From: Tubulanus polymorphus
Lineage: Eukaryota > Animalia > Nemertea
Assembly: GCF_964204645.1 (NCBI RefSeq)
Contig: NC_134031.1
Span: 11,162,088 to 11,226,087, forward strand
DNA length: 64,000 bases
Reading direction: 5' to 3'
Shown here: positions 1 to 64,000 of the stretch, piece by piece
How the letters are laid out: every line of letters starts with the position of its first letter
How positions within the stretch are numbered: the stretch's first letter is position 1
The notes under the pieces: generated by a model
What the model saw: the letters and a program-made list of their open reading frames with translations, nothing else
Told to the model about the DNA's origin: nothing
Database searches by the model: none
Translations under genes and position numbers: made by a program

Positions 1-615
1 TCAAAGCTATTGATGTATAATTTTTATTATAATGTTTTACAACCTCATTTTGGGGAAAAACACATAGAAATTCTATACTTTGATACTGACAGTTATATAT
101 TAAAGATAAAAACTGATAACATAACAGATGATTTAAAAACATTAAAACATCATTTTGATTTCAGTAACTATCCTAAAAATCATGAATTGTTTACCAATGA
201 TAATAAAAAAGTTCCCGGTAAATTCAAAGATGAATTAGGAGGTGAAGAAATGATTGAATTCATTGGTATTAGATCTAAAATGTATAGTTATAAAACTTAA
301 ACTCATGAATCAAAGAAATTGAAAGGAATTACCAAAAGCGTTGTTGAAAAGAATATTCATTTCAAAGATTACATCAATTGTATATTTAATGAAGAAGTTA
401 GAAAACATAAGATGAAATGTTTAAGATCTGAAGATCATGAAATGTATATTGAAGAGATAGAGAAGATAAGTCTAAACCCATTTGATGATAAAAGATATAT
501 TTTAGATGATGGAATCCACACAGTTGCATATGGTTGCAATTTAGATGAATATATAAAATTCAAAAGAGAAGAAACAAAATAAAATGAGATTATGAAAAGG
601 ATTCTAGCGTGTTAA
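1..615 (+). pseudogene. Protein-primed family B DNA polymerase, C-terminal part, with in-frame stops
   Basis: YFDTDS, PGKFKDE, KMYSY, KGI and DDKR motifs; stops at 298-300 and 580-582 are absent from the copy C homologue (51465-53138). Confidence 0.93.
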
Positions 616-643
616 TCAATTTCAATAAAAATTTGTATAATAA

Positions 644-985
644 ATGGAGAGTAAACAAGTACACAGTGAATTCTTAGATAGAATTAAAGATACTTCAAGC
701 GTCAAATCTGTAGATTATAAATTTAAAAAACTAACTGAGTTAACAATTCACAAGAAATATTTAATTACTAACATTGAAACAATTACTAATAAATATGGAG
801 ATAAATTAGTAATTCATTTAGAATATGAAGGATTAAAAGGAAATAAATATAAATTCAGAACTTATTTACCAGATAGATTTCATAGATTATCAAGTGAAGA
901 TCTAGAAGAATTATGTTCTGGAGATTTCTATTTCGTATACAAAGGTAAGAATGAAAAAGGTCACCATGAAATAGATTTCGAATAA
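644..985 (+). CDS. Conserved Polinton accessory protein (possible small beta-rich/OB-like fold)
   Basis: 113 aa ORF; intact homologue at 53168-53521; fold is a guess. Confidence 0.6.
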   Translation: MESKQVHSEFLDRIKDTSSVKSVDYKFKKLTELTIHKKYLITNIETITNKYGDKLVIHLEYEGLKGNKYKFRTYLPDRFHRLSSEDLEELCSGDFYFVYKGKNEKGHHEIDFE

Positions 986-1002
986 GAAAATATGTAAAAT
1001 AA

Positions 1003-1758
1003 ATGGTAGAATTAAAAGAATACAGAATATTTGTAGATTCTAGAAGGCTTACAAATTATAAATCTCATAATTTACTAGTACAATTAGATAGAGAATTTAA
1101 GAATTGTGTTGATTTAAAATTAGTAAATATAAGTTTATGTAATTCTTTTTATAATATATCGGATAAAACTTTTGAACATAGAGGGTTTATGATTTATATG
1201 AGAAATAAAGATAAATGGTTTCATATATTTTTAAAACCAGGATTATATAATTTAGAATCATTAGCGCAGGAAATTAATAGAAGAGCTCGGTTGAAAATCG
1301 GGGGCACTTCTGTATTTGAAATTAGATTTAATAAAATTGATAGTACTAATAAAATAAGAATAAAGATATCTAATGAACAACATAAATTTATGGTAAACAA
1401 ACCACTGGCTAAAATGTTAGGAATTAAACCGCTTACAGTTACTGGAAACGCAGAAGGTAGCTCAAATATAATACCTTTTACACACTTTTATATTTATTGC
1501 AATTTAATCGAGCCTACAAAAACTTTCGAAGCAACTAAAGAAACAATTTGTAATTCAAGTATACTAAATATTTTACCGCTAAAAAATGTTAAACAATTTG
1601 GAACTCAAATAAATTATAATTTAACAGAATGTGATTTTAAACCATGCATTCATAAATTTAGTAATTTTAAATTAGAAATAAGAAATCATAATGGATACTT
1701 AATTGATTTAAATAACTTTCCTGTGATATATGAATTAGTTATAAGATGTAGAGAGTAA
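1003..1758 (+). CDS. Putative minor capsid (penton-like single jelly-roll) protein
   Basis: IFVDSR N-terminus, PGLYN motif and C-terminal FKLEIRNHNGYLIDLN pattern typical of Polinton minor capsid proteins; homologue at 53539-54297. Confidence 0.7.
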   Translation: MVELKEYRIFVDSRRLTNYKSHNLLVQLDREFKNCVDLKLVNISLCNSFYNISDKTFEHRGFMIYMRNKDKWFHIFLKPGLYNLESLAQEINRRARLKIGGTSVFEIRFNKIDSTNKIRIKISNEQHKFMVNKPLAKMLGIKPLTVTGNAEGSSNIIPFTHFYIYCNLIEPTKTFEATKETICNSSILNILPLKNVKQFGTQINYNLTECDFKPCIHKFSNFKLEIRNHNGYLIDLNNFPVIYELVIRCRE

Positions 1759-1774
1759 TTTTTTCACTATATAA

Positions 1775-2122
1775 ATGAATATAACTGTCGGACCGAGTAT
1801 ATGTTTTGGATTTGATTTTAAACGTGAGAAAGAAATGAAATTTAACGTTAATGATGTAATTACACATATTAAAAATATTGCATTTTCTAATGAAACAACA
1901 TTTGAGTATGAAACAACAATTGATAAAGAAACTTTTAATGTAGAAAAGATTACTGAGTCTTTAAGATTTTACGAATTAGATGAAGATTTTATCATATATG
2001 ATATTAAAAACATATTATCCAAAATATATGATAATCATAAAACTAGTAATAAAATAAATGTTGAATTAATCATCACTAAGATAACTAAATATTTTGAAGA
2101 TAGTAATTTTTTTGATAAATAA
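1775..2122 (+). CDS. Polinton hypothetical protein
   Basis: 115 aa ORF; diverged, frameshifted homologue at 54314-54651. Confidence 0.55.
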   Translation: MNITVGPSICFGFDFKREKEMKFNVNDVITHIKNIAFSNETTFEYETTIDKETFNVEKITESLRFYELDEDFIIYDIKNILSKIYDNHKTSNKINVELIITKITKYFEDSNFFDK

Positions 2123-2344
2123 ATGAGTGATAATAAGTGGATAATAACTGGATTATATAATGGAGCATTACTATCAGTTGGAAGTGTTGGTTATTCAATG
2201 GTATTAAAAAAAGTATTCAAAATGGGAAGTGTTAATGTTGATAGATTTGATATAAATGATATTTTAAAGTTAACATTAGCAGTTACTTTATCTAATTTAA
2301 CAATTGATTATTTGGAAAAACAAAAATATATTCCTCCCATATAA
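2123..2344 (+). CDS. Small putative membrane protein
   Basis: 73 aa, two hydrophobic stretches; differs from 54652-54873 by one residue. Confidence 0.7.
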   Translation: MSDNKWIITGLYNGALLSVGSVGYSMVLKKVFKMGSVNVDRFDINDILKLTLAVTLSNLTIDYLEKQKYIPPI

Positions 2345-2368
2345 ATACATAATTTTTTTGCTAAATAA

Positions 2369-2791
2369 ATGGCTTCTGCAATTATAACTATTATAGGATC
2401 GGCAATTGTTAACGCTTTAGCATTTACTGGTGGTGGTTATTTATTTAAACATATTGATAAAAATAGTTCATTAGGAGAACAAAGAAGACATAACTTAGCG
2501 TTAGAGAAATACAATAAAGCTGCAGAAGAATATAGAGAAAAGAGGCAAAACTATATGGATTATATTAACAAAGAATTATATGATCAGAAGATTTCACATA
2601 GAGATTTTCAATCAGTTGATGATGCAATGAGTTTATATAACGCAGTAACCAATAAAGAAAAATTACATCTATAACAACCTAAATTATCAGATTATTATAC
2701 CCCAAGTAAAGAACAACAGAAATATGAAATAATTTGGATTTTAGGTGGAACTGTTATTGTTATATTTGTTGCTTATAAATTTACTAATTAG
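2369..2791 (+). pseudogene. Protein with hydrophobic N- and C-termini and central coiled coil; premature stop
   Basis: Stop at 2672-2674; intact 140 aa homologue at 54898-55320. Confidence 0.8.
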
Positions 2792-2810
2792 TAATTTTTA
2801 TTCTAAATAA

Positions 2811-3245
2811 ATGGAAGATAAAGTTGATAGTATTGATATTATTCCTCATGATATAAATAAAACTAAATTAAAAACATATTTAGAAAAACAGATATTAGAA
2901 TTTGAAAGTGACTTAAAGATAAAAAAGAAAAAATATCTAAAAAGTAAAATTATATATTATTTGATTATAAGTGGTTCGGTTACAATTAGTTCTGTAATAA
3001 CATTTCTAGCAATATTCAGTCCATTAACACCTTTAGCTATATCAATTGGTGTGTTAGGATTAAGTTCAAGTGTTTTAACTGGTATAAGTTCAAAATTAAA
3101 TATAAAAAGTAATAAAGAAAAAATAAAATCTAATATAAAAGAAATTAATAAATTAAAGAATACACTAGATTATATAATAAGTTTAAATGGTCATATAACA
3201 GTTGAAGAACAAGATAAATTATTAAAAGAATTAATAAATTATTAA
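2811..3245 (+). CDS. Two-transmembrane protein flanked by coiled coils
   Basis: 144 aa with paired hydrophobic helices; disrupted homologue from 55340. Confidence 0.65.
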   Translation: MEDKVDSIDIIPHDINKTKLKTYLEKQILEFESDLKIKKKKYLKSKIIYYLIISGSVTISSVITFLAIFSPLTPLAISIGVLGLSSSVLTGISSKLNIKSNKEKIKSNIKEINKLKNTLDYIISLNGHITVEEQDKLLKELINY

Positions 3246-3261
3246 TTTTTTAGTTATATAA

Positions 3262-4350
3262 ATGGGGTTTCCAAAAGCTTTCCAATATAATAAATCAATT
3301 AAATATAATATTCCAGCAATAGATTTTAATAAAGATATTACATATAGAAATGAAGTTTTAAATTCATTAATTGATTTATATATTTATGTTACTGAAACTA
3401 ATAATTTTAATGCAAAGATGGAAAATATATTTCATGTATATTTAATTAATTTTAAAAAATTGAAAGATGAAAAACAATGGTTAGTAAAATCTAATATGAA
3501 GTATTGGCAGAATCAATTAAATTTTGCTGTTTATTGTGCAACAACAGGTTGTGGAATTAGTTGGAATGATCATTTAAATAACTTAGATAAAAATTTAAAG
3601 TATTCTGATTTAAAATTAATTCACACAATATTTAGATTTCACACATATTTTCAAATCAGAATAATATTAAATGAATTAGAATGTCCTTTACCCGGGTCTA
3701 AATATTTTAAAGAATTAGATAATAATATTAATATATCCAAGTTTTATAAAATATGTAATGAATTTAATATAAATATTAATTCCGATTTCAGAGCGCATGG
3801 TAAATTGCAAGGTGTTGGTGAAGAGTATGAAATAAAAAGAATTGATTATATGCATAGAATTTCAGCTTATCATAATTATAAAATTGATAATAATAATGGT
3901 TGGGTTAATTTCATTTTAGAAAATGGTGAAGGTTTTACAAAATCAGGTATACAAAGAATAAATCAATCTATTAGAATTCATTTAATATGTATTTTAGGCG
4001 CCCAAGTTGAAACAAGATCCCCAATAATTGGAAATGATAACACTTCATTCGATGCGCAGAAACAGTTTAAAGTTTTATTTGAAGATTCCATACATGATGA
4101 TAAAAATAGATCGATTCCAGAAAACATTATAAGATATCAAAATTATTTAGATAAATCTCATGTAAGACTTAATTATTGTATAGGCCCTAATCTATTAATT
4201 ATTTCTAATGATTTAGTATTAAAGATGGGAAACATAATTGGTTATAATAATCTAATTAAAACCGCAACAATAAATAATTCATTTGGGTTAAATGATATAA
4301 ATAAAAAGATTATTACTGCTCCAAAATTAATGGAAGGTGAAATCAACTGA
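3262..4350 (+). CDS. Conserved Polinton hypothetical protein (QLNFAVYCATTGCGIS motif); probably continued by 4337-4546
   Basis: 362 aa ORF; disrupted homologue ~55757-57071 has extra sequence at the 4337-4350 junction, so the split may be a deletion in copy A. Confidence 0.7.
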   Translation: MGFPKAFQYNKSIKYNIPAIDFNKDITYRNEVLNSLIDLYIYVTETNNFNAKMENIFHVYLINFKKLKDEKQWLVKSNMKYWQNQLNFAVYCATTGCGISWNDHLNNLDKNLKYSDLKLIHTIFRFHTYFQIRIILNELECPLPGSKYFKELDNNINISKFYKICNEFNININSDFRAHGKLQGVGEEYEIKRIDYMHRISAYHNYKIDNNNGWVNFILENGEGFTKSGIQRINQSIRIHLICILGAQVETRSPIIGNDNTSFDAQKQFKVLFEDSIHDDKNRSIPENIIRYQNYLDKSHVRLNYCIGPNLLIISNDLVLKMGNIIGYNNLIKTATINNSFGLNDINKKIITAPKLMEGEIN

Positions 4351-4546
4351 AACTAAAACTAAGAATATTAAATTAAATAATGATTCTAAAATAAAAGATT
4401 ACAATACATCAGAAAATAATAGAACCGATATTATTCAACATGATATAATTAAACTAAATGATGATAATAAATCCCATGAAAATACTAAATTAGCTATAAC
4501 TTGTATAGGAATTGTAATCGGAGGAATATTATATTTTAAATTTTAA
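4337..4546 (+). CDS. Short ORF with C-terminal transmembrane helix (likely C-terminus of the preceding gene)
   Basis: LAITCIGIVIGGILYF; homologous sequence at ~56870-57071. Confidence 0.5.
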   Translation: MKSTETKTKNIKLNNDSKIKDYNTSENNRTDIIQHDIIKLNDDNKSHENTKLAITCIGIVIGGILYFKF

Positions 4547-4562
4547 TTTTTTTATTATGTAA

Positions 4563-6047
4563 ATGGCAGAAGGTGTAGAAAATATTCCATTTGATGACAT
4601 GGGAAATAATAATGAAGGATATATTGATGATGATTATAATGATGCAGAAACTAATATTGATAATGATGATGAATCAGCATATAATTCTAATTTAACAAGA
4701 CCTGATACTAATGATTTTGTTAAAAATGCACGTTCAAAGATAAGTACTGAAAATGAAGTACCAGAATTAACAGGAAAAGAATACGAATATAATGAAATTA
4801 TTCATGAAATTAAACCAATTTTAAAAAAATCTGGAATTTTAATCAATGATGAAGGTGCCAACCTTTTAGCGCCAGATTTAAAATATTTTAATGGTGAATA
4901 TTATTATCATTTGGAAGGAGATTATTATATTAAGATCACTTATAAAAATAGATTATTAGCAGAATCAACTTTGATGAGGGTAGAACTATCTTAAATTAAA
5001 AGAATAAGTAATAGTAATGAAATAACTGATGTTACACAAGAAGAAAGAGATGAAAATTTTATAAGATTTAAAAATAATGTTGCTAGGTTATTTAAAACAA
5101 TCAAAAATAATCTAGTAACATATGAAGAGTTTAGAGATCGATTAGATAAATTAGGTAAATCAGAAACAGAAACAACTTCTGAACAGAATATAACTTCCAA
5201 AACTAGTAAACTTAAATCAAACACTGAAGTTCAAACTGAAAAACTTTTACCGAATGGATTACTTGATGCAACAGATCAAGAAATAGAAGCTTTAAGTATG
5301 TTTTCTAAAAAAACAATTAGAGAAATAATAAGTATACGAAATGATGCCGATAAAATTGCTCGCGAAAAACATATTAGATATAATAAAATTAAACCTTTAG
5401 AAAATAAATTATTTGACACCAGAAAAGAATTAGAACAATTAAAATTAGATAGAGAATTTAAAGTTATTGAAGAAATTGAATTTAAAAAAAGAAATGCATA
5501 TTTAGAAAAAGAAATTGATGATTTAGAATATAACATAGAATTTCAGAAAGAAAAAATGAAATTATTATTAAAATCATACGATTATTGTATCAATAGATTA
5601 AAAGTTGTTGTTAAAGAGTTAATACTAAAACCAAATTCTGACATATCACTAAAAGATAAAATAAAATTATTATTTAAGTTAGAAGGAATAACAATTCTTT
5701 CAATTCTAACAGCTGTAACTATGTTATTCACAACAATAGGTTTAGCTCTATCAAATTCACTGAAATCTACTCCTACTCCCAATAAACCAGATAAACCTCC
5801 AGGTAATAATTCTATACAAGATAAAGTTAAGGATGGTTTAAAGAAATTAGCAAAATATTTATGGGAACTATCAACGAAATCTGCTGCAGCTTTACCAGGA
5901 GTTATTGCTTTAATTGTTGGTTTTATATTGAAATCTGCAGGAAACATTATTAACTTTGCTGCTGAACATATTATTTTATTTTTAATTACAGTTGTAAGTG
6001 CTATTATTTTTGGTTTAGTAAATATGATATCAAAAAATATCAAGTAA
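4563..6047 (+). pseudogene. Large acidic/coiled-coil protein with C-terminal hydrophobic helices; one premature stop
   Basis: ORFs 4563-4994 and 5298-6047 share a frame; copy C ORF 57118-57900 reads through the position of the 4992-4994 stop. Confidence 0.75.
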
Positions 6048-6088
6048 ACCATGATAAAAAATTAATTATTTATTTTTTTGTTAAATAA

Positions 6089-7336
6089 ATGAGTGGGAGT
6101 TATATAAGTCCTTCGAAGAATCATAGAATATCTAATGCTATTAAAGCAGAAAGATCACATCATATAATTACTCATAACCCTTCAAATATTAATCCCGATG
6201 AAACTTTATATGTTAGAATCCCTCGATTAACACAAAATACTTTTTATGTTCCAAATAGTATTTATTTATCGGCTGATATAAAAGTAATCGGTAATAATAA
6301 TAATTATGTTGTTGATAATGTTGGAAGATATTTGATTAAAAAGTTAACAATAAAGATTGGTCCAGAAACAGTTTTCTCATTAGATGATTATAATTTATTT
6401 TCACATTATAAAGATTTATGGTTAACTAAAGAAAATAGAAATAATATGATATTTCAAGGAATTCAATCAGAAAACCAAAATAAATTAAGATCAGAAGCTA
6501 ATAGCGCAATATTAACTAATGATGTAGATAAATTGATAAAAAGTATATATGGAAGCAAATATAAAATTCCATTAGACTTTGAATTGATAAATAATAATGC
6601 ACCTTTATATAAATACGCAATTCAAGAAGATATTATATTTGAGATAACATTTGCTCCTGTAAATGAAATTGTATTATCTAGCGTTAATAAAGATATGAGT
6701 TATAAATTATCGAATATATGTTTAGAATATGATACAGTAACTGATGAAAATATTTCAAGTATAATTCAAACTAAATATAATCAAGGGTTTTCATTATTAT
6801 ATGATTATATTGATAAATTTAAAACTGTAACTATTAATGCAAATGATGAAATAATTTATGAGAATATTAACTTTCCTAGAAGATCTATTAAAGGTATATT
6901 AATATTTTTTACCATTGGAACGTATACTAATGGTGCAATAAATGTTGATAATTATTATAATCCTGAAATAACAAAAGTAGAAATAACTATTGAAGGTATA
7001 GCAAATAAAATATTTTGTCAAGGAATGAGAATGATTGATCAATGGCCAGAAATTAGAAAACATTTTATGAATGAAAAAGTAAAATCATTTGAAAATTGTA
7101 ATATTAATCAAATTGATTATTATACCGGTAATAAATATGCATTATGGTTAGATTTTAGAACAACTGAAGATAATTCATTACATGGTTCTGGAAAAAAACT
7201 ACAAAATACAAAAGATGGAATACAATTATTCATGACAAAGAAAAAGGGAATCAAAAATTTTAAAATGCATATTTATATTATATCTGACGCGCAATTAAAT
7301 ATTGTAAATTCACAATTAGAAAGTGTTATGTATTAA
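6089..7336 (+). CDS. Putative major capsid protein (double jelly-roll)
   Basis: 415 aa, beta-rich; THNPS..LYVRIP, YKLSNICLEYD, YALWLDFR and C-terminal HIYIISDAQLNI motifs resemble invertebrate Polinton-like MCPs; size and position fit. Confidence 0.78.
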   Translation: MSGSYISPSKNHRISNAIKAERSHHIITHNPSNINPDETLYVRIPRLTQNTFYVPNSIYLSADIKVIGNNNNYVVDNVGRYLIKKLTIKIGPETVFSLDDYNLFSHYKDLWLTKENRNNMIFQGIQSENQNKLRSEANSAILTNDVDKLIKSIYGSKYKIPLDFELINNNAPLYKYAIQEDIIFEITFAPVNEIVLSSVNKDMSYKLSNICLEYDTVTDENISSIIQTKYNQGFSLLYDYIDKFKTVTINANDEIIYENINFPRRSIKGILIFFTIGTYTNGAINVDNYYNPEITKVEITIEGIANKIFCQGMRMIDQWPEIRKHFMNEKVKSFENCNINQIDYYTGNKYALWLDFRTTEDNSLHGSGKKLQNTKDGIQLFMTKKKGIKNFKMHIYIISDAQLNIVNSQLESVMY

Positions 7337-7407
7337 GATTTTAACTTTAATAAAAAATCTTATATTAAATTGAAGGTGGAATATATGAAATACAATCTCC
7401 AAGTGAA

Positions 7408-8424
7408 ATGATATCAGATATATATTATATATTACCTTATGATGAATACAGTAAGTATTTTGGAGATTACTTTAATCAATTCAAATATAGAATAAGTAAA
7501 ATAGATAAGAATATTGAAACAAAAATAGAAGATAATATTGAACCTAAAATAGAAGATAAGAATGATATTGAATATAAAATAGAAGATGATATTGAATCTA
7601 AAATAGAAGATAATGTTATACCTTCTACATCGAATGATGATAAGATTGAAACAAAAATAGAATATAATATTGAACCTAAAATAGAAAAATCAAATGTTCA
7701 ACCAAAAGATAACATCAGATGTATGTATTGTGAAGAAGATTTTGATAATTATAATGATTATTTATTACACATCAAAAAAGATGAACATATTTTACAATTA
7801 GTAAAAACATATGCCAATATATATAAAGATAAATGCAAAGAGGATCAGAATTATTGTGCCTTCTGTAATGAATGTATAACAAAGGCTAATTGGGCAAAAC
7901 ATTATAAATTAAAAACAAAAGGTGGAAATGATTCAGCCCATGCAATACAAGTATTTAAATCTTGGTGTGAAAAATGTAAAGAATATGTAATATATGATAA
8001 ACAATTGAATCATAAATACTCAATTAAACATATTGGTACAGATAATGTAATAGAAAATCCAACAGTTATAAATCCAAAATTTAATAATAAGAATATATTA
8101 GATTATCGGTGGTATAGAAAAACATTTATAGATTATTTATTGAGTAATGATATAGTTACCATATTGAAAAAGTTAGATAACTTTAAACCAAATGTTACTT
8201 ATGCAATGAACTTATTTGAACTTAAATATGATGATTTTAGAGAATTTTTAAATAAACATCCATCTAAAACTGAAATCGAAAATTATATTCCAAAAATATT
8301 TTCAAGAAAAACATTCAATATATATAAACTCGGGAATCATTTAGGACCTATACCAATGAAAATGCAAAGGAATTTATGGTTAGAATACAATAAGCTTAAA
8401 GAAAAATATGAAAATGAAAATTAA
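7408..8424 (+). CDS. C2H2-type zinc-finger protein with acidic IEPKIED-like repeats
   Basis: Three CxxC...H..H units (CMYC, CAFC, CEKC); low-complexity repeats at ~7500-7690. Confidence 0.65.
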   Translation: MISDIYYILPYDEYSKYFGDYFNQFKYRISKIDKNIETKIEDNIEPKIEDKNDIEYKIEDDIESKIEDNVIPSTSNDDKIETKIEYNIEPKIEKSNVQPKDNIRCMYCEEDFDNYNDYLLHIKKDEHILQLVKTYANIYKDKCKEDQNYCAFCNECITKANWAKHYKLKTKGGNDSAHAIQVFKSWCEKCKEYVIYDKQLNHKYSIKHIGTDNVIENPTVINPKFNNKNILDYRWYRKTFIDYLLSNDIVTILKKLDNFKPNVTYAMNLFELKYDDFREFLNKHPSKTEIENYIPKIFSRKTFNIYKLGNHLGPIPMKMQRNLWLEYNKLKEKYENEN

Positions 8425-8428
8425 AAAG

Positions 8429-8806
8429 ATTATAGAATTCACTGTATATTGATGGATGAATGGATGAGTTGGATGAGTTGGATGAGTTGGATGAGTGGAA
8501 GAGTGGATGAGTGTAATAATATATATATTTTACTTTTTAACACATAAATTGGAAGAATAGTATGAGTATAAATATAATATTTATATTCTTTATCAAATTT
8601 AACACAATATATATATATTATTAAAATAACATTTAAATATAATATAAAATTGATAAAATAACTTCAAATCAAACTCTTACTGTTTTAAAAATAAAAAACA
8701 TATGTAAATTATATATTATTATACTCATCCATTCATCCACTCTTCCAATTCATCCAATTCATCCAATTCATCCACTCATCCATCAGTATACAGTGAATTC
8801 TATAAT
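8429..8806. repeat. Long inverted repeat between convergent gene blocks, with TGGATGA(G/A)(T) tandem units in the arms
   Basis: attatagaattcactgtata...tatacagtgaattctataat; ~105 bp arms around an AT-rich spacer. Confidence 0.9.
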
Positions 8807-8822
8807 ATTTTGAATTAGGATT

Positions 8823-9437
8823 TTATTTTATAAATTTATATTCATAGGGAAATTGTAATCTCATTAATAATTTTGAACCTTTATTATTCTTTAATTTATT
8901 CATATATTCATCATGTAATTCAGGAGGTATAATTTGATTTTCTTCTAATGATTGTTGCATAGATTTTCTATCTTTGTTGTAGAATAAAACTAGAAATCTT
9001 ATATTCTCTCTAAAATCTTTCACAATTGAATTATATTTCTGATTTAAAACCCAAGTTGTTATCCCAAAATGTCTACCAGAGAAAGCTAAATAACATAACT
9101 CACTTTCTCTAATTTTAGAATCATGTAAATTTGCGCAATCATCAATAATAAATAATGTATTAGATCCTTTATAAATATCTAATGCAATTTTTATACAATT
9201 ATCTAAATTTTCTTTTACTGTTTTAGAATTTAATATAATAAACTTTTTATCTTTAAAAACTATATCTCTATTATACGTTTCATTCATTTCATAAGTTGGG
9301 CAGAATAATATTATATTATCAAAATGATTCTTATAAATAGTTTCGAATAAATATAATATGAAGTGTGTTTTACCACAATTTGTAACTCCAGTAACTAACA
9401 TATTATGAGGTTCAAATATAAACAAATCTTTATTCAT
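8823..9437 (-). CDS. A32/FtsK-like DNA packaging ATPase
   Basis: Walker A GVTNCGKT, Walker B LFIIDD, GRH motif. Confidence 0.9.
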   Translation of the reverse strand: MNKDLFIFEPHNMLVTGVTNCGKTHFILYLFETIYKNHFDNIILFCPTYEMNETYNRDIVFKDKKFIILNSKTVKENLDNCIKIALDIYKGSNTLFIIDDCANLHDSKIRESELCYLAFSGRHFGITTWVLNQKYNSIVKDFRENIRFLVLFYNKDRKSMQQSLEENQIIPPELHDEYMNKLKNNKGSKLLMRLQFPYEYKFIK

Positions 9438-10518
9438 TTATTCTTTTAATTTTACTAGATAAAATCCATTCATTAAATTTATCATCATATCCTTTATATT
9501 TCACCAAAGAATACTTTTTTCCTTTAAGAGTTTTTGTTTTCGATACCTTTTCTATTTTGTATTCTATTTCATCTGGATTTGGTACTAATGATAATTCTTG
9601 TTCATAGAAATAACCTAATATTTCTTCATCTTTTAAATCTTCTAATTTATAAACAAATGGTTTAGTTAATATTATCTTTTTAATCTTAAATATTTCTTCA
9701 GTAAAATTAGGGGTATAACCTTTATAAAATGTTTTTCGATATTTAGAAATTCTAACATGTTGTCCTATTTTAAATTTAGGTTCTCCAAAATCATGTGTAA
9801 CAAATGCGCCATATAAATTATTCCAAACTATTTCTGAATTTTCTTCTTTTCTAGCTTGTATAGGTTTCATATTTATAGAACTATGTTTAGAATTATTATA
9901 ACCTTTAACTAAATCATCTAACACATCGATATATTTATATGTTTCATTAGCGGTGAAATATTTCCACATTCTAGTTTTCAATGTTTTATTAAATCTTTCT
10001 ATAACAGATGCTTTTTTATCTGAATGTGTTGAAAAATATTCTACATCGTTATCAGTTAATAGTTTTTTAAAATGTTTGTTATAAACTTCTTTACCTTCAT
10101 CAAATTGTATTTTATCTGGGATAGCTTCTTTAAATATTAATTTGAAAGAATTTGTAACTTCTATTCCAGTTTTATTTTTAATCGGGATACTCCATGCGTA
10201 TCTACTGAATATATCTATAACATTCAGTATCCAGAAATATCCTTTGTTGTATTCTTCTAAGTTCTTCATATCAATTAAATCTGCTTGCCATTGTTGGTCA
10301 ATATATGAAACCATTACTTTTCTTGTTAAATAAGTTTTATCCATCTTTTTATGAATTTGATATGTGGGTTGATTTTGTAACCATGATTTTAATTCACTAT
10401 ATTTTATATTGCTATTATCGGATTTAATTTTATTCCATAATTCCGAAACATTTGAATATGAAACTTCACTTTCTGGGTTGTAATATAACGCTCTTAAATA
10501 TTGTTCTTTTTTCATCAT
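9430..10518 (-). CDS. Retroviral-like (rve) integrase with C-terminal chromodomain
   Basis: WQADLID, IDIFSRYAW, FDEGKE, ERFNKTLK; chromodomain LVKYKGYDDKFNEW. Confidence 0.95.
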   Translation of the reverse strand: MMKKEQYLRALYYNPESEVSYSNVSELWNKIKSDNSNIKYSELKSWLQNQPTYQIHKKMDKTYLTRKVMVSYIDQQWQADLIDMKNLEEYNKGYFWILNVIDIFSRYAWSIPIKNKTGIEVTNSFKLIFKEAIPDKIQFDEGKEVYNKHFKKLLTDNDVEYFSTHSDKKASVIERFNKTLKTRMWKYFTANETYKYIDVLDDLVKGYNNSKHSSINMKPIQARKEENSEIVWNNLYGAFVTHDFGEPKFKIGQHVRISKYRKTFYKGYTPNFTEEIFKIKKIILTKPFVYKLEDLKDEEILGYFYEQELSLVPNPDEIEYKIEKVSKTKTLKGKKYSLVKYKGYDDKFNEWILSSKIKRINE

Positions 10519-10521
10519 ATT

Positions 10522-10917
10522 TTAATCCATTAATAATAATTTAGATTTAGTTTCAATGGTTTTATGATTTGACTTAATTTCTGGTATAATAGGTTTGTTG
10601 TCATTGGAATCATCTTTATCATCAGATTTGAATTTTGATTTATATATTACACCGGATAATATAATAAGTGTTACTAACCCAATTGTAATATATAATTTAT
10701 AATTACTTCCAGCATTAGAAGAATTAGATGGATTATTATTTGAATCAATACCACCGTGTGGGTGCTGTACGGCACCATCAGATAAAGTCTGTGATTCATT
10801 TATATCAGTTAATTTCTTTTTCTTAGCTTTTTTTAATTCTGATGATCTTTTACCTAATTCTCTTGCCCATTTAATTTGTTTCTCGGATCTAGCCTTTTTC
10901 TTAACGCCATCACTCAT
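10522..10917 (-). CDS. Basic N-terminus, single-transmembrane protein
   Basis: 131 aa; homologue at 37002-37412. Confidence 0.7.
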   Translation of the reverse strand: MSDGVKKKARSEKQIKWARELGKRSSELKKAKKKKLTDINESQTLSDGAVQHPHGGIDSNNNPSNSSNAGSNYKLYITIGLVTLIILSGVIYKSKFKSDDKDDSNDNKPIIPEIKSNHKTIETKSKLLLMD

Positions 10918-11512
10918 TTATTTTAGTTAATTTTTGTTCTGATTCATTTTCTGTTTCACTGTTTGGTTGTAGTACATCTGTTTCGTTCTTACCTGATTTA
11001 TATTCCATAGGCTTGATGTTCGAAAATGTTATGACACCAGTAGAAATTAATGTCATAACCGATCCTAATTGAAATGAAGCATATCCGACCCATTTTTGTA
11101 ATTCAGTCATAACTAAGTAGTCATTTTTCAAATCACTATATAATTTATTTTCATCATCAATTGGTATTAACTGGTTACATAACTTAGAATAACATTTGAC
11201 AATACCATCTGAAATAGAATCATTTATTCTAGCTAATCTTGACTCTTCATAAATCTTAAAATATTTTATTACTTTTTCTTTATTCATATTATCTAATTCT
11301 TGAAAAGTTATTGTTTTACCAATAAACTCTTTAGTTTTTCCACTCGCAATCAATAGTTCTAGATGATGCTTACAATATAAATAGTATTCATAATCTATAT
11401 TGTTATTAACTTGAATAGAATTAGAAACAACTGTATCTTTATTATCACTAATACCTAAATCATCTAATGTCTTTTCAATATCAATATTATTCTTACTCGA
11501 TTTCTTTGACAT
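10910..11512 (-). CDS. Polinton hypothetical protein
   Basis: 200 aa; disrupted homologue at 36401-37009. Confidence 0.7.
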   Translation of the reverse strand: MSKKSSKNNIDIEKTLDDLGISDNKDTVVSNSIQVNNNIDYEYYLYCKHHLELLIASGKTKEFIGKTITFQELDNMNKEKVIKYFKIYEESRLARINDSISDGIVKCYSKLCNQLIPIDDENKLYSDLKNDYLVMTELQKWVGYASFQLGSVMTLISTGVITFSNIKPMEYKSGKNETDVLQPNSETENESEQKLTKINE

Positions 11513-11759
11513 TTATATTAGAGAAATTTAATAAGAATAGTATTATAAGTATTCTTCAAATGATACTAGATAGTTAAAGTTAAAGAATTCTAGTATTGAC
11601 TACTGATACTAGCTATTTGAATTTAAAGATTTTCTATTTGAATCTATTCAAAATATAAAGTATTCTCTTTTGAAAAGAAAGTATTAAAAATATAATAGAA
11701 ATAATAGATAGTTGAAGGTATGTAATTTTTATTATATTTTATTTAAAATCTATTATTCT

Positions 11760-12557
11760 TTAACCACTCATTAAAGACTCAACGTATTGTTCATTATGTG
11801 TTGAATTCCATAATTCAATAATTTTTTTTGCTTTATCCAGTTGATTCAAATATAACTGTAAATCTAGTTTATTAAATTTTATTTTATTTTCTTTCTTTTC
11901 AAGAGGTCTTAGATTCTTCCAATTCCATATTAACTTCTGATTGTATTCATCATTCATGTCAAATTTAGATATTGGTAACATATGATCAATATGAAAATAA
12001 TTGCCATAATTATTTATATTCATTTTATCATCGAATTGAAATATTATCCATGATTTGAAGAATTCATCCGAACAATCTAGTAAATTAGATAATGTGTATG
12101 AGTGACTGTCTTTACTGAATAATTGTGTTAATCTAGTCCTTAAGCATTGTTTCAATCTAAAATTAAGATCTGTTTGATATTTTTCATTTTGATAATTGTT
12201 AATATTCTCTCTATTATTTTCCCTCCATTCTCTCATATATTCTGGGTGATTTTCTCTCCATTCTCTCATATATTCTGGGTGATTTTCTCTCCATTGTTTA
12301 TTATAAACTTTCCATTTTTCTGGATTATTTTCTCTCCATTGTTTATCTTTTTCTTTATATTTTTCTGGATTATTTGCTCGATATTGTTTATTATATAGTT
12401 TATAACAAGTTTTGCAATAACAACTTTTACCATCTTTAGTTTTTTTATGATTATGAAATTCTGTTAATGATTTATTCAATTCACACTTATTACATTTCTT
12501 ATAGCATATATTTATTACACCATTATTGTTTATATTTATAGTTTGTGTACTTTCCAT
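11760..12557 (-). CDS. HNH-type endonuclease with N-terminal C4 zinc finger and WREN(N/H)PE repeats
   Basis: CNKC..CYCKTC; HIDHMLP...NLRPL...EN motif; homologue at 35397-36071. Confidence 0.78.
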   Translation of the reverse strand: MESTQTININNNGVINICYKKCNKCELNKSLTEFHNHKKTKDGKSCYCKTCYKLYNKQYRANNPEKYKEKDKQWRENNPEKWKVYNKQWRENHPEYMREWRENHPEYMREWRENNRENINNYQNEKYQTDLNFRLKQCLRTRLTQLFSKDSHSYTLSNLLDCSDEFFKSWIIFQFDDKMNINNYGNYFHIDHMLPISKFDMNDEYNQKLIWNWKNLRPLEKKENKIKFNKLDLQLYLNQLDKAKKIIELWNSTHNEQYVESLMSG

Positions 12558-12689
12558 TTAAAATATATATTTTTACTAAATTGGTTAATATTTTATAATC
12601 CTCTTCCATTTCTTCGACCAACATCATCCTTTTTCATTCCTCGCTGCTTTTGATAAGTCAGTTTCAATTCCTTGATATCTAAATAATAC

Positions 12690-13040
12690 CACTGGGCAAA
12701 ACCGCTCTTATAGGAGCGCTTTTGCTTAATGCGCATGCGTTAATCATAATTATATATTCATTCTGTAAATTCTGTAAAATAGAAACGACCGACATAAAAT
12801 ATCAAAACGTGTTCGCACTAAGCAAAACCGCTCTTATTGGAGCGTTTTTACTTAATACGCATGCGCTAATCATAATTATATATTCATTCTGTAAAATAGA
12901 AACAACTGAACATAGAAAATTCAAACGCATGTGCACTAGGCAAAACCGCTCTTATAGGAGCGTTTTTGATCAATGCGCATGCGCTAATCATAATTATATA
13001 TTCATTCTGTAAAATAGAAACGACCGAACATAAAAATTCA
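12690..13040. repeat. Three ~120 bp tandem units, each with a hairpin GCAAAACCGCTC-TTAT(A/T)G-GAGCG(C/T)TTTT
   Basis: Units start near 12690, 12816 and 12934. Confidence 0.9.
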
Positions 13041-13127
13041 CCAATCAGATTTACACAATACATTATACAAGTATGTTCGATCGTTGTATTGACAAAATTT
13101 ATAGTTTCAACTAATACATTATTTTAT

Positions 13128-13865
13128 TTATAATTCCAACCAGAACTTTTCAATTTCTGGATCATTGTCAAACATTTTTTCAATATCGTTTAAGTATTTT
13201 ACTATATCAGAAAATGACAAACTTAAAAATTGGAATCTTTTATATGTAATTAATCTCCCTACACTTCTTGATTTTCTTTCATACCCAGCACTAATACCTA
13301 TATATTTTTTAACCCAAGAAGTCCAAGAAATCCCCGCAGTTTGTTTATTAAACATTAAAAATCCCCTATTTAAACAATCCCCGAAAATGATATAATCCCA
13401 TAAATGCTTTGCTTTTTTAAATAACAAGGTTCTATAATTTTTTTTCAATAAAACAGTTATTTCATTAAATGATGTTACACCTTCTATTTCTTTAAAACTT
13501 ACATCTTTTTCATTTGATAATTTTGATTTTAAAAACTTATTTAACTCATTTCCGCTCATTTTCTTTTCAGTTTTTGTTCCTTTTAGTCTTAACAATATTT
13601 CTACATTGGTTGTTGGTCTTTTCGGTAATGATGTTACGCTTGATTGCTGGTTTTCTATTATTTTTTCTAAAATTAATGTCATTTCTTGATGGTAATATAA
13701 ATGTTTTTTAACTTCTTCTAACGTTTCATCTTCTATATCGAAAGATTCTTTTACTTCAGTACCCATTTCGGTTGGTTCATCTTCCATTTCGGTTGGTTCA
13801 TCTTCCATTTCGGTTGTCCTCTGAGAATCAAGAGTACTTCTTGATACACACGACATTTTATTCAA
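13128..13865 (-). CDS. Hypothetical protein; C-terminal half loosely resembles DUF3102-like helical domains
   Basis: 245 aa; TEMEDEP repeats; G..L......W..W....GIS....R pattern; domain call is tentative. Confidence 0.55.
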   Translation of the reverse strand: MNKMSCVSRSTLDSQRTTEMEDEPTEMEDEPTEMGTEVKESFDIEDETLEEVKKHLYYHQEMTLILEKIIENQQSSVTSLPKRPTTNVEILLRLKGTKTEKKMSGNELNKFLKSKLSNEKDVSFKEIEGVTSFNEITVLLKKNYRTLLFKKAKHLWDYIIFGDCLNRGFLMFNKQTAGISWTSWVKKYIGISAGYERKSRSVGRLITYKRFQFLSLSFSDIVKYLNDIEKMFDNDPEIEKFWLEL

Positions 13866-14334
13866 CTAAAAGATATCAGCGGTAGAACAGGAACCGCGAT
13901 ATTATATGATATAAATATTTTCAAGTCTATCGTTTCTAATTATTATAACTTATTATAGTTCAAGTTATTATCTATCTAACGTAAAATAGAATTAACTGTA
14001 TGAAGTTGTAGTTGTCAAAAGCACTTAAAGGTTTCATATTTAATAGCCCCAATAACTACAAAAAACAGTACTTACATTTAGATTTATAATTGTAAACTAT
14101 AAACTCTTAATTTCGTTTATCCTGAGCACAATGTTACAGCGTATGTCCATTTCCGGGGCGATTTCTAGAATGACACGTCGTTGATTATGCCACGTCATCT
14201 AGTTCCGGTTTTAGAATTTTCTCTACACGTTTGTAATATTATGTGTCATAATGTCTCGTCGTCATAGTAACAACTGTAACGGCTGTGAATTTATAGATTT
14301 ATTCCATAGCTCTGTACATTCAATGTATATAGGT

Positions 14335-14571
14335 TCAAATAGAATCATGTTCTAGTATAAACATCGGATCCTCAACATATTGTTCATTATTTGGATCATT
14401 ATTCCATAATTCAATAAATTTCTTTCCCTTTGTTAACTGTTCTGAATATAACTGTAAATATTCTAGTTTCAATTTATTCTCTAAATGTGTTTTAGTTTTA
14501 TTGTGTCTTGCTTTTTGGGATTTATCTATATTGATATTACATGTTGGGCAGTAGTACTTATTTGCTTCCAT
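14335..14571 (-). CDS. Small C2H2 zinc-finger protein, C-terminus altered by the insertion
   Basis: CPTC...H...H; uninterrupted version at 35066-35317. Confidence 0.65.
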   Translation of the reverse strand: MEANKYYCPTCNINIDKSQKARHNKTKTHLENKLKLEYLQLYSEQLTKGKKFIELWNNDPNNEQYVEDPMFILEHDSI

Positions 14572-14651
14572 TTTAATACTAAATTTTTTATTAAAATTGA
14601 TTTTAGAAGTTCAATGATTTAAATGTTATTCATATATATGAATATTTTAAG

Positions 14652-14918
14652 AGTAATAGGGATAATGGGCTTTCAAGCTAAAGGTTGAACGGGCGGGTGA
14701 GTAAAAATGAAAAAACATAAAAATAATTACAATTTCTACTTGAATTAGGAGTGAAACTCATAAAATGAAAAATAAATTCGAGCGTGTGAGAATTTATTTT
14801 TCATTTTTATGAGTTTTGCGAGTAATTCAAGTAGAAATTGTAATTATTTTTATGTTTTTCATTTTTTACGAGCTCGACCGTTCGACCTTTGGCTTGAAAG
14901 CCCATTATCCCTATTACT
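14652..14918. repeat. Right-terminal 267 bp imperfect hairpin of Polinton copy A
   Basis: AGTAATAGGG...CCCTATTACT; loop near 14780-14789. Confidence 0.95.
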
Positions 14919-15224
14919 AATAGTTAGCGCGTAGTTGTCAATTATCTATTTAAACTCGTCACTTTGAAGTCTGGTAACTTTTCACCCAATTCAATACGCT
15001 AGTGTTACATGTTATCAGGCACATATACGTACTCCCTAAGGGGCTAATAGATCGCGCATTATTTCAATTAGAATCACTGTGACGCTGAATTCCAGTATTG
15101 AAAAACGTTAACTTACAAATAACGAAGAATTTTACGTTAATGTTAACGAGCTACAGGACCAAAGTTCCTTCATTTGTGTATACATTAGTACTGCGATACA
15201 CGTCAACGAGTCATACCTTTACTG

Positions 15225-16350
15225 CTTAGGTGTTTTACTGCTTTAGTATCGAATGATAACACTTTTATTCGGAATTATGGTTCTCGATATTTTAGAAAAA
15301 TACAGTTCAAGCGTTTTATGGTTTACTAAATTCTTTATTTTCACTAAACGAGGTTCTAACAATTTTCAATTTTGAAGAAATGAGGTTTGAACTTTTTTAA
15401 TAGGAAAATACTATACGGTTTTGACAAAATAACATTAGTTAAAAATACGGTTTGACTATTTTTCGATTTTACATATTCGAGGTTTGAATATTTTTCAATT
15501 TGAACTAACAACAACGAAAATCTTGTAAAAAATAAATATGATTAGTGTTCCCACGTATAATAATCCATGTTGTTTTTTATACAAAAAAAATCAAATGCTC
15601 AAGCATGCATCAATAGATCTTCGGTCATCTCATCTTTTTTCTTTTTTGTGCTTGGAAATGAAATACAACTTCATTGAATGTGAATGTGAAATTTAAAAAC
15701 TGACTCTTGCGTGATTTTTTCAATCTTTATAAATTTACCAAGGTCTAGCTGTAAAATGCATGAAATGTAGAAAATCTCGATATAATATTGCAATGTAAAA
15801 GTATGGGGAATTTGTGAAAATATGTTTAAAAAACATAAATATTTAAGAAAAGTTTTTAAAAATTGGGAATTTTGTAACAAAGAAAAAGCGATGCGAAAAA
15901 AGATAAAGTATATACATATACATATTTTTGTCTGTTATTTCTCTATATTTGGAAAGACTAAAGTGATTTAGTTACATGTGTGTGTAGTTTCGTTGTTTAA
16001 AATCTCTTGTGTATACAAAACTTTGGAACCATATTTTTCAAAAACCTAAAAATTGTTATACCGCGTTTATTGAAAATTTAAAATCATCATCCTACTAAAA
16101 CGCCATATACTGAAAAATGCTAAAACCGGAAATCCCATTTTCTATTTTTTCATCAAACCTGTTAGTATTTTCCTATTAAAAAAGTCCAAACCATATTTTT
16201 TAAAAACTGAAAAATTGTTAAACCTCGTTAACTGGAAATAAAGAATTCTGCATTATAATCAATGTAAGTTATCGGGAAATGCTTACAACTCGAAATCTAA
16301 TAAACTGCGGTTTTACATATTCGACACTAAAACACTAAAATCACTTAAAC
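15225..16350. mobile_element. Diverged foldback/MITE-like element
   Basis: 15329-15412 is an approximate reverse complement of 16162-16247; 15243-15254 pairs with 16318-16329. Confidence 0.55.
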
Positions 16351-16544
16351 ACTAACGCACTAGGATGCGCATTATAAGAGTATTTCTATTGATAAATCAT
16401 CTAAAACTTTGAAAATGCCGGAGGGCTACAATGCTGTATAAATTGAGCTTGTCAACACTTTGTATACAATACATAACATTAGAACATGTCCAAGCGCGTG
16501 GCATTGAGTCAAGCCCCGTAACCATCTAGTCTCTGATCTTTCAG

Positions 16545-17004
16545 TTAACCTCATAATTAATTTAACTAAATTCCGTCCTGCAAACCATAAGCTCCCAATA
16601 GAAACTGGCCGATGGAATAATGTAAAGCGTGCTGAAAGAATATGTAAATTGTGTAATAATGGAATTGGGGACGAATTTCATTACCTTTTCAACTGTATAT
16701 ATTTAAATGATAGAAGGGAGTTATACCTAGACAGGAGATTTTATACGAACCCCCAACATTTTCAGATAAAAATTATTAATGCAAACTAAAGATGTAGCCG
16801 AACTCCGTAAACTGTGTATTTTTGTTGGAAGAATTTTGAAACTTTTCAATTGATAGCTCACATGAAAATCAATGTGTAATTATGTATCTATCTACTGTGC
16901 GTCCTATATATAATGTATTTATTTTTATGTATACTGTATCACTCGAATTGTCTTTGTATTAAGACCAAAAGTTTGTCAAATAAAGCAAAAGTAAAGTAAA
17001 GTAA
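16545..17004 (+). mobile_element. 5'-truncated LINE, RTE-X-like 3' end
   Basis: Translates as NHKLPIETGRW...RICKLC..GIGDEFHYLFNC (C-terminal CCHC region); AATAAA then (AAAGT)n tail. Confidence 0.75.
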
Positions 17005-18199
17005 TAGTTTTTTCGATTCATCCATGAGATTGTAACGTTAATAAATTCGCTTGCGATATGTTAATAGTTATACTAGAGAAATATCTCAAAGCGTCTTTCT
17101 TTGGCGTTTTTCCATGCGATCGACTACCAGATATAAACCAGCGTCCCGCTGGGTTTTATAGTAAACACTGACAATTACGACGAACCGGGTGAACATTGGC
17201 TAACTGTATATATAAACGATTACGGAATCGGTTATTTTTGATTCGTTCGGGCAACATACCGGAACTTGTGATAAATGTTAGAAAAATACTTGGATGAAAA
17301 TTGTATAGATTGGAAATATAATAATAAGATGTATCAAAACGTATTATCCGATGTATTTCTGTTATTACGCGATATTTGTACTATTGCACCTATGTCACGG
17401 TAACGATTTACGCGATATTACGAAACTATTGTCGAATAAAACTAATGATAATGATTATTTTGTAAAAGAAAAATTTATCGTGAAATATTTTAAGCTTCTA
17501 TAATAAACTATTATGTATATGAATTTTGTCGTTTCTGAATTATATTTCTATAAACTCGCCGTAGAAAACCATCTGTTACTAGTCTAGGTTTTCCAAACAG
17601 CTTAATCGCGTCAGTCAATCAACAAACAACCAACAAACCCGAAATGGGTATACTATAGTTGGTTTGCTCATACTTAATTTCCCCAATCGCGGTTGTGTCT
17701 CTGATCTAAATAACTTATTCGGCAGATGCTAACAACGGGTCAATGGTTTTTGTTTCTCAATTACTTAATTGCGTAATTTTCATCCTGCATATTCCGTCAC
17801 ATATCATCGAGGGTACTGACCAGATATTTTAGATGGTAGATGCTAACCATGGGTCAATGGTATTTGTTTCTCAATTACTTAATTACGTTCATAGATGATA
17901 TTTTGTATCAAGGGGTCTGGCCAACGACAAAATGCTTGATTATTATAGAGTAAATCCGAATAAAATGAGACAGATATGAAATATTATATACATTGCAAGT
18001 TTATTATTTACTCGTTCATCTAAAAAACATAAATTTTTTTTTTCCAAAAATATTATACATATACACGGGTTATGGCTTTTATTTATACAATCCGGTAGAT
18101 GACGAATGAGTAGCTACGTATAAAAATTCGTAAAAGATAGAAACTCACTACTTTAGTTAATCCTCTTTTGGTCAGAGCGGTTTTAAATTACTTTAATTA

Positions 18200-18510
18200 T
18201 ACTTGGGTTATCATTATACCGTATTCAGGTGCTTTCTAACCCCGCTTGTGTCTTTTGCGCAGTACGGGCATCTGTATTCCTGATTCGAGTGACTCGAATC
18301 GTACCAGCACGGTCTCATATTAGCCAGTTCGGATATATCTTCTGTAAAATTAATGTCTTTCAATTTTTTTCCATTGTTCCAATGTTAGTTTTACGCCGCA
18401 TCTAGTCGGATTTACGTCGAAAAGCTCATCGTGTTGATCGTATTTTCGGATATCTACGTAATACGGTGATCGTGACTAGATCCATATATCTTGATAAAGT
18501 TCGAACGTAA
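18200..18510 (-). pseudogene. Degenerate duplicate of the PC4-domain gene 3' part
   Basis: Close nucleotide similarity to ~19388-19700. Confidence 0.8.
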
Positions 18511-19387
18511 CATTTCGGCTACTATTTTAGTGCTCCAATAACAGACATCTTGGAAATGATTTGTCCTAAAACTACCCCCTTATTTATGGGTCTAAGTCAG
18601 ACGACTAATTAGTTGATTAATTCTCATAGTCTAACAGTTTACTCAAAGTATTTGAGGATTCTATCACATATAATTAACGGTGTTTTTTATACTCGGGTCT
18701 AATATCACCCAGCATATAGGACCATCTGTTCGGTTTTTTCTAAACAATTTAATTACCTCAGCGCTATGAGCACTAAAAATGTTCGAATTATTGCTAGTGT
18801 AATTGGTTTGAAACCTCACACATAATTTCCCATCTCGGACGTGTCTCCGATCTAAATCACTTAATTGCCTTCGTCTTCCACATATAATTAATGGTGTTTG
18901 GATACTATCGACCCATCTGCTACTAGTCTAGGTAATTGGTTTTGCTCACACCTATTTTCCCCAATCGTGGTCATGTATTGATCTAAATCAATTAATTGCC
19001 TTCTTTGTCGGTATATGGTATCATGGGTCTGGATAGCAACGAAATGCTAGATTAACGTAACTCAGAATGAGTCAAAAATGAAATCTTTTATTCAATTAAT
19101 GTTTTATTTAGTCCTAAAAAACATAAATATTTTTATAAATATTGTAGATAAACATAGGTCATATACCTATACATGAAAAAACCATAAATTTCATAAAAGA
19201 TAGAAACTCACTACTTTAGTTAATCCTCTTTGGTTAGAGCGGATCTTAATGAAGTCCTGGATTAGTCATTTCGGATACTTATTTCTATCTAAGAGTTTAA
19301 CGCAAACTAACGTATATAAATTGATGTATTTTACATATTTTGTTGTTCGGTTATGATATAAATATTATCTAATTAATATCTGTGAAA

Positions 19388-20215
19388 TTATACTTGGGTG
19401 ATCATTACACCGTATTCAGGTGTTTTTCGTACTCCAGAAGTGTCTTTTGCGCAGTACGGACACCTGTATTCCTGATTCGAGTGACTCGAATCATACCAAC
19501 AGGGCGTCATGTTGGCTAGTTCGGGTATATCGTCATTAAAATTAATGTCTTTCAATTTTTTCCATTGTTCCAATGTTAGTTTTACACCGCATCTAGTCGG
19601 GGAAACACCGAGAGGTTCATCGAATAGATCGTATTTTCGGATATCTACGTAAATACGATGATCGTGACTAGACCTATATATTTTGATAAAGTTCGTACGA
19701 CCAACAGTCATTACACCCACGTATTCGATATCTTCTTTAACGCGCGCAATTTCGTGTTCGATATCGGATTTACAAAAATCTATATGCACCCACTCTTGGA
19801 GATCGAGCGAAATACCGTTTTTAGTGGGATACAGTTGTTTTCTTCGTTCACAGCACTCGTAGGACCGTAAATCTACACGTTTTACCCCCTGCCACGTTTT
19901 CGCACTCGCGTAAACAAGAGATCCCAGATAATGGGGTTCGGGGTCATTGTTCCAGGTGTTACGCAAGTTCGCACTTTTCGACGGGCCGGCGACAGCGGTG
20001 TCATTAACGATCGAACCTAAAAGAACAATAAAATATTATATATCAGTATACGTATATTTTAATATTTGACGGTTTCGAATACGGGAAATAAGTAGAAACT
20101 TACTAAAGTCGAGTTTCAGCGAGGGGTGTTTTCTTTTTCTAGATTGAAGCGATGACTTTGCTTTAACTGGTGTATTAGATATTTCTAAAATACTTTGTCC
20201 GCTGGCCGAATCCAT
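19388..20215 (-). CDS. Spliced gene with two tandem PC4-like ssDNA-binding domains (exons 20215-20104 and 20016-19388)
   Basis: VDLRSY...PTKNGISLDLQEW and VDIRKY...PTRCGVKLTLEQW motifs; GTAAGT donor and TTTTAG acceptor keep the frame. Confidence 0.8.
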
Positions 20216-20616
20216 TATTACGATGATGTTTTATGATGTTGACGGTTCAAAGTCTCTGAGCAGAATGACTAAATTATGGATTTGCAACGCGTTTTTATTG
20301 TCAGAAAATGACTTACCCGAACTCGTTTTATGGTTTTACATGTTACGAAATATGTTCGCCTAAACTTGTCTATGATTTCACAATAGCCGTCAAAAGAAGC
20401 CATCTTGGATTTAACCCCGCTCCCCTCTCTATACACGCGCTCGCATAGGATTATATAATCATGGCGTCATCTAGGATGACGTCACTCGCTTACACACGTA
20501 CACACAAACGCACGCATGCGCACGCATCTGTATAGGATTACGGACTAGCGCCATCTAGGATTTAACTGCGCACTCGCTTTGTTTACACTCGCATAAACGA
20601 GACGTGACTTACGAAA

Positions 20617-21178
20617 ATGTCTGGCGATTTTTTTACCGTGGAAAACATTTTCCTAAAAAAAAAAAAAATCAACTACCACGGAACATGAAATAAATCATGT
20701 CGACTTTGAAGATATCGACTGGTCTACCGGATTTGCGATTTGCAAATATTGTAATACGACAATTACATACGGTAGTTTTCGAGTAACGACGTGTTGCAGG
20801 AAACCGATTTGTGAAGATTGCTGGCTAGTGAACGCTCGATGGTTAGGCGTTCAACATGATTTCGAATGTCCTATCGAGAATTGCATGGCACATTTTAGGA
20901 TTATCAAACATATCGCGAAAAAAGACTGTTATCGTTGTCACGCGCAAGAGGATTTGCTTCATTGTTGTGATAAAACTATATGCTGGCCCTGTTTAAGCGA
21001 ACTTAAAACGTGTGAAGGGTATGAAGAAAATTTTTGTTATAACTGCATAACTTTATTTTGTGGCATCAACACGTGTTTAATATGTTTGGAAATAACTAAA
21101 CAAAAGACAGACTGCTGCGACGCTTATATTCACGTCTCGTGCGCCAAGGAATTCGGATTTAAACCGTGTTTAAACTAA
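20617..21178 (+). CDS. Cysteine-rich, RING-like repeat protein; probably frameshifted in the poly-A run near 20655
   Basis: Repeated CxxC...CC...CxxC units; upstream ATG at ~20617. Confidence 0.5.
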
Positions 21179-21274
21179 ATTTTAACGGTGAATAAAATGT
21201 TTTTTTTTAATTGTTTTACATTGTTTTTTTAATTTTTGGTTTTCTTTGTCTCGAATTTGCCCGTACTCAGGGAA

Positions 21275-21750
21275 AAGCGCCATCTAGGATTTAACTTCAC
21301 TTCCCCCTCACCTCCACGTACACATATGATCTCGTAATAGCGCCATCTAGGATTCAACTTTTCCCATAAACATGCATAGGAATGCGTAAGCGCCATCTAG
21401 GATTCAATCATACCAATAAATAAATTTGGATTGAACACCGCCAATAAATTTGATTTGGATTTAACACCGCCAATAAATTGATTTGGATTTGTTGTCAATA
21501 ATTTGATTTGGATTTAACGGAAAAATTTTGAATTTTCCCGCCAAAAATTTGAAATTCAACCGCCACTTCCGGCCGCCATCTTGGATGACGTCACTTCCGG
21601 TCGCCATCTTGGATTACGTCACTTCCGGCCGCCATCTTGGATGACGTCACTTCCGGTATGACGTCACTTCCGGCATGACGTCATCCCTCCTCCCTCCCCC
21701 CTCCTCACTCCTCCCTCCTCCCTCCACTGTGACATACCCTAACTACTACT
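21275..21750. repeat. Subterminal motif arrays of the second Polinton-like family
   Basis: GCGCCATCTAGGATT x3, TTTGGATTTAAC-like repeats, (CGCCATCTTGGATGACGTCACTTCCGG) x3 plus partial units, then a C-rich tract. Confidence 0.85.
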
Positions 21751-21987
21751 CACTATGCTTCACCGCGTCTGAGTTCGTGGAAATGGCGCAGCGTATTCAT
21801 TATTTGTTTTTGAGAACATCCTACAAGTTTCTACTAATTGTAGACGTTCTTAAAACCCTCCAGTTTAAGAAAATAAATTCTTGAATATGGTACTTTCAAA
21901 AGATCATTTACATGCACCGCCGAGATTTTTACAGTCCCGTAGCGTTATAACGAGCTTTGACCATAGTATGGGCGTGTGTTTGAAATG

Positions 21988-22157
21988 TGACCATTTCGTT
22001 TCGTATTTCGGTTCGTATTTTAGCCCTTCTGGCAAAAAAATTTCCATTTCGTAATTTCGTAGTTTCGTAATTTCGTAGTTTCGTAAGTTCGTAAGCTCGT
22101 TTCGTAATTTCGCTCCATATTTCGTAATTTCGTAGTTTCGTACTTTAGCAGGACCCT
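21988..22157. repeat. Interspersed element with TTTCGTA(A/G) tandem units
   Basis: Related copy at 38437-38588 shares tgaccatttcgtttcgta and cgtactttag...accc. Confidence 0.7.
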
Positions 22158-22899
22158 GAATTTCTCTAACTAAATGAACATTATTTTTCCAATAACTCCG
22201 ATCAAGAGTGACTCTCCCGTTTATTAGGAAACACACGCAACTAGTGGAATAGGTTTGATTTACACACATGTTGCAGGTATAAATTGTTTTTCACTATAGA
22301 ATTTGTGATCCATAAAAGCCAAAATCAACATCAGCCGGAAACCCAGACCAAATCAATTCATAATTTATTGATTGAATCTACACTACAATATATGTATTTA
22401 TTCAAATATTTCATTAAAAAGATTAACTTCTTGAATCTATTCCAAATCTTAATACGTTCTTATCTATAAATTCACTCAATGTATCGACTCAGCAGGTGCT
22501 TAAGATTAGTTCTTAATAGGACAGATCCATTTTAAGCATGGTGATAATACAGTATCATGATGTTTGAATGCCAAAATAAATGCTTGGTCAAATAAATTCA
22601 TATTTGTTGATTGTACGTCCGCGTATGTTCGGTTTCAAAGCTGAATCATATCTGACGTTTACACATCGGTTGCATATTAGGTTCGAATCTGTCAATGCAT
22701 TTTATTCTATGTATCGGTATTTCAATTCACTACAATTCCCATCGTTCTGAATGGCTTTGCAGAAAACCCGTAATCGCTGCTTGGCAGCAATATTCACTAT
22801 AATTGTGTTGTGTCGAAATGTTTGTCACAGAACTCCTCTATTACGGCATCTTATGTATTTGTATTCACAGCGATGCGCTAATGTATATTTTGTCCTACG

Positions 22900-23370
22900 A
22901 TTAGTCGTTAAGGATCATCATCAGACAGTCGTCACGCTTTACTATATAAAATAACAAGGGATGAAACGCAGTTCAATTCGTGCCAGCCAGAAAGTTGGGA
23001 CAGTCACGTGACAGTCGCGCTTCTTATTTGACTGAATGCAAACCCGAAGCATCTAACATGGAAACTATGATACGAAAAATATTTGAGAATAACTTACATT
23101 CAAATGCATTTTTTTTCTAGGAATTATATATTTGATCATAATTTATTCTTTATAAGTTATTAATTTCATATGAATCATAATCTGACAATTGGTATCGGTC
23201 TGTGAATATGTTAACTTTTCATGTTAAAGTTTTAAATGTGATGACATCATCAGAATGTCACATGACTGTCCCAACTTTCTGGCTGGCACAACTTTGAAGG
23301 CGTTTCATCCCTTGTTATTTTATATAGTAGCGTGACGACCGTCTGATAATGATTCTTAACGACCAATTGT
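22900..23370. mobile_element. MITE/foldback element with ~115 bp inverted repeats
   Basis: ~22900-23013 is the reverse complement of ~23256-23370. Confidence 0.8.
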
Positions 23371-23634
23371 TTATCGAAACTTTATAGCGGATAAATAAAC
23401 AATATAAACACAAGGTATTTCCGTGATATTTTGAATTTATTCGCAGTTCATATTTAGCGCCATTCTCGCGAGATTATCAACAACCCGGAAATAAAATCCA
23501 AGCCCATCGCCAAACCCCTGTGCTACAAGTATCGTTCCGCATGATTGAGCGCGTGTACTGCACACCGAGTTAGCTGAACCCGAGTATACCGGGGCAATCT
23601 ATTGACAATAATCTGCAATCCATTGACAATAACT

Positions 23635-24629
23635 ATGCCTAATAATAAACCAAGCAGCAAGAAAAGTGGCAAGAAGAATAGAGTTGACCCTGACCCGAAT
23701 GGCGACTGCAGAGCAGCAGCCAAAAAACCAAGAGGCAGCTCTCTAGGGGATCATCCAGCTCTACGCCACCTAAGAAGAAAGCACTCCCTGTCGAGAATTA
23801 CCCGAAAGAAAGTGACGAGAACAGCGACTCCCCCGACTCTGATACAGAGCAAGAATCTTCGGAAAATGTAACCTTACGGGATCTACTGGATGATATAAGA
23901 GGGCTAAAACGGTTACTAGAAATGAAAATAGACAGGAAATCTCAGCTCTCAAAGATGAATTGGACCAGTTCAAACTCGACTTCGAAATAACGGTGGACTT
24001 CAAAATCGACAACGCAAAAGATAGAGCTCCGCCTCGAGTTTACTACAACATGAGTGACATCGAACAGAAAGTCGAAAAATCCCAAATATCAGCGCTATAG
24101 AAGAAAAATTAATAGACCTTGAAGCTAGATCTCGTCGTGACAACCTTGTGTTCCTAGGTGTACCAGAGTCGCAAAACGAGAATATCGATACCAAAGTCCG
24201 AAAGGAACTGGCTGATAAACTTTGGTCTAAGCAAGGACAAAACAGATAGCATTGTTTTCCAACGGTTACACCGTAATCCTGGCAAAAGTACCCCGCGAAC
24301 CGTTTCTGGCAAATTCAGGGATTATTCTGACCGCGAGTTAGTTTACAGTGTGCGCAATAATGCGGCAAGCAACAGCACCATAATTGTCGCAGATTACCCG
24401 CTGGAAATCTGAATTAGGCGAAGAATGTTGTTTGATAAGCTAAACGAAACGGAAAAACAACACCCTTCAACGGAAGGTTACGTTTCATACGACAACCTGT
24501 CTACGAATGGAAGTCTATATCGCGTTATCGACAATGAAGCGCGCTGTACGGGCTGTATATATCACAATAATTGTCTTTGTATTAAGACCACGAGTTTGTC
24601 AAATAAAGTCAAGTAAAGTAAAGTAAAGT
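23635..24629 (+). mobile_element. Degenerate LINE ORF1 (L1-type RRM/CTD) followed directly by an RTE-X-like 3' tail
   Basis: DLEARSRRDNLVFLGVPE, FQRLHR, ADYPLEI and YVSYDNL in shifted frames; tail 24571-24629 matches 16948-17004. Confidence 0.75.
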
Positions 24630-24689
24630 CAATCTCCAAAACGACATGTACTAGTCACAACGAATACATTTTCATGTCATTTTGATAAT

Positions 24690-24867
24690 TCATCCTAGTG
24701 ATAGTGTTGCTTTCACCACGTTATCACTGGGATAGCTGATTTTAACCCGGTGATAAAGTGAACACAGGTTTGAAAAATGCACTATCCCAGTGATAGGAAT
24801 ATCTAACACCGGGATAGCGATTCATCACCGGGATAGGGCTTATCACCGCTTTGTAAAACGCAGCCCA
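24690..24867. repeat. Partial MITE with TATCAC(T/C)GGGATAG-like repeats
   Basis: Several direct and inverted copies; ends ...GTAAAACGCAGCCC. Confidence 0.45.
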
Positions 24868-26185
24868 GATAAAAGACCCCATTATTAAAGACTTCCGCGT
24901 TAAGAGAAGACCATATTTCCGACGGCAGATGCAAAATAACTTTGGAGATTAGACGAATATCTCATAGAAACCCGAGCAGTTATGCAATCGATCCTACTGC
25001 GAGCTCTAGCGGAGAGCGCCGCGGACAAGCCATATTGCAGGACTGGGTGTATAATATCTATCCAAGTAATCTAGTCTTCCATATCATTTTATCAAAATTA
25101 TTAAAACTAAACTCATTTTGATGTAAATACACTGATCATTGATGTTCTATTTTTATCGCAGTGACAGACATCATCAGTGGCAGTGGTTTGCTGGCGGAGC
25201 CGACAGCGCGTGGTACATTCGCGTCAGATGTAATTTACTGTGGTCCTTTCTAACTATGTGAACAACCTCGACAGCCGCTCGAAGATGCGAAGCAAGTTAA
25301 AAATCACGTGTAATTATCGCGGTTTTGACTTCCCATTGAAATTCAACTTTAGAATTCAGACACTATTGAATTCCAAATTACATTTAAGGTTACATGTGTA
25401 TTTGTCATATTTTAGATTCATGAAAAAGCAAGGCAATTATAACTGATACGTTCAGCTACATTCACCCCCAGCCTGCCGGGCGAAGTTGGACTTGTTCCTT
25501 TTGCCAACTTGTCTAAAACTTCTCGAACTGGATTTTCTCAACGAAGTCTCAAGTTCTATGGGCCTCTTGTAATAAAACCTCGTATACTTAATTGTACGGA
25601 CATATAAACCAGTATCGCAGGAAAAACCCGCTATCGTCCTTTTGCAGAGATAATTCAAACTTGTAGTTAATGCTTATATAGGAGATCATTCTAATGATGA
25701 AAACCAGAACTGATCACGAAATCGCAAAAAAATGGAAAAGGCATTATGATTTAATTATAAAATGGAAAATATATTTTTATTGAAGGTTGTTTGAACTAAA
25801 AAAAGCCCAGTTTGAAAAGGTAGTAAAGCCCATACTTATACAATCCCTTAGGTGGTTTTATGGTCTATGTATAGATGTCAAATACGTACAGCTTTTAGAA
25901 TATATTTTTACATTATTTATATGATCGCTTTTATGATTAGAGAATGATTTAATCACTGCCATCAACAAATTTCGAGACAATTACCCCGAGATAAATGACA
26001 CAGTTCGGTGTGCTACTTTTTTAAAGAGTGATTATTCCACGTTGCATAATTGTTCATACATCAAGTAAGCAGTAATCACGACCACGACAGCTATATTCTG
26101 CAGATTTTTAACTGCATAATTGCAGCCCCGCTTATCACAGTTTGTTTCAATAATAGGCATGCAATTTTGTGGTCATGAAGGATCG

Positions 26186-26192
26186 TATAAAA
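26186..26192 (+). promoter_or_regulatory. Candidate TATA box of the intermediate filament gene
   Basis: TATAAAA about 60 bp upstream of the ATG at 26247. Confidence 0.5.
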
Positions 26193-26246
26193 GACGTCTG
26201 GGACAGAGCTTCTTTGCCAGTTAGCCTGTGTTCGAGAGCCTAAAGG

Positions 26247-29200
26247 ATGTCACGAATGCAAATCAGTAAATCGGGCGGAGGCTCGTCCTCCATGTCATCG
26301 AGTTCTTCATCGTCTCGGACAATATCCGGTGGTGGAAGTAGTGGTGGCATGGGCATGAGTGGTGGAATGTCTGGTGGAATGATGGGTGGAACGTCTGGAG
26401 GTGTCAGTGAAAAAACCGTTGTAACGGTTACAGAAACGACTTCTGGAAGTAGTGGACAGACATATGGCACTGGTGGCGACGATTCCATTGAAACGTACTA
26501 CCGTTCTTCGATGAATCCAAGAACGACAGTTATCTCGCGAACACAAGCAGGAGTGACAGGTTCAAGTACCCAGAAAAGAGGCCGCGTTGAAGTAAGGCAA
26601 CCATCCGGTAGTGGAGCCTTTTCCTTCTCATCAGCTGATGTAACGGCTATGAGAGGTGAGCGGGAAAAAGAAAAGAAAGATATGCAAGATCTTAACGAGA
26701 GATTTGCAGGATACATTGAAAAGATAAGATTTCTGGAGGCGCAAAACAGAAAACTTGCTCAGGAACTGGAGACTCTGAAATCAAGATGGGGCAAAGAAAC
26801 AATAGAGATAAAAAAGCGTTATGAGGGCGAGCTTTTGGAAGCGCGGAATCTTGTAGATGACCTGACCAAAGAAAAGGCCAAATGGCAGTTACGTGCCAAT
26901 ACACTTCAAGATGAATTAACAGGCATAAAAGAAAGGTGAGAATACTCTGACATATAATAGCAATGTAATGTCGAATAAGCCTCGATGTAGATTTTACAAA
27001 ACCTTTTGGAAGGTACATGTTTGTGTATATAATTGTCAATATACTTTTGTAAGCATGTGTTCTTGCATTTGAACAAGATTATCCATTGATCACGTTGAAT
27101 AATGGTGATTTCAAATTAATATGTACAAGTCCTTCACGCTATCTAAGTCAATGTGTGCATTAACGTACTTATTTAAGGCCAACCTCAATATTTTAAGCAG
27201 GTCACTCGTTAGTGTAACATTATATCATACAAAAAGTAAATGAAATGAGAAATAATAGTGGAAATTATAGTTATTTAGCGGCATGGATTTCTACACTCAA
27301 ATTGAACAAAATTGGCACGATTACCATAATAATTGACCTTCCCTCGCAAATGACGAGTGTTCGTTATGCCACCAATTAGCATGAATTATTGTGATTAGTC
27401 TCATGACCGATATATTCTTCAAACGTTTTATGCTCTAAAAGGGTACCATGTTTAACAATGCACATTTTTGTCGAACAATGACTTCTTTCCAAACAATCAT
27501 ATCTCGACTTATATTCCACAGAACCAAATGGTAAAAAGCTTATTAAAGATGATAGAAAATAGATTGTGGACTATTTACGCTTGAGTGCATAATTGTCCAC
27601 CAGATAGAGCCCTCAATTTTTGAATGTCAGTTACTGAAAGTTAGTGGAAACTACTCGGTTAATTTACTTTCGAATTCCTTTGAACGATAATTACAGATGT
27701 GGCTTAATTTAAGCTATTCCTAATTTTTACTTCGCTCATATCTCATCATATAACGGCGTTATATAGATTGATGCATACTGCTTGCTACCTATTATTTTGA
27801 ATAAATATTTTCTTTACGAAATAAGCTTTCGAAATCTGATTCTATATCCGCCGATGAGATAGTTCGACCACACGCTGTATTCGTGATTACAACCATAGTC
27901 TCGTTACCGTTATCTGCTATCATAAATGTTAGTTGAGAATCGATGGTTTGAAATCAAAGTATAGTTCGACAAAATAAATCTGTGATACTTGACTTTTTGT
28001 TCAGGGTGCTCTGCTCTTGCTTTTCACCATAAACAAATATATTTTCATCCCTTGTGAACATCAGATACGAGGACCTCGTTCGTCGTACGGAAATTGACCG
28101 GGAAACCATCTCTAAACAGCATCAGCAGATGGCAGACTACGAATCAGAAATAAATCTTTTGAGACGAAGAATCTCTTTCCTCGAAGAGGAACATAAACGC
28201 GACAAAGAAACTATAAAAACATTGAATGCTGACATAATGAGACTCAGAGTGGTAATCATATGCTATATTTTTCATCAAATTGTCTTCGTTGTTTATTCTT
28301 GCCTTTGACTCTCAACTTTTTTTTTGTTAGGACCTAGACGATGAAACCTTACAGCGAATCGATAAAGAGAACCGACTTCAAACACTTGAAGAGGAATTGG
28401 CATTCCTGAAGTCAATTCATGAACAGGTATTATTGCATTCATCACTTATCGATGCTCATACAATCAATAATCAAACACATAATAACTAACATGACAATTA
28501 ATGATTAATAATAACAAATTCGCAAGCAACACTCAATTATTCAAAGATTAACTTTACTATTGTATTCTTTATTTTTGAGGAACTTCGTGAAATGGCAGCC
28601 CTGGCATACAAGGACACAACTGCAGAGAATCGCGAGTTCTGGAAGAGTGAGCTAGCTATTGCTATTCGTGACATACAGAATGAATATGAAGACAGATTGG
28701 GCAGTATCAAGGGTGAACTCGAGACACATTTCACTATGAAGGTTTGTTAGCTAAACAAGATTTCTAGTCATTGTGTTAAAAACTTTTTTCCAAATCGAGA
28801 TAAAGTTTAGTCTGCCCTTTTCGCCTAGCCTATATTCTGAAAATATAATATTAAATATTAGACATATTATATTCAATATTGAATGCACACCTGCCTGCAT
28901 TTACTATATGCGTTTTTATACGTTCAACCCGCGACACATAGCTGTCAGCTTTTTATGAGAATATTGATGATTATGTTCATTTTTTTGAATCTTCATGCAA
29001 TGCATACGACTTAATGAGTAATCGATTCTTTAAAGATTTCATGATATGGCTGCGAGAGATTCCTCGCTAGCCAACAAGCTGTGCTTGAACTTGGAGCACT
29101 TAGACCCTATTCATAATGTGTAACAGGTGCATGCTGCAGCAATAAAGATAGAAATAGGCTTTATGCTTTGCTCCAGGGGGTCACGAGGATTTCATAAAGG

Positions 29201-32200
29201 GGGTCAGAATCAATACAAAGCTTGATTTCATGCAATATTTCGCGCATTGTCCACCAAGCGTACTACTACGCTACGATGTGCTAGGTGTGTGGATCAATAT
29301 GGGCTACTACGAGAGAAGTACCACGTTTGGTCAAAATAGCTTTTTTTAAGGAAGAGGGATACGATTCTGTCACTATAAATTCCACGAGTGCCATTTGTGT
29401 GAACTTATCATGTCAGTGGCATTGCACTAATGTGTCTATTCTTATTTATCTTTATAATGTAGATTATCCTAAATATCTAAATAAGCCCAACGCACACGGT
29501 AGAACGGTTGTTTCATCAAAACAGAAAACGCTCTTTTACAATGCGTTTAGCGTAAAAGTTTTACATGCAAACGATAAAACGTTCAACGCACACGGCATAA
29601 CGAAAACGTGTTGAAAACCCGATTGGTTTTTTTTCAACTTTCAACATGAATAGTTTGGGCCTGTGATGAGAATAACGAATGGATATGGCATTGAACTGAG
29701 TTTTAATTATGGAGGAACAAAGAAATCTACCTTTTTGCACATTGTTTGCTCGGAGATTAAGATATCGGAAAAATGTCGAGAATCTGTTCTTCGAATTATG
29801 ATGAAAACATTACGGAGCACTAAAGTTTATATGCCCAACGTTTCACTCTTCTTGCCATGAAACGTGTAATAAGATACAGCGTACAACTTCAATATGAATT
29901 GGTTTTTTTTTAATTTTTCGAATTCGATAATTTCATCCATTTTAGCTCAACGAAACCAGGACTAGTGGTGCGAAATCAGGGCTGGAGACGGCTCATTACA
30001 AGGATGAGACCAAAAAGCTCAGAAACCAGCTAGGTGAACTACGAGCTAGAATTTCAGAGCTCGAGGCGCAGGTCATATCACAGTTTTATTGCGATCAGAT
30101 TTCCTAAAGTCGATACCATTTTAAGTTTTCCACAATTACTCTATTACTCTATATTGGCGTCCATAACACTTTTCAGATTTTCTATTTTTTCTAGAACGGA
30201 AATCTACAACGTGAATACGATATGTTGCTCAGAGAATACCAAGACAAGGAGTCTCAATGGGAGGCGGAGAGAACTGACTTAACCATCCAACTAAATCAGA
30301 AGATTCAAGAATTGGAATCGATGAGCATTACGTTAAACGAATTGCTAGATGCTAAACTTTCGCTTGAACTTGAGATAATAGCATATAGAAAACTTTTGGA
30401 AGGTCACGAAGGAAGGTAAGCGTCTAAAGAAAATAGTTACATACAATTAGTATCAATGATAATTTCTTGGAGAATCATGTTAATCCTGGAAGTGAGAAGT
30501 CGATACCTAAGAATATATTTGGTATCTGAGAGTATTAAATCGAAAAACTCCAAAACATGGTAACGCTATGTATGTCATCCCGATATGTTAAAAGATTTTA
30601 CATATTGAAGAATGGACACCGACAACCAACAATGTATCATAGAAATTGCACGATAAAAACATGGCAAAGTTCCGTATCTGGAAAAGAAAGCCATAAAAGA
30701 AGAGTGAAAATCTTTACTCTTTAGAGATGTGACCCGTTGACATGTTGTCAGACCTACCAAGTTCCAAAAATGCATGTCATGTGTAGTGTACACTGCTTAC
30801 AAGAAAAATTCAAGATATCGAACGGACTTGAAAACCTTTTAAATGGATGTTATTAGTGGAAATTCAAGATGACCATGATGGCCACTTTAGGATAACCAGA
30901 AAGCTGATTTTAGGTTTTTGGTTAGGTGATTTTATGTGTAATCCATGGACCTAGAAAATTATTACTTTCTAAGTAAATTGCCCCTCATTTGTAGTGTCTT
31001 GAGCACTTACAAGGAGTTCAAAACCACCGCGGTAGCGATTTTGGAAGATCGGAGAAACTTAATGTTTGTAATGAGTGAACGAACCCAATTACATGTACAA
31101 AATTGAAAATGAATCGCACGCGAATGAGAAATTCCAAGATATCTGCCTGGTGGCCATTTGTTGTATCTACTCTAAAAATGCAAGAAATAGATATGTACTA
31201 ACAAGAAATTCAAAATGTCTGCCGTGCTGGCCGTATTGGAAGAGTGAGAAAGCTGACTTAAGCTGACTTTAATCAATAGGTGTAATTCAATGGCTTCTCC
31301 TATGTCACTAGTCAAGCTAAAGAGAAATTGCACATTATTTGATATCTGGAGATTGGTAACAAGAAATTCAAGATGTCCGCTGTGACGGCCTTATAAGAAG
31401 AGCGACTTTCGATAGGTCTAATCCATACCATATAACAAGTTAAAGCTACTTGATTTGTGGAGGGTGATAACGAGAAATTCAAGGTTTCTGCTGTGGCAGC
31501 CATATTGGAAGACTGAGAATTCCAAGCTAATTTCTAAAGGGTGTAATCCATGGATGTATAGCACATAATAGCTTCCAACTTGCAAGATAAACACACGAAA
31601 TTTTGAGAGTAGAAAGCTACCGAGGGAAAGCGCCTGGCACACGGCGCACACTGAGTGAGTAAAATAGGACGGTAACCCACCCTACATAAGTTACATAATG
31701 ATTTGGTACATATTGCAGCTTAAGTCAAACAGTAGAAAAATGGTATGAATGGATGAGAACACATGGCACAGAAACTCACCTTAAATGGTTAGAATCCTAC
31801 CAAAGTGAAATTGGTGGTGGTGGTGGAGCTGGTAGCGGTGGTGCTGGCAGCGGTGGTGGTGGCGGCGGCGGTGGTGGTGGAGCTGGTGGTGGTGGTGGTG
31901 GTGGCAGCGGTGGAGCCGCTATGCAGATGTCAATGTCTATGTCAGGAGGTTAGATATCCTGTAGATATGTTGTCATAATTATGTTTCGGCATAACATGTT
32001 TCATCCTTCAAATTCAGGAAGTTCTGGCTCAGCCGGTTCCGGTTCCATGGCAGCTAAAACGTCTTACCAACGAACTGCAAAAGGTGATGTAGCAATTAAA
32101 GAGGCCTCCGCGGATGGTCGGCACGTCATATTAGAGAACACGGGAAACAAGGTAACTTTGCTTTATCAAGCATCAATTCTAAGTATGGGTAGTCATTTCC

Positions 32201-33895
32201 AAAAATTCCGATAATTCCTTACGAAGTCTACATGGGCACGAATTACATGGGTAGACAATACAATGCCGACAACATCTGCAACGTCAACTTTGCTTACGAT
32301 GGTGTATGTAGTAAACGCTATGCCGACAATTCCGACTTGTTGCATATTTATGTGTGGCCATAGGCAAATCACGTCTTTGATAACTCGATACTCATATATC
32401 GTAGATACTATAATATTAGGTATTATATTTGACCAAATTCTTGTTTGTTCAAATGTTTATTTATCGCATTTCAGCCACATAACCTAACTGGATGGAGAGT
32501 AAAACGAGATATTGATGATGGAAAACAAGAATTCTCATTTGACTTCCCCTCCTATACATTAGGTGGTGGCGGCAGTGTGAAGGTAAATTACCATTTCACA
32601 GTACAAACTATGAGTAAAATATGCATCACATACCTATATAGTAGGGTCTTTTTTGTTTTGAAAATAATATAGATCTATGCAAAAGGCGGTATGAAACGAG
32701 GTGAAAGAGACGCTTTCGAGTTAAAAGAAGTAACCTGGGGCGTTGGTACTAATGTCACAACATTCATTTATAACAAAGAAGGAGAGGTAACTAAATCAAT
32801 GTACAAATTCCGTTGCAAATTCCGTTAAAGTTGAAAGTAATGTCGAGTTGAAATGAATATTCGTCGCAGTAGTTTGATTTACGAATGATTTGGAAAATAT
32901 GAATACCCAAAAATACTGGATAAATAAGCTCCATTATTCTTGCATGAAGAGCATGGCTATTTAGCATGAGTGACCTTTGGTGGGCACAGGTCCTACAAGT
33001 CATGTCTTACTGGATTAAATTCAATTAAGTTTGAAGCAACCAAAATACTAAGAACGTTTAATTGTACGATTGTAACATATCCGTGGTAAATTTCAGGAAT
33101 GTGCGACATATATCCAGACGACTTCATATTCAAGATATTAAGCTACACTAGTACGAATAATTTTACTTACTTTTCGCAGCTTTAGCTATACATTTTAAAG
33201 ATAACAGTGTGCTTAAAAGTGTTTTACCCGTACTTTGATAATTCAGTACATCTAACATAATGTCCGTTGATTATATCTATTGAATCAATTAAAAACTCAT
33301 GGAAGTTATCATCAGAAAGCAAAAGCGACTTTATTTGAATCATGCGCCAAGATATGAGTTCCTGATTGAATGCAATTTTAATTCGATGACCTGATAATGC
33401 ATCCCGTTGCTCATTTTATGGACAATTTTTGGAGCTCAGTCATTGACCTTGATCAAAGACAAACTTGACAAGCGATTGATCAAATAATTAGAGAATTCAT
33501 TTCAAGCCCGCTTAATGATTGACAAAAGGTTTTTTTCGAGGGTAACATATTTGAGTCACTGGTAAAGTACATTGCAGAAATGGCTTGCATGGCATACAAG
33601 AAAAAATAATTTCTAATATAGAGAACGTATGTGTCCTGAGGCTCAAGCAATTTGGTCACTGCAATCATTCACCATGCAGTCTATACACATTTCATTGCTA
33701 AACATAAACAGCTCTTTAGAGGATTGATTTCATAGATCACCTTTGTATTCAGTATGGATGCATCTTATCAATATGAAGCATGAATCCTATCAATATGAAG
33801 CATAAATTGGTCCATTTTGTATGTGTAAATGATGTCATTTTCATATTTTATAGGAAAAAGCAACTTACATGCAGATGACAACATACACGGCATAA
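26247..33895 (+). CDS. Cytoplasmic intermediate filament protein (long coil 1b, lamin-tail domain). Exons: 26247-26935, 28065-28251, 28331-28426, 28580-28741, 29946-30071, 30195-30415, 31719-31948, 32018-32151, 32475-32582, 32673-32786, then 33097-33141 or 33854-33895
   Basis: LNERFAGYIEKIRFLE (coil 1a), LELEIIAYRKLLEG (rod end), Gly/Ser-rich head and linker, tail motifs LENTG/LTGWRVKR; GT-AG junctions keep the frame; no CaaX; AATAAA at 34501. Confidence 0.93.
30800..31530. repeat. Intronic degenerate element with repeated AAATTCAAGATG..C....GGCC units
   Basis: At least six diverged copies between 30800 and 31530. Confidence 0.55.
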
Positions 33896-34718
33896 ATCTA
33901 ACGGAACGAAGGATGCTAAAAAGTGTGACCGTCGATACTTACACTCTTCGAGGTTATATTTGCTAATGCTTGTACATAACGCACTGTACATCTGTACTCC
34001 GAGTAAAAGATCTACAGTCCAGACTTACATACAAATGAACTCAATCGTTGATTAGAAAACTTAGATTTGTTATTTAAGAACAATAATGCTAAACCCTAGC
34101 TTACAATTAGTCTCGACTGTGACAATGAAACTCCTTAAAACGGTTATGTTAAGTACCTTATATTACTCCATTGAATACCAGTGCCAGTTTCTTTAGATGG
34201 AATTATTTCGACCAATAGAGAACTCGTGCTTTCCTATTATTTATTACACTGCATAATGAGAAGCTTATTAGAAAACTAGTTTGTACCGATCATAGGGCAC
34301 ATTAGCGTAGCTTGTATGCTTATAATCATATTAGTTCCTTGGCGACGGTAAAGTATATTGCTGCTGAAATTGTTGTGATAACTTAATTATAGAAGTGGGC
34401 AGCTTTTAGTTTAAATGCATAGTACTGTCATTCTGTGAATATTTAACAATATAAGATTACGAAATGTCTCAATGGTTCAATGCGCAAGAATGATTTTATG
34501 AATAAAGCTTTTAACATAACCACGGAGAATATTGTCATAGGATTGTCTGTCGCGATAATTTGTTCGCTGAAGAGTTTGCCTCAATTGGATTCATGTCTAA
34601 TATCTATTCTATTTTCGATACTTACCATGCGAATCTGAGAGTAAAACAGCCGGATGAGAGCAAAAGAAATGAATACGTATGAAAAAGAAACTCGCAATTA
34701 CATGTACCTTACGACGAT

Positions 34719-34985
34719 AGTAATAGGGGTAATAGGCTTTCAGATCAAAGGTCGAACGGTCGAGCTCGTAAAAAATGAAAAAACATGAAAATAATAACAA
34801 TTTCTACTTGAATTACTCGCAAAACTCATAAAAATGAAAAATAAATTCTCACACGCTCGAATTTATTTTTCATTTTATGAGTTTCACTCCTAATTCAAGT
34901 AGAAATTGTTATTATTTTTATGTTTTTCATTTTTACTCACCCACCCGTTCAACCTTTAACCCGAAAGCCTATTACCCCTATTACT
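34719..34985. repeat. Right-terminal 267 bp imperfect hairpin of copy B
   Basis: AGTAATAGGGG...CCCCTATTACT; homologous to 14652-14918. Confidence 0.95.
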
Positions 34986-35065
34986 CTTAAAATATTCACA
35001 TATATGAATAACATTTAAATCATTGAACTTCTAAAATCAATTTTAATAAAAAATATAGTATTAAA

Positions 35066-35317
35066 ATGGAAGCAAATAAGTACTACTGCCCAACATGTAA
35101 TATCGATATAGATAAATCCCAAAAAGCAAGACACAATAAAACTAGAACACATTTAGAGAATAAATTGAAACTAGAATATTTACAGTTATATTCAGAACAG
35201 TTAACAAAGGGAAAGAAATTTATTGAATTATGGAATAATGATCCAAATAATGAACAATACGTTGAGGAATTTGATATCAAGGAATCGAAAGAACTTATCA
35301 AAAGCAGCGAGGAATGA
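35066..35317 (+). CDS. Small C2H2 zinc-finger protein
   Basis: 83 aa; homologue of 14335-14571. Confidence 0.65.
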   Translation: MEANKYYCPTCNIDIDKSQKARHNKTRTHLENKLKLEYLQLYSEQLTKGKKFIELWNNDPNNEQYVEEFDIKESKELIKSSEE

Positions 35318-35396
35318 AAAAGGATGACGTTGGTCGAAGAAATGGAAGAGGATTCTAAAATTATTAACCAATTTAGTAAAAAAATACGTATAATAA

Positions 35397-36071
35397 ATGG
35401 AACCAGAACAACCACAAACTATCAATATTACAAATAACACTGGCGTTATAAACATATATTACAAAAAGTGTTCTAAATGTGAATTAGATAAATCATTAAC
35501 AGAATTTAGTAAGCGCAAGACTAGCAAAGATGGTTTTCAATATTGCTGCAAAACTTGTTTTAAACTATATACCAAACAATACCGAGAAGATAATAGAGAA
35601 TCTTATAATGATTATATGACAGAATATATGAGAGGAAGATATCAAACAGATCTTAATTTTAGATTGAAACAATGTTTACGGTCTAGATTAACACAATTAT
35701 TCAACAAAGAAACACATTCAGAAACACTATCTAATTTATTGGGTTGTTCAGATGAATTTCTCAAATCATGGATAATATTTCAATTCGATGATATAATGAA
35801 TATAGATAATTATGGGGATTATTACCATATTGATCACGTGTTACCAATATCTAAATTTAACATGAATGATGAATACAATAAAAAACTTATTTGGGGTTGG
35901 AAAAATTTAAGACCTTTAGAAAAGAAAGAAAATCAAATCAAATCTAATAAACTAGATTTACAGTTATATTCAGAACAGTTAACAAAAGCAAAGAAATTTA
36001 TTGATCAATGGAATAATAATCCAAATAATGAACGATACGTTGAGGAATTTGATATCAAGGATCCGAAATGA
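35397..36071 (+). CDS. HNH-type endonuclease with C4 zinc finger
   Basis: CSKC..CCKTC; HIDHVLP...NLRPL...EN. Confidence 0.78.
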   Translation: MEPEQPQTINITNNTGVINIYYKKCSKCELDKSLTEFSKRKTSKDGFQYCCKTCFKLYTKQYREDNRESYNDYMTEYMRGRYQTDLNFRLKQCLRSRLTQLFNKETHSETLSNLLGCSDEFLKSWIIFQFDDIMNIDNYGDYYHIDHVLPISKFNMNDEYNKKLIWGWKNLRPLEKKENQIKSNKLDLQLYSEQLTKAKKFIDQWNNNPNNERYVEEFDIKDPK

Positions 36072-36400
36072 CTTATCTGGACAGTTATAACTACTGCTCC
36101 TAATAGATAAACAAAAGTAGTGAGATGGTGCCGTACGGCACCCACATGGTGATATCAAATAGAATTTAAATAAAATATAATAAAAATTACATACCTTCAA
36201 CTAGCTTGTGAATTCTATTATATTTTTAATATTTTCTTTTCAAAAGAGAATACTTTATATTTTGAATAGATTCAAATAGATATTCTTTAAATTCAAATAG
36301 CTAGTATCAGTAGTCAATACTAGAGTTCTTTAACTTTAACTATCTAGTATCATTTGAAGAATACTTATAATACTATTCTTATTAAATTTCTCTAATATAA

Positions 36401-37009
36401 ATGTCAAAGAAATCTAATAAGAATAGTATTGATATTGAAAAGACATTAGATGATTTAGGTATTAGTGATAATAAAGATACAGTTGTTTCTAATTCTATTC
36501 AAGTTAATAACAATATTGATTATGAATACTATTTATATTGTAAGCATAGGTAGCATCTTCAATTATTAATTGCTGGCGGGAAATCTAAGGATTTCTTAGG
36601 AAAAATTTTAACTTATCAAGAACTAGATGCTATGAAACCCGATAAAGTAATAAAATATTTTAAGATTTATGAAGAAGCTAGATTAGCTAGAATAAATGAT
36701 TCTATTTCAGATGGTATTGTCAAATGTTATTCTAAGTTATGTAACCAGTTATTACCAATTGATGATGAAAATAAATTATATAGTGATTTGAAAAATGACT
36801 ACTTAGTTATGACTGAATTACAAAAATGGGTCGGTTATGCTTCATTTCAATTAGGATCGGTTATGACATTGATTTCTACTGGCGTCATAACATTTTCGAA
36901 TATCAAACCTATGGAATATAAATCAGGTAAGAACGAAACAGATGTACTACAACCAAACAGTGAAACAGAAAATGAATCAGAACAAAAATTAACTAAAATA
37001 AATGAGTGA
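36401..37009 (+). pseudogene. Homologue of 10910-11512 with an inserted stop
   Basis: 6 bp longer than the copy A gene, with TAG at ~36551. Confidence 0.8.
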
Positions 37010-37412
37010 TGGAGTTAAGAAAAAGGCTAGATCCGAGAAACAAATTAAATGGGCAAGAGAATTAGGTAAAAGATCATCAGAATTAAAAAAAGCTAAGAAA
37101 AAGAAATTAACTGATATAAATGAATCACAGAAATTATCTGATGGTGCCGTACAGCACCCACACGGTGGTATTGATTCAAATAATAATCCATCTAATTCTT
37201 CTAATGCTGGAAGTAATTATAAATTATATATTACAATTGGATTAGTAACAGTTATTATATTATCCGGTGTAATATATAAATCAAAATTCAAATCTGATGA
37301 TAAAGATGATTCCGATGATCGGAAACTTAGTTATCCGTGTACAGACAATAAACCTATCATACCAGAAAATAAATCAAATGAAACTAAATCTAAATTATTA
37401 TTAATGGATTAA
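37002..37412 (+). CDS. Basic single-transmembrane protein
   Basis: Homologue of 10522-10917 with an extra 9 aa. Confidence 0.7.
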   Translation: MSDGVKKKARSEKQIKWARELGKRSSELKKAKKKKLTDINESQKLSDGAVQHPHGGIDSNNNPSNSSNAGSNYKLYITIGLVTVIILSGVIYKSKFKSDDKDDSDDRKLSYPCTDNKPIIPENKSNETKSKLLLMD

Positions 37413-37418
37413 AATAAG

Positions 37419-38436
37419 ATGAAAAAAGAACAATATTTAAGAGCGTTATATTACAACCCAGAAAGTGAAGTATCATTTTCTAACGTTTCAGAATTATGGA
37501 ATAAAAATAAATCTGATAATAGCAATGGTGCCGTACGGCACCCACACGGTGATATAAAATATAGTGAATTAAAATCATGGTTACAAAATCAACCCACATA
37601 TCAAATTCATAAAAAGATGGATAAAAAATATTTAACAAGAAAAGTAATGGTTTCATATATTAACCAACAATGGCAAGCTGATTTAATTGACATGAAGAAC
37701 TTAGAAGAATATAACAAAGGATATTTTTGGATACTAAATGTTATAGATATATTCAGTAGATACGCATGGAGTATCCCGATTAAAAATAAAACTGGTATAG
37801 AAGTTACAAATTCTTTTAAATCTATATTTAAAGAAGCTATCCCAGATAAAATACAATTTGATGAAGGTAAGGAATTTTATAACAAACATTTTAAAAAACT
37901 ATTAACTGATAACGATGTAGAATATTTTTCAACACATTCAGATAAAAAAGCATCTGTTATAGAAAGATTTAATAAAACATTGAAAACTAGAATGTGGAAA
38001 TATTTTACTGCTAATGAAACATATAAATATATCGATGTGTTAGATGATTTAGTTAAAGGTTATAATAATTCTAAACATAATTCTATAAATATGAAACCTA
38101 TACAAGCTAGAAAAGAAGAAAATTCAGAAATAGTTTGGAATAATTTATATGGAGCATTTGTTACACATGATTTTGGAGAACCTAAATTTAAAATAGGACA
38201 ACATGTTAGAATTTCTAAATATCGAAAAACATTTTATAAAGGTTATACCCCTAATTTTACAGAAGAAATATTTAAAATTAAAAAGATAATATTAACTAAA
38301 CCATTTGTTTATAAATTGTTTGATTTAAAAGATGAAGAAATATTAGGTTATTTCTATGAACAAGAATTATCACTTGTACCAAATCCAGATGAAATAGAAT
38401 ACAAAATAGAAAAGGTATTGAAAACAAAAACTCTAA
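37419..38436 (+). pseudogene. rve integrase, 3'-truncated
   Basis: Homologue of 9430-10518; homology stops at ~38436. Confidence 0.9.
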
Positions 38437-38588
38437 AGCAGGACCCGCGAAAAAATGACCATTTCGTTTCGTAGTTTAGCATTTCGTATAGTATTTCGTT
38501 TCGTACTTTAGCATTTCTTAATTTCGTTTTGCATTTCGTAATTTCGTTGCATATTTCTTAATTTCGTAGTCGTACTTTAGAAGTACCC
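38437..38588. repeat. TTTCGTA-repeat interspersed element at the copy B breakpoint
   Basis: Related to 21988-22157. Confidence 0.65.
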
Positions 38589-39802
38589 AGAAATTCATTG
38601 CCTTTTTGAAAATTCTATAATGATATTTGTTCTGTCCTAACTTTTATTACTGTTCGAACCAATGTATGCTTTGAAAATATGATGTAATTAAATAAATTTG
38701 AATTTGAATTAAATTTGAATATGAGAATCAAGCATAACTTTTGTTTTTTTAACTTGTCTCTTGTTAACAGTTCCAGAGTTTCAATTACAATCAAATCCAA
38801 ATTGGCTAAAAAGTACATAGGACTAAAGGAAATGAACTGTTAGTCACTGCAAACCTATTCCAGTGTTATGTCGATCGTGTTGAATCACTTTGCTTGAGTT
38901 GAAAGAATCAGATATTCTATGGTGCAACATCGGTCGAAGAGATATATCTTGGTGTTGACTGTCCCTTGACCATTTAACTTCATGTGTTTATTGTACATTG
39001 GAATCAGCATCATACCCATTTGAACTGCAAAATATTCATACAACATGAAAACCTACAGTACATGTATACAGTAATCAAACTTTCACCGATGTTGGATATT
39101 TGAATGAAATGTACAGTCACGTAGTCCGTACGGGCAACAACTTCGTACTTAAAATGGTATTGGCTACTAGGAACTCACGTACGGCGTTAGTAGGGAACTC
39201 ACGTACGGTTAACCTGTGGAGATCACCGTACAGTCACGGACGGTTCACCCAGTCCTGAGAATGGCCGGTTCGCGGAGCTCCGTATACTGCCTATACTAAA
39301 GAGCTCGCGTGAACCACCCACGCGCTAGCGATATACCTGTCGTAGCTCGGTCCCGATTGACCGAGATTGCCCTCTGATCAATCTTAGGGCGGGAGAGCCG
39401 ACGAACAAATACCGTACTCCACTCCTCACCTACGCTCCGGATCCGCAGGATGCTGTCGCGACAATCTTCTCCAAGACTTTTCCTCGATCCAACGAACATA
39501 AGGAATCCTCGTCCGACCCTGCAGAGCAATCAACACATAGATTGTAATATCATGCCACAGTTTATTTCATCGTACTTCACCCCATGTCACTACGAGGACG
39601 ACTCACTTTCCCCTTACAATTATCTACAATCACTCTCAGTATTACACTCAACATTCTAACAAATACCTTTCACAACACATCAAAATCACCCCAATTACTA
39701 TTACGTTTTACTCACCCACGATTCATCTAATCTTATCAAGCAACAGAACTAAGTTGCTATATAACAAAGGTGACACAGACTACATACATACAAACCACAA
39801 AT

Positions 39803-40103
39803 CAGTGGCGGATCCAGAGGCATAGTATGACTACCGCAATTCGGCAACCGAGTGCCGAAGGCACGAGATGTGCAATACGAGTACGGGGGGTTTGGGGGTC
39901 CTCCCCCAGATAATTTTGAATAATTTAAAGGGCTGAGATGACATTTCCTGGGTTTTGGAAGAGAAAAATCCTGTTTTAATGTGGGTACTTTTTCCAAGGA
40001 ATCAGCTAAGTCAAGTCCATCCATGAAATAAATAAAATGTTGATAGAGGAACAATGTTGACTACCGCATTAGCGGCAAGTGCGGTAGGCTAAATCCGCCA
40101 CTG
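39803..40103. mobile_element. MITE with CAGTGGCGGAT terminal inverted repeats
   Basis: CAGTGGCGGAT...ATCCGCCACTG flanked by CAAAT on both sides. Confidence 0.8.
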
Positions 40104-40563
40104 CAAATAATCAACAGCGCCCTCTGGATAGCGCTCAGCGCGGGAAAATCTATCATCAATAACTTCCCCTAAACATGCCATTTAATTACCCCAAACACCC
40201 TGACAATCAACAATTCGAAGCCCGAGCACATCGTAGTATACTTTAAAATAGATACATGTAGAAGATTAAACTAATTTACCTGCAGAGAAATCAACACATA
40301 GATTGTAATATCATGCCACAGTTTATTTCATCGTACTTCACCCCATGTCACTACGAGGACGACTCACTTTCCCCTTACAATTATTTACAATCACTCTCAG
40401 TATTACACTCAACATTCTAACAAATACCTTTCACAACACATCAAAATCACCCCAATTACTATTACGTTTTACTCACCCACGATTCATCTAATCTTATCAA
40501 GCAACAGAACTAAGTTACTATATAACAAAGGTGACACAGACTACATACATACAAACCACAAAT

Positions 40564-40865
40564 CAGTGGCGGATCCAGAGGCATAGTATGACTACCGCAT
40601 TTCGGCAACCGAGTGCCGAAGGCACGAGATGTGCAATTCGAGTACGGGGGGTTTGGGGGTCCTCCCCCAGATAATTTTGAATAATTTAAAGGGCTGAGAT
40701 GACATTTCCTGGGTTTTGGAAGAGAAAAATCCTGTTTTACTGTGGGTACTTTTTTCCAAGGAATCAGCTAAGTCAAGTCCATCCATGAAATAAATAAAAT
40801 GTTGATAGAGGAACAATGTTGACTACCGCATTAGCGGCAAGTGCGGTAGGCTAAATCCGCCACTG
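40564..40865. mobile_element. Duplicate of the MITE at 39803-40103
   Basis: Same termini and flanks within the second tandem unit. Confidence 0.8.
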
Positions 40866-42401
40866 CAAATAATCAACAGCGCCCTCTGGATAGCGCTCAG
40901 CGCGGGAAAATCTATCATCAATAACTTCCCCTAAACATGCCATTTGATTACCCCAAACACCCTGACAATCAACAATTCGAAGCCCGAGCACATCGTAGTA
41001 TACTTTTAAATAGATACATGTAGAAGATTAAACTAATTTACCTGCAGAGAAATCCACACATAGATTGTAATATCATGCCACAGTTTATTTCATCGTACTT
41101 CACCCCATATCACTACGAGGACGACTGACGATACAGGTCTCCAAGGACGCCAACTCCATTTGGTGGCGTCACTTGCCAGACCCATAAAATGACTGCGGCA
41201 CGGAAGTCGGAGTTATAAGTCGACTCCGGCAAAATCCACTACGACATACCACTGACACTACTACTGATCACTCATTGCAACCACGATTCTATCTCTAATG
41301 GTTAAAGAGCTAGGCGCAAAAATCTCATTGAAAAATTTGGGGTCCCATTTTCGAGCCCGTAAAGCCCAAACGGTTAATCGCAGATAGGGCGTGCCATTGA
41401 CTTTTTTAGCCTCCGGGCTGTTATGAACAACTTTCGTGCTCGGCCGAAGCGGAAAACTCGGACAAAAATGTTTCTCATACAGTAACTTTTTAATGTCAGA
41501 ATTTTCAAAAGTAAAACGCCCTCTGGTTGGTGAACGGGGTCTCCAGTCAAAGATCCCTTCGACTTACTTCAAGGTACCTGTGTTCCGTACGTCTCACAAA
41601 AGTTTCAAGTAAATCCGTCACGGAATATTGTAATGCTACCAGAATATAGTCATCCAGGCTCTCGCGTCTAGATAGCTGCATTCATTAGCTCTATCCAGGG
41701 AAGTTACTGCAAGGATGCTATTGCTTGTATGCAAAAATTCCTCAGTTGCGTTCACTCGAGACTGACCTCATTCAGTGCGCCACAAATATAGTAGCAGAGA
41801 TAAAAATACTAAAAAACTACAGATCTAGTACACAGCTCTATCACTGCTTATAGGGACACTGACACAAACACACGTACTGACGCGCTGTGGGAATAAGACA
41901 CGTAGGCAATATTTGATTTGATTTGATTTGATTTATTTGATGATTATCATGATACAAATATAAATACATAATTGTTACAAAATGTTTATGTATAATGCAT
42001 GACAATCATCAGGACCTCGGAAATCATTAAGTGATTGTCAAGCCGAGGCCCTGGAGCAAATAACAAAAAAATGCAATTATGAAAAGAAGGAACATTGAGA
42101 ATGATGGAATGATACTATTTGGATAATGAGAAGGATGCAAAATTTTACGTTATAGCATAAACTAGTCATCGGATTAATTGATGGTAGACTGTTATTGATT
42201 TATTAACGGGATAATTTAAGAAGAATAGAAAAGTCCTCCCATTTCGACGAATGAGATATAATCCCTAAAAAGATAAGCATTTCTGCATAAAATAAATTTC
42301 TACACATTTATAGTATTTTGGTTTGCTCAAGATTTTAGATGTTGATTAATAGGTTGACATGAGTTGCTTCTTGAGATTGTGCTTGAAACTATAAAGAGAT
42401 G

Positions 42402-42551
42402 TGTTACAATATGTATATCTAATTGTATTTTGTACCGCCAGATGGCGCTTGAGAATTACTTTATAAAATGGTGGTTGCTTAGAATAAACGTGTTCAAATT
42501 AATCTCTCTCGTTTTGACTGATTTAATTGATATAGAGGACGACACGAAACA
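42402..42551 (+). repeat. 5' LTR
   Basis: Appears identical to 46810-46959. Confidence 0.97.
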
Positions 42552-42566
42552 TGGTGGCAGCGGTGG
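42552..42566 (+). promoter_or_regulatory. Primer-binding site, probably tRNA-Leu
   Basis: TGGTGGCAGCGGTGG directly after the 5' LTR. Confidence 0.75.
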
Positions 42567-42664
42567 CCCACAATTAAGTGATCTAACGAGGGCACAGTGA
42601 ATGTTTTGAGGACGTTTGATCCGAGTTTTGTTGCTTTACTGAGGATTATCAGAGAACAGACAGC

Positions 42665-45600
42665 ATGTCTAACGAAAACGTGTTGCCGCCCGCACCGAGA
42701 CCCGTTGCCGGGATAAATCCACCAAAACCGCTTGAAATGGGAGATAATGTGGCGGAAAATTGGAAGCTATGAAAACAGCAATGGGACATTTACAACATCG
42801 TAAGCAATTTACGCGCGCAAAGTGGTGAGTACCGTACCGCTTTATTTCTGCATTCGGTCGGGACGGAGGCTCTCAAGATTTATAACGGAATGAATTTCGA
42901 AAATGCAGGTGACGAGAATGATGTGGGTAAGATAATTCCAAAGTTTGATGACTTTACGGTCGGCGAGATAAACGTTACGTACGAACGCTACATATTTAAT
43001 TCGAGGAATAAAAAGGCGGATGAGTCAGTGGATAAGTACGTCTCAGATTTGAGGACGCTGGCCCGGACGTGCGATTTTAGTGATTTAGCTGACTCGTTGA
43101 TAAAAGATAGAATTGTTCTTGGTATAGATGATAGTGACGTGCGGAAGAAGTTGCTCGAAACGAAAGAGTTAAACTTGTCTACGTGTATCAATATTTGCCG
43201 CGCTGCAGAATCATCCAGCAGACAATTGAAATCTATGTCAGCAGACGCTAGTTGTACTGTTAACAAGGTCAATGGGAGCGACCAGACGAAGAAGAATTTT
43301 AGTGGCGCCAAAACAACCGCTTCTAGGAATTATCGGTCTCGTAATTCCGGCGGGAGAGGAGAACCAATGAACTGTCGTTATTGTGGCGCTCAACACCCAC
43401 GTGATCGCGCATTTTGCTCAGCGTGGGGAAAGACCTGCAACAACTGCGGATTGAGCAATCATTTCGCGTCTGTGTGTAAACAACCTAAGGGGCGAAAGGT
43501 CAACAGAATCGAGCAATCAGACGACGACTCGGAGTACGAATCGATACAAAACGTATATTCCGATAAGAACTGTGTAAAAAATGACATTTATGCTGAAATG
43601 TCAATCGGAGGGCGATCGATCCGTTTTCAAATTGACTCGGGGGCTTCGGCAAATTTGATTCCGATTAAGTACGTAAAGAACATCAAGGAAATTCGGCCTA
43701 CAACGAAGAAGCTCAAGATGTGGAACAATAGTGTTCTGAACCCCGTTGGTAAAATTAGACTAGCTGTGGTCAACATGCATAACAAGAGACGATATTCATT
43801 AGAATTTATTGTAGTCAATGAACGATTAACACCCATAATCGGGTCTCAATCTGCACAGTTGATGCAGTTGATAACGGTTAATAATAATAATTTTTTGAGA
43901 GTTAATCAAATCGAAGGTCAGTCCCCTGAGGTAAATTCTATTTTATCAGAGTATGAAGATGTTTTTCGGAAAGAAGTGGGTACACTTCCAGGGGTTGTTC
44001 ATTTGAACGTAGATCGAAATGCAGTTCCGGCAGTTATGCCTATTAGACGTATACCTCATGCCCTGAAGAATAGGGTAAAATTGAAGATTGACAGTTTAGT
44101 AAACAATGGTGTATTAGCCAGTGTAGACGAACCTACACCGTGGGTAAATTGCCCTGTTATTGCCGAGAAGAAGTCGGGAGATGTAAGACTGTGTCTAGAC
44201 CCACAGCAATTAAATAAATATTTAATGAGAGAAAGATACCCCATACCTGTACTGGAAGATATTTTACCTGACATGAAAGATGCGAAAGTTTTCAGTAAAT
44301 TCGATCTTAAGTCGGGGTATTGACATCTGCGCCTCGACGAAGAATCGAGCTTACTTACTACTTTCAACACTCCATATGGGAGGTATAGATGGCGCAGGTT
44401 GCCATTTGGGCTCAGTGTATCTGGTGAAATATTTCAGAAACATTTAAACCAAGCACTCGAAGGCTTGGAGGGCACCTACTGTATCCATGACGATATTATA
44501 CTTGTAGGAGTAGGGACAACTATTGAACAAGCCATAGCTGATCATAACAAAAAATTAAGGGCTCTTTTACAAAGATGTAGAGAAAAACAAATTGCTTTGA
44601 ACTTGGAAAAATTAGAATTGTTTAAGAAAGGAGTGCCATTTATTGGTCATAAACTAACAGATAACGGCCTAGAGGCGGACCAAAGTAAGATTGAAGCTAT
44701 TTTGAAAATGCCGGCGCCCACTGACGTGGCGGGCATACAGCGTATCAACGGCATGGTAAATTATCTCGCGAAGTTTTTACCTAATTTATCAGATGCTTTA
44801 GGTCCGCTTAGGAAGTTGACGCGTAAAGATACTGAGTGGTCTTGGGGTCCCGATCAAGAGTCGGCCTTTGCCAAGGTCAAAGAATTGGTTACGAAAACTC
44901 CGGTTTTGGCGTATTATGATCCCAATAAAGAGCTAACATTGCAGTGTGACAGCAGTCAATCTGGTCTGGGCGCGTCCCTGATGCAGAAAGGACGTCCAAT
45001 CGCCTATAGTAGCAGAGCATTAACTGACGCTGAAACGCGTTACGCGCAGATCGAAAAAGAAACTCTTGCTATTGTTTACGGCTTAGAAAAATTTAATACG
45101 TACACATATGGCCGCAAGGTTACAGTTGAAAGTGACCATAAACCTATCGAGGCTATAGTTAAAAAACCTTTGTCGCGCGCGCCTAAACGTTTGCAGGCTA
45201 TGTTACTTCGTGTCTATAAATATGATGTCGAGATAAAGTTCACTCCGGGGTCGAAGATGTTCATCGCGGACACCTTGTCTCGCGCATACCTAGATTCTGG
45301 ATCGGAGACAGCGGAGTTTGACAGTATCAATATGGTTCGGTATTTGCCAATTAGCGCTGCGCGTTTATCGGAGATTAGAGATGAAACCGATAAGGATGAT
45401 ACCATGCAGATATTGAAAGAAATTATTTTGAGAGGGTGGCCAGATGAGAGAAGTTCAGTGCCTACTGAAGTTACTCCATATTTCTCATTTAGAGATGAGT
45501 TGTCAATTCAGAACGGTATCATTTTTCGCGGGGAACGCGCTGTGATTCCCAAGTCGATGTATAACATTATAAAAGACAAAATTCACAGTTCACATCTTGG

Positions 45601-46639
45601 CATCGAATCCTGTTTACGTCGTGCCAGAGAATCGGTCTACTGGCCAGGTATGAACGCCCAGATGCGCGAATATATGTTGTCGTGTAGTTTATGTCGTGAG
45701 CATGACCAGGCCCAGTCCAAAGAGCCTATGCTGATCGAGACTCCCCCAGCTAATCGACCGTGGGAGAAGATCGGTGTCGACTTATTCAATTTGAAAGGGG
45801 AAGTTTATCTAATAACAGTAGATTATTTCAGCAATTTTTGGGAGGTAGATCGGTTGGTCAAGTCCACTAAATCGACTCCTGTCATAGCAAAACTTAAAGC
45901 TCATTTCGCACGATATGGCATTCCGGACATTATCATTTCCGATAATGGACCTCAGTTTGCCTCGAAAGAATTCCGTAAGTTTATGATTGATTGGGACATT
46001 CGGCATCGTCCTTTAAACCCGTATGACAGTAAGTCTAATGGACAGGCTGAGTCGGCGGTCAAGACCGCGAAAAGACTTCTTAAAAAAGCATATGAGGCGA
46101 AACGAGACCCCTATCTTGCGATACTCGATTTTAGAAACACGCCCACTCAGGGTTTAAATGTCAGTCCGGTCCAAAGGTTTATGAACAGAAGAACCAAGAC
46201 TATGATGCCAACGACGGCTAATCTATTACGGCCGAAAATTAGTTTATCAGACGGGTCCGAGAAAAAACGTAAGCAGGCCGAATATTTCAACCAATCGGCC
46301 AAGAACCTTAAACCGTTAGACGAAGGTGATATTGTTCGCATGAAACCATTTCCGGGGCATGGAACAAACTTAAAGGCGACGGTCACCGAACGCGTCGGAA
46401 ATCGCTCTTATCTTGTCGAAACTGGCGACAATAAAACGTACAGGCGCGCAAGACATCATCTCAGAAAGACCAACGAAACGACCGTTGAGCCGGCTGTAGA
46501 TTCTGATAATACAGTTGAAAACCGGCCTATATCGGAACCGGTAGCTAACGAGACATCCGTTTCAGATAGTCAAAATTTAAGTCGACCTGAAAGGCAACGT
46601 AGACCCCCTACCTATTTAACTGATTACGTGTGTAATTAA
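42665..46639 (+). pseudogene. gag-pol polyprotein (CCHC knuckles, protease, RT, RNase H, integrase) with two in-frame TGA codons
   Basis: IDSGA, IHDD, QCDSS, HHCC and DNGPQF motifs; TGA at 42770-42772 and 44321-44323. Confidence 0.93.
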
Positions 46640-46809
46640 CTCTGAAGAGAAACAGATATTAACCGCAATCTTGTAATGTTGTACTGAATCACATATAATA
46701 TTATGTATCATTTTAATTAGTTTTAGTAATTAGTTAGCTATATACATGTATGCATCTTTTGAAAGTAGTTTTAGGAAAACAAGTTCTTTTCTTTTTATAG
46801 GAAAAGGGA

Positions 46810-46959
46810 TGTTACAATATGTATATCTAATTGTATTTTGTACCGCCAGATGGCGCTTGAGAATTACTTTATAAAATGGTGGTTGCTTAGAATAAACGTG
46901 TTCAAATTAATCTCTCTCGTTTTGACTGATTTAATTGATATAGAGGACGACACGAAACA
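46810..46959 (+). repeat. 3' LTR
   Basis: Preceded by the PPT and followed by TSD AGATG. Confidence 0.97.
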
Positions 46960-49227
46960 AGATGAACTATTTCGGATGTTGATGGTAAAGAAATCCAGAG
47001 CTTTGTGCTATTAATAGAGAACGAGCGTTTAGTAGTGCGATGTTGCGGTATATTTAAATTATTGGCATTTCGTAGAATATGATGTTGCTGACCAGACCTA
47101 TATGAAAGAATATGACGTAGGGTATTAGGTACCTTGTTGCACGTCAGCTTGAAAATGAAGCTTGCTGTTTGGAGCTTATTAATGTCAGTTAATTTAAGGT
47201 GATTGCCTACTTTAAAGAGTGGACTCGAGTGTGCTAGGTAAGGTACATTATATACAAGTCGTAAAGCCCGTTTCTGTAGGATGCTAAGATGATGCAGACG
47301 GATTGGATATGTACGTCCCCAGACAATGTTGCAGCATTGGAAATATGGTAAAACTGAGGAATTATAAAGTGTGGGCAAAATGGGCTGGGGTAGACATTTG
47401 TGGGCTTTGAACAATAAACCAATAGCACGTGAAACTTTGGCAGATGTATAGGCAGTATGTGCTGACCAGTTTAGGTTTTCATCAAAAATCACACCAAGAA
47501 ATTTGTTGGTGCACGAATGAGCAACAGGTTGATTGTCTATACTGATTTCTGTATTGTCTGGTAATCTAAAATTGCCAAACTTCATGTAGCTTGTTTTCTT
47601 TACATTCAATGAGAGTTTGTTTGCTCTAAACCACGTAGATAGTTTTATCAGTTCGAGGTTTACGGCACGAATTAATTCTATAGGATCTTTGTTGCTACAA
47701 GAAATGGTCGTGTCGTCAGCAAACAGTATAAACTTGAATAACTTAGAAACATGTATTATGTCATTTACATACACAATAAAAAGTAATGGTCCAAGAATAG
47801 AACCTTGAATAGACCGTGCGAGATGGGCTGATAACTGGAAGGAGATTTGTTGTAGTCTACATATTGTTTACGATTTGATAAATAACTTTTAATCCAATCA
47901 TTCGGTAAGCCTCTTATGCCTAATCTGTGTAGTTTTTGGATCAAAATTGAGTGGTCGATTGTATCGAAAGCTTTCGATAAATCAATGAAAATACTTATTG
48001 AGAATTGGCCATTTTCAACCTGTTTTGAGATATGATCTGTAAAGTCAAGCAGTGCAAGTTCCGTAGATGAATTTTTCCTAAAGCCATATTGATGAGGGTT
48101 AAGGATATGATGATTATCAACAAAGGATATTATACGGGCGTAGGTAATTTTTTCTAGGATTTTAGAAAAGAACGAAAGGACTGATATAGGTCTGTAGTTA
48201 GTGATTTCATTTTTATCACCGCCTTTATGAATTGGGGTAACTTTGGCGATTTTAAGAGCGTCGGGAACTATCCCCGTTGAATATGACTTATTGAAGATGT
48301 ATAGTAATGGTTCCATTATTTCAGAGATGGCAGACTTAGCAATTTTAGGTTTTATATCATCAGGCCCAGCACCTTTATTAGCATCCAAATTATTGACAAT
48401 ATATAAAATGTCCTGCTGAATAATTGGGTTTAGGAACAGGTTATTTGAAGAATCGGGTTGGAGATATGATAGGGGAGAGATTTCGGTTGTTGGAATTTTG
48501 TCCGCTAAGTTTCTACCAACGTTAGTAAAGAAAGAATTGAATTTATTGGCTATATCTGAAGGGTCAAGGTCTACACCATTTATGTCTCTAAATGGTGGGC
48601 ATATATTTCTGTCTTTAGGGCTACCGATAACTTGGTTTAGAATCGACCAAGTTTTTTTCAGGTCATGTTTCGCAGCAATTAATGCTCGTGCGAAGTGCTG
48701 TTTCTGCGCAGCTTTAAGCAATCGATTCAACCTGTTGCGATATTTCTTGTAACGTTCGTGATGATCAGCGCGCTTAGTTCGTTTGTATATTCGGTAATAT
48801 TTCAATTTGGTTTTGACAGAATTTAGTAAGCCCTCGGACAGCCAGGGTTTACACGAAGGACGAGTTACATTTTTAGTTAGAATAGGAAAACTTAAGTCGT
48901 AGAGCATCTTGTATCTCGTGAAAAAGAGATTGTATGCTACGTTGGGATCATTGGTTGTGTATATGTCACCCCAGTCTTCGTTGGCCAAGCGCGCTTTAAA
49001 ATCCGGAATATTGAGTTCATTGATAGGTCTAAAATGGATAATGTACGGTGCATTTTTAAGCCGTCGAGCACGCAGGTAAATAACAAAGGTAGAATAATGG
49101 TCTGAAATATCAGTAGTCAATATGCCGGATCGTTGGTTGTCAACATTGGTATATATGTGGTCAATACAGGTTGCTGACGTTTCGGTGACTCTTGTTGGTT
49201 TTAAAATAAGAGGTTGTAATGAATGCG
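46960..49227 (-). pseudogene. LINE ORF2: end of APE endonuclease plus reverse transcriptase, frameshifted
   Basis: PTRVT..CIDHIY, SDH, NYRPISVL, QYGFR, DLSKAFD, FADDT. Confidence 0.93.
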
Positions 49228-49660
49228 AGTAATAGGGGTAATGGGCTTTCAAGCCAAAGGTCGAACGGTCGAGCTCATTAAAAAACAAAACATTAAAAGT
49301 AATTTAAAACTATAATATATTTTCATAACCGTGTGCATTTTATATTATAACTAAATATTTAATCTATGATATCAATAATTTAAATTTAAAAAGCATATTG
49401 TATTAAATCAATTGGTCGCGGAGCGGAGCAGTAGCGAAGTGGAGCGACCAATTGATTTAATACAATATGCTTTTTACATTTATTTATTTACAATACACAA
49501 ATTCATATAATCAAATATATTTTAATAATAATAATTATTCTATTATTCAACTGAAATACACACGGTTATGAAAATATATTATAGTTTTAAATTACTTTTA
49601 ATATTTGTTATTAATGAACTCGACCATTCAACCTTTAACCTGAAAGCCCATTACCCCTAT
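49228..49660. repeat. Left-terminal ~433 bp imperfect hairpin of copy C
   Basis: Outer arms ~49228-49335 and ~49560-49660; inner stem ~49388-49418 and ~49445-49475. Confidence 0.93.
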
Positions 49661-52600
49661 ATATCTTCTAAAGTTAAATTCATAAAATCTGAAGATAAAC
49701 CAATATATAATATAAATTCTCATTCACAACATATTATATCTAAACAACATATAGATGATAAATAAGATAAATGTTATAATGAAGTAAAAACTAAAATAGA
49801 AGAGAAATATTTTGAAGGATCTGGTTTAATATTTGATGAAATAATATTTATGACTTTACATGTTTATAACACAAAATATAATAAGTTAACTAAATCAAAA
49901 CCAATTGATGAAAATAATGTATCATATTATAAAGAACCAGATATTGAAGCATCGAGTTATATTAAACTACCATTTAAAACTAATGCTGTAATAAATGTAC
50001 AAAATGAAGATGATAAATGTTTTCTATGGGCTATAATAAGTTGTTTACACCCAGTTGAAGATTATAAACAACATAGTTTTAGATTAACTCATTATAAACA
50101 ATTTGAAAATAATTACAAGATAGATAAGTATCCTGTTATAATTAAAAACATCCCAAAGATAGAAAGAGATAATAATTTAAGAATAAATGTATTTAATTTA
50201 ATCAAATTACCAAATACAAAAGTTAACAACATAAAATATTGTACATTAGAACCTTTATATCTATCAAAAGATTATGATTCAAATGATGTTATAGATATAC
50301 TATATTATGAGAATCATTATATGTGGATTAAACAAATCGATTTATTTTTCAAATCAGAAAATGACCACCATAAAATATATCTTTGTAGAAAATGTTTACA
50401 TAGATTCAGTAATGAAAGTACATTATTAAATCATAAACAATTATGTGAAAATCATGATTATTGTAAATTAGTTTTACCAAATGAAAAGGATAAAATATTA
50501 GAATTCAAAAAATATGATTACAAAAATAAAGTTCCATTTGTAATATATGGAGATTTTGAATCATTAAATAAAGAATTAACCGATCAAGATAGAAAAGAAA
50601 TATATTATAAAAGAAAGAAATTAAATTCTAGTGAAAATGATTTTTCAGATGAACCACCAAAAACAAATACTATTAAAAAGATTCATCAATCAGCTGCAGC
50701 TTTCGGGTTATATATTAAATCTGATTATCCAGAACTAATTGAAAGTGAATATTATGATTATAGAAATGAAAATGTTATCAATCATTTTTGTGACTTATTA
50801 ATTGAATATGAAATAAGATAGATTTAGTAATTTATTGAATACAAATATAGAAATTATAATGACAGATGAAGATAAAGAAGTACTTGCGTTTGCAGATAAA
50901 TGTTATTATTGTGAAAAGATATTTAATTTTAAAGATAAAAAAGTAAGAGACCATGATCATTTGAACGGAAAGTTTAGAGGCGCTGCACATGAGAATTGTA
51001 ACTTACAAGCTAAGAAAATTAATTTTGTACCAGTTATATTTTATAATCTATCAGGATATGATGCACATTTATTCATCAAACAGTTATGCTATAAAATAGA
51101 AGAAATTAATAATGAAATAGAAAGATTAAATTCAAATAGATCAAAAGATAAAATACCAACTTATAAATTTAGAATGTTAGCTAAAACATCTGAGAATTTG
51201 GTTGCCTAAGATTTATAGATTCATATAGATTTTCAAATAGTTCATTAGATAACTTATCAAAATCATTAGTTGATGATGAATTAGAAAATATTAAAACAAC
51301 ACTATCCAAATAATGATGATTTTCAATTAATGAGATATAAAGGAGCAATTCCATATTCATTTTATAAATCACATAATGATTTCAATATAACTGAATTATT
51401 AAAAGAACAATTTTATGATGAATTATAAAATGAATATGTTAAAGATGAAGTATATAATAGAACATTGAATATTTGGAATCATTTCAAAATAGAAAATCAT
51501 GGGCAATTCGTAGATTTATATTTAAAATCAGATGAATTATTATTATCGGATATATTCGAAAGGTTTAGAGATGTAAACCTAAAATATTTTAACATTGATC
51601 CTTGTCATTGTTATTCATCACCAGGTTTAACATGGGATTGTGGTTTAAAATTTACAAATATAAAAATGGATTTGTTAACAAATATAGATCAATTACTATT
51701 ATTTGAAAAATCTATAAGAGGAGGAGTTTCAGGTGTATTAGGTGATAGCTATTTCAATGTAAATGATAACCCTGAATATAAGTTATTATATATAGATGCA
51801 AATAATTTGTATGGTTGGGCAATGATGGAACCACAACCTTATGGAGTATTTGAATTAACTGAAATTTTACAGAATGAAAATAATGATAAATTTGATTGGA
51901 AGAAAAGAATCCTAGATATTGCAGATGATTCAGATACTGGTTACTTTTTTGTTGTAGATTTAGAATATCCTGAAGATAAAAAATTTAAATCGAGAAATCT
52001 AGCTTACTGTCCCGAACATAAAACTGTAACTCATGAAGATTTATCAAATTACCAAAAAAGAATTGAACCCGAAAATCATATTCATACAGAAAAGTTAATG
52101 GTAACTCAAGAAGATAAATATAATTATGTAGTACATTACAGAATGTTAAAGTTTTATCTAAAACAAGGAATGATTCTGAAAAAAGTACAAAGATATATTT
52201 CATTCAGTCAATCTAAGTGGTTAGAAAAATATATAGATTTTAACACCAAACAGAGAACTGAAGCTAAAACTGATTTCGAGAAAGATTTCTTCAAGTTAAT
52301 GAACAATGCATTCTATGGTAAGACTTGTGAAAATATTAGAAATAGAAATGATATTGAGTTAGTAAGTAATGGCAAAAGGATAAGGCATTTACAATCATAT
52401 CCTAAGTTTTTAGGTAACAGAATATTTGATGAAAATTTAGCTGCAGTTAAGATGAGAAGAACATCAATGAAATTTAATAAACCAATCTATGTTGGCGCTT
52501 CAGTTTTAGAATTATCAAAATTACTAATGTATGAATTTTATTATAACATATTACAACCACTTTTTGGAGAAAAACATATAGAAATATTATATTTTGATAC

Positions 52601-53138
52601 TGACAGTTACATATTAAGGATAAAAACTGATAACATAACTGATGATTTAAAAACATTAAAACATCATTTTGATTTCAGTAATTATCCTAGAGATCATGAA
52701 TTGTTTAGCAATGATAATAAAAAAGTTCCCGGTAAATTCAAAGATGAATTAGGTGGTGAAGAAATGATAGAGTTCATAGGTATTAGATCTAAAATGTATT
52801 CATATAAAACTTTTCATAATAAAGAACATGAAGCTAAAAAGTTAAAAGGAATAACCAAAAGTGTAGTAGAAAAGAATATTCATTTCAAAGATTACATCAA
52901 TTGTATATTCAATGAAGAAGTTAGAAAACATAAGATGAGATGTTTAAGATCTGAAGATCATGAAATGTTTATTGAAGAAATTGAAAAGATAAGTCTAAAC
53001 CCATTTGATGATAAAAGATATATTTTAGATGATGGAATTCATACAGTTGCTTATGGATGTAATTTAGATGAATACTTAAAATTTAAAAGAGAAGAAACAA
53101 AAGAGAACGAGATAATGAAAAGAATTCTAACGTGTTAA
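49661..53138 (+). pseudogene. Protein-primed DNA polymerase B with stops and frameshifts; N-terminus missing
   Basis: YGDFES (exonuclease I), FYNLSGYD, YIDANNLYGWAM, KLMNNAFYGK, YFDTDS. Confidence 0.95.
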
Positions 53139-53167
53139 TCAAATTTTAATAAAAATATGTATTATAA

Positions 53168-53521
53168 ATGGAGAGTAAACAAGCAAACAGTGAGAACAAC
53201 AAATTATTTCTAGATAGAATTAAAGATATAACAAATGTAAAATCTGTAGATTATAAATTCAAAAAGTTAACAGAATTAACAATCCATAAGAAATATCTAA
53301 TTACAAATATTGATACAGTTACTAATAACTATGGAGATAAATTAGTTATACACTTAGAATATGAAGGATTAAAAGGAAATACATGTAAATTCAGAACATA
53401 TTTACCGGATAGATTTCATAGATTATCAAGTAAAGATCTAGAAGAATTATGTTCTGGTGATTTCTATTTCGTATACAAAGGTAAGAATGAAAAAGGGCAC
53501 CATGAAATAGATTTCGAATAA
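53168..53521 (+). CDS. Homologue of 644-985
   Basis: Direct protein similarity. Confidence 0.6.
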   Translation: MESKQANSENNKLFLDRIKDITNVKSVDYKFKKLTELTIHKKYLITNIDTVTNNYGDKLVIHLEYEGLKGNTCKFRTYLPDRFHRLSSKDLEELCSGDFYFVYKGKNEKGHHEIDFE

Positions 53522-53538
53522 GAAAATATGTAAAATAA

Positions 53539-54297
53539 ATGGTAGAATTAAAAGAATACAGAATATTTGTTGATTCAAGAAGACTTACAAATTATAAATC
53601 TCATAATTTACTAGTACAATTAGATAGGGAATATAAAAATTGTGTAGATTTAAAATTAGTAAATATAAGTTTATGTAATTCTTTTTACAATATATCGGAT
53701 AAAACTATTGAAGATAATACTGTTTTAATTCATATTAGAAATATGGATAAATGGTATCATCTATTTCTAAGACCAGGATTATATAATTTAGATACATTAG
53801 CGCAGGAAATTAATAGAAGAGCTCGGTTGAAAATGGGTGCATCTGCTGGATTTGGATTAAAACTGAATAAAAGTGATAGCTCCGATAAAATAAGAATAAA
53901 ATTAGGTAATGAAGATCAACATGCATTTATGGTAAAAAAACCTATAGCTAAATTGCTAGGAATTGCACCAGATATTGTTACAGGAAACATAGATGGTAAT
54001 TCAAACTTAATACCTTACACGCACTTTTATATTTATTGCAATTTAATTGATCCTACAAAAACTTTCGATGCAACTAAAGAAACAATTTGTAGTTCTAGTA
54101 TACTAAATATTTTACCATTAAAAAATGTCAAACAATTTGGAACTCAAATAAATTATAATTTAACAGAATGTGATTTTAAACCTTGTATTCCTAAATTTAA
54201 TAATTTTAAATTAGAAATAAGAAATCACAATGGATATTTAATTGATTTAAATAACTTTCCTGTGATATATGAATTAGTTATAAGATGTAGAGAGTAA
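53539..54297 (+). CDS. Putative minor capsid protein
   Basis: Homologue of 1003-1758. Confidence 0.7.
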   Translation: MVELKEYRIFVDSRRLTNYKSHNLLVQLDREYKNCVDLKLVNISLCNSFYNISDKTIEDNTVLIHIRNMDKWYHLFLRPGLYNLDTLAQEINRRARLKMGASAGFGLKLNKSDSSDKIRIKLGNEDQHAFMVKKPIAKLLGIAPDIVTGNIDGNSNLIPYTHFYIYCNLIDPTKTFDATKETICSSSILNILPLKNVKQFGTQINYNLTECDFKPCIPKFNNFKLEIRNHNGYLIDLNNFPVIYELVIRCRE

Positions 54298-54313
54298 TTT
54301 TTTCACTATATAA

Positions 54314-54651
54314 ATGAATATAACTGTTGGACCGAGTATATGTTTTGGATATGATTTTAAACGTAAGAAATGAAATTTAACGTTAATGGTGTAATTACTG
54401 ATATAAAAAGTAAATCATTTAACAATGCATCAATGATTAATAAAGAAAATTATAATATAGAAAAAGTAATTGATTTAATTAAATCACCTTTAGAATATTA
54501 TGAATTAAATGAAGATGGAATTATTGATGATATTAAAAACATGTTATCCAAAATATATGATAATCATAAAAGTAGTAATGAAATAAATGTTGAATTAATC
54601 ATAAATAAGTTAACTAAATATTTTGATGATAGTAATTTTTTTGATAAATAA
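54314..54651 (+). pseudogene. Homologue of 1775-2122, frameshifted
   Basis: Same start context; small deletion near 54365. Confidence 0.6.
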
Positions 54652-54873
54652 ATGAGTGATAATAAGTGGATAATAACTGGATTATATAATGGAGCATTAC
54701 TATCAGTTGGAACTGTTGGTTATTCAATGGTATTAAAAAAAGTATTTAAAATGGGAAGTGTTAATGTTGATAGATTTGATATCAATGATATCTTAAAATT
54801 AACATTAGCAGTTACTTTATCTAATTTAACTATTGATTATTTGGAAAAACAAAAATATATTCCTCCCATATAA
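54652..54873 (+). CDS. Small putative membrane protein
   Basis: Homologue of 2123-2344. Confidence 0.7.
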   Translation: MSDNKWIITGLYNGALLSVGTVGYSMVLKKVFKMGSVNVDRFDINDILKLTLAVTLSNLTIDYLEKQKYIPPI

Positions 54874-54897
54874 ATGCGTAATTATTTTACTAAATAA

Positions 54898-55320
54898 ATG
54901 GCTTCTGCAGTTATAACTATTATAGGATCGGCAATTGTTAACGCTTTAGCATTTACTGGTGGTGGTTATTTATTTAAGCATATTGATAAAAATGGATCAT
55001 TAACAGAACAAAAAAGACATAACTTAGCATTAGAGAAATACAATAAAGCAGCAGAAGAATACAGAGAAAAACGACAAAACTATATGGATTATATTAACAA
55101 GGAATTATATGATCAGAAGATTTCACACAGAGATTTTCAATCAGTTGATGATGCAATGAGTTTATATAACGCGGTAACCAATAAAGAAAAATTACATCTA
55201 TACAAACCTAAATTATCAGATTATTATACCCCAAGTAAAGAACAGAAGAAATATGAAATAATATGGATTTTAGGTGGAACTGTTATTGTTATATTTGTAG
55301 CATATAAATTTACTAATTAG
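54898..55320 (+). CDS. Membrane-anchored coiled-coil protein, intact
   Basis: Homologue of 2369-2791. Confidence 0.75.
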   Translation: MASAVITIIGSAIVNALAFTGGGYLFKHIDKNGSLTEQKRHNLALEKYNKAAEEYREKRQNYMDYINKELYDQKISHRDFQSVDDAMSLYNAVTNKEKLHLYKPKLSDYYTPSKEQKKYEIIWILGGTVIVIFVAYKFTN

Positions 55321-55339
55321 TAATTTTTTTTCTAAATAA

Positions 55340-58165
55340 ATGGAAGATAAAGTTGATAATATTGATATTATTCCTCATGATATCAGTAAAACTAAATTAA
55401 AAATATATTTAGAAAAACAAATATGAGAATTTGAAAGTGATTTAAAAGTTAAAAAGAAAAAATATTTAAAAAGTAAAATTATATATTATCTTATTATTAG
55501 TGGTTCGGTTACAATTAGTTCTGTAATAACATTTCTAGCAATATTCAGCCCATTAACACCTTTAGCTATATCAATTGGCGTATTAGGATTAAGTTCAAGT
55601 GTATTAACTGGTATCAGTTCAAAATTAAATAAATAAATAAATTAATAAATAAAGAAAAAATTAAAACTAATATAAAAGAAATTAATAAATTAAAGAATAC
55701 ACTAGATTATATAATAAGTTTAAATGGCTATATAACAGTTGAAGAACAAGATAAAATAGGGTTTCCAAAAGCTTTCCAATATAATAAATCAATTAAATAT
55801 AATATTCCTGCAATAGATTTTAATAAAGATATTACATATAGAAATGAAGTTTTAAATTCATTAATTGATTTATATATTTATGTTACTGAAAGTAATAATT
55901 TACATGTAAAGATGGAAATATATTTCATGTGTATACAATTAATTGCAAAAATTAAAATGAGGCAAAACAATGGTTATTAAAATCTAATATGAAGTATTGG
56001 CAGAATCAATTAAATTTTGCTGTTTAATTTGCAACAACAGGATGTGGAATTAGTTGGAATGATCATTTAAACAAACCAAGTTTACCATTGATGTTATCAC
56101 TTTTTAGATTCCATACATATTTTCAAATAAAATTAATATTAGATGAATTAGAATGTCCTTTACCAGGTTCAAAATATTTTAAAGAATTGAATAATAATAT
56201 TAATTTTTCTAAGTTTTATAAAATATGTAATGAATTTAATTTTAATTCAAATAAAGATTTTAGAGCAAAAATTGAAACAATGGGCGGATTAGGAATATTG
56301 TATACTAAAGAATTTGGAAAAATAATGACAAATTCAGACATAAGAACACTAAATTGGAATGAATTACCAAAATATTATAATGATATACAACAACAAAACA
56401 ATAATGGTTGGGTTAATTTCATTTTAGAAAATGGTGAAGGTTTTACTAAAGCTGGAATACAAAGAATAAATCAATCTATTAGAACTTATTTGATATGTAT
56501 TTTAGGTGCGCAAGTTGAAACAAGATCCCCAATAATTGGAAATGATAACACTTTCGATGCGCAGAAACAATTTTAAGTATTATTTGAAGATTCACTTCAT
56601 AATGATAAAAATAGATCGATTCCAGAAAACATTGTAAGATATCAAAATTATTTAGATAAATCACATATTAGATTAAATTATTGTATAGGCCCTAATCTAT
56701 TTATTATTTCTAATGATTTAGTATTAAAGATGGGAAATATAATTGGTTATAATAATCTAATTAAAACTGCAACAATAAATAATTCATTTGGATTGAATGA
56801 TATAAATAAAAAGATTATCACTGCTCCAAAATTAATGTAAGGTGAAAAAAATAAAAAACATATTCAATCAACTGAAACTAAAACTAATAATATTAAATTA
56901 AATAATGATTCTAAAATAAAAGATTACAATACATCAGAAGATATTAAAACTGATATTATTCAACATGATATAATTAAACTAAATGATGATAATAAATCCC
57001 ATGAAAATACTAAATTAGCTTTAACTTGTATAGGAATTGTAATCGGAGGAATATTATATTTTAGATTTTAATTTTTTTGTTATGTAAATAAATGTAAAAG
57101 GTGGAGAAGATTATGAAATGGAAGGCATGGGAAATAATGATGATGCCAATACTAACAATGATGATTATATGACTGCTGATACTAATATTGATAATGATAA
57201 TGATACAACATATAATTCTAATTTAGCAGATAGTGGTTCTAAAGCCCCATCAACAGATGAAGTTCATAGAAGAACTAGATCGAGAATACCTATTGAAAAT
57301 TTAGACCCAGGTTTATCAAAGGAAGATATTGAAAATATTGATTTTATGTATGATTTTCAACGTGTATTTAAAGAATCTGGATATAATATAAATGATAGAG
57401 GCGCCAGACTTTTAGTACAAAAATTAAAACTTTTTAAAGGTAAATATTATTATCGTTTGGATGGTGATTATTATATTGATATCACTGATCAAAGAACAAA
57501 ACTAAATAAAATATTAGCGGAATCAACTTTGAGTAAATTAGGTCCAGATAAAATTAAGAGAATAAGTATTAGTAATGAAATAACCAATGTTACACAAGAA
57601 GAAAGAGATGATAATATAAGAGTATTTGGTCAAAGAATTGATGACTTATCTAAAATAATCGATGATAATCCAGAAACAGAAACAACTTCTGAACAGAATA
57701 AAACTTCCAAAACTAGTAAACCTAAATCAAACGAAGTTCAAACTGAAAAACTTTTACCGAAGGGATTACTTGATTTAACTGATGATGAATTAGAATTATA
57801 TCCTGAAAAAACACGTAGAGAAATTAAAGGTATGCAAGAATCGGCTGATAAAATTGCGAATGAAAAAAGTATAAGAGATATTAAAAGAAATAAAGATTAA
57901 AGAAATAGAAAAATTAAAGTCTGATTTAGACCATCAAGCAATTGATGAAATAGAATATAGGCAAAAAGAATAAGGTTTAGAAAAAGAAATTAATAATTTA
58001 AAAGATAATTTAGAAGTACTGAAGGGTGAAAGAGATATATTATTAAAAGAATACGGTAATAATTTTAAAAGATTAAAAGATGTTTTTAAAGATTTGTTGA
58101 TAAAACCAAATTCTAAAATATCATTAAAAGATAGAATAAAATTATTATTTAAACTAGAAGGATAG
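55340..58165 (+). pseudogene. Disrupted homologues of the copy A genes at 2811-5690
   Basis: Colinear similarity with multiple stops, frameshifts and a deletion near 55757. Confidence 0.8.
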
Positions 58166-58166
58166 A

Positions 58167-58607
58167 CTAGACTAATATTTTTTCATTACGTGAAATCGAC
58201 AATTCGCAAAATAACAATTCAAAAGTGTTACTTTCTATACTCAGGTCGTTACGTACTTTACAATGGTAATGGTCATCGATGTATATAGCCACACCGCCTG
58301 CATGGTTAAAATGACGATTTAAGAAAAAGCTATTGTACCCGTCTAGTTTGTATAATACGTCATTATCGTGATCGTCTAACGCCCACGTTTCGGATATCCC
58401 AATGACTGTGGGTGAAAAGTTTATACTAGTTATTGTATCTCTTAAATTTTCAAAGTTTTTGTTCATGCTTCTAACATTGGTATGGTATAGAAATAATCCA
58501 CTCTGTTGGTCGTTGGTGTTCACAAGAGCGTTAAGCGAGTCAATGGAATAATAAGTAGTGTCGGGGGGATCCTTCTCACTATCCAAAAATATATCATCCT
58601 GTAACAT
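58167..58607 (-). pseudogene. LINE ORF2 N-terminus (APE endonuclease)
   Basis: HTNVRS, IGISETW, GGVAIYI motifs. Confidence 0.9.
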
Positions 58608-59631
58608 AATTTACAGGCGAAATGCGGGTAGATGGTTACACAGTAGAAAAATTGGAAACAACAAAAAAAAAATTGTTTGTCCTTTAATCGCATATGCAGA
58701 GTAATAGTGATGATAACTTGGGGATATCGCACTGGAGTTATATTATCGAAAATTTATCAAAATGTACTAATGATAGGTTATGGGAAGGGGTATTGTGTGT
58801 TCTATGTAGCGCTTAGGGTATGGTTTTCTACAATTTGTTCTTTTACAGCCACAATGTGATTCGAGTCAACAAAGAAAAAAATAGAACGGGCAGGACGTGT
58901 TACATATCTCTATACACCAAATGTCTACGTATTCAAGGAAGGATAACATTATAAGTAGTTTTATATTCCGATTCGCTCGGATAGTAACCAACAAACGAGT
59001 CGATGAGTAGAGAAAATAAAGTTCCCTATTATAACTCATCGATAATAAGGAGGAGGTTTAAAGGAGGTACAATCTCGAGTCCAGACACAGAATTGAATTG
59101 AGAGTTCGAATAAATGCATGATTTAAAAAGAAATGTAACACCTTTTGAATTTACATCTAGTATCATTTTATCAAATTCAACAATAAACGAAGTGAAATGC
59201 AGTTAAGTCAACAGAATTTGTACACCACAAATATATACTAAAAGAGGTTTTGTTCGAGACTTTCCTTAGTCTCGGATTTCGTTCATATCGAACGTTAAGG
59301 ATCGCCGAGACAATTAACGCAGAGCGGACCATGGAGCGATTTTTAGTGCCCATCGAAACGGTATGAATTATTCTGTCGAGTCGTTGAAAGGAAGGTGCGT
59401 AATTTAAACTAAAACGGAAAGTAATGCACAATGCAACATTTAGTCCCTAAAACGGTCTAATTTCGCAACCTGATCGTAGAATAGGTTAGGTTTGTAGGTA
59501 GAAGGGTATGGTACGGATATCACGATGGACAGAACACAATGTGATGTAAGTATATAATGAACGGATCGGAACACTAGTACGCGGAGTCGTTCGAGTTCGC
59601 TAACGGGGTCGAACATAGAAGTGTACGGATT

Positions 59632-60639
59632 TCAGATATGAACAAAACACGAATGCAACGCAATTGTTGACGGGATCGGATTAGTAGTATGTGGTGTCGT
59701 TCGGGTTCGCTGATGGGGTTGATTCCTCGTTGAGAGCTGATATTGATGAATAGTCGCTGATTTCAATCGCTTTCTCGCGCTCGGTTTTAATGACGAGTAT
59801 TTTCCATCGCGAACGTAAAAACCGCAAATACGCTTAGATTTCCATAATTTTCGGACTTCGTACAAAATTGCCTGGCGTCTTTTCGTCAGGTCTTCATTAG
59901 CGTAAACATCTTTAGGGAGCTTTTTACGATTAACCAACACGTATTGCCGCGCTCGGTGAGTGACGAATTTACAGATAATCGGGCGGTTTGATCCATCTCT
60001 TTTGGGCCCGAGGCGATGAGATCGATCGATATCTCGGAGTTCCATCGCGGGAGCGTCATCAGGCATGATCTTACGTGCGAGATCTAGAATTATTTGGTCC
60101 GTGTTTTCGGAAGAATTTTCTTTTATACCGTTTACAATGATATTGTTTCGCCTGGAATATTGTTCCTGGTGATCCATTTTCGCACTAAGATCAGCGATGA
60201 CTTCGTTTTGATCATCGATCGTTTTTACAAGATGTTCCAGTTGATTTTGAAATGTGAACTTTATGGCCGACACGATTCGGTTCACTAGACCCGCGGTTGA
60301 TTCCTCGTTATTTAGCAGGTTCGAGACGGTGCTCGCAATTTCGTCTACGGGGGAATTTTCATTATGTGGCCTCCTTGCCTGTTGATTCACGTTTGGAGGA
60401 ATATTGGGTTTTTTTATACCTTCACGAGGTGAGAATTCTTCAGAGGGGAATCTTTTCCTCGATTCGGGGTCTGAGGCTGCAGTCGGGGTACTAGTGACTG
60501 GCGTGATCAGAGTTTGTTGTTTCGGAGCGCTTTGAGTATTTAACGCGGGTTCAACGTTATTGTTACTCGGCGTTGTGCCTTTGTTATCTGCGGTAGCGGT
60601 GGCAGGTTTCGTCGAGCGATCTTTCTTCGGCTTACCCAT
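59632..60639 (-). CDS. LINE ORF1 (coiled coil plus RRM)
   Basis: EQYSRRNNIIVNGI, IDRSHRLG, RPIICKF, NEDLT. Confidence 0.88.
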   Translation of the reverse strand: MGKPKKDRSTKPATATADNKGTTPSNNNVEPALNTQSAPKQQTLITPVTSTPTAASDPESRKRFPSEEFSPREGIKKPNIPPNVNQQARRPHNENSPVDEIASTVSNLLNNEESTAGLVNRIVSAIKFTFQNQLEHLVKTIDDQNEVIADLSAKMDHQEQYSRRNNIIVNGIKENSSENTDQIILDLARKIMPDDAPAMELRDIDRSHRLGPKRDGSNRPIICKFVTHRARQYVLVNRKKLPKDVYANEDLTKRRQAILYEVRKLWKSKRICGFYVRDGKYSSLKPSARKRLKSATIHQYQLSTRNQPHQRTRTTPHTTNPIPSTIALHSCFVHI

Positions 60640-61239
60640 ACTTAGATTATCTCCAGTCGACCGTGACTTTTTGACAGGTACACAACGTCTCTATGGTAAC
60701 GTTTGGCAACTACGGTGTGAACGACTTAAGGACAGACTATCGACGATATCTATAGATTAATACTATAGAACCACTAAATACCAGTAAAAAGTTACCTAAT
60801 TTGTTTGTACAATTCGTTGTCTCATTCAGAAGAACAGCACTGCATAGATTGAGTAGATCTTATAAATCAAGCAAGTGTGGAAGGACATCGAAATGAAACT
60901 TTAAATCTCCACTGTACCAACACGTCTTAACAGCCGGACGCCATATCAAATACCTGATATGTAGATGCCATATCAATACACATATGTAGATGGATACTAT
61001 TTGAATCGGGCTTAAATTTCGATGTTTAGAGGCTCACAGTTGCGTTCTAATTAATATTATACACAGTATTTGTCAATGCAGCGTAGGACTTGCGATACAG
61101 AATGGTTTCACCGTCAGTGAGAGTAAGTTGCAGCTGTTTATATCCTTTCAGTAAGATCCAGTGTGAAAAAGAATATAATAATTAATATAGCTGCAAAGCA
61201 GCGATAACGGGTTTTCTGCACAGTCTTAGAATCCTGTTC

Positions 61240-61440
61240 AACGGTGGATTTCGACAAAGTATTTGATAAGGCACAACATCAGCCATTACTAAACGGGCTA
61301 TTAGGAAACAGTATCAATGATAGGTCGCCCAAATGGCTCAGCAGTTATCTCTGAACGAAAACTTGTAGTCGAAATCAACGGAACGCCTCATTTTGGAATA
61401 AGTCGGTCAAACTAGTGGAGTCACACAAGGTAGTATCCTA
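61240..61440 (+). pseudogene. Degenerate LINE reverse transcriptase fragment
   Basis: DFDKVFDK..H, WLSSYL and SGVTQGSIL-like remnants. Confidence 0.6.
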
Positions 61441-61940
61441 TGTTGTCTTCTGTTTAATGTCCTGACAAATGACATACACAGTAATCCAACATATACCAGA
61501 CCGAGTAAATTTCCAAATCGACCTTAACACGCTGTTCGACCAAAACTTAATGTTCCAACCAGAAAATCTTGTTCGAATAAAAATAATTATGTTTGATCGA
61601 ACAATACGCTTTTTGCTTGAACCAAAAATTTTCTTCATTCTCACACAAAATGTGTTTGAATAAAAAGCTATGTTATTGTTGAAATGAAAAATTTGGTTGA
61701 GCGAAAACAATTTTTTCGAACGAATGTTTGAATGAAAACAATTCTGTTCGATTGAACGAAATACTTAATACTTTCGGTTCGGAGAAAAAACTTTTTTCAA
61801 TATACTTGTTCGAACGAAAAACTTAATGTTCTGACAAGAAAATTCTGTTCAAATTAAAACGATTCTGTTCGATTGAACGATTGTTCGAACGAAAAACCTT
61901 TCGTTTGGACAAAAAAAAATTTTTGTTCAACTTTGTTCTG

Positions 61941-62562
61941 GCTGGACGTAGGTTGGTCTTGTGACACGATGCGATCCTCGCGTTGCATCGCAAGTTTCGG
62001 TGCAAGTCGGTTGCGATACGATTGTGTGCGACTAGTTTCTGCCAGTCGCAAGAGCGCGTCGGTTAGTTGTGACAGTCGTGTCGCATCACAGAAAGTAGAA
62101 CACGTGCGACTCCTTGTGACTGGCGTTGCCGAAAGTCGCAACCCGTCGCAAGGGAGCGTATGTCGATGAGTTGTGGCGACACAATCGTCGCTGGCGGTCG
62201 CAGTGATTGGCGTCGCTGGCGATCGCAGTGATTGGCGTCGCAGTGAGTCACAAGCCGTCGCAAGGCCGAACTACGCCCTGCTTATCGTGTCGCATCGCAA
62301 GTTTCGGTTGAAGTCGGTTGCGATACGATTGTGTGCGACTAGTTTCTGCCAGTCGCAAGAGCGCTTCGGTTGGTTGTGACAGTCGTGTCGCGTCGCAGAA
62401 AGTAGAACACATGCGACTCTTGTGACTGGCGTTGCTGAAAGTCGCAACCCGTCGCAAGGGAGCGTAGGTCGATGAGTCGTTGCGACACAATCGTCGCTGG
62501 CGGTTGCTGTGATTGGCGTCGCAGTGAGTCACAAGCCGTCGCAAGGTCGACCTACGCCCAGC
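61941..62562. mobile_element. GTCGC-rich MITE-like element with an internal ~300 bp duplication
   Basis: GCTGGACGTAGGT...ACCTACGCCCAGC termini; ~61985-62270 repeats at ~62293-62550. Confidence 0.65.
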
Positions 62563-63239
62563 TTAAGTCATTAGGAATTAATGAAATACCAGTTTCATTT
62601 ATGATGAAAAAACTCAAATGAAAAGTCTGGCTCATAAAGCTATCTGCTCAGACGAAATTTTCAAATAAATCTTCATTTTTGGCAATAAAATTGATAATTG
62701 TGATTGATAGTTGCAAATCACAACGTTAATCACTAATTAACATGCATTTTAATAAATCTGATTCCTCCTTTACAGTGAACTTAGCTTTAACCTAGTAGAG
62801 GCTACTAGCCTATGTAGGCCTATGTATATGCGTAGGCCTATGTATATGCGTAGGCCTAACATCCGGACAGATTGGTCGTAGGCCTATTGAATAACAACCC
62901 ACCTAAATATCGTAAATTTTGTTTTGAAGTTCAATCCAATGAGTCCGTTAATAAACGCAACAATTATACTGTGTTTGTTTGAGACAGTAAAGCTCAGTAC
63001 CGGTAGGCCTAAAGCCACGTAAAACTCGATAAACACTTCAAGCGACACAGCGAACGATTCCTTTCCCCCACACAGCGAACGCTTACTCCGAATGTGACGA
63101 GTCCAGCATACGGAAAGGAGTGTGTTATATACTCGTATTTAGTAAATACCTTGTGCATTTGAAAATGATCGGTATGTACTGTAGGAAATATCGAGTATTG
63201 ATGGTATTGATCGGTTCCTGAACTTCGCTGAAAAAGCTG

Positions 63240-63332
63240 AATCACTGAAACGCTGAAATAAAAACGCTGAAATTTCAGGGAATTTCCGAAAAACGCTGAA
63301 ATTTCAGGGAATTCCCGAAAAACGCTGAAATC
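63240..63332. repeat. Short tandem AAAACGCTGAAAT(TTCAGGGAATT) units
   Basis: Four to five copies visible. Confidence 0.7.
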
Positions 63333-63462
63333 GTGCTAGGTACCAATAATACACGTTTTGAAATATTTTCCGGGCCGGTGTCCGCTGCCGAGTCCTGAAC
63401 CGTGTTTTAGTCTCTACCTTCGGTTACAGAGACATGCATGGACAGTATGTGTGGAGTATTCT

Positions 63463-63967
63463 TCTACTGTCTGTCACACCTACTCTCCGTGCGACGTTTT
63501 GGTCCTTAATTTCGTTAATAATCGGTTTATCTACCTTTATTACCCATCAATTTGTTCAGTGAGGAATTTGCATTCAGAAATAAACAACAATTTTCACTAA
63601 AGTTGTTTTTGTTTTCATTTATCAGCGATAGTTTACTCAGCATACGCTCGCGTAATGCTGAAAAACCCGCTCCGCTGACGCTCGGAAACGTTACAGTGAC
63701 GTCATCACCTGCTCATTAGCATATCAAAATACAGTAGGTGGCGCCACGTGACGGGCCATAAAAGCCGTTTTTCAGCATTACGCGAGCGTATGCTGGGTAA
63801 ACTTTCGCTGATAGATGAAAACACAAACAAATTTATGCCAGTTCATGTTTTATTTCTGAATGCAAATTACTGAACAAATTGATGCATAATATTTACAGAT
63901 CAACCGATTATTAACGCAATTACGGATCAAAACGTCGCACGAAGAGCAGGTGTGACAGACAGTAGAG
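63463..63967. mobile_element. Palindromic foldback/MITE element
   Basis: ~63463-63667 is an approximate reverse complement of ~63767-63967. Confidence 0.8.
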
Positions 63968-64000
63968 GGCCACTTGTTGGACAAATTAATTCGCTTGAAA

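Follow-up and report, generated by a model that had tools for sequence, protein, structure and literature searches.

The window analysed here, a 64,000-nucleotide stretch of the Tubulanus polymorphus genome, bears the signature of animal DNA (an intermediate-filament gene together with LTR and LINE retrotransposons) and contains three partial Polintons, copies A, B and C, none of which (0/3) has both of its ends inside the window (Table 1). The main blocks of A and B are 93-96% alike and A and C are 83.5% alike; copy C is assigned on this comparison to a different subfamily than A and B. The length of the element is estimated at ∼19 kb. Copy C is inserted within a LINE ORF2 and carries a deletion just inside its hairpin, from 49661 inward; the LINE ORF2 that it splits lies at 47765-49227 and 58167-58610 (-), so that its endonuclease and reverse transcriptase parts are on opposite sides of C. 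A Gypsy-like LTR retrotransposon whose 150-bp LTRs are identical and an adjoining 850-bp near-perfect tandem duplication are found at 42402-46959 and 39518-41129, and an array of ∼120-bp tandem repeats (12690-13040) lies inside the right arm of A, in a stretch that is missing from B.

Table 1. Polinton copies, genes and palindromes in the window (for the hairpin of copy A, + is the 3'-terminal, G-T-favoured strand)
Feature	Position	Strand	Remarks
Copy A	1-14918		left part off-window
Copy B	34719 to ∼38437	inverted relative to A	truncated in integrase
Copy C	49228 to ∼58162	+	right part lost
Copy A right-end hairpin, 267 bp	14652-14918	+	outer arm ends at tip 14918
Copy B right-end hairpin, 267 bp	34719-34985	-	tip at 34719
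Copy C left-end hairpin, 437 bp	49228-49664	-	tip at 49228; inner arm cut at 49660
Inner part of probable TIR (A): promoter-like spacer and ∼40 zinc-finger codons	14458-14651	-	TIR inferred
Same spacer and zinc-finger codons (B)	34986-35179	+
Copy A pPolB, C-terminal part	1-582	+	remainder off-window
Copy C pPolB, broken	49661-53138	+	counterpart of homolog aa 1-191 missing; more breaks
RVE integrase with chromodomain (A)	9430-10518	-	PF00665 E 4e-8; PF00385 weak
RVE integrase (B)	37419-38474	+	PF00665 E 1e-9; truncated at B's end, ∼38437
Packaging ATPase, A32-like (A)	8823-9437	-	PF04665 E 2e-12
Probable double jelly-roll major capsid protein (A)	6089-7336	+	Atlas lead
Internal palindrome, 414 bp (A)	8411-8824	.	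between two convergent gene blocks

The pPolB of these elements has many homologs: 5838 of the 7990 sequences scored match it at E ≤0.001, and the best are 81-84% identical. The closest, P0001-P0003, are proteins of 1319-1365 aa (81-84% identity), in which the TP GSG serine loop and the vOTU cysteine align with those of copy C at the motif positions given in a published domain description, in the part of the preprint available (bioRxiv 10.1101/2024.03.18.585575). Thus copy C, although broken, retains both the GSG serine motif and the vOTU cysteine motif, and it also carries an endonuclease VII domain (PF02945, E 4e-6). We considered loss of the terminal protein in the A/B/C family and rejected it, as C is merely deleted and the 1319-1365-aa homologs retain TP. 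PF03175 found no match in the pPolB pieces of the window, in P0001 or P0002, or in the distant relative L054 described below. Since an OTU-PolB divergent from pfam03175 defines the Beta-PolB class of adintoviruses (PMC8502044, in the text available to us), the A/B/C pPolB is placed in the Beta class. From what that source gives, Beta-PolB adintoviruses and the elements studied here are alike in an OTU pPolB without PF03175, an RVE integrase, an A32 ATPase, a probable DJR capsid, a length of ∼19 kb (our estimate) and tips of the AGT type. The candidate capsid protein has no Pfam match; its Atlas features lie at 0.97-0.98 to viral clusters, some of which have Capsid_N/DJR members. Pfam scans found no Ulp1-like maturation protease among the ORFs scanned, which include part of the small ones, and no HUH Rep nickase in the same set.

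The terminal palindromes are well defined. Arm alignments contain 114 Watson-Crick pairs in A, 111 in B and 164 in C, and the right ends of A and B are indeed imperfect palindromes of 267 bp, as a sequence-only reading of this DNA had described them. That reading was also right in recognising a palindrome at the left end of C, but its extent is 437 bp and not ∼433 bp; C has in addition a perfect inner stem of 33 bp (49387-49419/49444-49476). The tips are of the AGT type, and the outermost pairs of A and B are perfect to the last base, for 27 and 23 pairs, respectively. A 23-nt end motif occurs six times in the window (0.00 expected). In A and B each arm carries it without mismatch, so the proposal that each end carries the motif twice is borne out for these two copies; it does not extend to C, whose inner copy has three mismatches as a result of the deletion running inward from 49661. 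All three copies share mismatches at sites 28, 35 and 47 of their inner arms. The stretch shared by the two types of end had been put at only ∼50 bp; it is actually 77 bp at 88%, and weakly ∼105 bp. The internal bulges, which had been called conserved, are alike in A and B, but most of them lie in the centre (78-190), which is identical in the two copies, and therefore speak for shared descent only. In A, what we take to be a GC-box-like word occupies the position in the inner arm that corresponds to a CpG-rich block of the outer arm. Just inside this arm is a 16-bp perfect TATA-like palindrome (14628-14643), a candidate promoter of the first gene.

The idea that the elements have two different ends sharing a short TIR is probably wrong, because that comparison crosses subfamilies (A versus C). 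P0001-P0003 match C only from residue 192 (177 in P0003), in an alignment that starts at 49661, exactly at the cut inner arm, and thus C has lost its spacer and the N-terminus of its pPolB. The first 40 residues of the homologs match instead, at 70-76% (by tblastn, 76% for P0001 aa 8-41 and 70% for P0002 aa 1-40), the start of an ORF immediately inside the right end of A, at 14571-14458, and of B, at 35066-35179, and a zinc finger is recognised there (zf-U1, E 7e-4). The right end of A and B thus carries what would be expected of a left end, in agreement with a TIR of at least 460 bp that would extend over hairpin, spacer and first codons. Read depth is 1267 in the interior of the 437-type hairpin and 556 on average in pPolB (maximum 687), and the resulting ratio of 1.8-2.3 fits two hairpins per element, although it could also arise from deleted copies and from the 85% cut-off. 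The mismatch sites 28, 35 and 47 that the inner arms have in common also speak for long TIRs. The palindromes are likely the outer part of ordinary long TIRs, with one hairpin per end, and we infer that the same hairpin stands at both ends of one element. Most probably each subfamily has its own hairpin at both ends, and a true asymmetry between left and right is doubtful. The further suggestion that no panhandle is possible is probably wrong too, since long TIRs with hairpins fit the data. The right end also contains a short chimeric ORF (14335-14571, minus strand, and 35066-35299, plus strand) that fuses the pPolB-like zinc finger with a duplicate of the C terminus of another ORF, the one of 265 aa found at 11760-12557.

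For the 437-type end, the only end that the read data concern, we examined the flanks in reads aligned to 48900-50400, using four runs labelled as the same species (at most three samples, from two studies); one of these was a raw-read run, of which ∼12% of the reads were used. Outside 49228, 2086 raw reads continue into varied DNA (agreement 0.33, among the rows listed), while behind 49660, 871 raw reads continue into one common sequence (agreement 0.89, again among the rows listed), which by eye matches the spacer inside the right ends of A and B. With varied DNA outside and fixed DNA inside, the outer arm is therefore the mobile boundary, and the inner arm adjoins element DNA. Standalone MITEs would have varied host DNA on both sides, but here the inner flank is fixed. 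In addition, the palindromes adjoin Polinton genes in all three copies of the window and in L054. Thus the palindromes are, as had been supposed, the true ends of the elements and mostly not standalone MITEs. Flip/flop isomers of the whole hairpin, however, find no support in the reads of the 437-type end or in copies A, B and C; the arm polarity is the same in 3/3 copies, and only the central loop of the 437-type end appears inverted between copies.

The two arms change together. Between the hairpins of A and B there are 14 substitutions, of which 10 are partnered across the arms as five pairs (positions 11/257, 16/252, 25/243, 27/241 and 77/191), a number that random placement reaches in 3 of 200,000 trials; the covariation reported from the sequence alone is thus confirmed. 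However, template switching both generates stems and preserves them, with changes that can pass for compensatory ones (PMC8794818), and it homogenises arms and inverts the spacer between them (PMC8604942; both sources in the excerpts available). Around the centre of C, we found at least 12 opposite-strand joints among those listed, covered by at least 1266 X5 reads, with coordinate sums of 98855-98862 (422 reads), 98891 (836 reads) and 98903 (8 reads); for comparison, the register of the inner stem of C is 98863. In the other study, such joints are seen in single contigs only, and the joints may include fold-back artefacts of the library. In most copies the loop would be inverted relative to C and the arm ∼28 nt shorter, with the perfect stem of C the longer one, a pattern that suggests the signature of template switching. 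The arms would then be kept in step by template switching while a few polarised mismatches stay. Because template switching can produce such changes, the covariation of the arms is explicable by it and is by itself no evidence of selection; mismatches that persist beside co-changing neighbours are better evidence.

These mismatches have a strand bias. On the 3'-terminal strand, the ratio of G-T to A-C within the outer 50 pairs is 4:0 in A, 7:0 in B and 6:0 in C, and the distinct sites with a transition mismatch in the outer stem divide 10:0 in favour of G-T (two-sided P = 0.002, post hoc). All 10 therefore agree with the observation, made from the sequence alone, that the outer-stem mismatches of the three hairpins are G-T on this strand. 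Over the whole hairpins the ratios are 7:1 (A), 9:2 (B) and 10:1 (C), and three control palindromes, MITE-like inverted repeats of the host at 15329-16247, 22897-23370 and 63463-63966, are balanced (7:7, 9:10 and 22:15). Base composition was rejected as the cause, as the composition of the element predicts a G-T fraction of ∼0.5 (0.48-0.50 in the element body); the composition of the hairpins themselves predicts 0.56-0.61, which weakens the 10:0 bias but does not remove it. CpG decay as the sole cause was likewise rejected, since CpG is found only at sites 35, 39 and 43 of the 10 and decay is strand-symmetric, and deamination of the displaced strand was rejected by reasoning, since it would mark the 5'-terminal strand, opposite to the bias seen. 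Strand-specific folding upheld the claim that the 3'-terminal strand folds better (for copy A, -108.4 versus -98.3 kcal/mol with DNA parameters), and the gaps between strands are 9-11 kcal/mol with DNA parameters and 24-32 kcal/mol with RNA parameters. A strand bias in the mismatches is thus present at the ends but is not unique to them: the stem of the internal hairpin of A has 6:1 G-T on the plus strand and folds ∼9 kcal/mol better on one strand, and we therefore rejected the difference in folding energy as evidence specific to the ends. This internal palindrome, which is built partly of 9-bp tandem units, is possibly a terminator or a signal at which forks meet.

We compared 42 distinct contigs with distantly related pPolBs (23 + 15 + 4 new), most of which have no visible end. 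An AGT-starting palindrome before pPolB was found in one of the 42, L054, a contig binned into an archaeal MAG, whose pPolB is 33% identical and carries an endonuclease VII domain. Its palindrome is 129 bp long, with the pPolB ATG ∼150 bp inside and non-coding-looking DNA outside; G-T outnumbers A-C by 3:0 on its 3'-terminal strand, which folds at -42.2 versus -33.3 kcal/mol. The assembly behind L054 does not contain a second end of this element. No such hairpin is present in the TIR-bearing distant relatives L025/L060 (812-bp TIR) and L041 (∼490 bp), and the hairpin-end design is thus old but not universal. Two further short, AT-rich hits were dismissed, one inside pPolB in L049 and the other at the pattern locus L085. 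Scans of viral contigs with single proteins yielded no close relatives, and the loci found by scanning for the end motif (10 in metagenomes, and 10 and 52 in viral contigs) include none with an end hairpin or extended similarity and were treated as chance. Another distant pPolB element has a 184-bp palindrome (L032:4657-4840) that separates its last gene from pPolB; the terminal-type motif is in the opposite orientation there, an arrangement resembling a head-to-tail or circle junction. Polinton-type pPolB contigs also occur in 15 bacterial or archaeal bins of GTDB (L044-L058), where they are probably misbinned eukaryotic viral DNA.

The elements are, then, ordinary Beta Polintons with a real, conserved and strand-polarised end structure, and the hairpin ends likely help to restart copying of the element DNA from the tip. 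To our knowledge, neither the exit of a Polinton from the chromosome nor the start of its replication has ever been shown, and the two-end panhandle is a model. In descriptions available in part, the displaced strand needs a duplex origin, modelled as a panhandle of the two ends (PMC4196379, PMC4046053), and a panhandle of paired TIRs serves as origin in pPolB elements (PMC4046053). Our preferred reading, to which we give a probability of roughly 40%, is that the hairpin lets the released 3' end rebuild a duplex origin locally. Protein-primed strand-displacement replication would release a single strand, the 3' end of which would fold onto the inner arm and its inner copy of the terminal motif; this fold-back would rebuild the duplex origin on the spot, without having to find the far end ∼19 kb away. 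This would explain why it is the 3'-terminal strand that pairs better. Since the serine loop of TP and the cysteine of vOTU are both retained, protein priming is available. In vivo, the hairpin would fold and act as an origin. Against this reading, long TIRs would still permit a panhandle and make the hairpin unnecessary; two distant relatives have TIRs without a hairpin, which is found in only one of 42 contigs, most of them lacking a visible end; and the internal hairpin has a similar strand preference (6:1). Moreover, a G-U bias is more classic as an RNA signature, and RNA parameters widen the gap between the strands. An outward transcript from a TIR promoter would be a hairpin RNA of 270-440 nt (a decoy, a source of small RNA or a terminator), for which it also speaks that the favoured strand is the one copied by such a transcript and that the internal hairpin between convergent genes is biased alike; however, a functional RNA leaves unexplained the exact terminal motif in the arm, to the last base, and we consider it the least probable of the readings.

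Self-priming of the parvovirus kind, in which pPolB extends the paired 3'-OH and the hairpin-ended duplex is nicked, possibly by the endonuclease VII domain, would make direct use of the perfect outer 27 and 23 pairs of A and B, which leave the 3'-OH pointing into the genome, and the same model has been proposed for protist virophages and PLVs in the available part of a preprint (bioRxiv 10.64898/2026.07.28.741278). However, the TP and vOTU motifs are retained, HUH Rep was not found in the Pfam scans of ORFs, A, B and C have the same polarity with inner-type arms followed by fixed DNA (0.89), whole-hairpin flip/flop is unsupported, and in that preprint the Halocafeteria palindromes go preferentially with non-pPolB elements. 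With the TP motif retained and flip/flop unsupported, local rebuilding of the origin fits better than self-priming, which we regard as unlikely. Equally unlikely is that the hairpin is a functionless by-product, one fold-back duplication of the end with arms kept alike by template switching. Template switching does make and maintain stems with apparent compensatory change (PMC8794818, PMC8604942, as excerpted), and the at least 12 opposite-strand joints fit a loop inverted relative to C in most copies and a longer stem in C; but the same design recurs at 33% pPolB identity (L054), copying should erase mismatches while polarised ones persist across subfamilies 83.5% alike, and the 10:0 strand bias is left unexplained. 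Slightly more credible, if still improbable, is that the hairpin or cruciform is a structural signal, for excision from the chromosome by integrase or the endonuclease VII domain, for integration or for packaging, with the fixed mismatches as recognition features. Retroviral-type integrases join the 3' end strand, which is the strand favoured here, and T4 endonuclease VII cuts branched DNA; a domain of this kind is present in the pPolB of both C and L054. All three copies keep the mismatches at sites 28, 35 and 47 while neighbouring sites co-change, and there is a parallel in vaccinia, where hairpin mismatches are needed for virion maturation (PMC8956199, in the portion available). On the other hand, endonuclease VII domains are common across pPolBs and are read as homing or intein insertions, and a cruciform needs both strands folded, so that it would favour neither.

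Among known systems, adenovirus replicates by protein-primed strand displacement, in which the displaced strand needs a duplex origin and the two ITRs pair; the Polintons resemble it in protein-primed strand displacement, but each Polinton end could pair with itself. Parvoviruses, including AAV, use rolling hairpin replication; their terminal palindrome is imperfect, and its paired 3'-OH faces the genome. The Polinton ends share this palindrome and paired 3'-OH, but they differ in that TP is retained, HUH Rep was not found in the ORFs scanned and whole-hairpin flip/flop is unsupported. Standard Polintons are described with TIRs of 100-1000 bp and an end-to-end racket or panhandle, and the part of that description available makes no mention of a terminal motif duplicated internally by fold-back, as in the present elements (PMC4196379). 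Casposons, from a source likewise available in part, are also self-synthesising and have internal palindromes in some TIRs, but they are prokaryotic, use a Cas1 integrase and are modelled to replicate through a two-end panhandle (PMC4046053). The nearest parallel in design is found in virophages (subtypes 1, 2, 5 and 6) and a PLV (subtype 4) of Halocafeteria seosinensis, which have terminal palindromes within TIRs beside the insertion site, with hairpin priming proposed (bioRxiv 10.64898/2026.07.28.741278). These differ in their protist host, in a palindrome of 52 nt in the illustrated subtype and in a preference for non-pPolB elements, and neither covariation nor strand bias is described in the text available; the Polinton hairpins measure 129-437 bp, are imperfect and polarised, and belong to pPolB elements that bear TP. 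Thus the judgement that this end architecture is undescribed stands for animal pPolB elements, for which the literature searched (the original Polinton/Maverick papers and Repbase being outside its scope) contained no description of hairpin ends, but not more generally, as palindromes and hairpin priming are known from protist virophages and PLVs.

For curators, these ends carry two warnings: the terminal motif is repeated internally, so that element boundaries can be misplaced, and covariation of the arms can stem from template switching. For the study of replication, the fold-back tip is a small, defined DNA substrate on which the predictions of the panhandle, local-origin and self-priming models diverge. 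It is also conceivable, if slightly less so than self-priming on its own, that the telomeres of one lineage of animal Beta Polintons are hybrid: each self-folded 3' end could prime pPolB from its own 3'-OH as well as by TP priming, and the endonuclease VII domain built into the polymerase would resolve the hairpin. If this were true, these elements would link the adenovirus and parvovirus types of replication as a living bridge, and giant fold-back derivatives would arise from them.
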